This document shows positions 1 to 64,000 of a stretch of DNA of 64,000 nucleotides, one piece after another (the first letter of the stretch is position 1; each line of letters starts with the position of its first letter). The notes below the pieces were generated by a model. The model ran no database searches. It was not told the DNA's origin and was given only the letters and a program-made list of their open reading frames with translations. Both the position numbers and the translations under genes were made by a program. The stretch is taken from assembly GCA_964016885.1 (NCBI GenBank), contig OZ024743.1, forward strand, positions 157,790,001 through 157,854,000, given 5' to 3'. The DNA is from Eledone cirrhosa (lineage: Eukaryota).

Positions 1-40
1 ATTTTATCGACCCCGTAAGGATGAAAGTCAAAATTAACCT
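1..40 (-). mobile_element. Short fragment of tRNA-derived SINE family A
   Basis: Reverse complement matches the core aggttaactttgcctttcatccttacggggtcgataaaat found in many copies in this window. Confidence 0.8.
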
Positions 41-584
41 TTGTAAATACACAAATAATGACAGAGAGTTCTGTATCATAGGTCTTCTTGATCAGTGCTA
101 ACTTGGAGCAAAACAAATATAAACACCAACTGCCACTACAAAAATCGTGCACTAACGATCACTACTACTACCACTACTACAACACAAACATAACCTCAAC
201 CACGATAACTATTCTAAGAATTATAACAAGATCAACAATAACAATACCAGACACAATTTATAATAATCATACACCCAAGAGACAATCTGACCACTGTTTC
301 GTTTCATTGTTTATTCTCTGAACTGTTCAGTGCTCTCAATGTCTCTGCTCTCACAAACCAATTAATTGTGTTACCCATGTATATTATAGAGTTCTGAAGT
401 TAACGTTAACTGTAGTTTTCTATCTTATTTTTCAAACAATTACACTTCCATCATTTTTCTTTCAAAATGACAAATACGTATATGCACATTTGCACATGTG
501 TATTTCTTTGTATGCAACCACGTCTGAATTTTCATATATAATCATATTGATTAATTTAAGAGTAACAGGCCTTATACAGATATG

Positions 585-635
585 CATATATACAGACACA
601 CACAGACATACAAACACACACACACACGCACGCAG

Positions 636-671
<36 letters not shown>

Positions 672-870
672 TTACAGATATATTCTTCTTTCTTTTGTTT
701 GTACACAAATTCATGGATTGTGCGTGTGTGAGTGTGTGTGTGCGTGTGTGAGTGTGTGTGTGCGTGTGTGAGTGTGTGTGTGTGCGTGTGTGAATGTGTG
801 TGTGCGTGTGTGAGTGTGTGTGTATGTGTGTGTGTGTGTGTGCCTGTGCGTATGCTGTATGCTTGTGTGC
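585..870. repeat. (CA)n/(TG)n/(AT)n compound microsatellite
   Basis: Direct dinucleotide runs; the ORFs here are repeat translations. Confidence 0.95.
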
Positions 871-1164
871 GTTAGAAGTAATAATCATCAAGTGGTGAAA
901 TATCTCTATATCGGTCGAAGAGTTATATAGTTACTTAACAAAATTAGTTAAGGGTACCGGCTGGTTCCAAATTTGGATCAGAAGTTAACGCGAATTACAT
1001 TTTGATATATATATATCAAAATAAATTAACGGAGTCATAAAGTCGCGTTGGTCCCTGTAATTTATGAGCTCAAAGGAAACAGAATCCTGGCATCTTCAAA
1101 TATAATATATAGAAAAGATAATACACGAGAGAGTGTATTATCAATTACATATCATACAATTTAT

Positions 1165-1449
1165 ATCCATATGTGTGTGTGTATGTGTGCATGCATGTGT
1201 GTAAGCGTGCGTGTGTGTGAAAACATGTATGTGTATATATACATATATATATATGTTTGTATATATATGTGTGTGTATATACACACACTTATGTATATAT
1301 ATATGAATATATATATATGCGTATATATGGGTGTGTGTGTGTGTGTATGAAGACGCCTGCATGAGTAAATGTGTGTATATATACATACATACATATGTGT
1401 GTGTGTGTGTGCGCGTATGTGTAGGTATGTGCGCGTAGATAAACGTGGA

Positions 1450-1495
<46 letters not shown>

Positions 1496-1659
1496 ATGTA
1501 TTTGTGTGTATATATACACATATATATAGGTGTGTGCACGTATGTGTGTGTATGTATGTGTGTATGTAATACCAATGATCGTTGGCAAATCACTGATGAG
1601 GGACTAATTTTATAATATGTAATCCATGTGCAACCATGCAGTATTCTTCTACCCATATT

Positions 1660-1714
<55 letters not shown>
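1165..1714. repeat. (TG)n/(TA)n compound microsatellite region
   Basis: Direct dinucleotide runs. Confidence 0.9.
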
Positions 1715-1715
<1 letters not shown>

Positions 1716-1791
1716 TTAAGGTAAATATTGATGCAATTCAATTCAAGCACTCAACGTACTTATTCCACATAGGAGTGGCGGAGTATATATC

Positions 1792-2598
1792 GAATAAGAA
1801 AAGGCGAAGTAGTTTCAGATATTAAAGTCCTTTAATGATAATGCTGTGATACATATTTCAATGGCGACAGCTCTGGCGAACATATCTGTAACATAGATCC
1901 CCCTTTCAAAACTTCTTACTTAAACATCTCCCTACGTATTAGTTAGTATAGCTGCATATATTTTTTTACTCACTTCCATCTGGATTCTCACTTGTAATTT
2001 TTTTTTTATTTTTGATTACTGATTTTTGATTTTTAATTTTTAGTTTTAATTTCCAACTCCCATTCATAATTTCCACTGTGAAACCATAATACCTAGAATT
2101 AAGTATATTTTCTCTTAGAGGTTGATGGTCAATTCTACTGTCCATGCTTAATTTAGGGTAGTATTAAGACCTATTGATACTCGTACTCTCCCAACCCCAC
2201 TAGCTTTCGGCTGACTGCCACTGGCGGGGTGGCTAGCAGTAAGCTATATATTACAGGCCTGAATAAAGTCATTGTTTGGTTGAGAGGGGGAATTTCGTAG
2301 AACTCTGCGGTAGTTGATGGTCATCTTCCTTCGGACTTGCGCCTGCGCAGACCGGTGTGGGTGAATTGGTACTCACAAGGGAACGGGCGAAGAACCCAAG
2401 AGCACACGCTTTGTCCGTTCCCATGTCGATTCAATTTGGAGTGCTTCGGAAACATAACCTTATTATGTAACTAGCTGTCTAACGATGTCGCGGCACTGCC
2501 ACACGGAACAGTGTGGCCACTGTCGCCATTGAAATATGTAACACAGCATTATCCTTAAAGGACTTTAACATCTGAAAGTACTTCGCTTTTTCTTATTC
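1792..2598 (+). mobile_element. Penelope-like pLTR remnant with ~79-bp inverted terminal arms
   Basis: 1792-1870 is the near-identical reverse complement of 2520-2598; the right arm overlaps a degenerate hammerhead; (AT)n nearby on both sides. Confidence 0.6.
2474..2547 (+). ncRNA. Degenerate type-I hammerhead ribozyme, long stem II
   Basis: gctgt-CTAACGA-[tgtcgcggca..gccacac/gtgtggc..tgtcgccatt]-GAAA-tatgta-ac-acagc; core and triplet mutated; the inverted copy keeps tatgta-TC-acagc. Confidence 0.55.
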
Positions 2599-2629
2599 TC
2601 TCTATATATATATAACGTTTCCTCGTTAT

Positions 2630-2677
<48 letters not shown>

Positions 2678-2678
<1 letters not shown>

Positions 2679-3497
2679 TAGTTGAGGTACCCGGTAACAC
2701 TCGGGAGCGGGTGTATTCCCAGTTCCCATTAAAATGCCCAATTCCTCTCAGACCAAAAATGAAATTAAAATATAGGACAGATAATCAAAAGCGAATACAA
2801 ATTCATTTACGAAACAATAATAGAAACAAATATTGATTGCATTGGTCAGGCGAAAAATGTTTGTCAGAGAATTGAGTGTTGCTATAAGGTAAAAAATAGA
2901 ACCCCCATTAGGGGGTTTCATTGCTGAAATTTTGTGAATAGGCATCATATCTTGTCATTTACCTATGGTTTAAATTTCATATAAATCGAAGGGAAAAAAT
3001 TTTCAGCGGGGTTTTTCAGCGGGGCTTTTGTGCCCCACGGGAACCCTTTAATTAAAATGAAATATACTTATCCAAGTACCCTGGGCAATATAGTTTCAGA
3101 ATATTTATATGTTTATGGGGGTCTATCTCCAAAATCATAGGAGGAGTTCGTGAAATCTTGTTCCATTTATTGGCCAAAATTTTCACTATAGGGGGTTTAA
3201 CCCCCATTAGGGTGTCTTAGTATTATTGAAATTTGCTGAAACCTTGTGAATAGGCATCATATCTTGTCATTTACCTATGGTTTAATTTTCATATAAATCG
3301 AAAGGAAAAAATTAAGCGGGGATTCTCAGTGGGGGTTTGAAACCCCGGAGAACCCTTTGATTAAAATGAAATATACGTAAGAAATCAAATGGGCATGAAC
3401 CCCACACACGTGTCAAGTTCCATCAAATTCCGTCTGATAGTTTTTGAGTTTTAGATTCACAAACAAACAGACAGAATTTGCCATTTATGTATATAGA
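2678..3497 (-). mobile_element. Non-autonomous Helitron (820 bp)
   Basis: Minus strand starts A|TCTATATACATAAA, has ctgtctgtttgtttgt near the 5' end, and ends cccg..cggg hairpin + CTAG|T; internal direct repeat ~2920-3075 vs ~3233-3376. Confidence 0.8.
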
Positions 3498-4022
3498 TGT
3501 ACAAAGTTGTCTCCAATATTGAGTTTGAAGCGCGTGGGTATTCCTAGAATAATGAGTAATGAGAACGGAACGCAATGAAGGTGTTAAAACAGCAAAATAC
3601 TGTCGATGGCAGCGTTGGGTCAAATTTACCTCAAAGGATAGAAATCTGCGGCTAGAAATGAGTTGACCCGCAGACTTGATAGGAAGAAAGTGGACGAGAG
3701 AGGATCACACAAACATTTAAATACATTTATCAGCTTTTAGACCGGCTGGAATTTCAACGATTTAATTAAAAGTACCACGTAAAGTAGACGGCTCGTGAAA
3801 CAGAAAAATAATTATTTCTGTAGGTATGATGTTTGTGTGAGAAACGAACAGATTAGATAGACAGATAGGTTAGAGAGAGAGAGAAAAATAAAATGCGTCC
3901 TCTCGGTATCAGGTCGCTGTTAGAAAAGACAACAAGGACACTGGCTGCAGAGGTGGTAAGAAACGGAAATGACGAGCAAAAGCAGGGGAGGGGAGAAGAG
4001 AGAGGGAAAGAAAAGAAGTAGT

Positions 4023-4079
4023 AGGGATGCTAACATAACCACCATCTTCAAAAAAGGAGATAAGGGATTATACAAATAA
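4023..4079 (+). pseudogene. Tiny LINE reverse-transcriptase fragment (RTE/CR1-like)
   Basis: Translates RDANITTIFKKGDKG, the conserved pre-RT motif. Confidence 0.55.
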
Positions 4080-4119
4080 GATATTTTGAGATAAGGGGTT
4101 ATAAGGAATATATATATAT

Positions 4120-4286
4120 GTATTTATGTCTGTATTTTTAAGCGTTGGTCAATCAATGATAAACATTGATTGCCAGATAAACTAACTATGCAGATATAAA
4201 AGATACAGAAGCGAAAACCAATCCAAACTAAACAGTCAGTTTTATTATTTCTGGCGATAAAAATATGACCCTCCCTCCCCAAATAT

Positions 4287-4292
<6 letters not shown>
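4120..4292 (+). mobile_element. 3' terminus of Penelope-like element (family of 30107-33249)
   Basis: Homologous to 33065-33249; ends ccctccccaaatataacaat directly into (AT)n. Confidence 0.8.
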
Positions 4293-4326
<34 letters not shown>

Positions 4327-4332
<6 letters not shown>

Positions 4333-4843
4333 ATAAGTATGTATACGTACATACATATATGTATACAGACGCACAGTAGTATGTATATATATATACATAC
4401 ATGCACACATACATATATGTACGTATGGATTCACCGATCATTTATTATATTGCTCTGTGTGTTTGTAAACAAACATCCCGAATTAAACCGTACAGTGTCT
4501 AGCAACCATCGTTGCTCGTTTGTTCAACACTGACAAAGGAACGCTGTACTAGTTTCAAGCTTATTAGCTATCGTCAGCAACGTATACCTTCCTGCCAGAT
4601 GGTTGAACATCTGAAAGTATATACTTTCCTTATGCATATTAACGGCTGAGCAGCCTAATTTGCATATCGAGTGAGTTAATCGGACAGGTTACCGAAAACG
4701 GAAAAAATGAGTGTTGAACAAATGAGCAACGATGGTTGCTAGACACTACGGCTTAATACGGGATGTTTGTTTACAAACACACCGAGCATTATAATAAATG
4801 TTCGGTGAATCCATACGTACATATATATATGTGTGCATGTATG

Positions 4844-4912
<69 letters not shown>

Positions 4913-5020
4913 TACTGTACGTCTGTATACATATATGTATGTACGTATACATACTTATATTTAAGTAACAGCCGTACTAAGAGTGAGAAATTAAATTTCG
5001 TTTCATTTTATTCCGTTTAT
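4327..5020. mobile_element. Hammerhead-bearing non-coding repeat with inverted duplication
   Basis: 4327-4531 inverted at ~4710-4960; same family at 29320-30050 and 35490-35598. Confidence 0.7.
4541..4583 (-). ncRNA. Minimal type-I hammerhead ribozyme (intact core)
   Basis: Minus: acgttg-CTGACGA-t agct aata agct t-GAAA-ctag-TA-cagcgt; stem III palindrome actagt, GUA site. Confidence 0.85.
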
Positions 5021-5032
5021 ATATATATATAT

Positions 5033-5088
<56 letters not shown>

Positions 5089-5412
5089 AACCTTGTTTTC
5101 CTCGTGTTCCCTATGTCACTTTTTAACCTGCAACCCATCGTATAATTCGATCCTGTATATTTTTTGTCGCTCACAACACCACCACCGCCACCACAAGGCA
5201 CATCTCTATACTCCACAACCATTAACATCATTAAAATCGCCAACACATACCTTCCCTCCCTAAACAACGTAAGTGTGTGTGTCTGTGTGTAAGTATATTC
5301 ATATGTACAACACCATCTCCATTGGCTCTCCCCTCTCCCTCTATCTATGCACTACACCATCCCCACTGACACTCCCCCTCTCTATATACACACACACATG
5401 TATATATGTGTG

Positions 5413-5451
<39 letters not shown>

Positions 5452-5890
5452 ATGTATGTGTGTGTGTGTGTATGTGTGTGTATGTGTATATATGTGAGTG
5501 TGTATATACGCATGTGTATGTATACAACGTTTTTGTCAGACTAAGTGTGTCTATGTATGTAACTCCTCATTGTATTTGACACCACCAACACATCCACCAC
5601 ACCACCATAAACACAATTACCATAAACAACAACACCACACCCACACCACACGCAATAATCAGCCACAAATATACGCCAACATGTCTACCGACAATCCACC
5701 ACCCCCACACCGCGGCCCATCTCAGCCTGCGACCGTCACCCCCATCTTATCATCACATCCACCCCCACATACACTACAGGCGAAAACATCCCTATGATCT
5801 ATTCCACCAATCAAAACAATCCGTATTGACCAACATATGAACTTCTGACTTTATCATATAGCATGTATTCAATTTCTACTAGCATTTTAA

Positions 5891-5978
5891 GGGGTCCGTC
5901 GAGCTGCCGATTATAGAGTCGGGTAAGATCGATACAGATCGAACCTTGAGCTAATCAGTGGCGAAACGCGCGTCACCT
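5891..5978 (+). ncRNA. Degenerate hammerhead with extended stem II
   Basis: ggggt-CCGTCGA-gctgccgatta...taatcagtggc-GAAA-cgcgcg-TC-acct; two core mismatches. Confidence 0.55.
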
Positions 5979-6134
5979 ACCAATAAATGTAATGAAGGAG
6001 TAACCAATCGTCCTTGTTATCTTTTCAATATAGCTGTAGAGCTCTACTCCTCGACACAGAAGTGAACCTAAACATTGAGTGCTCACCCGGGTGAACATGC
6101 AGTAACTCCAAGTTACACTCCCTAGATATATATA

Positions 6135-6212
<78 letters not shown>

Positions 6213-6269
6213 AAAATTAAGATAAATCAAATGAATTTAATCTAAATTAATTTTGGATATAGATATATA

Positions 6270-6695
6270 AATACGGCTCCTTAATTGTAGAGCTAACTCT
6301 GTTGAAAGGACTCGACTGCTGTTTCTAGTTGTCGATAACCCTATTCACGCCACTGGAACGAAGCTAGTATGATGTGTGTATTTCTAGTAAATACTACACG
6401 TGCTGGCCAGTCGCTGATTTGAACTTGAAGTGTAAACACGGATTGCTGGAAATTTCTTCCTTGTTGATAATTCAAGTCTCCACTTCTGTGGTTTACCATC
6501 TGATTAATTGGTGAAATATATTTCTTTAATGGAATATATACAGGGAAGATTAATCATATTATAAGGTATCTATTTTTGAAGTTCTGATCAACTTTATTTA
6601 GTTACCTACCTAGCTATGTGTGGTTACACACTTGTAAAAATTATCTCATGTGATTATTCATGTTTATTTATATGTTAATCAATCTCTAGTTATTA
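6270..6695 (+). repeat. Interspersed ~430-bp repeat (second copy 33530-33960)
   Basis: Collinear similarity from atacggctccttaattgtagagcta to atctctagtt; bounded by AT-rich/(AT)n tracts. Confidence 0.8.
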
Positions 6696-6719
6696 TATAT
6701 ATATATATATATATATATG

Positions 6720-8090
6720 GACACTCCGCCCACCACTTTACCGTCTGTCGCCTGATCTAATGCCATGTGACCCCCACCACCCACCTTAGGGTCGAGCTAC
6801 ACACCATCTTCACCCTACAGACCCACACACACCCTGGCCTGAACTCCCCACCCCCTTTCTTCAACCGCCCCCCGCCCCTACACACAGACCCTACTAACAC
6901 CAAGATTCACCGTCCCCTCCACTTCCAGCCACCACCAAACCACCCCCTTGGCCCACCCCACAACTAATAATACTAACACCTACTCTACCACACACACACA
7001 CTCATACCCAAACACGCACACACACCAGTACATTACACTCATACTGTCCACAGCACCTTTCCCTCTCTCTCTCCCCACACACATCCCACTAACACCTCCA
7101 CTAATATACACACAAAGCCCGCCACACACCGTCACCCTCTCCTTCAACCTTTCACACATACCCCTCCCCTAACCTGCCCACCGCACCTCAGCACACACAT
7201 ACACACATTCCACACACACATACAGACCATCTCTAACACCCGTCCGTCTGACTTTACCCCTACCACTGCCTGTCTGTGTCACCTTCCTACTGCTATCTCC
7301 TCCCTCCCGCATCCATCGCCCTGCCTTGACCCTCTGACCACTTCCTGCTGCGCGCGCACCCCACAACTCTCTACTTCCTTCACACCATACCAAGTATTCT
7401 ACACCACTGGTCACACCGCTCCAGGCATCCACCCTGCTATACTCGAAATTTTCAACATCTATTCCTATACTCCGCGGGAAAACATTTAGGAACACATACA
7501 ACACTTACACTACACAAACACTTACACTATCTTCGCACACACGCAACCATATGTCCACACCACACAAAAACACATACAGACGTGCGTATCCTCACATACG
7601 CACACTCGGCTTCCGGACTCCGCACGCCCCGTCTCCCCTACCCCCTCTGACCTTCTTCATCCACACACTCACACACACACACTGACTTACACCCCACGTC
7701 ATGCACACACTAGTGTTCCTATTACCCGAACATGGAACCTCGTTCTTCCCCAAACTCTCACACTCACATCCACACATACACACACACCACTTCCGCCCAT
7801 CCCGGTCGGACCCCTGTTTTCCTCTCTCTTCTCCCCCCTCCATCCACCCACCACCAGCCCCACACGCCTCACAACCTTTCACCACTTGTTTCATTATAAT
7901 TTTTTTACCTTCTTTTTAATTTTTTCCTCCCCCTTTCCCTCGGAAATCTTTTCCTGCCCACTTTCCTCCCGATGAAGGGCTTATGCCCGCCCGAAACGTC
8001 GTCCCCCACGCCCCACTCTCAAGCGTGAACCTAATACTAACACTTTGTACTGCACTCTTCGCTATTGTTTTTGTTTTCTGTTTTAACTAT
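6720..8090 (+). mobile_element. C/A-rich 3' tail of probable Penelope-like element with hammerhead relic at 7969-8003
   Basis: Between (AT)n tracts; CCGATGA-a-gggc ttat gccc..-GAAAC-gtc-GTC; tail tgtactgca..actat(AT)n resembles 48029-48070. Confidence 0.5.
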
Positions 8091-8162
8091 AATATATATA
8101 TATATATATATATAATATATGGATAAGTGGAGTGTTATACACCCCTGATCCTCTCCCTAGTA

Positions 8163-8264
<102 letters not shown>

Positions 8265-9654
8265 GTGTGTGTGAGTATATATCAAATTTAAACGCTATAT
8301 GAAAGAATATATATCGTATGCTTGGTACTATTTTTCATTAAATATATACTCTGCCTGTGTTACCTTAGCTACCAATAACAAATACAAAAGAAATCGAACT
8401 AATACATTCACTCGAAATTACAATAACAACAATTTGTAATATCTACTAAATGATCTGTGATATTTGGAGATAACTAAAAAATAGGTTCTTTTGTTGACAG
8501 ATATATTTAATTTGTCAATCGGTGACTGGACTAGTCTTTGATCAGTGTGTCGTCGATTCTATGGCTCTGGTGTCTTCAAATCGCGAAAAATATGCCTGCT
8601 GGAAGATATACATACACACACCTTCATAAATCTTCGATAAATATAAGTCTACCTCCTCTTAACTATTTTTTCTATCTTAACTATCACCACATAAGTATAA
8701 TATGCACACGGATGCGCACATACACACACACATACATACATATAAACCCTTACACAACTACACACAACTACTCCCTAAATAAATAAAAATATATGTACGT
8801 GTACATGAGAAATAAAAGATGAAATAGAAAGATAGAGAGTAAGGAGAAAAGAAAAGAATATGAGAAAAAACACACGTGCGTATATAAATATTTCTCGAGG
8901 TGATATTCTAAATTTAATTAATAAGGTAAAAAATGTTTTAATGGTGGGCAAATGCACACACACACAAGCGCGCGCGCACAGACATGCGCACGCACGTATA
9001 CACAAACTCACAATTAAATAAAATTTCCTGAGAAATTTTAGAAATAATTTTTATTTTATATTATTTGAAAATAATTTTAATGGGAAATGTCTATCCTCAT
9101 ATAATTTGCCAAATTTTCTAAAATGGCAACTCTTTCATTAAGGAGATCTCCGATTTCGGTAACTTAAGCAGATAGAAGTTACAACTATCTCTTCAGAGAT
9201 GAAATGCTATGTATATCTCAAAAGACATTTATTGCAGGTATCTTTCTCTAAAAACCATTGTGCCTACCCTTCCTCTCATTAAGGAAAATAAGACATAATA
9301 TGCTTAACTTCAGAATGACTGATAGTGTGATAATTTATCTAATTAATGCCGATCTCAAATAATTTAACCTATTTGTCTTCCGTTTATTATTGAAGAATGC
9401 TTAGTCATCATCAATATTTCGACTCAGCCAAGAACTTGTGTATGACAAGCTATTGACTGAGTCAAGACTATGGTACGAGTTATCTTGGAATTAACCTTTA
9501 TGGGTGTAACTGATAACTGTTTTGATCAAGGACTCCGTGTGGTGGTGTTGATAGGATTCCAACCGACAATTCTTCAGTTTAAAGTCTGGCGCCAAAGATT
9601 CGGTCTGCACCAACAATTTAAAATGACTGAGATGAGTTTCTAATAATAAGAGCA

Positions 9655-10085
<431 letters not shown>

Positions 10086-13000
10086 AAGGAAGATGTATGC
10101 CGTGATTCGACCTGGAAAAGTATGGTTTCTGTGAGGTTTAGATGCCTGAGATAAGCTATATGTCTCGTCGCTGTCCCTACAACACCATACCATGTTGAGG
10201 ACTGAAGGGAATTTAAGTAAAGAGATTACAAATATTTGTTACATCATTTACACAATGTTTTGGTTGGCATGATCTCCGATCGTCATTTTCTTGTGCCTAG
10301 ATATCTTCTATGAAAATGAATTAATTCAAGGAATAAACTATCTGATTACGATCGATGAACCAATCAAAGTTTAGTATAAATCTAAGGTATTTAAAAGCTG
10401 TTCTATCTCCAGAAAATGGAGTTAATGGTCTGAAAATGTATAATCTAGAGGTATGTTCAACAATATTGTTTTTTACGTGTTAATCAGAGCAAAAGAGTCA
10501 GTATAGATTACCCTTCTCAAAGCCTCCGAGATGGATGAGAGGAAAAGGGGAAGCGAACCGCTGCCCAGAGACCTTGCCTGAATGGTTAGAACAAGTCAGT
10601 GATGCTAAACATGACGATTGATATTAAGCTAATTGCTCTTTTTGAATGTTTTTCATCGATACATAGATGAATACTGATGTTTTCTATGCAACTAAATTGA
10701 CAACTGGACAGTCTGAAATATTTGCGTGATCTAAGTGTACATGCTGTTATTATTGTTGTTGCTCCAGCTGTTTAAACCTAGTTGAACCCTAATAGAATAG
10801 ACCTATGTTCAAAGGCATTATTTCCATAACATATGTTTAAGTGTATTTAAGACTACATTGTATGATGTGTATTTTCTTTATTTAAATCTGTATGAGGGTT
10901 TTGTTTGAAGGAAATATGGCTGCTGATTTCTAACAAATCGAGAGACAACCCCGTAGAGATTCTCTCATTGGCTCATGATGTAGACGATAATTTATTAAAC
11001 AAGATAATTCAATAAACAACAAAACAAATTAAGAGGAATTTGAATCATGAACATATAACAATTTCGAATTCTTTTCTTATTAATTTACTGAATTCTATAA
11101 TACCAATGCTTTGTAAAGGTGGTACAGGTTTTTAAATAAAAGGAATAAATGTTAAGGTAGAAATGCATGGATCCGATAGATCATCTGCAGAACTCTATTC
11201 ACTCAGTCGAATAACACGCTATATACTTAAACAATTGTGGAATCAATTTCATGCTGATGTATATCCAAAAGATTATCCTGGGTGGTTTTGTTGCGCTGGA
11301 ACATACGAAAATCAATTGCGTGTTACTGAATATATTTATATTAATAATTTTTCTTTCAAGCTTTACTGAGACCTATGTTATATGCACTAAAACACATTTA
11401 ATTCTATGGCATGTTTCATGCGGTTAAACTGATTTGATCTCATCCTCCACGTGTATTCAATAATATCTAAATAAGATAGAACACATTTCTAAATAGGAAA
11501 CACAAAACCATTATTATATTAAGTGAACTTGAGTAATAGAAACAGTTACAATATATGGAGATTTTTTCATAAAAGTGGTAAAATGAAATGTCCTAAAACA
11601 TGATTTCGTTCATAGATATATCATAGTAGATTTGCGAAAATATAATTCTACATTCTGAATAGATGTCACAATTTCTGGTTAAATAGATAACCATATCAAA
11701 TGTCACATAAAACATTCGGCCACATAAATATCTGTAGATGGACGATGTACAAATAATACACGATAGCTAACTGCTTTACCGTAGATTAAAGATCATGACA
11801 GGGTAGAAATGTGTGTGTGTGGGGGGGGGGGGGGGGGCATGAGTACTTATATATATTTTTGTTTTTCTAAAGCACATGGTCAACTGTGATTGGGCAAACC
11901 TATAATTTTAATTTCTTCTATATGAATTTTGTAAACAACAGTGTTGTTTATTGTGAGCTTACAAAGGGTCAATCACTGATCCCCTGAATTTCATATTGTA
12001 CGAATGACAAGAAGGCGTCTGTGCAATTCGGAATGAAAAGTTACCATGACTTACTTTTGTTCGAACGTACCAATTAGTCGGTTAGTGTATTATAAACATT
12101 TCCTCGGCGATATATTTTACCAGTGTAACATTCTGCATTCAAGAATAGATATAATCATTCAAGGTAAATTTAACTGTTCATTTATACACAATTCACATTA
12201 ACGCTGTTTCATTGTCGAAGACTGGGTCTTTATGACTTTTCTGGAAATAATATTCAATAATTCCACCCTAGCCTTCAACTTTCTCTACAACTCGTACAAT
12301 AAAAGGAGAAATTTTATATTATATTTTTATTTGCCTGAATATCAGAAAATATTAAAATGCATTACAAGCGAGAAGTATCAAGTGTCTCAACCAACTACAT
12401 TTATACCAATAGAAAACTAAATTAAAATTCTAAACCGAAATCATAAATCTAACAGAAAAAAACTGCCATTATTTATAGCCGACAACCAAATATTCAATAA
12501 GCATTTCAGGAATTTGTCATATAATGTGATCTATCTTCAGAGCATCCAACAATATTCGTTCCACTTATTTGCTCTCTGAGGTCAAATCCCAACAAGGTCA
12601 ACTTTAATGTTCATAACTTGGTGTTCGATAAAATACTTATCCATTACTTGAGTCAATCTTTCATTGCAATTGAACATTAGATGTATAGTTGTATGTTTAA
12701 TTCAGGAAAGGCAATCGTTGAAATTACAAATTATATTTTCTTGAGATTCACTGCCCGCCATTTCTACTGTCATCTTCAGAGCAAATCATCCAATTTCTAT
12801 GAATTATTTCACCCATAGTCCTTGTACTTCGCAAATGATATCGTGTATAAGCAACAAACCTACACCTAATATAATAAATTATTCCCTTGCTTAAGATTAA
12901 CAAGACAATGACCACTGGTTAAATTCTTAATTTTTCCCACTTTACGGGAGAATGTGAATGTCACTCAAATAAAACATTCTCTTGCCTTATCCCACCAATT

Positions 13001-14131
13001 TTGATTTTCAGTTGCAGTATGATCAAGTTATGAGGATCATCGTAAGCAATCACCTTTCTGTAACACTACCCAATATTTTCCCATTCTTTGTAACGAGCAT
13101 GAGCTCCATCCAGAGGACTCTAATTGAGATTTCTTACAATTAGGGCTGACGTTGGGCTAAACAACCCCATGACAGTATATGTATAGCCAAAACCATCGGA
13201 AATCTGAGTTTCATTTTCGTAGTCCAAAATGTGTTCAAATCTAAACAACCACTAACCCACTTCAGAATGCACATACACTACATTGTAAAAATTGCTAACA
13301 CATCTGAGATGATGCACCCATCACAGACAAAATCTAGAGTACACCAAGGAATTTCTATTTACCCATTTTGTGATCATATGTCAATGAATTGCATTGCCTA
13401 CGTGTTTCCGTTAATTTTGAAAATAATGACGAATTTGGAAGAATTTACTAAAATCACTAACCTTTTTCATTATTAAGCTGGTGTTTGAAACGTAACTGAA
13501 AGGACGGAAAATCATAAATTGGGTGGTTTGTATCATAAAATCATGAGCAAAAATACTAAAGATATTTGATGTCACCCACTTGCATTTCTTCTCCCTATCA
13601 CACCTTTCTCATACCCTAGTTTTTAGCTCTACATACTTCATCCAATCCTTTAGTTATAAAACATCATGTATCTGAAATCTATTCCTTGTTGGGTATATTT
13701 TTTTCTCCAACTACTGATCTGGAACAAATCAAAGAAAACATTAAATAATAAACAGATACTGATGAAAAAATAGAGACCATGAAATAATTATTTTGATTTT
13801 ATCACTGCAACATTTTTATGTTCTATGCATTAAAAAGCTTTCACCTACTTCATTCAGATAGCATTTCAGATTTATTTAGATTTTAAAGAAATCACCCCAT
13901 TTTTTTTTTATTTCTCACGCTCCATCTCTCCAGCCTTATCTCTTCTTTCTCACACTCTCTTCGTGTTTCTTGCCTATTTTTCTCCCTCTCTTCCTCAACA
14001 AATACTCATACATAATTCTATATATTTAACTTATTGATTCAGCAGCAATATACACTAAAAATCCTAAATGAGAGTAAAGCACACTGTGATTATCTCCCTT
14101 ACTTGCAGTTTAAAATTTAAATAACTCTCCC

Positions 14132-14134
<3 letters not shown>

Positions 14135-14210
<76 letters not shown>
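14135..14210. repeat. (CT)n microsatellite
   Basis: Direct. Confidence 0.95.
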
Positions 14211-14213
<3 letters not shown>

Positions 14214-14364
14214 ACACAATTCTATAAATTGTATAAAGCAATAACACTTCAGCTGGTACAACAAGATTAAGGATGCAGTTATTTCCAGTATTTACTGGTG
14301 AAAATAAATTATTAATCAATAACTAACATTTATTCTATTTCTTCAAAGTAAAAGATGATGTGTT

Positions 14365-14755
14365 TTGTTGTTTAGCCCTAAGTCAATGTTCAACAAACAG
14401 ACCTATGATCAAAGCCATTCCATGGTCTAAAATGTTCAATGTATTCTTTTTAATTTAAGATGGTAGTGTTTATGCTTAATTTTAGGAAAATGAGATTGCT
14501 ATTTTTAGCAGATCTACGTGATTACTGCGTTGCGTGGAGGTTTCTACGCTGAATTGTCCGAAACGAACCTGTAGTTGCTGTTGGTTGTTAGGCCCAGGTT
14601 AGTTTTGATCGAAATGACCTATAATGAAGGACATTCTAATCATGACCGCCTTGTTTCATTAGGAATGAATGTCTAACTATTTAATACCTCAGCGTCATTT
14701 TTACTGCTATTTCTAGCAGGTCGACTGATCATATAGAGTCTCTCACATTATCTCA
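14365..14755 (+). repeat. Two tandem old ~200-bp interspersed repeats (third copy ~10755-10975)
   Basis: Shared gttgtttagccc..gacctatgatcaaag.cattc..ctgctatttctagcaggtcga. Confidence 0.6.
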
Positions 14756-15706
14756 CTAGTATTAGATCTTATATGTCAGGTAAGAACAGCCTCATGGAAA
14801 AAATAGTAAACACATAACACCTGCTTTTTCATTGGCTCACAAGTATTAAATCCAATATCACAACGAAGAGTAGCCTTGTTGAAATATGAATAAACACGCA
14901 ACACCTAACTCATCACTTAAAAACTTTGCAAACAGCAGATTATCCAAAATAATATGAATTGCAAAAATGTAAAGATTCATAAATGTATACGCTGAGAGGA
15001 ATTTAATGACACCCGCAAGAAGTATATATATATATATATTATGGAGAACAGGATTTTAAAATAAAGGATAATTAAGCTAGAGGTAGTCTTCTATTTAGTC
15101 ATTGGACTAAAGCCATTCTGTGGCTCTGTATTTAGATCGTTTAGACCAAAGGTTCTCAACCCGTTTCAGCCAAACGCCCCTCTTTTTCCCTCAAAATCAC
15201 GAAACGCCCCCTACCCTATTTTTCCATTTTTCAATATACTTCTGACTTTAATATCAGTAGATTACTGGGCCAAATCAAGTTATGTTAAAATCTGTAAAAA
15301 GATCTTTAAAAAATACTCGTACGAATTAAATGCAACAAAGTTTCAATCCAAAACAAAAGCAAACTATTTCAAATTATATATTTTTGAAAAATAGACGTGA
15401 ATATTCTCAAAGACTTGATCTCAATCGAAATAGCTTCTTTTTTTTTAAATTCTATATTTCACTGTTAGCTGTTGTAATATTTTGATTGGATAAACAATTC
15501 TAGAATTCAAACTGTAAAGTCAAAATGCAAAAGATGCAAAATATGAAGAATGTTTTACCTTTCTCTGAAATCACAAACTCAGGTTGAAAATAGTACCTTG
15601 CAAAATAAAATACCGCGTAGCAAAATAAAACACTTAGTAGCAATGAATGAATTGAGAAGCTTGGTGACAGTGAGAAAGCAATATTTGTATCCCTTATATA
15701 TATGTA

Positions 15707-15990
15707 GGCACGTGGCCTAGTGGTAAGGGTGTTGGACTTACGATCATAATGTCGTGGGCTCGATTCCTGGGTTGCGTGTTGTGTTCTTGAGCAAAACACT
15801 TCATTTCACGTTGCTCCAGTATACTCAGCTGAAAATGAGTACCAGCAATAGCTGGAGGTTTAACCCTGCGATGGACTGGCGTCCTGTCCTGGAGGGAGTC
15901 TTGTACTCTCAGTCGCTTCACGCCATGAAACCGGGATTAAGCACCGGCCAAATGAGCCTTCTGTCTTATGACAGACTTTAGACGTTAGAC
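15707..15990 (+). mobile_element. tRNA-derived SINE with Meta-SINE-like core
   Basis: A box tggcctagtgg, B box ggctcgattcc; core cttgagcaaaacactt..ttgctccag..aatgagtacc..aaccctgcgatggactggcgtcc. Confidence 0.75.
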
Positions 15991-16015
15991 TTTATATATA
16001 TATACATAGATAGAT

Positions 16016-16081
<66 letters not shown>

Positions 16082-16193
16082 ACACACAAGCTTGCGTGTG
16101 TGTGCCTTGGTTTTGGTACAGAAAGAATTGTGTCTCCAGTTTTTATTGCCAGGTCAAAGGCCACTGCTCTTTTCAACAACGCCAAATAACAAC

Positions 16194-16277
<84 letters not shown>

Positions 16278-16575
16278 AATGAAGAGAGAAAGAGGGAGGG
16301 ACAGAGAGAGTAAGAAATGTGTGTGCATGTGTGTATGTGTGTGTTTGGTACACGTCTATCTATCTATCTATCTCGGAGAAGATAGACGTGTTTTTGTATC
16401 GCTCCTGCATTTTGTCGGAATTTATTACGAGAAGCGGTAGGTCTGTTTAAGTAATGTGTTATTTGTTGTGTTTAACCCCTCGCCTGGGCCTGCAGACGTT
16501 GGGTAAAATAAATCTCGCCCTTTTGGGGGCGAAATTTAATAGTTATAAGTTGTCGATAAAAGTCGTTTAGTGACA

Positions 16576-18410
16576 ATGGACGCCATTAATACGACGCATG
16601 CCACGTCCCCCAAGGAAGTGATAGAGAGAAGGTAGCAGCACAACGCTGTAAGCCTTCCCTCCTCACTCCCGCAAAAGACACCACGGAATCAAAAGAAAAA
16701 AATGTGGAAATGGTTGAAAACCCCAAATTTAACAATTACACAAGCAAGAAAAACAATGACAATAACAACACAACCAACAACAGCAATAATGACAACACCA
16801 ACAAAGGAAAAAAGCAAGCCAACACGAATAACAACAACAACAATCATAACAACACGAAAGAAAACGGATCCATAGCTGCAGTCTCCTTCGCACAGGCGGT
16901 CCGAGAAACGCAGACATACAAGACACTGAACATCTCGAATGCCAAGAAATTGCTGAAAGAAGCAAGGAATAATGTAACTTTCGGGGAAGGTGGGGAATTC
17001 ACAATTACCTCCCCCGAAGAATGTAGAAGGGACACAGTCCTCAGGACTGTAATCTTTAGGACTGTTTCGAATATGACTAGGAAACCGGCTCAATTGTCCC
17101 AAAGCGAAATTGAGCTGGTCCTAAGTAGTACCTGGAAGGATATCGTTTTCATACAGAAAGGGAAACTGTATGGAAGCATATCTGTTTTAATGCATGATGA
17201 ATTGGCGGCACGGAAATATTCTGTGTCGCCAATTGTATCCAAAGCATACACCCCACATATTTGGGGAAAAGAACTCAAAAGATAAGAATCTCGGGCACCA
17301 GGCCAAATGTTAGCATTTGGTGGGTGCTAACGGGATTCTTAGAAGATGAGGACACAATCCTTTCGATAGGCGAATCCACCGGGGGCGTATTCGGCGGCAA
17401 TAGCCTTGAAGTTCTGGTCCAAATGAGACCAGAACGGATAGCAAGAATACCGCAGCGTGTGTCCCTGCATGAAGTCGCCTTCATAAACATTTCTGTTGAG
17501 GGAAGGCGGCCTTCATGCTACCACTGTTCAAGAAGTGGTCACCTGAGAGCTTCCTGTCCCCTTTTAAATCCCCCCCCCCAAAAAAAAGACGCTTCTGCCC
17601 ACCCCTCACACAACATTACAACCACCACCACCACCACTACCACCACAACAACAACAACAACACGAAAAAATAACAACACAAGACCTCCCACCCAACCCCT
17701 CCCCACCTAAAACAAATACAAAAGCAACCACAACAAAACCCCAAAATATACCCCTCCCCAACAACACGGACGAGAACCCCTTATCAACGTCACCCAGTGA
17801 TGACGAGGGAGAACCCTTTCAACCTGTAAAAAGAAAGAAAAGAAGGCACCACATTAACAAAAATGCAACAAACACAACCACCAACACAAACAGAACAAAC
17901 ATCACAAACAAAATAACCCACCCCACCCGAAAACATAACACATACTACAAAACGTAAACACACACAAGAATAACAAACAAAAAGAAACACAACACAACAA
18001 AAAAAGTATACATACATCAACACAAACAACAAAACACTTGTGCAAACAATAGACAAAGACCCTTCGGTGGAAACCGAAGGGAAAATGTTCACCAACGCGG
18101 CGACTAAACCGCATTTTAAAATGATTAGGGTCGCAAGGGACACCTACGCAATGCTCAAACAGAACTTTCCCGAGGACGTGGGGAACCCCTGTACTAGACC
18201 TAGCACCATGTCCTCTTGAAATGTTTCCCCACCACCACGCCATACACCCCTCCCCCACCAAACACCCCCACCCCACCACACACTGATGTCCCCAACACAT
18301 CCCAAACCACCACCCCAACAAACAACCCCGCCGACACCCCCATGGAAATTGTGCAGCCTGGTCCCCAGGAGAAGGACAGGTATGTGTCTTTTTCTTTTTC
18401 TCCGCTCTAA
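16576..18410 (+). pseudogene. Tx1 ORF1 (gag-like, Asn-rich N-terminus, zinc knuckle), disrupted
   Basis: ORF pieces 16704-17285, 17261-17710 and 18216-18410; homologous to 52548-54457. Confidence 0.8.
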
Positions 18411-18426
18411 ACTCTTCACCACCAAC

Positions 18427-21400
18427 ATGGCTGATATAAGAGTTGGATGTTTAAATGTGCGCGGCCTGGAGATGTCTTGGAAGCAGGGCAAACACTTAAA
18501 TGACCTCAGGTCACACAGAATGGATGTGATAGCTGTTTGCGAGTCCGGGATCAGCAGCGAGCACCAACTGGCCCCCATCTTCGACGACTTTTAGATCTAT
18601 GCATCTCTCTGTCAGCCGGGGATGGGTAGGGGTGGTCGTTCTGCTGCGAAAGCACCTGGGCCTCACAACACGGAAGGTAAACCTGGACCCGGAGAGTCGA
18701 CTGGTGGTTCTAGACGTAGGCAGTAGTGAAGGTGGAGCCTTCAGGCTGGTGGCAGCGTATACCCCATCTGGGACACCGCGACCGGACTTCTTCCAACGCC
18801 TAGAGACGTTCTGGGAACGTCTCGCTCCTTGCTTTTATTGGGGGACTGGAATGGTATCCTGGATGCACGTTGGGACTATGTAGGGGCATTTCCCGATAGA
18901 GGGGGGTGTAACAGCCTCAAACGGTTAGTCGGCCGATTTGATCTGGCCGATAGATATCGACTAGATTTTCCGACTGTGCCACTGTGGACGTGGACTAATT
19001 GTAGCAGAACATTTAGGTCGTACCTAGATAAGTTCCTAATTAGAAATAAGGATAGGGACATATTAAGCTGTTCACGAATGTTCATGGTTGACTATTCGGA
19101 TCACAAGTTGGTGACCGGAGTGGTCAACCTTGATAGAAACCATAGACAAGGACCCGGTTACTGGAAGCTAAACTTGTCCTTACCGACAAACAAAGCCTAC
19201 AGTAAGCGGATTATCACTCTAGTTAAGCAGCGGTTGACAGGGTCAATTGTCAACAGCAGGTAGTGGGGCTCTCTCAAGAGAGAAATTAGAATAGAATCGA
19301 TAGGTTTTAGTCAGGAATTAGCATCAGATCGGAATAGAACTGAAAGAGAATTGATAGATAGAGTAGAAGAGGCGATTAGGAGGGGCAACGTGGCCGGCGT
19401 ACTGGCGTCAAGAACAGCCCTAGACCAGTTCTTTGACGCGAAGCACGAGGGCTGTGATTTCAGGAGTAAAATACGTGCTCTGGGTAACGAGGGAGCCAAA
19501 GGTGTTAGCTGGGCCCGAGTGACAGAGGCAAAAAGTGGAAACAAGTCCACGATTCGGTCTTGAAGGACCAGGATGGACGCGTGATCCTTGAACCTGAGCG
19601 GGTGTGCGCGGCCTTTCAACGGCGTTTGCACGACTGTTCGTGAGGGGCGGCGGGCCGGGTGAGGACATGGATTTTGGTCCATACCTCGACGGTCTGCCGC
19701 GGCTCTCGGACGGGGAGGCGAAGTCCTGCGAAAGACCGATTTCAGCCGCTGAAATAAGGGAAGCGCTGAGCCTATGCGGCAAACGCAAATCTCCAGGTCT
19801 CGATGGTCTACCATACGAACTTTATGTAGCGATGCCGGACTTGTTCTCCGATCTACTCGAGGCGGTCTACTGCAACTGGCAACAGAACGGGAGAATTCCC
19901 AGTTCTGTGACCAAAGGCGTAGTCACGCTGGTGAGGAAGGACGAGAACAAGGGGGATGACATAGATAACTTCAGGCCCATAACTCTGCTAAACACAGAGT
20001 TAAAGATTTTGGCCAAGGTGTTAGCGAAGAGGTTGGCGCTTGTCGTCAGGAACTTGGTGGCAGAAGCGCATACATGCGCAATCCCGTCCAGGTCCATATA
20101 CGATAACCTCCACCTCATGCGACACATCGTAGAGAGGGTAGGGAACGACCCCGGCTTTGGTGGGGCCCTGATCAAATTGGATCAATCTAAGGCGTTCGAT
20201 AGAGTCGACCATCGGTACCTGGATGCGGTGCTCGCGGCGGCAGGCTTCGGACCCGTTTTCAGGGGCTGGATTGCTGCAATGCACAGCAGCAATGCACACC
20301 TGCTCGATGGTTAAGGTGAACGGCTACCTCTCGGAGCCGTTCCAAATCGCGCGATCCATCCGACAGGGATTCCCTCTCTCCTCCCTTCTGTATGTGCTGG
20401 CTCTCGAGCCACTACTGCGGAAGTTGGAGCTGTTGCAGGGAATCCCCTTGGAACCGAGATTGCAGAAAGCGGTGTCGGCCTACGCCGATGACGTGACAGT
20501 AATAGTGTCGTGCGCCTCGGAAATCGGGCAGATCGGCACCTTACTGGAGGAATACGAAAGGCTTACAGGAGCCAAGCTGAACCGGGACAAGTCCGTCGGT
20601 TTGCAACTCGGAACGTGGAGAGGCAAACCGATGCCCTCCGACGGCGTGGTCGGACGCTGGACGGAGGGACCGGTGAAGCTGCTCGGGATCTGGTTCGGAC
20701 CGGATCTCCACGTGGAGAAAAACTGGGACGAAGTAACGGGCAGGGTGTTTACACTCGCCCAGAAGTGGGCCAAGTGCAAACTATCCCTGAAAGGTCGAGC
20801 TGAGGTGGCGAACACTTATATAGCGTCCGTCATCTACTACCGCTTGACCGTCGTGCCTTGCCCAGCGAAAACGCTCGCCAAAATTGAGCGCGCGCTCTTC
20901 CGATTCCTTTGGAAGAAGCGGGCCCCTTTGGTGAGAATATCCATCTGCTGTCAACACCCTTTGAACGGAGGGCTGGGGATGCCGTGGCTGACGATGCGTA
21001 GACACGCATTAAGGCTACGGCACCTCTAGGTATTCCTCACCGGTCAGCCGGTGTGGGCCCCTTTTGTGAGGCGAGCCTTTCCGAGACTCGTCTCACTCAC
21101 CGAGCTCCAATCTTGGGTCAAGCAAAGACCGAGAAAAGTGGGCGACTGGCACATTGAATGTGCCCAGGCGCTCACGGCCCTCTGGCAAGCGGATCCGGCA
21201 CTCAGTGGAGACTCAACCTCAACATTCTATAGAGGGTTGGTCCGCAGCAAGTGCGACGTCACTCTCGGAGAGGCTCTGGGCATGGAAGAAGACGAGCTAG
21301 CCAGTCTGTTTGGCCCGGAACCGATGTACAACTTCCAAAAGCCCCTGGCTTGGCAGTGCTACCGAGGAGCTCTACCCGTTCGGGACAAGCTCTACAGACA

Positions 21401-21839
21401 CGGGCGCTCGGGTGGGGACCCCTCGAAGATGATCTGTCCGAGATACGTGCGTGACGAGGAACGCATTCGTACACTGCCTGGGCGTTGCTGACCTGTGGGG
21501 ATATGTGGAACGACTACTGTCGCGGGTTGGACCAATCTGGTTGACCACCGAGTACATTGTCATGATCAAACCGCCTCCCCCCTTCAAAAACGAAGGAGAG
21601 TCGGTTTTCCTCTGTGTGATAGCTATGGCGAAAGAGATTGTATGGTGGACGAGGTTGAAAGGGCTGAGGTCAGACACTTTTCTCTCCGGCCAACAACTCG
21701 TCCTTTTTTCAAGTACCATTTTAGAAGAACGATCAGAATGGCGAGAGAGGTGCTCTACCCCAGCAAGTTTTATAAAAGGTGGGTGAAAGTGGCGAGAATG
21801 GCCCGAGTGAATGGGCCTTCTCTCTATATCAGCCTGTAG
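18427..21839 (+). pseudogene. Tx1 ORF2 (AP endonuclease-reverse transcriptase), multiple stops/frameshifts
   Basis: Consecutive ORF pieces with EN and RT motifs. Confidence 0.9.
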
Positions 21840-22077
21840 TTGAGAGAGGAGAGGAAGGGAGCACCCGCTCTTTGTGCTCCTGAGGAGGAGGGTTGCACAT
21901 TTTTTTCGGGTGTGTGTGCGACCCACGTCAATTGAGGACTTCGATTGTTGAATTTGATTTGTTATATGTTTTTACACGTTCCTTGAAATGTATGTAAACT
22001 CCTCGTCTTGTATGTGTCCCAATCTTTGATGCCCTGGTGGCAAATAAATAGAAAGTTATCTATCTATCTATCTTCAA

Positions 22078-22478
22078 CAGGGGGCTCAAACATGCGTTTG
22101 AACTACTTTTCTGTGGCCCGTGGTAAAACCAATATTTCATATTGCATTATAACTGGTGAAAATAAGGCAGTGAACTGGTGGAATCGTTAACACATCTGGC
22201 GAAATGCTTAACGGTACTTCTTCCGTTTTTACGTTCTGATTTCAAATTCCGCCGATCTCAACTATGCCTTCCAAGCTTTTGGGGTCGATGAATTAAGTAC
22301 CAGTTGTGCACTAGGATTGATGTAATCGACTGAACCCCAAACCGCAAATTTCATGCCTTGTTCCTATAGTAGAAATGATTATAACTGGTGAAAATCTTCA
22401 CCCATCACCACGTTTGGCCGACTGTGCCTCTCATCCAGGACGTAATGGCCCTTTTATGTCCTTGAGTTTGAGACCCCT
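22078..22478. mobile_element. hAT-type MITE interrupted by a SINE
   Basis: Termini cagggggctcaaac / gtttgagacccct resemble hAT-Charlie TIRs; no clean TSD seen. Confidence 0.55.
22164..22377 (+). mobile_element. tRNA-derived SINE related to family A
   Basis: 18-bp TSD attataactggtgaaaat at 22146-22163 and 22378-22395; core ggggtcgat..aagtaccag. Confidence 0.85.
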
Positions 22479-22521
22479 CTTCTACACACACATATATATA
22501 TACTTTTCTTTTTTTCTGTTT

Positions 22522-22742
22522 CTGGACTACGCCCATGCTGGAGCATCACCTTGGTATGTTATGAGGACGTCAACAAACCAACAAGCATTGGTGGGAGGGC
22601 AAACACAAACGCAAAGACACACATACATATATACGACAGGCTTCTTTTAGTTTCGGTCTATCAAATCCACTCACGGGGCTTTGGTCGGCGCGGGCAGTGG
22701 GACTGAACCCAGAAATGTGTGGTTGGGAAACAAGCTTCTTGT
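22522..22742 (-). mobile_element. tRNA-derived SINE (second family), internally deleted
   Basis: Minus head aagaagcttgtttcccaaccac..gggttcagtcccactg (B box). Confidence 0.65.
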
Positions 22743-22784
22743 CAAACTGCGCATATATATATACAAACTGCGCATATATATATA

Positions 22785-23125
22785 CTAGCTTCGCCCGGGT
22801 AAACAGATGATAAGAGAAGACAGGTAAAAGAGAAAATGACTGTATTGGATGTTTGTCTGGTTACAGTATGAGGCGAGTCCATGGTGTCTGTGCGATACAA
22901 AAAAACAGTAAAAAAAATCTTCCAGATATACCAGATTCTTCGTTGTACCGTTTGTGCATAGTATATGAACAATTGTAGGTGCTCCCACCTAGAATAGTGA
23001 CCTCTAGGAGATGGTTCATCTTCTGCCTGACTGTAAAACGTGTATCATTGCAGAGACGTAGTTGTTCCACGTTTCTCAAAAGGATGATGGAAGTTGCAAT
23101 CTTTTATATTATATGTAGATATAGA
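22785..23125 (-). mobile_element. Small non-autonomous Helitron carrying a Pif1 fragment
   Basis: Minus starts A|TCTATATCTACATATAATATAAAAG and ends cccgggcgaagCTAG|T; encodes LRNVEQLRLCNDTRFTVRQKMNHLLEVTIL, similar to the Pif1 LRN..LCNGTRL motif. Confidence 0.65.
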
Positions 23126-23878
23126 TAATTAATATAAAAAATGTCCGTCAATGTAAAAAAGGTCCCTATTTACTTTAAATGGTTTATACAAATGCCAAAT
23201 TAATATGGATATGGATAACATGCTTATCTATAAGTGGTCAGCTATAATAATAAAACAACAAATTATATGACACAAAAATGTATTCAGTAATTCCTGGCTC
23301 TTAGCCACTGAGTAATTGACAGTCAATATTGCCCAGAGTTCAACTCGGGAAGGTGACCTGGTTTGAACTCCAAATGGCAGATAATTTCTACTTCAAAAAT
23401 AGAATCGTTTTTCAATATTACTCTAGCCCTGGCCGGCCATAAGCACCAAACGTTTTGCCAGACTCAGTATATGATGAGGTTTTATTACCACCGCTATCAG
23501 AAGCGATAAATTTGAAGGCAATTTCTACTAATACTTGTTGGTTTTTATTGCTCATTATCGACAATACATGACATTGAACAGAAATAATAACTCAGTCAAA
23601 GCTCACAATACTGATCAAAGGGCACCAATGTCTGAATCATTTACGTCGAATATTCATAGCAGTGAAGACAATTTCTACCAATACATGTTGGTATTTATTG
23701 CGCAACATAGCAGTGAAAGCAATTGTTACCAATACTTGTTTGTTTTTATAGCACATAACGACATTAAATGAGATTGAACATAAATGATAACTCTGTCAAA
23801 GCTCACAATACTGATCAAAGGACACCATTGTCCGAATCATTTACGTCACTTATTGATAGCATTAAAGATATGCATACA

Positions 23879-26800
23879 TCAGCTCAAAGCTTCATTATAG
23901 ACAATATTCAGGGTTGTATCAATTGCAAATTTTATACCATCAGGATCGCACACTCGAGATGCAGCAACATACAGTTTCCCATGGCTGAATGCTGGATCAT
24001 TCAAGTAGACACAGACTCGCTTGAAAGTATGTCCCTGTGCCTTGTTGACAGTCATGGAGAAGGCCAAATTGACGGGAAACTGTCTCCTTTGCCAAATGAA
24101 TGGCAGCAGATCTTCACTTGGTCTCAGCGTGATGCTCGGAATGAGAACCCATTCCTCTTTGCCTGGGAGTTTAGCTTCTAAAAATCTTCCGTTAATCAAT
24201 CTCTCAACAATCAACCTGGTACCATTGCAAAGACCCATTTTATGATTGATATTTCTAAGCAATATAATCGGCATACCCTTTTTCAACCTCAAAATATGTG
24301 GGGGAAATCCGGGTATTTGAAGTGAATTCAGATACTCAGTCGGAACATCCATATTGTTCTGCTGATTAGGGTCTATTGCATCCGCACCGACGGTCAACCA
24401 TTCCTCTCCAGGAAACATTCCGGCTACTTGTGAATTTATTTCATCGACCGTTGCATTCGTATGAGTTAGAATAACGCGTTCCGATATCCAGGAGATATTC
24501 TGCCAAAAGCATTCAAATTAGGGAACACCAAGTCAATCAATGCTTGGCGGTCTAGTGGCATGACCAAATGGTCTGGGATTCTTACAGTCTGATTATCACC
24601 AACGTGTGGCAATTCATCGTTTCCCAACTGCATCAACCATCGGCCGTATGTCTCAGCCTGTTCGTTTTGCCCGAACATACGAAGTCGCATATTATCGTGT
24701 AATCGCAAAACTCTGAAATTGCGCCACAACGGGGACTTTTTCAGACATGCATCGACAGTTTGCGCTCGTTGAGCATTCCTAACAATTGGTAGCATCTGTC
24801 TGAAATCGCCACCAAGAACGATAGTTTTACCACCGAATGGCAGGCACTACCGCAGATATCTCTCAAAGTTCTGTCCAATGCCTCCAGCAAATATCTGTGT
24901 GCCATTGGAGCCTCGTCCCAAATAATCAGAGACGTATTGCGTATAAGACCCGCGAGTTCACTTTGTCCTGTAATGTTACAGACACTCAACTCATCCGGAG
25001 CCAATGGAGCCTTGAAGCATGAGTGGAAAGTCCTTCCACCACTCAGCAAAGTGGCAGCGATCCCACTGGTGGCCACAGGGAGAGCAATCTTCCTCTGAGC
25101 TCTGACTGCCGATAACATAGTGTTGAAACAGAATGACTTTCCGGTGCCTCCTGGAGCATCTATGAAAGCACAACGTTGCTCGTTAGTGGAAATCGAGTGG
25201 AGAACGCCATCGACCAATTTTCTCTGATATTTGGTCAACATTGGTATACGTTCATCCACAATACATTGCTGTTCCAGTGGATCAAACTGGAATAGTTCCT
25301 TCCGATCGAGTGGCAACTGTCTAAGCTGCAATCTCATGTTCAATGCCAAGACACGGTGCCGGATTTCTTCATCAGGAATTGGCAAATTGAAATCTGTTAA
25401 ACATTTCAAATGAACTTCAAGCAGTTGCTCAATATTGAGCAAAACAATAGCTTTCATCAAATTTTCATCATCGACCTGAAGATGATGCCTAAAATCATCA
25501 GCCATAATTCACCAATGGAGTTCAAAAAACTCTTTTGGATCGACAGGATTGCAGAATCCTAGAATCGTGACAAACAACTGCCTTATTTGAGCTGGCATTT
25601 ATGTTGTTCCTGCAGCTTCCATGGCGTTATTCCATTCAGCGTCATCCTGAAGGAGTCCCAGATGCTGACACACAGCCTGGTATGTTTCATATTACACGCC
25701 ATTGATTGTTTTCAAATCAGCGAAGCTCTGTTTACCTCCTGAAAAATCATTATGCAACAGAATTCGGAGATAAAACACATCACCAGATGCTGGATGGACA
25801 TTACAAACCCGTCCAATAGTGATGAATCTCAACTTTTGTTTTCTATCATTCCATTTCTTTCCCTTCTTATCCCACGTATAGTGCGAAGGGAAATCGCAGT
25901 AGAGTTGCCTTTGATCCGGGTTCAAAGCATATTCCCTATTATGCTTGAACCACTCAGTCAATTCCGTCTTAGGAGGTGGTGCGTTAGCAATTCTTTCGAC
26001 ACCTCTTCTAGTGTCTCCTGAAAACAGACCATTTGCCTATTCTCTAAGTGAACCGTCAGTTTCTGAACGCTGCGTTTGCGTTCATTGAGATCAAAATCGA
26101 ACAATCTCCAGCAAGCTTCGCTAGATCCAATCGAGCGAACATCCTGGAACCTGCCAACTTCATCTCCTTGGTTCACTTCCTCATTCCTGACATTGATCAT
26201 TGCCCGATCATGACCTTTGTAAACATATTTGAATAGATATTTGAAAGCTTTCACTGAGCTACAAATTTCCACATGAATATGACAACGATATTTCATAATC
26301 AAATATGAATTGTATGGCACAACCCATTGATTTGTAACCTGTCGACCGTTTACATTTTCGACCAAACCGCCATCTGCAGGCGACCGTCTTCTGTATGAGG
26401 GATGAGTATCCCCATCATTCCTGGAAGTGTTCGTGACAAAAGATTTCGGAAAGTGCTTACTGCATTGGCCATCTTTCATGCCAGGTGCTTTGCCACTCCG
26501 CATTGGTTGTGCACCATTGACTTTGCCACCAAGTTGCGTTGTGCCTCATTCTCCGGCAGTTCAGCACACACAATGCTGTCGACATCCTCAGCACATCTCA
26601 ATTTGCAATCTCTATATAAAATGATCAGCAAATGTACATGTGGCAATCCTCTTTTTTGAAATTCAATTACGTATGTAAAAGCAACTATACCTCCAAAGAT
26701 ACCTCTTTTTCCACATCATCCATTATCTTTTTCAGATATCCTTTGAATACTCTTGCCACAATATCAGGACGGTCCTTTGGCTGTTGTCCTGGCAAACGTG

Positions 26801-28344
26801 CATCCTTAATATCAGTCCATTCAGGATTGCATGCAACCGTTATAAACAAATCTGGCTTTCCAAACTTTCTCACAATAGCCATTGCATCCTGATAGCGAAT
26901 ATTCATATATCTCGGGCCGCCGATTAACGACGATGGCAAAATGATGCGTCGACCAATTTGCTTGTAATTGGCACCATCGGCTGTTATCGCATCCTGTATA
27001 TTACTATACAATTCAGCTCTGATATGTTGCTGATGTGTAGCTATATAATTTAGCCTTTGATTTTCGATTTTTGCGAATGCCATACAACAGTATTCCTGGA
27101 ACAATATGCTGGCTTAAAATAGCGCATTTCTCTGTTGATTCCTCTCCTTCAAATAGAACGCGTAAAAGTCGCGAATCGAATTGTTGTGACTATTGTCACC
27201 TCCCTGTTCATGCTGATTCTCATGATCATCTAAATGAACAGACATGTTCCAACCATTTTCACCTTTTGGAAATAAAAGAACATAATGCAATGGATCGTAT
27301 GCCCTATTTGACTCAGTGATAGTCTTGAGACCACCATCTATGCGATTGAGGACGATATCTCTCGATGCAGGCTTATCGTCCATCAACACAGCAACTTCAC
27401 GAAATCCTTCAGGGGCATTATATCGCGGTTCGTGTTGATTCCTTGGCACTGCGTCAATGTTTGCTGCTGAACATTTTGCAGTTCAGCCACCAACATGAAA
27501 TCCATAAAATAAGGATTACACTGTCTAAGCCATGATTGCAAATCACGGATCAAATCACTTAACCTTTGCTGTTCAAGTTCAGTTATATTTCCCGGCAACT
27601 TCATCCAACTGATCCTGATATCCTCCTCCGATTCACTATAATCTGGATCGTTAACGTAAATTTGAGCGAATCGAGGCCTCTCTCCTGGGGTAACTTCTAA
27701 ATTATCGATACAGTGATACAAACGCCCTTGAATGACTACATTCGGTTGCCATGCTCCACTCTCAAACATCTCACTAACTCTGCGATGCTAAGCTAATGAA
27801 TTGTTAATTTGCCGCGAATATTTGCGCAGTAATCTACCTCGGTCTCCTTGATCACCCCACATACTTAGTATTTTAAACTCCGGTGACTCCTTATCATCCG
27901 GCATTCGCAAGGGTTCTAGTTGAACTGCTCCATTATGACAGCACATTGTGGTCCACGTCTTTTCGTGCCTCCAAAGCAATGCTCCACAATGTGGACACTC
28001 TGCTCGTCCACCAATCTGAAAATGACACGGTTGCCATGATCCATTTTTAATGTCATTCGTTCGCCTTCTAGCCTCTTTACTGGAATGAGTAGCACTTTGA
28101 CGACACATTCTCTGAACTTCTGTATTGCGCTGGCGCTCTTCAGCCAGCTCCTCTTCATCCATCGCAGCACGCCGTTGCTGCGGAATTCTGGCCATCTGCT
28201 GATGATGCTCAGCCAGTTCGTCTTCACCATCGCAGCACGCCGTCGCTGCTTGGCTCCTGTGTTTCGTTGGTGTTGTTCAGACAGCTCCTCAAGTAAATAT
28301 TCCATTGGCGGCCATCTTGTTACCCATAGGCAGATCTCACACAA
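23879..28344 (-). mobile_element. Helitron Rep-Helicase gene, frameshifted
   Basis: Zn finger CPHC..MCCHNG; HUH Rep motifs PDLFITVACNPEW, YVIEFQKRGLPHVH (~26625-26675) and KYLFKYVYKG; Pif1 motifs DAPGGTGKS, IIWDEAPM, RRQFPV, TVNKAQG, FSHGKLYVAASRV. Confidence 0.95.
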
Positions 28345-28476
28345 TGCATCCTCGACAGAAGAATACTACTCCACTATGGCAGACAATTGATATACCCAGG
28401 ACACATAGTGAAATACCAACATATGGAACATTACATTTATGTAACTTTCCTTATTTTAATTTATATTCCTTTTGAA

Positions 28477-28595
28477 GTTCCGATGAGCTGCTCTAGTTCT
28501 ACCTATGTTAATTATTTTCAACTGAACCAGATCAATAATGATATATAATCATTTGATCCAGAAATATTATATGGAGTAGCGAAACAATTGTAAAC
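28477..28595 (+). ncRNA. Type-I hammerhead-like motif, CCGAUGA core variant, large stem II insert
   Basis: gtt-CCGATGA-gctgctcta-[~75 nt]-tggagtagc-GAAA-caattg-TA-aac; the ~290-bp host repeat (28450-28735) recurs inverted at 48080-48360. Confidence 0.65.
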
Positions 28596-28747
28596 AGACA
28601 TTATTATTATTAATATTATTATTATTATTCTCTACATTCCTTACATCAAACTAAAGTATGTTGACAATCTTTTAATAATGTCTTCCTTATGAAATCTGTG
28701 GGCTTGTTTTGCTTAACAAATGAATATATATATATATAAATATATAT

Positions 28748-29304
28748 GGTGGCTGCCAACTCGTTTTCGAGTACGGCCACTACTTTATATCCATGTAGGA
28801 GAACCCCTTCCGATGCGCTGAACGAGTGTGACTTTTTAATACACCCAGCGACTTGAAAACTCTGGTACAAACACTACACTTGTGACAATTATTGTCACAT
28901 AGTGCTGGGCCCATGGTACCATGTGACGACAAGTGCAGAGAGATCTCCAGATATAAAGCAATGCTTGTGCCGTGAAGCTTTTATAGTGATCAAAGGCACT
29001 GCACAAAGCCAGTCCCACTCTCTTGACCAAGATGATATTTACCAAAAAGAAGAACAAGTCAACATCATGGATACCATCAGGGTTGCAGGTGTTATATCAG
29101 AGTTTTCTTCTCCTAGAATTCTGCCTTGACAAAGGCTAAGCGGTCATCTCTCCCGGTGATTTTGGATGGCCATTGACTCTTAAGAGGTAATTTGCCTTTT
29201 GACAGGTTTCGTTTTTCGTCCTGCAGGATGTCCAAAGTCACCCTCCTCACCAAAAAACATCGGTGGGGTTGCCAGTTTAGTCGGCAACGACCCGACCATG
29301 AGAC
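28748..29304 (-). mobile_element. 5' fragment of a zinc-finger-bearing element (R2/NeSL-like LINE suspected)
   Basis: Minus strand encodes CSVCTRVFKSLGVLKSHTRSAH (C2H2, ~28813-28880); GC-richer leader with hairpins; flanked by (AT)n. Confidence 0.45.
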
Positions 29305-29319
29305 ATATATATATATATC

Positions 29320-30045
29320 CTTACACACTTAAATATAAATGCATGTATATATACATACGTAAATGTATGTATGTATATATGTAAGTAGATTTATATATAT
29401 ATATATGTGTGTAAGTGTGTATGTATACGCACATACATATATATATACAGACGAACAGTAGTATGTATATATATATACATACATGCACACATATATATAT
29501 ATACATACATGCACACATATATATATATATATATGTACGTATGGGTTTACCGAACATTTATTATAATGTTCGGTTTGTTTGTAAACAAACAGCCCGAATT
29601 ACGCCGTACAGTTTTCAGGCAACCATCGTCGCCTTTTTGTTAAACACTGACACAGGAACGATGTACTAGTTTCAAGCTTATTAGCTATCGTCAACATCGT
29701 ATACCTTCCTGTCAGATGATTGAACCTCTGAAAGTATATACTTTCCTTATACATATTAACGAGTGAGCAGCCTAATTTGCATATCGAGTGAGTTAGTGGG
29801 CCCGGCACACCGAAAACGATAAATGGAAAAGAATGAAACGAAATTTCATTTCTCACTCTTAGTACGGCTGATACTTAAGTGTAAGTATGTATGTATACGC
29901 ACATACATATATGTATACAGACGTACAGTATGTATATATATACCCGAATTACGCCGTACAGTGTTCAGGCAACCATCGTCGGCTGATACTTAAGTGTAAG
30001 TATGTATGTATACGCACATACATATATGCATACAGACGTACAGTA

Positions 30046-30050
<5 letters not shown>
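29320..30050. repeat. Partial tandem (~470-bp unit plus 115-bp duplication) of the family at 4327-5020
   Basis: gtaagt.tgtatgtatacgcacatacata recurs at 29411, 29881 and 29996. Confidence 0.75.
29658..29700 (-). ncRNA. Hammerhead with C3U change
   Basis: Minus: acgatg-TTGACGA-t agct aata agct t-GAAA-ctag-TA-catcgt; stem I differs from 4541-4583 yet stays paired. Confidence 0.75.
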
Positions 30051-30106
<56 letters not shown>

Positions 30107-30109
<3 letters not shown>

Positions 30110-33100
30110 ACGGTAACAATACGAATAACAACAACAACCACAGTGGTAATAATAGAAATAATATATGTAGCAACATTAATGATAGACACAACAAAAACAA
30201 GAAACATAATCAAAGAAACAACCACAATGGTAGAAATAACAGTAACAACAACAATAACGGTGGAGAAAACAACAACAATACATCTAACAATCACAGCAAC
30301 AATACATCTAGCAATCATAACAACAATACATTTAACAATAATAGCAACACACACAACTATGACGATAGATATAATGACAACCCCTTAGAGAAACTATTCT
30401 TCAACCCAGCTGACAAAACATATAAGATGGGTAATATCTATCCTACGAGGTTACCCTTTAATAAAAGAGTTTGCATACCACAACAAATAGATGACGAGAC
30501 AGAGGCACAGTTCACCATAGCTAGAAATAAGATTAGACAAATAGTAGACCGGTTTACTAAGAGACAGAGCAGACCAGAGGTCCAACAACTTGGGAAGAAA
30601 CCTGTAGAAGGCTTGGTTAGCCTCAAGCAGTGCACGAGGGATGGTGAGGTAGTATGTCTACCCACGTATAAGTCTGGTAGGATGTCAATAGACAGCATGC
30701 CGAACTACATCAAGGCTTCACCAACACGAGCGAAATTGCACAGCAAATACATGATAGGAGAGAGAAAATCCTCAACGCTCACATGATGATGTGGACCGAT
30801 ATCCTAAAGCCAAGCAGACGCACTGCCAAGAACTTCCAGGCGTCCAACAATGGCATACCACCCTTGTATGGGCTCCGCAAAGACCACAAGACAGTGACGA
30901 CCCGACAACAGTGCCAACAACAAGACCTGTATGCGGAGCAAATATAAATCTCCTACTTTCTCTCAATGGTTATACGCCCCATAATGAAGATGTCCCTAGA
31001 TGTATGTGACAGTACAGAGGACCTCCTCAGCAGAATCAGTGAGTGCAACAAAAACAGGAACCTATCCAACTGAATAATAGGCAGTATGGATGTGGTATCA
31101 CTGTACCCATCCATTAACAATGATTTTGCTGTGGAAAAATGTGTGGAGATGATCATTTAGAGTGAGGTGGAGTTCTGCGACGTCAACACAGACGAGCTGG
31201 GCCTCCTAATTAGACTTGCCTACGACACTGACTACCTAGACAGCCATGACCTTAGACGTTTCTGCCCCAGTAGACCCATAAGAGGTAGACCCCCCACCAT
31301 AACCTCAATGGCAAAAAAGACTCCCATGGGAAGGTGGATTGGGTGGACCAAAGCTATACTGACCTCCCAAAACAATGATCAGGTAAGAAAAATGGTCGCA
31401 CATGCAATAGGGGCTAGTATCAAAACTACCCTAAAGGGCCACATATTCAAGTTCAACGAGAAGATCTACACCCAAAATGAGGGGGCAGCCATTGGCGTCA
31501 GCATAGCTAGTGACGTTGCCAAACTTTTTATGGTATGGTGGGAAAGGAGACTCAATGGATCTCCTTGATGAGAGCTCCATAGACCTCATCATGTACTCTC
31601 GTTACGTAGACGACACCAATATAGTAATAAGGACATCCCCACAAGAGAGCACTAACAAGTTTGATTTAGAACGTAATACAATGGAAAGCATCCAGCAGAT
31701 AGCTAGTTCCATACTCCAGAGTATAACTGTAACTATCGTCTACCCTTCCAAACACCCTAACAATAGACTACCTGTATTAGACACGGAACTCTGGATTAAC
31801 ACTATAGACGAGAGAGCCCAAATTCTCCACTCACACTATGCTAAACCCATGGCCTCCAAATACCTGATACTCAAAAACTCAGCAATGTCCAGTGGTGCTA
31901 AGTTTAATATTCTGATCGCTGACTTGGTACGAGTGATGAAGAACTTGTCCCGCATGTGCGACGCAACAGAAATGGAAAGACACATCCAACACTTCATCAA
32001 CCGCATGCAGTTCTCTGGCTACAACCAAAGAGACAGAATCAGAGTATACGAAGGAGTCACGGAGATGTATAAGACCCTCATAGAACTGGACATGAAAGGA
32101 ATTTGCCCATTATACAGGAGCAAATCATGGAATAGCTTAGATAGAACTAGACATAAGATAGGGAAAGCCACATCATGGTACGACAACCAGAGATACCAGA
32201 GTGTCATGTTTGTGGACGCTACCCCTGGAGGGAAATTAGCTAACCAGTGTAGAAAGGCCCTGGGAAAGACCAACTTAAAGATTGAGGTGGTAGAAAAGCC
32301 AGGAACTACCATAAAATCCCTGATCAGCAAAACCTACCCTTTTAAGAAAACCCACTGTACTAATAGGAAATGTATCATATGTAGAGTAAAAACCCGGATA
32401 AACTGTAAAACTAGAAATGTAGTCTATAACATAAGATGTACAGAGGGTACTTGCAGAAACATGACAACAACATACATAGGCGAGACAGCTCGTAGCATAG
32501 GTGAAAGGATAGACCAACACTGGGGGGAACTAAAAGGACGAAAAAACGGTTCAGTACTATACGAACATGCCAGACAACAACACAACGGTAACATAGACAA
32601 CATAGAAGTTAGAATAATATCTAAACATAGAAATGACCCAGCAGATAGGCAAATCAGAGAGGCCTGCGAAATAGAACTTAGAAGGCCAAGGCTAAACAAA
32701 AAAAATGAATGGAATAACAACAACACCCAAACAAACAACACTGACCTAAGAGAAGTATAAATAAATAAATAAATAAATAAATACACAAGCACAATAACAA
32801 CAAACACATATAAATACACACAAGTAAACTAAGATAGAATACATTAACCAATACACAGTCACCCAAACAAGAACACACATGAAACAAAACACTATACACA
32901 CACGCAAACGCAAGCGCAGAGAAGACAAAAAAAGAAACAAATAAATAAACAGACTAAACAAAGATGGCGTAAGCATACAATGTAACGGGAGGTAACATAA
33001 TAGCACCACTGACGATTTTGCAGATGTGCAACGAAAGAGCTTTGATAGACTATATATATGTGTTTGTGTCTATATTGTATCTGTATTTTTGACCGTTGGT

Positions 33101-33248
33101 CAATCAATGGCAACATTGAGGACCGAATAAATTAAATTAACCGATATAAAAGACACAGAAGCGAAAACCAACCAAACAGTGAGTGTGTTCTGTTATTAAT
33201 TATGGCAATATTATTACACAAATATCACCCTCCCCAAGTATAACAATA

Positions 33249-33249
<1 letters not shown>
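30107..33249 (+). mobile_element. Penelope-like retroelement (Neptune-type RT + Cys linker + GIY-YIG), decayed
   Basis: GSMDVVSLYPSI, QNEGAAIG, YSRYVDD, LPVLD, linker C-x4-C-x2-C-x7-C, NVVY..YIGETARSIGERIDQH; both ends abut (AT)n; hammerhead relic at 33004-33048 (CTGACGA..ttgca/tgcaa..GAAA). Confidence 0.92.
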
Positions 33250-33283
<34 letters not shown>

Positions 33284-33287
<4 letters not shown>

Positions 33288-33960
33288 CAACTAGAAATAG
33301 ATTGACATATATATATATATAAAATAAACATATGGAACAATCACAGGGAATAATTTGTAAGTATGTAAGCATACATAGCTAGGTAGGTAACCAATTAAAG
33401 TTTAACTAGAACTTCAAATATAGATACCTTTTAAAATGATTAATCTCCTTTGTATATATTTCTTTAAATAAAAAATATAGCGCATGTCTCTCAGACATGA
33501 AAACCCTTAATTTATTTTTTTTTATATATATACGGCCCCTTAATTGTAGAGCTAACACAGTTGAATGGACTCGGCTACTATTTCTAGCTGTTGATAATCC
33601 TATTCACGCCACTGGGATGACGCTGTGTGATGTGTGCATTTTTTTTAAAATGCAACACGTGGTTTGAGTCATTCACAGATTTGCATTTCCTTTGTAAACG
33701 CAGATAGTTGGATCTTCTCCTTTGGTGACCATCCAAGATTTGACTACTGTGATTTACTGATTAATTGGTGAAATATATTTTTTATTTAAAGAAATATATA
33801 CAAAGGAGATTATTCATTTTAAAAGGTATTTGAAGTTCTAGTTAAACTTTAATTGGTTACCTACCTAGCTACGTGTGCTTACATACTTTACAAATTATTC
33901 CCTGTGTTGTTTCATATGTTTATTTTATATATATATGTCAATCTATTTCTAGTTGATATA
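33284..33960. repeat. ~195-bp inverted repeat (33284-33478 vs 33775-33960) around a copy of the 6270-6695 family
   Basis: Near-identical reverse complements; short direct repeat gcgcatgtctctcaga at 33480 and 34014. Confidence 0.8.
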
Positions 33961-34095
33961 AAATGCTCGGATCTATTCATTGGAATCTTTAAGCTTATTC
34001 TGCAGTGGATATGGCGCATGTCTCTCAGATATAAAAACCCTTAATTTAATTTTTTGGATATATGTATATACAGATATATATATGTGTGTATGTAG

Positions 34096-34187
<92 letters not shown>

Positions 34188-34235
34188 GACGTAAAATAAG
34201 AAAATTATAAAAATTAACTTACTTACTAAAATTTC

Positions 34236-34317
34236 ACTCCAACTAATTAGTTTCTGAAAGGGAATAAACATGGTTTCCGAATGGAACGCATGGAGAAACC
34301 TTTCGTCATCAGGAAGT
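34236..34317 (-). ncRNA. Type-I hammerhead ribozyme, tandem unit 1
   Basis: Minus: acttc-CTGATGA-cgaaagg..catg c gttcc attc ggaaac catg..cctttca-GAAA-ctaattag-TT-ggagt; stem III palindrome actaattagt; GUU site. Confidence 0.8.
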
Positions 34318-34764
34318 CTGTTCTTAGCTAAGTTCCCAGGCGATGCGTGGACACAGGGAACTTATACAAAAATAATTCAGTGGATGGAAAAAAGCAAGCG
34401 TGGACTAAATTCCAAGACATTGAAAAAGTCACTGCCTACTTGGTCGGTGGCAAATTCAAAAGAATCCATCACGTGACATCGAGGTTAATCAGTGAGGAGT
34501 GGGGTGTTAAAAAGACAGTAGCCGAACCATTACTATGAACTATAGTAGCAGTTTTGGCAAATTTTTGCTCAACAAAATAATTTGGAGATAATTATAAAGA
34601 ATTAGTATATCTACCAACATATATATACAGATGCATACCTATGCTAGCAAATATATAGGTTTTGTCTTAGTAACTTTGTCGTTCAATGCAAGGGGATGCA
34701 GAACAATTATATGAAAGACGTAAAATAAGAAAATTATAAAAATTAACTTACTTACTAAAATTTC

Positions 34765-34846
34765 ACTCCAACTAATTAGTTTCTGAAAGGGAATAAACAT
34801 GGTTTCCGAATGGAACGCATGGAGAAACCTTTCGTCATCAGGAAGT
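34765..34846 (-). ncRNA. Type-I hammerhead ribozyme, tandem unit 2
   Basis: Identical to 34236-34317, 529 bp away. Confidence 0.8.
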
Positions 34847-35451
34847 CTGTTCTCAGCTAAGTTCCCAGGCGATGCGTGGACACAGGGAACTTATACAAAA
34901 ATAATTCAGTGGATGGAAAAAAGCAAGCGTGGACTAAATTCCAAGACATTGAAAAAATCACTGCCTACTTGGTCGGTGGCAAATTCAAAAGAATCCATCA
35001 CGTGACATCGAGGTTAATCAGTGAGGAGTGGGGTGTTAAAAAGACAGTAGGCGAACCATTACTATGAACTATAGTAGCAGTTTTGGCAAATTTTTGCTCA
35101 ACAAAATAATTTGGAGATAATTATAAAGAATTAGTATATCTACCAACATATATATACAGATGCATACCTATGCTAGCAAATATATAGGTTTTGTCTTAGT
35201 AACTTTATGGTTCAATGCAAGGGGATGCAGAACAATTATATGAAAGACGTAAAATAAGAAAATTATAAAAATTAACTTAAATTAACTAAATTTTAGTAAG
35301 TAAGTTAATTTTTATAATTTTCTTATTTTACGTCTTTCATATAATTGTTCTACATCCCCTTGCATTGAACCACAAAGTTACTAAGACAAAACTTATATAT
35401 TTGCTAGCATAGGTATGCATATGTATATATAATTTGGTAGATATACTAATT

Positions 35452-35493
<42 letters not shown>

Positions 35494-35879
35494 TTACATA
35501 CATACATATATACATACATACATTTACGTATGTATATAGCTATGCATTTATACATTTGTATATATATATACATGCATTTATATTTAAGTGTGTAAGGATG
35601 TTGACATGATTTATGTTTCTTTTTTTTGGTAAGGAGAACATTTTTTTGTCTCCAGATGTTATTACCTAGGGAGATTAAATACCACAGCTCTGGCTGAAAG
35701 CTGACCAGGTTGTCAACCTCATCAAACACTAATGCCGGCCTGTGTGTGTATATATATATATGTGTGTGTGTGTATGTATGTATGTATGTATGTATGTATG
35801 TATGTATGTATGTATGTATGTGTGTGTGTGTGTATGTATGTATGTATGCATGTGTATGTATGTTCGTATGTATGTATAA

Positions 35880-36380
35880 ATCCACACCTTTCACCACCAT
35901 TGTTTCTTTTTGTTGTCATTTCTGTTGAAATTGTTCTTGTAACTGTTGTAAAAGTTGACGTCCTTATGTTCATTTACTTTGATTTCTTTTGTTTTCCTTT
36001 TATCTCCCTAAGGAATTCGTTGACAAGCTTCTTTTATTTATTTTCTTCGTTTTCTTCATTCAAATGCATTCACACTGGCGTTCTAAGAGGCGTACAAATA
36101 TTACTCATAAAACTTACCAAACTAAAGTGGCTTCCAGCGCCCCTCTATCGCCCCCAAAGCTTCAAATGCCCCCTAACGCCCCTTACTCCAAAACGCCCCC
36201 CCCCCCCGGCGGGGGGGGGTTCATATTCCGCCTTTGGTTTAGACTATGATAGCAACACCATATTCTTTGTTTCGTATATATCTTATGCGTTCGGTAAAGA
36301 ACGAAAAGCAAGTTGAATATAGGCTTCCAGACCATAACTCGGACAAAACAAAATAACACAAGACATTTTTGACCACAGTA
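35880..36380 (-). mobile_element. Probable 5' UTR/ORF1 start of a Tx1-like LINE
   Basis: T-rich leader followed by A/C-rich Asn/Thr-coding sequence, as in the other Tx1 5' ends. Confidence 0.35.
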
Positions 36381-36556
36381 CATATATTATACATAATGTT
36401 ATACATAAGCAAATATTTTATTATTTTACTGGCTTTAGTTTTTTAGACTGTAGCCATATATTTATCAGCCGAAGAGGCTTTCCTATCGTTTGATTTTCAC
36501 TAAGCTGTAGATTATTTTGTAATAGGCCAGATACAATGTCAATTAATTATTATTAT

Positions 36557-36720
36557 TATGCCGCTTTGACGCATAGAGTTACGGCCCTTGCCATTCTGAG
36601 TTCAAATCCCGCGGAGGTTAACTTTACCTTTCATCCTTACGGGGTCGATAAAATAAAGTACCAGTAATACACTGGGTAATTGCTGGCCTTGTGCCAAAAG
36701 TAAAAACAATTATTACTATT
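36557..36720 (+). mobile_element. SINE family A, 5'-truncated
   Basis: B box gagttcaaatcc, core and (tta)n tail. Confidence 0.85.
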
Positions 36721-36999
36721 CTCCTCCTGAGAACAAAAATACTGCAACCTTAACTATATTGTATTTCTCCTGTGTTTTGATTTCTCCATTTTACTCCACC
36801 TCCACTCTTGTTTGTTTATCTATATCTTTCTACCTTTGCTTTATTAATGTGCTTTTTCCACGTATTCTACTTATATATATCCATGTATTATTTTTACTCC
36901 TCTTATTAGGACTTCTACTCGCTTGTACCCGTACCCATTAGCACACGACACTAGAATGTCTCCCCCTGAGAACAAAAATAAATATTACCCGGACTCTCC

Positions 37000-38353
37000 T
37001 GTAGAAATTAATAGTACTCGTTCGGCATAAAGACGGCATAACGTTAGCACACCCGAAGCCAGGAATACATTCCTCGAGTGCTTGGAATAATTGATTTCCA
37101 TATCTTTCGCTAGGCGACCTCACTCGGAATGGCTGACATATGATTTGGGTGGGCTGGCGGGGGTATACAGTCGCCACATGCTGTCGGACTGCTAAACAAG
37201 GACATATCCTTTACTCTAAAACCCACTAGGATAATTTATAGAGAATTTCTATAATACAATTAAAGTTTCTTCATAAAAGACTCTCTCTTTAACTAAAAAT
37301 ACTCTCTCTTTAACTAACTCTCGCAACCCAAAACCCATAAAAAAGTTCTAAACTGTTTAATTTTCCATTTTCTTACTGTTTAATTCTCAATTCTCTAACT
37401 CTTTAATTTTATAATGTTAATCTTTAATTTTTTAACTTCATCCTATAAATCTAAACAATAATTTAACGTTCCAATTTTCTGTCGGACTGGTGGGTTGGTT
37501 TTCCTGGCTGCGGGACCGGCCTCCTGGCGCATAGGCCTACCTTGAGTGCTTGGAAAAGTAAATTTCCCCTTCTTTCGGTAAATGAAACTACTCGGAGCGA
37601 CTTGATTCGCCCCAGGGGCCCGGCGCGCAGCCGGTTTTTTGATCGCCATATAGTACCTTTAAATTGGAGACCTAATCATAACTATTAGATGTATCACGCC
37701 TCCTATACTTAAACAAATCCCCCTCCTAGGTAGATTAATAGTACTGGTTTGGTAAAAGGAGAGTCTAACGATGAGGGCTGACTTCCCACTGGCGCACCTG
37801 AAGCCTGTCATACATTCATAGAGTGCTTGGAAAAATTGATTTCCGTATCTTTCGCTAGGCGATATCACTCGGAAGAGCTGACACGCGGTAAGGTTGGGCT
37901 AACGGAGCCTGCAGTCGCCGCATGCTGTTTGACTGCTAAACAAAGACATTATCTTTACTCTGGTGGTGGATTGGGTGGTGGATTGGCAGTATCGGTAGAG
38001 GGTCGGGCGCCATGCTTTCCAGCATAGTTACGTCCCTTTACGATCTGAGTTCAAATCCCGCCGAGGTTGACTTTGCCTTTCATCCTTACGGGGTCGATAA
38101 AATAAAGTACCAGTAATGCACTGGGTAATTGCTGGCCTTGTGCCTAAAGTAGAAACAATTATCTTTACTCTATAATACAATTTAAGTTTCTTCATAAAAA
38201 ACTCTTTCTTTACTTAAACCTCGCAACCAAAACCTTATAAATGTTAAACTGTTTCATTTTCAATTTTCTAATTTCTTAAATTTTATAATGTTAATATTAA
38301 ATATTAAATATTGAATTTTTGTAACTTCATCCTATAGATCTAAACAAAATTTA
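37000..38353. repeat. Diverged tandem duplication (~730-bp unit) with repeated structured motif
   Basis: 37000-37218 resembles 37728-37961; 37250-37467 resembles 38172-38355; motif GAGTGCTTGGAA..TTTCC..TCTTTCG..ACTCGGA occurs three times. Confidence 0.75.
37962..38157 (+). mobile_element. SINE family A, full length
   Basis: TSD attatctttactct at 37948-37961 and 38158-38171. Confidence 0.9.
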
Positions 38354-40004
38354 ACATTATCAGGGTTAAGCTGTCTTCTAATTGTTCTTTAAGTTTAACA
38401 TATGCCCAAGAGGAAGGAGCAGCCATTGGTGTTAGCATTGCAGGCGACATAGCTAACTTATTCATGGTATGGTGGGACAGTAGACTTAAACTTAAACTTA
38501 AAGAACAATTAGAAGACAGCTTAACCCTGATAATGTACTCCCGCTACGTAGATGATATAAACATCGTAGTTAAGACACCCCCACTAGAGAACAGTCAGGA
38601 ACTAGAGAAAAACACAATGGAAAGCATCCAGCAAATAGCAAACTCCATCCACCAGAGCATTAGAGTTACTATAGACTACCCAAGTAGACACCCCAACCAT
38701 CGATTACCTGTACTAGACACAGAGCTCTGGTTAGATACCATTAACAACCAAAAACAAATCCTCCATTCCCATTATGCCAAACCGATGACTTCCAAACATC
38801 TGATCCACCGAAACTCGGCCATTTCGGACCATACCAAAATCAACATACTGATTGCGGATTTGGTACGGGTGATGAGAAATGTGTCCCGCATGTGCAACCC
38901 CGAAGAACTAGAGAGACACATACAACACTTCATCCACCGTATGCAGTTCTCTGGCTACAATCAGAGAGATAGAATCAGAGTGTATAGAGGAGCCAGAACC
39001 AAATGGGAAAAAATGGTAAATAATGACATAAATGGGATCTGCCCCTTGTATAGGAGCAAATTTTGGAATAGAATAGAAAGAACTAGGAACAAGGCCAATA
39101 GAATAAACTCATGGTATGATAGCAATAAATACAACCCCTAGAGGCGAACTAGCCTACAAATTTAGAAGGGCCCTAAATAAACATAAACTCAATATTAAGA
39201 TAGTAGAAAGACCAGGTACCTCCGTAAAAACACTTATTAGCAAGACATACCCGTTCCAAAGACCCTCATGTATAGATAAGAAATGTATAACCTGTAAAAT
39301 AAGCCCCCATATTAACTGTAAAACTAGAAATGTAGTGTATAGCATAAGATGTACTGAAGGACAATGTAGAAACAAAAATATAGTGTACATAGGTGAGACA
39401 GCTCGTAGTATAGGGGAACGGATAAATGAACACTGGCGAGACCTTCAAGATAATAAAGAATCATCTGTACTCTACCAACATGCTAAGATAGAACACAAGG
39501 GTAAATTAGAGAACATAGAAATAAAAATAGAATCTACACACAGAAAAAAAGCAATGTTTAGACAAATTACAGAGGCAATAAACATAAAAGAATTACAACC
39601 AAAATTAAATAGAAAATATGAGTGGAACAGCAACATCACAACTTACAATTAAGGACAAAAAGAAAACACACACACACATAGAACAAACAACCAACCAATA
39701 ACATGTAAATAAATAAACAAATAGATACATGAACACAAACACACACACAGAAACAAAATGGCGTAGGACAGAAGAAAGGAAAGGCACAGAAACAAAGAAA
39801 GGAATCCCCAGTCACTGAAGAAGTCACAGAGTGTGTGACGAAAGGACTATGACTATATATAAACAACTATCTGGTTGTGGAACCAACCAACCAACCAGAA
39901 ATTTATAAATTTGTAGATTTATAAATTTATAAATATATAATAAATTGAAGTGAAAGCAACTGGTGCGTGTGTTTCTTATTGGCAACATGACCCTCCCAAA
40001 GTAT

Positions 40005-40010
<6 letters not shown>
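38354..40010 (+). mobile_element. 5'-truncated Penelope-like element (relative of 30107-33249)
   Basis: YSRYVDD, LPVLD, NVVY..YIGETARSIGERINEH; 45-bp 5' inverted duplication; 3' end ccctcccaaagtataacaat(AT)n. Confidence 0.92.
39810..39854 (+). ncRNA. Minimal type-I hammerhead in Penelope 3' pLTR
   Basis: agtca-CTGAAGA-a-gtcaca gagtg tgtgac-GAAA-ggac-TA-tgact; one extra nucleotide after A9. Confidence 0.8.
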
Positions 40011-40070
<60 letters not shown>

Positions 40071-40195
40071 CTGGAGTCATATGACTCCAGTTGCTCAGTG
40101 AATTAACAACCAAACAAGGAACTGGGCATATCAGAGTATTGACAATATTATACACCTAAACAACATATGTACTTGTCTATACCATACTAATTCAA

Positions 40196-40250
40196 ACTGC
40201 CTGAAGAGGTCACAGCCAAAGATGGCTGTCACTGAAATATATATAGCAGT
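40196..40250 (+). ncRNA. Minimal type-I hammerhead in a short (AT)n-flanked element (40069-40345)
   Basis: actgc-CTGAAGA-ggtcacagcca aaga tggctgtcact-GAAA-tatata-TA-gcagt. Confidence 0.85.
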
Positions 40251-40342
40251 AATAAACGAAGCTAAATTTTAATCATTTGACTTTTGAGTGCTCGAGCCTG
40301 CATACTGAGGTGTTGGTATACAACCAACATAAACTCAAAATC

Positions 40343-40374
<32 letters not shown>

Positions 40375-40419
40375 AAATTATAAAAAATAAACCAAAGAAG
40401 CCTTCAATACATCAAAATT

Positions 40420-40473
40420 CTTTATTAGCCAACAATGTGTCGTCCTATTAAGGACTCATCAGGGCAAGTAAAG
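40420..40473 (-). ncRNA. Hammerhead with GAAA>GACA mutation
   Basis: Inverted twin of 46391-46444. Confidence 0.75.
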
Positions 40474-40761
40474 CTACAAGAAGCACTATCGGCTAATACA
40501 AGCCAAAAACTCAGAAGAATATGGAGTATACATCTATTAAAGCCTAGGAAGGATATCAAGGAAAAGTAGGCTAAGATTAAGAGCGAGCAGTTACAAACAT
40601 AGATATAGACCAAATAGCAAGGAAGTGATTAACATGTTGAACCCACATTGTAAATATTATATAATGCAAAAACTTGAAACACAAATGGCAATACAATGCG
40701 AGAATTACAGTACGATATCGAATATAATATAGTATAATAGATGGTGATAATAAAAAGCTTA

Positions 40762-40845
<84 letters not shown>

Positions 40846-40880
40846 ATTATTATGTAATAAACAACATAAGGCAATTATTC

Positions 40881-40934
40881 CATTTACCAGTGGTTTCTTA
40901 AAAGCAAAAGGTTTTGCTTTCAATCCTCAGAATG
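40881..40934 (-). ncRNA. Type-I hammerhead ribozyme (intact)
   Basis: Minus: catt-CTGAGGA-ttgaaagcaaa acct tttgcttttaa-GAAA-cc act gg-TA-aatg. Confidence 0.85.
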
Positions 40935-41217
40935 AAAAATCCTGGTTTGTTTATTGAATATGGATTCTAAAAACGAAAATGCAATCTATATGAAAGTGAG
41001 GCTGGAAAAGGGAGAAGGAAAGGAAAAATAAAATAAAACTACACATGCAAACACACACAAAAAAACACAAAAGCATACTTACACACACATACATATATAC
41101 ATATATATAAATGTACGCATACACATATACATATACACATATATATATATATATATAAAGCGCACACCTACACACACATACACATATATACACACATATA
41201 CACATACATAAATTCAT

Positions 41218-41259
<42 letters not shown>

Positions 41260-41280
41260 ACACACATATATATACATGTA

Positions 41281-41354
<74 letters not shown>

Positions 41355-41734
41355 TGTGTGTGTACGAGCATACACATACACACACACATATATATACACA
41401 TACATACATTCACACAAACATACAACGTACGTACATACACATACATGAATGCACTCCACTACATATTCACACACGCAAATAAATATAAGAAAAAAATATA
41501 TAAATATATATTAACAAATTTTTGACAGCGATACATGCCCCAGCTAACAGGACAGACACGCGTGGTAAGTAATACACACAAAAGCACATATACATACGTA
41601 CGAAATAGTAAACACATACACACACTCTCACACATAAATATACATATACAAATACATAAACACGTACATACACATACATACACAAACACGTACACGTATA
41701 TAATATAAACACACACATGTATATGTAATTATAT

Positions 41735-41813
<79 letters not shown>

Positions 41814-42046
41814 CAAAAATTATAAAAATATAAACGCACACACACATATAAATACGTAAACACACATATACATACATAGCTAAACAATTATACACATGCA
41901 AATACGTATATATCAAAAGCACGCACAACCAAATACAAACACACACACACACACACACACACCCACACATACATAAAAATGAATAAACACACACGCACAC
42001 ATATACATACATACATACACATACATATACACATACATACATATAC

Positions 42047-42079
<33 letters not shown>

Positions 42080-42272
42080 TATATATATACATATACATAT
42101 ATATATATATATATACACACACACATACACGTACACATACACACATGCATACACATACACAGACACATATACATGTGTGTATGTGTAAAGCTTAGTATTA
42201 GATAAGACAAATGAACCTTACATAAACGTATATATAGTAGTAAAGTAATAAAGCCATACAAGGCAATTAATC

Positions 42273-42326
42273 CATTCACCAGAGGTTTCTTAAAAGCAAA
42301 AAAAGTTTCCTTCAATCTTCAGAATG
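42273..42326 (-). ncRNA. Hammerhead, direct-repeat partner of 40881-40934, GUG triplet
   Basis: Minus: catt-CTGAAGA-ttgaagg..cttttaa-GAAA-cc tct gg-TG-aatg. Confidence 0.7.
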
Positions 42327-42405
42327 AAAAAGGGCCTGGTTTATCCACATATACATACATATACACACACAAAAATATACAATTATATACACACATACAC
42401 ACACG

Positions 42406-42505
<100 letters not shown>

Positions 42506-42511
42506 AACATA

Positions 42512-42543
<32 letters not shown>

Positions 42544-42733
42544 CACACAAAAATACATACCCATACACATAGGTATGTAAAGGGCAAAACAAAAAGAATA
42601 TATGGGGGGGGGCTAAGAGGAGGTAAAAATATAAGGGGAGGTAAGGGAGAAAAAAATTTTAAATATACAAGAGTACAGAAGGTAGAATCAGCAAAATAAA
42701 AACCGTAGCAAAAGTAAAGAGCAGAGAAGGAGT

Positions 42734-43078
42734 TCAAGGCGGTTGATTTATCGTAGGAGTGTCGATCCAGTTACAGATCAGATGCGATTTCAGATGAGGA
42801 CAGCATCTGAAGATCTCAGTCTTTGAGTTAAGGCAAGCGGAAGTGGCTCTCAAGTTTAGCAAAATCCTATACTTTTCTGTGGTACACAAAGAACAATTCT
42901 TTGTGCCCCTTTGGTACTCCCTCGAATGGTCTAATATAGACCAATCAATAGAGTACGGGATATTACTATCCTTGAGATCCCATACCTTACTTGCGAGGGC
43001 CGTTGATGTTCGTTTATCTGAGTGTTTAAAAGAAGCGACATGTGAGTAAAATCTGGTTTTAAACCTGTCCTGGGTCAT

Positions 43079-43087
<9 letters not shown>
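42734..43087 (-). pseudogene. C-terminal GIY-YIG fragment of nested Penelope-like element
   Basis: YIGMTQDRFKTRFYSH..F..TALAS.VWDLK..CSLCTTEK..LNSKTEIFRCCPH. Confidence 0.85.
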
Positions 43088-43135
<48 letters not shown>

Positions 43136-44329
43136 TTAGTACAAACACAGACTAACACTTATTAAGTATTTAAATATATATGTATATGTTGTTTACAGTA
43201 TAATATAATAAAGATAAAAATAAGAATAAAGATAAAAATAAAAATAAAATATAATATATAATTCGCTGTCAGTGTGCATAAACAATATAGAAACATTATA
43301 ATAACACTATAATAACAATATTATAATATATTGGCATCAAAAGATATACAAAATTACATCATATATATAATTAATTCAAGGTTAACAAATAGTATAAAGT
43401 TTTACACAGGGTAAGAAAAAATCATATAGAACTAAATAGTGTTGAAAAATTGAGTTGAAAAAAATATCCATACCATTGTAACAAATACACTAAGGTCAAG
43501 TCATTTTACATTGGCATAAATATTACCAAAATATCACAAAATATTACTAAATATATTTACGTGGTTGACATACAGACATATATTAATGAAATTACATGGT
43601 CAGACAAACAGCGTGTGGTAGTAAAAAATAAATAAAATAAACCTAAGATCGAAAAAAACAAAATCAAGTATATTTACTTGTGTCACAAGCGGTTAAGTAA
43701 AAGAAGAGATAGAAATGTAAGCGGCGAATTGACTAGAAAACCTTTTTAAATTAATTAATATTAAAAGTATTTAAAATACATATTTAGTCACTTCAAAATT
43801 GGCTATATTTTAAGTCATCAGAAACGTATAAGTTTGAGATATTTCAATAAACTTATCAATAATAGAGTAAAATATGCTCAGTTCAGTCGAATGACGTTAT
43901 CAAAAAAAGACTCTAAATAGAACTATGGTAGACCAATGGGAACAGAAAGAAGAGAGGTTATGGAGGATAGGAAGGAGCATAAAAGTAAAATCAATATATT
44001 ATATAATATCATAAAAGGAGCATAAAGGTGAAATTTATATATAGTATAATAGAAGGGGCGGATATTAAGTGTGTAGAGGAGGAGGTACACTAGTTGAATG
44101 AGACTCCAACCCAAAGTATTTAGTAAGATATAAACCCATAAGGTTTTAGTAGTGAAACTATAATAATGCTTAAGACAATAGATAGGGTATGGTAGCCAAA
44201 AGACTATGGAAACTAAAATCGAAAAGTTGTAAAAAAACTAATAATAATAAAGATGATGGTAATCAAAATGAACCTAAAAAAAAAAGATAAGGAAAAAATA
44301 GCAGCCAATGGATACGATTTAAACTGCCA

Positions 44330-45480
44330 GAACTTTTAGGTCTATAATAGAAGAAAGAATTAGAAATGGCATGGGGGGCAGGAAGAAAATATCTCAGACT
44401 TTCTATTAAGCAAAACTTCCCTAGAGAAAATTATAGAGTGGGTCTCTAGGATACAGAGATTACAGAATTTAGTGTGTGTTGATAGGTTATTATACGCCAA
44501 TTAAGGCTATATGGCATGCCTGCCCCTTTAAGATCCCAGATATGGTGTGCTAAAGAAGTAGAGTTCTTAAACTTAACATGCTTAAAATTAGAGATATGAG
44601 AATTAAATCTAGTTTTAAAAGTATTAGATGTGGAGCCTATATATGTGCTATTAGAAGAATCAGTCTTAACTTCACAAGCATAAACAATGTTCCTAAAGAG
44701 GCAGTGACCATTTAAAGGGCAGTTAATACTTACTCTACAGTTACACTTCCTGGTGCTATTTACCGGCTGAATAAGTGATGCATCACTTCTAGGGTTATTA
44801 TAAGATAAGGTCTGCTCAGGTGGTAAGGCATTAATGGATCTATCAAGACAAGTAGTACGCAAAGAGGAGTAGCTGTCCCTAATTTTGTTATTGTTAGTGC
44901 TAGCTAAATAAGAACTAATATTAGGGGTGGTAGAGAAGGATAGTTTAATTACATTTTTATTAAAAATACCATGGTATTTATTAGTAGGAGGGAAATTTTT
45001 CTCTAAGATAGAAAAGAAAGACCTAGGGATGTTAGTTAACACCTCATGATCATAAGGCGGGTTAAAATAAGTATTGAGTCTCCTCCTATTTCTATCCTTA
45101 CGAACTCTACCGTTATCCAGTATCCCACTAATAGGATCAGGGTTACTACGAGGACTAGTTGAAACAACATTATTAGGAGCAGCCAAAACACTATTGAGTC
45201 TCCTTCTGTTTCTACCTTTAGTATATCTACTGTTATCTGGAATCATATCAATAGGATCAGGGTTACTACCAGGATCAGTTGAAACAACCCTATTAGAATT
45301 AGTAAAAACATTCCCACTGGGTGAGCGATCAGAGTGCCTAACTTGTTCCCTAGAACTAATCCCGAAAAGTGTACCATTAGACTCACTACTACGATTACGG
45401 TAGCTTAACCTATGGATGGGTTCGGATACACCTATGGGATTTCTACGATTCTTATGCTTTCTATTCCCATTCATGGCCAC
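44330..45480 (-). pseudogene. Penelope-like thumb/linker/GIY-YIG ORF fragment
   Basis: FNPPY..TNI..FP..IFNKN.IKLSFS, CNCR..CPLNGHCL..IVY..YIGSTSNTFKTRFNSH; 120-bp internal tandem at 45072/45192. Confidence 0.88.
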
Positions 45481-46048
45481 ATTATGGGAAATTACGTTAT
45501 TATTAAATATACTTGTTTTTGTTTTTTTCGATCTTAGGTTTATTTTATTTATTTTTTACTACCACACGCTGTTTGTCTGACCATGTAATTTCATTAATAT
45601 ATGTCTGTATGTCAACCACGTAAATATATTTTGTAATATTTTGTGATATTTTGGTAATATTTATGCCAATGTAAAATGACTTGACCTTAGTGTATTTGTT
45701 ACAATGGTATGGATATTTTTTCAACTCAATTTTTCAACACTATTTAGTTCTATATGATTTTTTCTTACCCTGTGTAAAACTTTATACTATTTGTTAACCT
45801 TGAATTAATTATATATATGATGTAATTTTGTATATCTTTTGATGCCAATATATTATAATATTGTTATTATAGTGTTATTATAATGTTTCTATATTGTTTA
45901 TGCACACTGACAGCGAATTATATATTATATTTTATTTTTATTTTTATCTTTATTCTTATTTTTATCTTTATTATATTATACTGTAAACAATATATACATA
46001 TATATTTAAATACTTAATAAGTGTTAGTCTGTGTTTGTACTAATGTAC

Positions 46049-46101
<53 letters not shown>

Positions 46102-46390
46102 TTAAGCTTTTTATTATCACCATCTATTATACTATATTATATTCTATATCGTACTGTAATTCTCGCATTGTATTGCCATTTGTGTTTCAAGATTTTGCAT
46201 TATATAATATTTACAATGTGGGTTCAACATGTTAATCACTTCCTTGCTATTTGGTCTATATCTATGTTTGTAACTGCTCGCTCTTAATCTTAGCCTACTT
46301 TTCCTTGATATCCTTCCTAGGCTTTAATAGATGTATACTCCATATTCTTCTGAGTTTTTGGCTTGTATTAGCCGATAGTGCTTCTTGTAG

Positions 46391-46444
46391 CTTTACTTGC
46401 CCTGATGAGTCCTTAATAGGACGAAACATTGTTGGCTAATAAAG
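46391..46444 (+). ncRNA. Type-I hammerhead ribozyme (intact)
   Basis: ctttacttgcc-CTGATGA-gtcct taat aggac-GAAA-c att g-TT-ggctaataaag. Confidence 0.88.
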
Positions 46445-46598
46445 ACTTTTGATGTATTGAAGGCTTCTTTGGTTTATTTTTTATAATATTTTTTTATAAT
46501 TCTTCAGCTCTGTTTAATTACATTGAGCTACATCTTATACTGTCATTTCTATAATATGAAGAGTGTGTTTAACTCCAACACACTCTAGTATTTCAATT

Positions 46599-46706
<108 letters not shown>

Positions 46707-46778
46707 AAGAAAAAAAGATGAAATCGAAAATGCAACTGGAGTCTTATTTTTTTTTAAATATCTATATTTATTTGGTTC

Positions 46779-46814
46779 CTTTACCGGTTTCGCAGTTCTT
46801 CTGCTTTTCAAAAG
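46779..46814 (-). ncRNA. Degenerate minimal hammerhead
   Basis: Minus: ctt-TTGAAAA-gcag aagaa ctgc-GAAA-ccgg-TA-aag; downstream tail runs into (AT)n. Confidence 0.55.
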
Positions 46815-46999
46815 TACAGTTGAGATGGATAGTCTGTGGTTTTTCTTACATCTGTAGGACACGTCGGTTATCTTTCATTTTGTAAAAAAAACGTCACTTT
46901 CTAATATATATATATATATATGTATATGCACACCACTAGTTCAGAAAGAATATAAGGGACGTCACGACAAAATTAGCAAGAATATATATATATATATAT

Positions 47000-47566
47000 C
47001 CATCGACGAGTTCTCTCCAGCGGTCTCTGTCCCTCTTTATCGCTGCCATGTCCTGCGTCTCCAACAGACCAGTGTCTGTCCTTAGGGCATCAACATACGT
47101 TAACCTTGGTCTTCCTCTTCTAGTGTGTCCATGTAGGGGCTCCCACAGGTTCACTGAGTGCAATGTCAACTCTGGATGTCGGTGAGCATGTCCAGCTAAC
47201 CTCAGTCTCCTCTGTGTCACTTTTGAGCTGACTTTTGGGATGCTCTCATACAGCTCTGAGTTGGTTGAGGGCTTCCTGTATTTGGGAGCAAAGATTGGGA
47301 ATACGGAAGATGATGTGGTTGAGAGGAAGAGCAAAGCCTAGGCGGCGTGCCACAGCTTGAGATCGGTGTGGAAGTCGGACCTTCGTAAAGACCTGAAAAT
47401 CCGCCTCGTCATTGCTGTAGTGGAGTCTGTGCTGCTGTACAGGTCTGAAACTTGGACACTGACCAAGAAACTCACTCAGATGGTGGATAGGTGCTACACG
47501 AGAATGCTGAGGATGGCTCTGAACATTAATCAGTATACACTGAGGATGAAAAACTCAGAACTGTAT
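47000..47566. mobile_element. RTE-clade LINE 3' fragment with inverted 5' half
   Basis: Plus 47264-47566 VEGFLYLG..ESVLLYRSETWTLT..YTRMLR..NSELY; minus 47262-47000 NSELY..RRLRLAGH..RGRPRLTY..DRDRWR. Confidence 0.88.
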
Positions 47567-47650
47567 ATATATATATATACATATATATACATATATATAC
47601 ATATATATATATATAGATAGATATAGATATAGATATAGATATATATAGAT

Positions 47651-47991
47651 ATATTAATAAAAGGAATTCCAACTTTGTCTGATTTACACGTTTTATTTAG
47701 AATCCTTTAAAATGTATAATGGTATTAGAATGAAATAGTATGGTAGAATATTAAATGTTAAGTGTTAATTGAACAAGTACTTTCATGCTTTCGCAATCTT
47801 CAGGTTCATATTCTGTGGTGACAGTCAAGTTTGCACACAGAATATGAACCTAAAGATTGCGAAAGCATGAAAGTACTTGTTCAATTAACACTTAACATTT
47901 AATATTCTACCATACTATTTCATTCTAATACCATTATACATTGTAAATAAAAGGAGTAAATCAGACAAACTTGGAATTCCATTTATTAATA
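47651..47991. repeat. Fold-back inverted repeat (~160-bp arms, 18-bp spacer) with a hammerhead in each arm
   Basis: 47651-47817 vs 47836-47991; tail to 48070 ends actat(AT)n. Confidence 0.9.
47770..47808 (-). ncRNA. Very small type-I hammerhead (intact core)
   Basis: Minus: tgaac-CTGAAGA-t tgc gaaa gca t-GAAA-gtac-TT-gttca; the plus twin at 47845-47883 has CTAAAGA. Confidence 0.8.
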
Positions 47992-48214
47992 TAATCTTCT
48001 ATACACAATCATCTATAAACCTTTGTTTGTACTGCATCTTTGTTTTCGTTCCCGTTCCAACTTTCACTATATATATATATATATATTCATTAGTTAAGCA
48101 AAACAAGACCACAAACTTCACAAGGAAGACATCATTAAAAGATTGTCAACATATTTTAGTTTGATGTAAGGAATGTAGAGAATAATAATAATAATATTAA
48201 TAATAATAATGTCC

Positions 48215-48335
48215 GTTTACAATTGTTTCGCTACTCCATATAATATTTCTGGATCAGATGACTATATATCATAATTGATCTGGTTCAATTGAAAATAATT
48301 AACATATTTAAAAAAACAGAGTGGCTCATCGGAAC
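48215..48335 (-). ncRNA. Hammerhead-like motif, CCGAUGA variant (homolog of 28477-28595)
   Basis: Minus: gtt-CCGATGA-gccactctg..tggagtagc-GAAA-caattg-TA-aac. Confidence 0.6.
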
Positions 48336-48374
48336 TCAAAGGAATATAAATTAAAATAATGTTACATAATATAA

Positions 48375-49050
48375 TGTCAACCTTCTTATGGTTGCAAATA
48401 AGATTCCTATTGTCCTCCTGTAACATTGCCTTTATGTTGTCAAACATTGCCTTCTGTTCAACTGTCATGTTTTCATTAATTTCATTGTCTTCCAGACCAT
48501 CTACATTTCTCTCACAGACAAACCATCTCTACCCCATTTCTGTGGGTTACCAGAAATCTCTTCACCCTTGTCCTCTGCTATAGTTTCCCTTTCCTCAATA
48601 CGACCTTCATCTACACCAATTCTTTCGCTACTGTTTCCTGATATTCGTCTTTTGATAGCTTCAAATACCACTTCTGTCAACCAGTGATCTTTTCTTATTG
48701 CTCTGGCTTGGCAACATGACCTCTGCTCTGTGAGTTAAAACAAGGCTCTTTCTCTACATTCTTTATGCATTCGTTGTCGTTATCCTTTGATAGGGATCTC
48801 ATTTTCATCTACAGGATTGCTCAAGAAGTAACACTCTATGACGACAACATTTACTTGTTTACTCCACCTCTGACGTAGTTGCCTGTAAATTGCTGACTAA
48901 TGACCTGGTGGAGCCAGACCAGGTACGATATCTTCACTATTGAGGGTTCAATTCCCGTTGATGCCAGTGTTCTCAATTTCTTTTTAACATAATCACTCAT
49001 ATGAGGTAGAAAAAAGTTATCGGTGTTTTTATCGTGACACCAACACTATT
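48375..49050 (-). mobile_element. 5' part of an R4/Dong LINE
   Basis: Minus ~48735-48645 TEQRSCCQARAIRKDHWLTEVVFEAIKRR resembles the R4/Dong N-terminal EQR..DQ motif. Confidence 0.6.
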
Positions 49051-49084
49051 GTTATTATTTAAATTAATATTATATTTGGAGAAG

Positions 49085-49545
49085 CCCTGATTAACTTCTT
49101 TAGGTTCCACTTGAGGAGGAAAATCAGAGTCAAGAGAGAAGGGCTGCCTTCACAGCAATTTGTTGAAAGGTGGGTGAGACAAGCGAGCATGGCCCAAGTG
49201 AATGGGCCCGCTCTGAGTGTAAGGTTGTAGATTGGATGAGTACAACTGGGACAGGGCACTTACCCTAAAGATCATGGCATTCGTGGTTTTATGGGGGTTA
49301 CCCACGAATGACCCTCGAACGTCTCCTCCCTATTCAGGAACATTCTTTGTTTTAATTTTATTGTTATCTTTTTTTCAGCATTGTTCAAATTTGCTTACAC
49401 GCAAAACCCACACACCGATACACGCACACACACACACACACACACCATACATACGCACACACACATACACACACTCCATTATTTCGCCCTGTACAGTCGT
49501 AATGTTTTTCTTGATGTAAACCCTTTATGGTTAATAAAGAAACCA
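49085..49545 (+). mobile_element. 3' fragment of a Tx1-clade LINE
   Basis: Homologous to 21700-22056 and 57750-58152 (atggccc.agtgaatgggcc; ccct.tgg..aataaa.gaaacc). Confidence 0.8.
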
Positions 49546-49549
49546 ATAT

Positions 49550-50323
49550 TATTATTGTTCTTTGAGTCTCAGTCATTGATGTTATTTAACTGGAAAGTGT
49601 GTTAAAATGAATATCAAGCCCTACCTGCAGCCTCAGACATTCAGGACGTATCGGAGGGTTCTTGCTGTTCCCAGCAAGCATGCCTTTTGAAGTGTTCCAA
49701 AAAATGGTGCTGGACTAATCTTCTTTAACCATCCTTGGCAACTCTTTGAGATAGTAACTAGTGCGCCTATGACAATCGGGACGACCTTGATTTCATGGCA
49801 GTTCCAAATCCGTTTTAACTCCCACTTTAAATCCTGATATCGATTAATTTTCTCCCTCTTCTTTTCTTGCATTCTCGTGTCAAATAGGCAGGCTACATCT
49901 ACAATCAGGTACCATCTTTTTTCCTTGTCCAAAACCACCAGGTCAGGCCTATTGTGTTCTAATTTCTTGTCCATCTGTATCCTAAAATCCCATAGCACCT
50001 TCACCTGATCGTTTTCTATCACGGACTCTGGCTTATGCTCATACCACTTCTCAGAATATGGTAAATTGTTTACTTTGCATAGATGCCAGTGGATCACCCT
50101 GCTATCACATCATGTCTCCAGCTTTTATAGTGAGTCTGGGCTAGGTGTTTACACTCGGATACAATGTGAGCCACAGTCTCCTCTCTCTCTCCACAGATCC
50201 TACACAGTGAGCTAACCTCCTCCTTGTCAATATAGTGTTCACCCACTTCGTTCTGGGGTCTTGCTTTTGCGCAGCCATTAGCATTCCTTCTGTAGCTTTT
50301 TTAAGGTCTCCTCTTTTTAACCA
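49550..50323 (-). mobile_element. 3' fragment of R4/Dong LINE (CCHC + restriction-like endonuclease)
   Basis: CRICGEREETVAHIVSEC, RHD, LWDF, NRPDLVV, DVA, IVIGAL, LQKACLLGTA; flanked by (TTA)n. Confidence 0.9.
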
Positions 50324-50334
50324 TTATTATTATC

Positions 50335-50517
50335 GGTGGAGAGTCGAATGCCATGCTTTCCAGCATAGTTACGAGCCTTTACGGTCTGAGTTCAAATCCC
50401 GCCGTGGTTAACTTTGCCTTTCATCCTTACGGGGTCGATAAAATAATGTACCAGTAATGTACTGGGTAATTGCTGGTCTTGTACCAAAAGCAGAAACAAT
50501 TATTATTATTATTATTG
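50335..50517 (+). mobile_element. SINE family A
   Basis: B box, core and (tta)n tail. Confidence 0.85.
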
Positions 50518-51030
50518 TCGATTTGTGAAAACGTGTTATCGTGAGCTCCGAAATGTTTGTTCATTTAAGTTGTTTTGAATTGCTAGTTGTTGATAATTTC
50601 ATATATAATGCTTGCTGAAAAAGAGACTCCATAATATTGGGACCTTGAGCCCAAATTTGAACTTTGTTTTGTCGAACAAATAATTTTTTTTTTTGTCAAA
50701 AATATGGACGGAATACGCCCCCCAAAATTAAGCCAGCTGTCACGTTACAGCGGCTCATAATCCCACCACCACTATTGTGAACCTTACTACAATTGCCAAC
50801 ACGAAATACGAATTCGCTAACAGCAGCTTCAGCAGCAATAGCAGTCACCAGAGTTTGTCTCTTGCAGCAGAGGTGGCTTTTTCACCTTTGCCAATGTCTA
50901 CCGGTGTGAAAGCCGCCATCCCCACCGTCACAAGTCCAGGAGGATGTCCAACACCACTGATACCACCACCACAGCAACAACTGAAACAAAAACATTAACT
51001 CGTGATGACAAAATAGATTCTTCCAGTTTA
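50518..51030 (+). mobile_element. 5' UTR/ORF1 start of Tx1-like LINE
   Basis: Starts at the SINE tail; similar to the minus-strand 5' fragment (ctttgccaatgtctacc vs ctctgccaatgtttacc). Confidence 0.55.
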
Positions 51031-52215
51031 TTTACAACATTCACCAATGTTGATACAGCCGTCCCCACAACCTTAATACTTTTTGCCTCAGGTGATGTGG
51101 GTTTTGTGTGTCCACACGCACACCAAGGCCCTTTGAATTTGAGAATCCGTGGCTCTCTCCACCCGATGTGGTCTTTTTTTTAGTGCGGTTGGTCCTTCCA
51201 AAAATTGGATGGAGGTTTCAGTGAGACTTGATTGGCTTTTCTCGCCCTTGCGATCGCCATCTCCTCCTCTGTGACTATCACTGTCTCTGAATTTCTGCCC
51301 CCCCCCCTCCCCTCCCGGCAAAAGAAATTGTCCCTTTTTCAGTGAATTGGCAGTATCGGTAGAGGGTCGGACGCCATGCTTTCCAGCATAGTTACGTCCC
51401 TTTATGGTCTGAGTTCAATTCCCGTCAAGGTTAACTTTCCTTTCATCCTTACGGGGTCGATAAAATAAAGTACCAGTAATATACTGGGTAATTGCTGGCC
51501 TTGTGGCAAAAGTAGAAACAACTATTGTTGCTGCCGCTACTGCTGCTACTGGTCTTGTTGGCGGTGATGTTGCTACTGCTACTACTGGTGTTATTGGTGT
51601 TGCTGCTGCTTCTACTGCTTCTACTGCATTTCTTGCTGTTGCTGTTATTGCTTTTAGAATTTTGGCTGTTCCATTCTAAGGACAGCCCGACATTCCGTTT
51701 AGTGGTGGTGGTGGTGGTATTGTTGTTATCATTTATGTTGTTGTTATCGATTCTGTTTTTAGTTTCCGTTGTTTCAGTGGTGAAAGGGGGGGGGTCTGTG
51801 GTGTTGGCCACGCCTACCGTCGTTGTGATGGGGGTGGAGGCATTCAGCGTGGTAAACATTGGCAGAGCTGGAAAGTCAGCTTTGTTTTCATGAAATAAAT
51901 TTTGGTCGCTGCTGCTGTTGCTGCCTCTGCTGTTATTGCTTTCATAATTTTGGCTGTTCCACTCTATGGACAGCCTGCCATTCTGTTTAGCGGACGCAAT
52001 ATTTTTGTCTGCCATCTTAATTTTGATAGAAAATTGAGGGGCGTATTTCAAAAAACAAACGCAGATTTGGCTCCTAAGGGCTTCAAGTAGAGCTAAATAA
52101 ATCACACAAGGATACTGGCTTACTTAGCTTCAAAACGATATCAAAATTTCAATGCAAATGGTTGAATAACAGTGAAAATAGAACAAACTTACAGGAGCTA
52201 AGCGAACCACGTCTT
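51030..52215 (-). mobile_element. 5' UTR/ORF1 fragment of Tx1-like LINE, interrupted by SINE A (51340-51525, +)
   Basis: MADKNIASA..Asn/Ser-rich; IQRALVCVWTHKTHIT.GKKY similar to IELVLSSTWKDIVFIQKGKLY of ORF1 at ~17.1 kb. Confidence 0.6.
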
Positions 52216-52227
52216 GAAAGAGTGAAC

Positions 52228-52345
52228 CATTGCCTTTCATCCTTACGGAGTCGATAAAATAAAGTACCACTAATGCACTGATAATTGCTGGCCTTGTGCC
52301 AACAAAAGTAGAAACGATTATTATTATTATTATTATTATTATTGG
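52228..52345 (+). mobile_element. SINE family A 3' half with (tta)n tail
   Basis: Core match. Confidence 0.8.
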
Positions 52346-55300
52346 ATCTGAACGGACGTCTTTTTGCTCGCTCTCGTAAGTTTATTTATTTACCTGTCAA
52401 AACTTATTTATTGAATTTGTTGTTGATGTGTAAGGCATACCCTTGGACTTTGTGAAGGGGAACGTATAATATTTGGGCCTTTTGGTCCAAATATTTGAAC
52501 ATTTTTACATTATAAAAAATTATCCAGAAAAAAAAACCAACATAAACATGGCTGCCCCACGAGCGATATGTCTGCTGTTGTGTGACAACGACGTAAACGT
52601 TGAGATAAGCGCTACGGCGAAATTAACAGAAACTGATACAACAAACACCACCACAAACAACGTGAACAATGACAGCAATGATAACAATACTGAGAACTCT
52701 AATTTTGAAAAGAATGACAGTAACAGCGGCAACGAATATACAGATAACAGAAAAAATGACAACAAATGCAACAACAATATCAACACCACTAACATGAAAA
52801 CAAATAGCGACAACACCAACAGCAACAATACCAACTGCACCGAGAACAACAGCGGCACCAAAGACAACAATGATAACAGCGACAGTGATAACAACAACAC
52901 CAACAAGAACAACGACAACAGCAACAACAAGAAGAACACTTTCGCTGCGGCAGCAGCCAAAAAGAGGTCATGCTTCAACATGGACCTCTCAAACAAAGAT
53001 GAAAAGTTGGCCCAGGCCTGGAAACTCATCAAGCAAGAGCAAACCTGGGCCAACTTAACTGTCTCGGTAGAAGCTATTGAGGCAGTGGAGTGCAGAACGG
53101 TGCATTATAGATGCATCTCAGCACAAACCAAAAGGGCAGCTTTAATTACACAAGCAGATGTCGAAGTCGCCGATATATAGTCGCGGATATATAGCGAGGG
53201 GCAGACAATACGGCACCATTTCGGTGCTGTTCAAGTCAGAAGCCCTCGCTATGAAACACGCTATGACACCTTCCAAGGTTATAATGTACCCCTCCCACAT
53301 GGGTAAAAGAACGGCCCGTCTCCGCATTCCCAGAATCCCACCAGAACTTGACATGTGGTGGCTTCTGTGATGTGTGATTGTGGAGGAACTGCCAGAGAGG
53401 ACTGATCCGGGGTTCATCTGGAAATACTTCTCCAGATCAGGCCGGAGAATGTGAAGACAATCCCGGACCACATCCGCCTTCAGAATGGGACGGTGAAACG
53501 CATTATGACCGAGGGCAAAAGGCCTCAGTGTTTTGTTTGTGGGGAAAAAAACCCATTTGCGAGCCTTCTGCCCTCAACTGCTGAAAGATGCAAGGGGTCG
53601 AAGGGCTCCACTGCTGCCGACGCCGGGCGAGGACCACAACCAACACCAGCACCGGCAAAATAACCAGCCACAACACCAATAGAAAGACCGCCACCAGCAT
53701 TGACAACCCAGGAGGAAACGAAGAAAGTTGTCAAATTCCCCCTCCTCCCAAAAATACAGACATCAATAAAAACATAAACACACACACAGACACACTTACA
53801 GACACAGACCCCTCATATACCAGTAGTGAAGATGAGGGAAAACCAAAATCCCCCAAAATACAAAAAAGGAAACACAAAGAGAAAAAAAAAACTCAACAAA
53901 GCACAAAAACACGCACAATAAAAAAGGCAGACACCACCCACGCAAACATCTCCCCAACAACACCAACATCAACACCACCATCACCAGAATCCCCCAAATG
54001 CAAACAACCTAAACAGACAAGAGAACAAATACACACACAAACATCTGATACCACAGACACCACACTCACAACAAACACAGACACAACCGAAACAACACTA
54101 TCAAAACCATTAACACCATAGCTACGCAAACAAATAAAATCACAGCAACAAAACATGCAAAACTTCGTGCTCGTCAGGAGAGCCAACAAGGAACGGATGG
54201 CTCGCGTAGCACGAAGTGAAGAAATACAAAAAGAGGGGGAAATTTTTAAATCGAGCACATTTCGCGTGGCGGAAGATTTTTTTCTTGTGCGAATGTCGCT
54301 CGATTTATACAAAGAAATCCGAGACAGCTTTCCTCGGGACGTGGGAACCCCGAACGTAAAACCCACTTCAAGACTTTTAAAGGGGTTCCCAAAAGAAACC
54401 CCATCAACTATGGCGGTCGAACCACCCGACCTTCACAAGAGCCCGGAAGATAACTAAACCTTTCCTCTCTCTCTTTTAGCCTGCCAACATGGCCGTATTA
54501 AGAGTAGGAAGTTTAAATGTTCGAGGCCTGGGATCGTCCTGGAAGCAGGGTCACCTGCTCAACGACCTCAGGTCTCTAGAAATAGATGTAATTGCCGTCA
54601 GCGAGACCAGGATTTCCGACACGCACGCACTAGCCCCCATTTTCGACGACTATCAGAACTTTGCATCTGTTAGTCGGCCTGGAATAGGAGGTGGGGTGGC
54701 AGTGCTGTTTAGGAAAGGCCTGGATCTCGAGGTAAGGTCGATCTTCCGGGACCCGGACGGGAAGTTGGTGGCCCTGGACGTGAACAATAACGAAGGTGGT
54801 GCCTTTAGATTGGTGGCCGTCTACTAGGGAAGGACAGCCGGACTTCTTTAGACGCCTGGAAGCCTTTCTGGGTACGTCTCGCCCTTTACTGTTAGCGGGG
54901 GACTGGAACGGCATCTTAGACGCACGCTGGGACTGCGTGGGAGGATCCGATAGGAGCAGGGGGTGGGGGGCAAAACCATCAAGAACATGATCAGCCAGTT
55001 CCAACTGTCTGACAGGTACCGACTAGATTTCCCTAATGCGCCAGTGTGGACCTGGACTAACCGCATAGGGTCATCTAGATCGTATATAGACAGGATAATT
55101 CATTAGGAAAATAGACAGAAATAGTGTAAGCTGTCCACGTTTTAAAACGGGCGCCTATTCAGATCACAAGTTTGTGATCTGTATGGTCGACCTAGATAAG
55201 ACGCGTAGATTAGGACGTGGTTACTGTAAGCTGAACATGTCATTTCCGACACGTAAGGCTTACAGGGACCAGGTCAACAATTTAGTTAAGAAAAAGTTGA

Positions 55301-58152
55301 CAGGGGGCGTCGTCAACAATAGATGGTGGGGGGGGGGTCTCTCAAAAGAGAGATTAGAGTAATGTCGATAGAGTTTAGCAAAGAAGTAGCGTTAGAGAAA
55401 AATAGAAAGGAGGGGAGTTGGTAGATAAGTTAGACGAGGCTATTGGTAGTGGCATTGCAACTAACGTGCTACCGGCAAGAAGTTTTGCATTTCTTCAATG
55501 CAAAACACGAAGGTTGCATTGTCAGAGTTAAGGCGAGTGCTTTGAGAAACGAGGGAACCAAAGCTGTTCGATGGGCCCGCGTGGCAGAGGCACAGCGTGG
55601 TAATAAAACCACGATTCGGTCTTTGACGAATTGAGATGGACACGAGCTGAGCGATTCTAAGCGGATGAGTGAGGCCTTTCGCCATAATTTTGCTCGGTTG
55701 TTCGGGGGAAGTGGCGGGTCAGACACGGTGGCGGACTTCAGTCCCTACCCCGACGGCTTGCCGCAGCTCTCGACAGCCGACGCTGAGCACTGCGAAAGGC
55801 CGATTACTTCATCTGAGTTTTAGGATGCCCTTGTCGGCTGCATGAGGTGCAAGTCTCCCGGTTTGGATGGTCTGCCCTACGAGCTTTACGTAAATATGCC
55901 AGACTTGTTCTCCAATCTCCTCGAAGCGCTCTGCTGCAACTGGCAGCAGAACGGGAGTATTCCCAGTTCTGTGAGCCGGGGCGTAGTGACGCTGATGAGG
56001 AAAGACGAGAACAAGAGGGACACATTAGACAATTTCAGGCCCATAACTCTGCTCAAAACAGAGTTTAAAATTTTGGCCAAGGTGTTAGCGAAGAGGTTGG
56101 CGCTTGTAGTCGGGGATTTGGTTGGGGAGGTGCAAACTTTCACAATCCCAACCAGGCCCATACTCGACAACCTCCACCTTATGCGATACATCAAAGAGAG
56201 GGTAGGGTGTAAACCTGGCCTCGGTGGGGCTCTGATCAATTTAGATCAATCGAAAGCATTCGATATGGTCGACCATCGGTACCTGGAGGCTGTTTTCAAG
56301 GCGGCTGGATTCGGCCCCGTCTTCAGAAGCTGGATCGCTGCAATGCACAGCGGCACCTGCTCGATGGTCAAAATTAATGGCCACCTCTCGGAACCGTTTC
56401 AGGTCTCCCGATCGGTCCGTCAAGGGTGCTCTCTCTCCTTCCTTCTCTACGTATTGGCTCTCCAGGCTTTACTGCGGAAGCTGGAGCTGTTGCAGGGCAT
56501 CCCGCTCGAACCGGGACACGGAAAGGCTGTGTCGGCTTATGTGGACGACATCACCGTGGAGGTGTTGGACACATCAGAAATCGGGGTGGTCGGCAACTTA
56601 TTGAAGGAATATGAAAGGTTGACGGGAGCAAAACTTAACCCGGAAAAGTCGGTGGGTTTGCAACTCGGCACCTGGAGAGGCAAGTCCATGCCGTCCAACA
56701 GCGTCGTGGGGCGCTGGACGAACGGACTGGTAAAGTTGCTAGGGGTTTGGTTCGGGCCAGACCTCCAGGTGGATAATCATTGGGACGAGGTGACGGGCAG
56801 GGTAGCCAATCTCGCCCAGAAATGGGCTGTGAGATAGCTATCACTGAAAGGTCGGGCGGAGGTGGCGAACGCGTACATCGCGTCCGTCATCTACTACCGT
56901 CTGGCCGTCGTCCCATGCCCCTGTTCGCGCCTCGCCATCTTGGAGCGGCTCCTCTTCAAATTCTTGTGGAGGGGTCAGGTTCCGTTGGTGAGGCGGTTTA
57001 TCTGCTGCCAGCACCCTCTACGTGGAGGACAGGGCATGCCGTGGCTAATGATGCGCAGACAGGCGCTAAGGCTGCGGCATCTCCAGATATTCTGCCTAAA
57101 CGGTTAACAGGTGTGGTCGCCGTTTGTCAGACGAGCCTTTCCGCAGCTCGTCACTTTGACTGAGCTGCAGTCCTGGGTCAAGAAGAGACCGAGACTGGGT
57201 GACTGGAATCTGGAATGTTGCCAGGCACTCACTGCCCTCTACCAGGCGGGCAATGTGGTCAGTGGAACTTCCACTCTCGAGTTCTATAGGGGATTAGTGG
57301 TGGGGAAGTGCGACGACGCACTCAGAGAGGCTCTGGGCGTCGACGAGGTCGAACTAACAAGTCTGTTCCGGAGGACTTTCGAGCCGGGGACGATGGATAA
57401 TATCAAACATCCCTCCCTTAGCAGTACTACCGGGGGGCACTGCCGGTTCGAGATAAACTCTACAGGAACGGAAGTACTGTCAGACGGACCTGCCCGAGAT
57501 GCGCGCAGAGCGACGAAACCGTTCTGCACGCACTCGTCCAGTGTGCGTGCATTACTGACTTGTGGAGTTATGTTGAACAGCTGTTGTCGCGTGTAGAACT
57601 GATCCGGCTATCGGCCCGCCGTTCGACCCGCCGCCTTCTTTTGGCCAGGAAGGGCAGGTAATTTTCCTCTGTCTGGTGGCAGTAGCGAAAGAGGTTGTAT
57701 GGTGGACGAGGTTGAAAGGACTGAAGACAGACACTTTTCTCTTCGGCCAATCCCTCATCAAATTTTTCAAGTTTCACTTGGAGAGGAAGGTGAGGATGGA
57801 GAGAGAAGTGCTGCCTCCCATTACATTTGCTGAAGTGTGGGTGAATGTGGCATGAATGGCCCGTGTGAGTGGGCCTACTCTGGTCATGCGCCTGTATGTG
57901 GGTAAATTTGAGGAGGAGACGGGTGCCTTTCCAGGGTGCTCTCGAAGCGTCGGGTCGTTCAGAATTGGTGGGGTACCTGAGAGAACCCTGGGTGGTCATC
58001 CACGCCCCATATTGGGGAATTTTCCTTGTATTTTCCTTGTTACTTTGTTATTGTTATTCATATTGTTTACTCGATTTTTCTGTAAAACCCCACTGTCCCA
58101 GTCTTTTGTATTGTCCCCTATATGTCGGCCCTTGTGGCCAATAAATGAAACC
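52346..58152 (+). mobile_element. Full-length decayed Tx1-clade LINE
   Basis: ORF1 52548-54457; ORF2 from 54489 (LNVRGL, GDWN, FRPITLL, LDQSKAFD, RQG, YVDD) to ~57900; TSD attattgg at 52338-52345 and 58153-58160. Confidence 0.92.
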
Positions 58153-58158
58153 ATTATT

Positions 58159-58595
58159 GGTGGATTGTTAGTATCGGTAGAGGGTCGGACGCCATGCTTT
58201 GACGCATTGAGTTACGGCCCTTGCCATTCTGAGTTCAAATCCCGCCGAGGTTAACTTTGCCTTTCATCCTTACGGGGTCGATAAAATAAAGTACCAGTAA
58301 TGTACTGGGTAATTGCTGGCCGTGTGCCAAAAGTAGAAACAATTATTATTATTAGTAGTAGTAGTTGTAGTAGTATTAGGGAGGTGGATTGGCAGTATCG
58401 GTAGAGAGTCGGACGCCATGCTTTCCAACATAGTTACGTCCCTTTACGGACTGAGTTCAAATCCTGCCGAGCTTAACGTTGCCTTTCATCCTTTCGGGGT
58501 CGATAAAATAAAGTACCAGTAATGTACTGGTTAATTGCTGGCCATGTGCCTAAAGTAGAAACAATTATTATTATTATTATTAGTCGTAGTAGTAT
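58159..58595 (+). mobile_element. Two head-to-tail SINE family A copies
   Basis: 58159-58378 and 58379-58593, each with B box, core and (tta)/(tag) tail. Confidence 0.9.
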
Positions 58596-58812
58596 AACCG
58601 AAGTAGAAGTATAACCGAAGTTACTCCTTAGTGTAAACACAATGAGTTAGATAATAGTGACACAATGAAAAATGCGACCAGCCACATTAATACTACAACA
58701 ACGAAATATACAGACGTTGGTAGAACTCAGTAGATGAAGGAAAACAGAGCTCGATCTGTTGGAAGAGAGCTTATTTCGTGTAAACAAAGCATCATACACT
58801 TAACATGTATGA

Positions 58813-58847
58813 GCTGCCAATAGTTTCGGGGTCCACTCATGGGCAAC
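58813..58847 (-). ncRNA. Hammerhead relic
   Basis: Minus: gttgcc-CATGA-gtggacccc-GAAA-cta-TT-ggcagc; core partly deleted. Confidence 0.35.
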
Positions 58848-58929
58848 ACTGTATAATGAGCGGGCACATGACAGGAACTCAAAAGCATTGGTAGCACATA
58901 CATATTAAGTGTATGAGAATAAATTTTTA

Positions 58930-58963
<34 letters not shown>

Positions 58964-60131
58964 ATATTTATGAGGGTGTGTTTGTGTGTTACTGTGTATG
59001 TATGTATGTGTGCATGTGTGTGTGTCTGTGTTTGACTAATAATAGAAGTGTATATGCAGGCATATGCAATCTAAACTATAATAAAGTAAGGACTACGGGA
59101 CTGCGTACCGTTTATTTCTTTTAATCCAGTTAGTAGAATAAGTTGGATTACTTTGAATAAATAATAAATGATTACATAATTTATCTATTAAATTTTTTAG
59201 CTGTTGATTAAATATATTTTATAGCTTATTTAAAGATTCAATTCTTTAAAATTTTCAAATGTCAACACTTCCGGTTAGCGATCGCTTAAATAAACATATA
59301 TTTTCATCACTAATTTTCTCCTAATGCAGTTTATATATAATATCATCTTTTTTTTTAATGTATCATGGATTACGTTACTGATTACATAAGAGAGTGTAAC
59401 GCAGTTTTCGTTCAATTTCTGTGTATAGTGTCAATTACGATTTTATTTGATCTATCATATCTACATGCAAATATACTTGCGTATAATATTAATATGCACA
59501 CTACACATGCTAGTAGAAAACCACTCGAAGCGTGGTTTTTCTGTTAGTATCTTATAATAAACATACGTAAATCGCGCTGTGGGTGTTTTAATATATGATA
59601 ATTTCACCACTATCTCAGCAGCTGTTTGAGAATACGAGATACGAGGTTTTCAGGATTTTTATCGGTACTGAAACCAGGTTTAACTATAGTTTATATTTTT
59701 TTTGCGTATAAAAGCATGTTGTAAAAGTTAATTTTCAAATAGTGGGTGCTTCTGTTTCGATACACCTGGACTGTTTTGTCAGGTCTTTTTCAATGTTTTT
59801 TGCATGCATAATACATTGAAAAATAGTCTGAAGTGCCATTTAAGGCATAAACCTAAAAATGAACTGAGAAGGCTGTTGAACCCTCATACATCGAAATACG
59901 ACGGGAGAGTCCATCGCATATATTATAGTCCATTGTATATATTTATGCAACAATATTTATAAAACCGTTGAGTAGATATTCCTAGTTAGCACGCATTAAA
60001 AGTTTAGGTAAATATACATATATATATATGTGTGTATGTGTGTGCGCGCGCGCAAAAGTAAACGCAAATCAAGAAAACAAACAATACAGTATATGAAGAT
60101 ACATGTTAGTCTAAGGCTTGATATAGTAAGA

Positions 60132-60168
60132 ATCATAACTTTCGGACGCTAGTCCTTCATCAGAAGAT
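60132..60168 (-). ncRNA. Near-intact minimal hammerhead at end of C/A-rich tail (60055-60780, minus)
   Basis: Minus: atctt-CTGATGA-a-ggac tagc gtcc-GAAA-g-TT-atgat; stem III collapsed. Confidence 0.6.
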
Positions 60169-60966
60169 AGAATGTGAAATAAAAGAAGAAATAGAAATAT
60201 ACAGAAGAATGAGAAGAGAAAAAAACGAAGAGATTTCATTTTGAGGAAAAAGCCCGTGTTTGTTCAGTCAGACATTTGGAAGAAATGCTGGTCAAAGTGT
60301 ATTTTAGATATTAGAGATATTTTAAAAGATAATCCTTGTATATTTTGAGTCTACATGTGTGTCAGCATGTTAGTTTGTGTGTGTGTGTCAGTTTCTTTAT
60401 CTGTGCAAAGCTGTGCGTGGATGTGCGTTAGTCTGTGACAAAGCTGGCTGTTGGGAAATTGTAGAGGTGTGAGCGTGCGCACGTGCGTGACCTGACCAAC
60501 ACAGGGAGGTACACCAATGTATGTGAAATTCTGCGTACACAAACAGACATACACACAAGTAGAAAACAGTCGCATGGGATTGTAAAGGTAGGGGAACGGT
60601 GGCAAACATGATCGTCGCTCAGGCTCATACAGTTAGTATGGACATAAGAGATACTACTGGGCTTCGGGTACGATAGTATGGTGGTACAACCACAAACAGC
60701 TGAACTATGAAGTGTAGAGTCACTGCGTGCGTGGAGGGAATTTGAGCTGGGAAGTTGTGGGCGGGGGGAGTAAATGTTGAGAAACAGTTATTATCGACGT
60801 CTTAGTGATAAAACTTCTTATTTGGAATTTCACCTGTGTACTCACAGAATCAACAGACAAAACATGGCTGCAATAATATTTAAACTCTATTTCGGTCTTG
60901 AGTAGTCATTCTCAACTTCGTTAATATCACATACACACACACATACCCAACACACATAAATATATA

Positions 60967-61033
<67 letters not shown>

Positions 61034-61194
61034 CGTGTGTGTGTGTGTGTATGTATATATATGTGTGGGCGTGTGTGTGTGTGTGTGTGTTTATGGGTCC
61101 GATGAGTTTCCATACATTTTTTTGATTTGTGAAATCTCGTTCTCAAAATTTGTTTAGCCACAGGCTTTATCTTACGTATATGACAATTGCCGTG

Positions 61195-61365
61195 CATAGG
61201 GTCGGACGCCATGTTTTGTAGCATAGAGTTACATCCCTTTGCGGTCTGAGTTCAAATATCGCCATGGTTAACTCTGCCTTTCATCCTTATGGGGTCGATA
61301 AAATAAAGTACCAGTAATGCACTTGGATAATTGCTGGCCTTGTGCCAAAAGTAGAAACAATTATA
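61195..61365 (+). mobile_element. SINE family A
   Basis: Core match. Confidence 0.85.
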
Positions 61366-62799
61366 TTAGAATCCGTAACTGGACAGTTGTGCGGCGGATT
61401 TCTTAAGCATACACATTATTATTTCTGAGCCCAAGTCTAATACTTTTTCCTTTTACTTTATAAGGGTATTTTTGTTGTTGTTGTTTTTTTTTTTTTTCAT
61501 CGAAACAGTAATTATTTGGGGCACATAAGTGGATATTTTAATGGATTCCATAAAATATTCAAAATTCTGGCCTCGAGTTGAAAGTTTTCCGTTATGCGCA
61601 AATATGAGTCTATACTAATAAATAACCTAAAGTCTCTTAGTTTTGTAACTACCCTAATAGACGTGGAAAATACAAAACTTACTACAAAAAGAGAATATTA
61701 AATTTGTTCCCCCAGCTGGTTACATAATAATTGAATTAAAAGTATATCTGTGGAAATAAATTTCGTAAATATAAATGCTTACATTCCAATATTTGCGTCT
61801 ATTTAAGTGTGTTTTTGTGTGTCTACTTGTATGTATGCATGTATCTGTGTGTGTATGTGTGTGTGCATATAGGGATGCGTAAATGTATGTTTACATGTAT
61901 AGTCTTGTGTGCATGTTTAGCTGCGTGTGTGAAAGAGAAGAGAAGAAAAGGAAAAATTAAATAGAATTCTTTTATTGCCGCTCGTATACAAAATGTATTA
62001 TATAAATTATAATTTAACTTCATAACACTTTCAGGTTTCTCAAATTGAACAGATAACACTGATATAAGAATGAAATAATGTTTCTATATCATTTTTCTAC
62101 GACTACAAGCCTACATTGTTATATATTTACAGTTTTTTGGTAAGTACGGTGAAGTCTATGCTTCACTAGGAATGTTTCATAAGACCCAAATTTCTCTAGG
62201 GTGATCTTTATAACTTGCCTAAACTAAAAATATATACATTGCATGACGAACATGATAACAGCAATAAAATACATAAAATACTGTAATCATCATATAACTA
62301 TATATATATATGATATAGAATTATTTAACACATTTAAAAATTAAGAAGTTAATACCGTAAAAGATTAATTTCATTTACTTGTGGTAGATAAGCTTGGTGT
62401 GGTGTAAGTGTGGTAGAAATAGAGGCGTTAACTTGTCATTGTGCGTTTGGAGCGCTATGACGCTCCTCTCTTTGATTCCCGCTCATTTATCTTGGAATTG
62501 TTGAGAAGGGACTGAGTCAATTGCGTTTTGGTCATCAATATGGTCAACAGTCGAGTTTCCTTTGCTTGCCTGGCTATTTTGCCTACATATAATGAGTTCC
62601 GATAAAACCATAAAAGTGTCTATAACATCGCAGAATATGTACAAATGTTGTTGCTTCATTAAAGTTGCAAATAAATCAAGAAATGAACCCTAAAAGTAAA
62701 TATAAAAAGAACATAAATATACATTTATCTTTCTGAAAAGTATTGTTATCCTCCAAGAGTCGATAAAAACACAAGGTTCTAAAAACCTTCGCTAAATAC

Positions 62800-63058
62800 A
62801 AACAACTACCTCCCTACGGATATCTGACGCTGTACACCAGGTCCGAACACGGAAGAGCCGAACTCCCACTGTCATCGCCTCCATCTCTCTCGCCCTGCCC
62901 ATCTCTCTGTATTATGAGCAAATGGAGTCCCATGTGCTGGCCGCCCCACGGCCCCGGTGGACACAGAATGGAGAAGGCGTTTCCTCGGAGGATGGTAAGG
63001 GAGATGCGTTGGAAGAGCCATTCCATCTCGCGAGGCTCACACATGCGGTTAGCCAGCT
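62800..63058 (-). mobile_element. 3' end of a CRE-clade LINE
   Basis: WLFQRISLTILRGNAFSIL matches the CRE RLE C-terminal FQR.S...RGNA motif. Confidence 0.7.
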
Positions 63059-63099
63059 ATGGTGGTAAATAGTCTGTGGTAAGTGTGGTAAGTAGGGAG

Positions 63100-63683
63100 G
63101 TATGTCAAATTAATACTATAGAACAACAACTGTATCATACACACCCTATATATTTCCAGGAGTACTTAGTACCTGTGGGGATATTGATCTCTTTTTATAT
63201 ATTCTCCGTTATGTAGAGAACAAATCCTTTGTTTTATTTAGCTGCTATTTTTAGTGGCGTGATAGTCAACACGTCTATGTTTACTTCCGCTTCTACTAGG
63301 GGCTGGTTCATGCACAGGTCAAGTCTACGGCCTCATTCGATCCCGTGCTAGCTGGCAGGTGGCAATATATGTTGCCGTTCCTGGGACTTTTGTCCTAGGT
63401 AGGGAAAATGCTTTCTGAAGATCTGAACATTTCCATTGGAAGTCCCTAGGATTTCCAATCTTTTGTGAAGTGAAACCGTCGGTAAAAGGAATAGGTGAAT
63501 ATTTAAATTATATTTTTTTATTTATTTTAAAAAATTGTTTGAATTTGCTTGCTCCGCTTATCTCAATTTTTATAGTTCTGGTATGTCAAATTAATACCAT
63601 AGAACAACCACTGTATCATAGACACCCTATATATTTCCAAGGGTACTTAGTACCTGTCGGGATATTGATCTCCTTTTATATAT
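63100..63683 (+). repeat. Partial tandem (481-bp period, ~103-bp direct repeats) containing a hammerhead
   Basis: 63100-63202 resembles 63581-63683. Confidence 0.8.
63411..63488 (+). ncRNA. Type-I hammerhead ribozyme with long stem II
   Basis: cttt-CTGAAGA-tctgaaca..attggaagtcc cta ggatttccaat..tgtgaagt-GAAA-ccgtcgg-TA-aaag. Confidence 0.75.
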
Positions 63684-63766
63684 AGTCCAGAAATAGCCGT
63701 CCGACGGCTTGAACTCTGCCGTCGGGGTCATACTTTTTCCTATTTTTTTATATATATATATATATA

Positions 63767-63811
63767 TATATCGGACAAACGGGACGCCGTATGGCGGACC
63801 GTTTTGCCGAG
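63767..63811 (+). pseudogene. GIY-YIG fragment
   Basis: YIGQTGRRMADRFAE fused directly to (AT)n. Confidence 0.65.
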
Positions 63812-64000
63812 GAAGAATCTGTGTCTAGAGGAAACATGCTAGACATATTACCCATTTTTACATGAAGTATATCCGTAGCATTCTACACATCTGAAGGCGG
63901 ATAACATTCCCTGACACTGTGATTCAGCAAGCCAAACTCCTACGCTCATGCAGAAGATTTTGTTAAGATGTCAATAGCGTATACCAAAGTGGCTTCTGTA

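Follow-up and report, generated by a model that had tools for sequence, protein, structure and literature searches.

The 529-bp tandem examined here lies in a 64,000-nucleotide stretch of Eledone cirrhosa DNA (the window). It is best explained as a twin-armed insertion of a non-coding hammerhead element into a (TA)n microsatellite, likely copied by the reverse transcriptase-endonuclease of a Hydra-clade Penelope-type element (PLE), probably from an RNA circle. Taken as a whole, this reading is held with moderate confidence, and its parts differ in strength. That the element is non-autonomous and mobilised by a PLE is very likely, and the assignment of the mobiliser to the Hydra clade is likely. 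That a circle served as the main template is slightly favoured. The element can be classed as non-LTR retrozyme-like from features seen at the sequence level, and hammerhead cleavage and a circle are predicted for it.

Anatomy of the insertion

The features of the insertion, in window coordinates, are as follows.

34058–34183, no strand: (TA)n target microsatellite, left side (TRF and sequence)
34179–34707, RNA sense on the minus strand: unit 1, 529 bp; short initiation site (unit position 1) at the left edge
34708–35236, minus strand: unit 2, 529 bp, with 5 differences from unit 1
35237–35279, minus strand: third pass, a 43-bp exact match that ends early; the long arm finishes here
35288–35458, plus strand: inverted second arm, 171 bp, made of unit positions 415–529 (the 115-nt tail) and 1–56
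35455–35490, no strand: (TA)n target microsatellite, right side (TRF and sequence)
34236–34317, minus strand: type I hammerhead of unit 1, predicted cut 34241/34240
34765–34846, minus strand: type I hammerhead of unit 2, predicted cut 34770/34769
Parts of the unit 2 hammerhead: extra base 34834, G10.1 34833, C11.1 34785, invariant extra A 34784, palindrome 34771–34780
34241–34769, minus strand: predicted 529-nt monomer between both cuts

As seen in this list, most of what a preliminary description had proposed for the locus is borne out. The two near-identical units and the start of a third stand at the positions given, an inverted copy is present, and the whole is embedded in (TA)n on either side. 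The motif of a minus-strand hammerhead in each unit, with the 10-nt palindrome ACUAAUUAGU and predicted cuts 529 nt apart, was likewise recovered. The claim that no credible ORF is present also stands, as no stop-to-stop frame within the element is longer than 87 aa. The unit is non-coding, low in GC and without LTR-type organisation, as judged from the unit layout, with PBS and PPT motifs outside that judgement.

The inverted arm is 95–100% identical to the unit (6 differences in 171 nt), and its start, next to the (TA)n on the right, is the long initiation site. The insertion therefore has one short-site end and one long-site end, in keeping with the pairing rule described below. At 4 of the 5 positions that distinguish the two units, the difference consists of a rare allele. 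Any target-site duplication is masked because the target itself is (TA)n. The predicted monomer fold reaches −130.5 kcal/mol (z −5.2), and none of 100 shuffles was as stable.

Several other repeats are found nearby. Just left of the insertion, 110-bp inverted repeats of 86% identity (33311–33420 and 33827–33936) flank 406 bp; the segment 33311–33936 belongs to another, very abundant repeat. Broken ORFs at 23879–28276 on the minus strand resemble what we take to be a Helitron Rep-helicase. Two broken elements on the plus strand, at 16590–22000 and 52470–57600, are presumably LINE-like, with endonuclease and reverse transcriptase fragments.

Family size and sampling

The 24-nt 3' core of the hammerhead has 2,239 exact matches in the 3.0-Gb genome, compared with 0 for its reversed control. 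Three exact unit motifs gave 2,239, 1,822 and 2,793 matches, and each reversed control gave 0. Judged by these counts, the hammerhead motif of the 529-bp family exceeds chance. The loci sampled were the best hits, the first motif matches listed on one contig (C1) and the results of a variant search. Nearly all matches listed for the hammerhead and position-415 motifs were included, together with the first 30 for the position-1 motif. The sample is thus biased toward copies that hold a motif. About half of the loci were chosen by a motif that spans the cut, which favours read-through, and the others by start-site motifs.

Within this sample, 120 full units of 475–550 bp were reduced to 21 representatives at less than 93% identity, with 80–100% identity to the window unit, and the full unit is kept in all of them. 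After approximate de-duplication, 179 distinct insertions were counted. (TA)n adjoins at least one side in 173 of these, and both sides in 96, and the copies range from monomer to multimer. It can be seen that the earlier proposal of a young, non-autonomous copy of a dispersed family agrees with the thousands of motif matches and with the (TA)n target. Its expectation of further (AT)n loci with variable copy number was also realised; freely permuted ends were not found, as the ends fall at two fixed sites. Four other contig sets compared with the locus also contain the family, but none of their pieces extends across the locus, and they do not bear on the tandem.

One array, L095 (G000:C1:94665200-94675199), holds about 16 units of 521 bp each and an inverted arm on (TA)n at its end. 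Most of its segments are 20–38 differences apart, with a few near-identical pairs (1–8 differences). This pattern is compatible with a long copy that was modified afterwards by duplication, and such an array could be a source of long linear or multimeric templates. As a separate observation, an identical 248-bp unit fragment with an identical SINE-like flank occurs at three places (L032, L033 and L040), where it was probably duplicated or carried as a passenger.

Initiation sites, read-through and the template

Most arms begin at one of two fixed initiation sites, which are 115 nt apart and both carry TATA. Unit position 1 or positions 410–417 begin 149 of the 186 arms, 141 of them directly on (TA)n, and the short site (position 1) is used by 74 of the 186. 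The two sites are paired. Among inverted insertions with both ends at the sites, one of each is found in 33 of 34, and in a larger, overlapping sample the short-plus-long pairing holds for 70 of 71 two-arm insertions. In that larger sample, 34 of 105 inverted junctions have at least one end elsewhere.

Counted from the predicted cut, the initiation sites are found 62 and 177 nt downstream, so a cut linear monomer could yield only arms of 62 or 177 nt. Only 21 of the 149 arms are this short. The median arm is 460 nt, 62 of the 149 arms exceed one unit and 7 exceed two. The cut site itself was passed by cDNA 173 times, compared with 21 stops within −25 to +9. Halting of arms at the cut site was considered and rejected, as no sharp peak is present (positions 55–66, p=0.09). 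Arm ends are mildly enriched over the hammerhead region as a whole, at 3.45 versus 1.77 per 1,000 nt for positions 45–132 (p=1.6e-4; for 37–71, p=0.03). Some templates may end at the cut, or structure may stall the enzyme.

Variants point to a common template within each insertion. Diagnostic differences per kb number 4.8 between successive units, 10.8 between the two arms and 57.1 between random loci. Alleles that are rare across loci are common to adjacent units in 49 cases and confined to one unit in 322. Where a rare allele is common to a tandem, it is also present in the opposite arm in 10 of 14 cases, and the arms diverge no more than the units do. The right arm of the window insertion had prompted the idea that the two arms derive from different RNA molecules; it found no support genome-wide (3.76% versus 3.72% in 34 paired comparisons, p=0.26). 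The median divergence within an arm is 3.3%, which is not below that of the best match elsewhere (3.1%), and rolling-circle copying is therefore not set apart by raw identity. Read-through and the sharing of template variants, taken together, indicate one template lineage longer than the unit, that is, a circle or an uncut multimer and not a cut monomer. The earlier suggestion of copying from circular or multimeric RNA by a Penelope-type reverse transcriptase thus gains support from the insertion anatomy and from read-through.

Structure and conservation of the hammerhead

The predicted hammerhead consists of a 5-bp stem I, CUGAUGA, a 6-bp stem II base with a long insert, GAAA, the palindrome and a GUU triplet. 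Rfam gave no hammerhead match at the locus at E<=10, and the only matches there were to low-complexity or hairpin microRNA models, all below thresholds. Conservation was followed in 181 full-length hammerheads, collected with a pattern in which CUGAYGA, a G at 10.1 and the palindrome of stem III were obligatory. Immediately before G12, all 181 have A, and one position earlier 180 have C. The nucleotide that follows A9 varies, with 162 C, 13 A and 6 U. The base of stem II had been described as carrying a damaging C-A pair; on this alignment it is more plausibly an intact G10.1-C11.1 pair flanked on either side by a single unpaired nucleotide. As this feature is family-wide and conserved, the idea that it abolishes function finds no support in the alignment. 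The extra base on the 5' side is the unpaired position known from PLE hammerheads, and the extra A on the 3' side is the unusual part. With its GUU triplet, the extra A before G12 and the long stem II, the ribozyme is atypical.

Compensatory changes occur in stem I and stem II across subfamilies. Across 16 haplotypes, pairing is kept in 95.5% of cells, and a change on both sides is seen in 12. Neither value was reached in 500 shuffles, a test that is inflated by related sequences, and slid controls stay at or below 58.5%. Two other covariation measures, pairs and types, were not significant in these shuffles (61/500 and 99/500). Diagnostic sites fall on 1 of 29 hammerhead positions, the unpaired 9.1 base, compared with 104 of 500 positions elsewhere (p=0.017). 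Moreover, at loci that were not selected by the hammerhead motif, variation in the core is 2–3.5%, compared with 6–20% elsewhere. These patterns of variation indicate that the hammerhead fold is under selection across subfamilies.

The earlier suggestion that two ribozymes pair through stem III stands as a folding prediction. In silico, the palindrome pairs in trans at −9.0 kcal/mol and is predicted not to fold on itself, and two copies are predicted to co-fold at −42.6 kcal/mol versus 2 × −16.1. The minimum-energy fold of the monomer lacks the active hammerhead, whose catalytic core is not modelled by folding programs.

The core with the extra A has 184 matches in the genome, some of which are the 529-bp family itself, versus 11 for the control, and it is present in other repeat families. 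Several other families (L227–L254) have C...A extra bases around a short stem II, and L252–L254 among them form a 438-bp tandem. A sister family (L171:628-1190, L041 and L194) combines a long stem II with a 10-nt palindrome and lacks the extra bases. Its hammerheads are spaced at 483 bp, and it resembles the 529-bp unit at its terminus. Two further hammerhead motifs of repeated families are found in the window, at 60163 and 4577, both on the minus strand, the latter with an unpaired U on each side of stem II.

Candidate partners in the Hydra clade

Of the many PLE families in the genome, three abundant coding ones were examined, with 1,415 (A), 2,128 (B) and 2,154 (C) candidates. The CxCX5C linker was read in all three, and DKT and YRDD in two. 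Families B and C show the combination used to define the Hydra clade in section 11 of PMC8557442, namely DKT, an RW-type N-terminal motif, CxCX5C, a C-terminal GIY-YIG, (TA)n and a hammerhead. For family A, the linker and the endonuclease were read, and no canonical hammerhead was seen at its 3' end.

Copies of all three families terminate against (TA)n at one of two sites, short or long, that are about 96–133 nt apart, and two-arm loci pair one short with one long site in 4 of 6, 11 of 12 and 9 of 9 cases for A, B and C, respectively. A hammerhead precedes the short site by about 52–65 nt in B and about 39 nt in C. Additionally, two chimeric loci combine a Hydra PLE arm, which ends at its short site, with a copy of the unit that ends at its own long site. 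These are L076 for family A and L099/L363 for family C, and the short-plus-long rule is kept in each. Such chimeras may be mixed-template insertions or later insertions with deletion.

Sequence homology was sought as well. The segment of the unit from the cut to the end aligns weakly with family B, with 7 of 500 shuffles scoring as high. No clear homology of the unit to the three PLE families examined was detected, and none to the family A loci. When terminal similarity was compared with 30 other hammerheads, the best was that of the apparently non-coding sister family (z 2.6–3.7). A search for a partner by stem III or by the extra-A core returned only relatives of the family and other apparently non-coding families. 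The joint two-site motif, which could not match family B, returned only the 529-bp family among the 100 of 1,511 matches listed. On geometry and target, a Hydra-clade partner is well supported, with no one family of the clade singled out.

Nearly intact Hydra ORFs are present at L355 and L369; L355 is a family B copy with an open 861-aa RT-EN stretch, and ORFs of about 800–860 aa occur in families B and C. Among the named relatives of one PLE protein of this genome are an argonaut and a bivalve, and the SINE of the window resembles an octopus one; both would fit an octopod. The window holds a further family B copy at 43083–46604, an inverted insertion in (TA)n, with these parts.

44446–45555, minus strand: family B endonuclease part
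46386–46456, plus strand: family B hammerhead (Rfam HH9, E 0.0054)

The endonuclease end of another PLE family (42734–43135, minus strand) lies in the same (TA)n tract as this copy and has a 99% match in L207. Two more PLE copies, about 72% alike, lie at 31507–33060 and 38344–39860; one has a Pfam GIY-YIG hit, and hammerhead-like motifs are found within them at 33009 and 39815.

Proposed mechanism and alternative explanations

The proposed cycle would begin with minus-strand transcription of a tandem copy such as that of the window. The hammerheads are predicted to cut 529 nt apart, aided by pairing of the stem III palindromes or by a bound protein, and a host ligase would circularise the monomer. 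To judge from the insertion anatomy, a Hydra PLE protein would then nick both (TA)n strands, with cDNA beginning at two internal sites of the RNA, one for each end of the insertion. This has a counterpart in a purified PLE protein, for which initiation at two positions inside the RNA, marking the limits of the tail, and extension of both DNA strands are described (PMC11167929). In the copies themselves, the cDNA crosses the cut site and is variable in length, often longer than one unit, and template variants are common to all units and both arms of an insertion. Joining of the two cDNA ends would give the inverted structure, and insertions that hold two full hammerheads could restart the cycle.

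A more specific version is offered tentatively, as possible but doubtful. It would make the element a viroid-sized RNA circle that parasitises Hydra Penelope proteins. A protein dimer would engage the two fixed sites and lay two rolling-circle cDNAs into opposite (TA)n strands, the chimeras would be complexes loaded with both PLE mRNA and a circle, and cutting would be by an undescribed hammerhead variant with the invariant extra A, which several other repeat families of the genome share. If true, this would reveal which enzyme mobilises an animal retrozyme and which signals prime it, and would establish a circle as a template for transposition.

The nature of the template is where the alternatives mainly differ. 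With the identical element and PLE partner, the template could be an uncleaved linear read-through transcript, with hammerhead cutting rare or late and no circle formed. Internal initiation requires no free 3' end, the ribozyme core is atypical, long homogeneous arrays such as the 16-unit L095 exist, and read-through and template homogeneity are equally predicted. Published activities weigh against the preferred reading. PLE hammerheads are reported to have weak cleavage activity in vitro (PMC4209133), no cleavage is reported for 8 of the 9 dimers of Xenopus retrozymes (bioRxiv 10.64898/2026.07.22.740005), and for the anole PLE unprocessed RNA is given as the main substrate, with hammerhead mutants still inserted (PMC11167929). 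However, so few arms are longer than two units (7 of 149) that a family copied from linear RNA only would grow shorter unless it were replenished from a few master arrays, yet the full unit is retained in every one of the 21 representatives. The apparent selection on the hammerhead fold across subfamilies also argues against this template, as do the circles documented for comparable repeats of coral, mussel and axolotl (PMC7229834), and we regard it as unlikely. A cleaved linear monomer, with tandems made when the reverse transcriptase jumps from its 5' end onto the 3' end of that monomer or of a different one, is far less probable. It would account for the mild excess of arm ends around the cut, and the chimeric loci suggest that template changes may occur. 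Against it stand the 173 passes, compared with 21 stops, and the lack of a sharp peak of arm ends at the cut site. Subfamily alleles, moreover, are nearly always common to successive units, whereas jumps between molecules would mix them.

Two further explanations concern the identity of the unit. That it is only the pseudo-LTR of a coding PLE, the sampled copies being truncated, had been named in the preliminary description as a possible objection. The geometry does match the ends of Hydra PLEs, and an origin of retrozymes from pLTRs has already been published (bioRxiv 10.64898/2026.07.22.740005). Yet what follows the unit in the 179 insertions is a further unit, an arm in inverted orientation, (TA)n or unique DNA, and no RT-endonuclease ORF is common to the unit termini among them. 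The free far ends number 76, of which 30 are on (TA)n, and among the other 46 no two flanks are alike; one of these 46 adjoins a same-sense PLE ORF, broken inside the endonuclease (L076). Within the sample, this explanation is largely refuted, and it is given very little credence. A satellite formed by unequal crossing-over, or an assembly artefact, is hardly credible at all. Later local duplication is indicated by the near-identical unit pairs of L095, but breakpoints are unique, and start sites fixed, at hundreds of dispersed loci, and the 5 differences between the units of the window include 4 rare alleles. The concern over an artefact that accompanied the initial proposal is accordingly a slight one. 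A circle copied by a Hydra-clade protein stays the preferred reading, at the strength given at the outset.

Comparison with known systems

Both an origin of retrozymes from PLEs and their mobilisation by PLEs have already been proposed (bioRxiv 10.64898/2026.07.22.740005, PMC6765202, PMC7761336), and animal retrozymes are reported to make circles (PMC7229834). The argument as set out in the 2026 preprint rests on co-occurrence and on pLTR similarity (bioRxiv 10.64898/2026.07.22.740005), and animal retrozyme repeats are said in a review to show no motif that indicates their mobilising retrotransposon (PMC7761336). The 529-bp family displays the mechanical signature of its partner directly, in the form of two start sites, one per end, on (TA)n. 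It also supplies a naturally selected hammerhead variant that Rfam does not detect, and the nearly intact Hydra ORFs make reconstitution with a circular versus a linear template feasible at once. In a literature search, with most subscription papers and Repbase outside its scope, no description was found of the 529-bp family or of retrozymes with paired two-site ends, and the words octopus, cephalopod, microsatellite and inverted are absent from the main text of PMC7229834. Hammerheads and families are listed in the supplements of PMC8557442, PMC7229834, PMC4209133 and the preprint, and this variant may be among them. The family does not define a new kind of system; its insertion anatomy is unusually clear, and its value lies in the signature that the mobilising enzyme left in the genome and in the selected hammerhead variant.

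The metazoan non-LTR retrozymes, as described in PMC7229834 and bioRxiv 10.64898/2026.07.22.740005, are similar in many respects. They too consist of tandem, non-coding units poor in GC, each with a single type I hammerhead, in thousands of copies from monomers to multimers, with PLEs co-occurring. Even a mismatch at the base of stem II has a parallel in axolotl HHR_Amex2, which is reported to cleave slowly alone and better as a dimer (PMC7229834). At 529 nt, the unit is longer than the 170–400 nt of the tested retrozymes and within the 51–972 bp range of the 2026 survey. Dispersed (TA)n insertions, inverted arms and two fixed start sites set it apart from non-LTR retrozymes as described in these sources, as do the long stem II insert and the invariant extra A.

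Hydra-clade PLEs, as characterised by Craig et al. 2021 (PMC8557442), share the (TA)n target, 5' truncation, partial tandems and an inverted arm, a tail at one end only and a hammerhead just upstream of the ends. Unlike them, the unit has no ORF. Its tail of 115 nt compares with 30–40 nt given for PLEs in general (PMC8557442) and with about 96–133 nt in the Hydra families of this genome. The Poseidon element PAc of Anolis (Frangieh et al. 2024, PMC11167929) is similar in its two internal, tail-delimiting initiation sites past the hammerhead, its AT-rich target and the extension of both strands. According to the same source, PAc differs in being autonomous, in starting without RNA-DNA homology and in showing no strand difference in start site in vitro, whereas TATA at both sites of the unit matches the target and the sites are paired one per end. 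Finally, the minimal hammerheads of PLEs (Cervera and de la Pena 2014, PMC4209133) are described with the same unpaired base between 9 and 10.1, a conserved G10.1-C11.1, a short stem I and a palindromic stem III region. The hammerhead of the unit departs from them in the extra, invariant A between C11.1 and G12, in a stem II region of about 50 nt and in a 3-bp stem III with a tetraloop.
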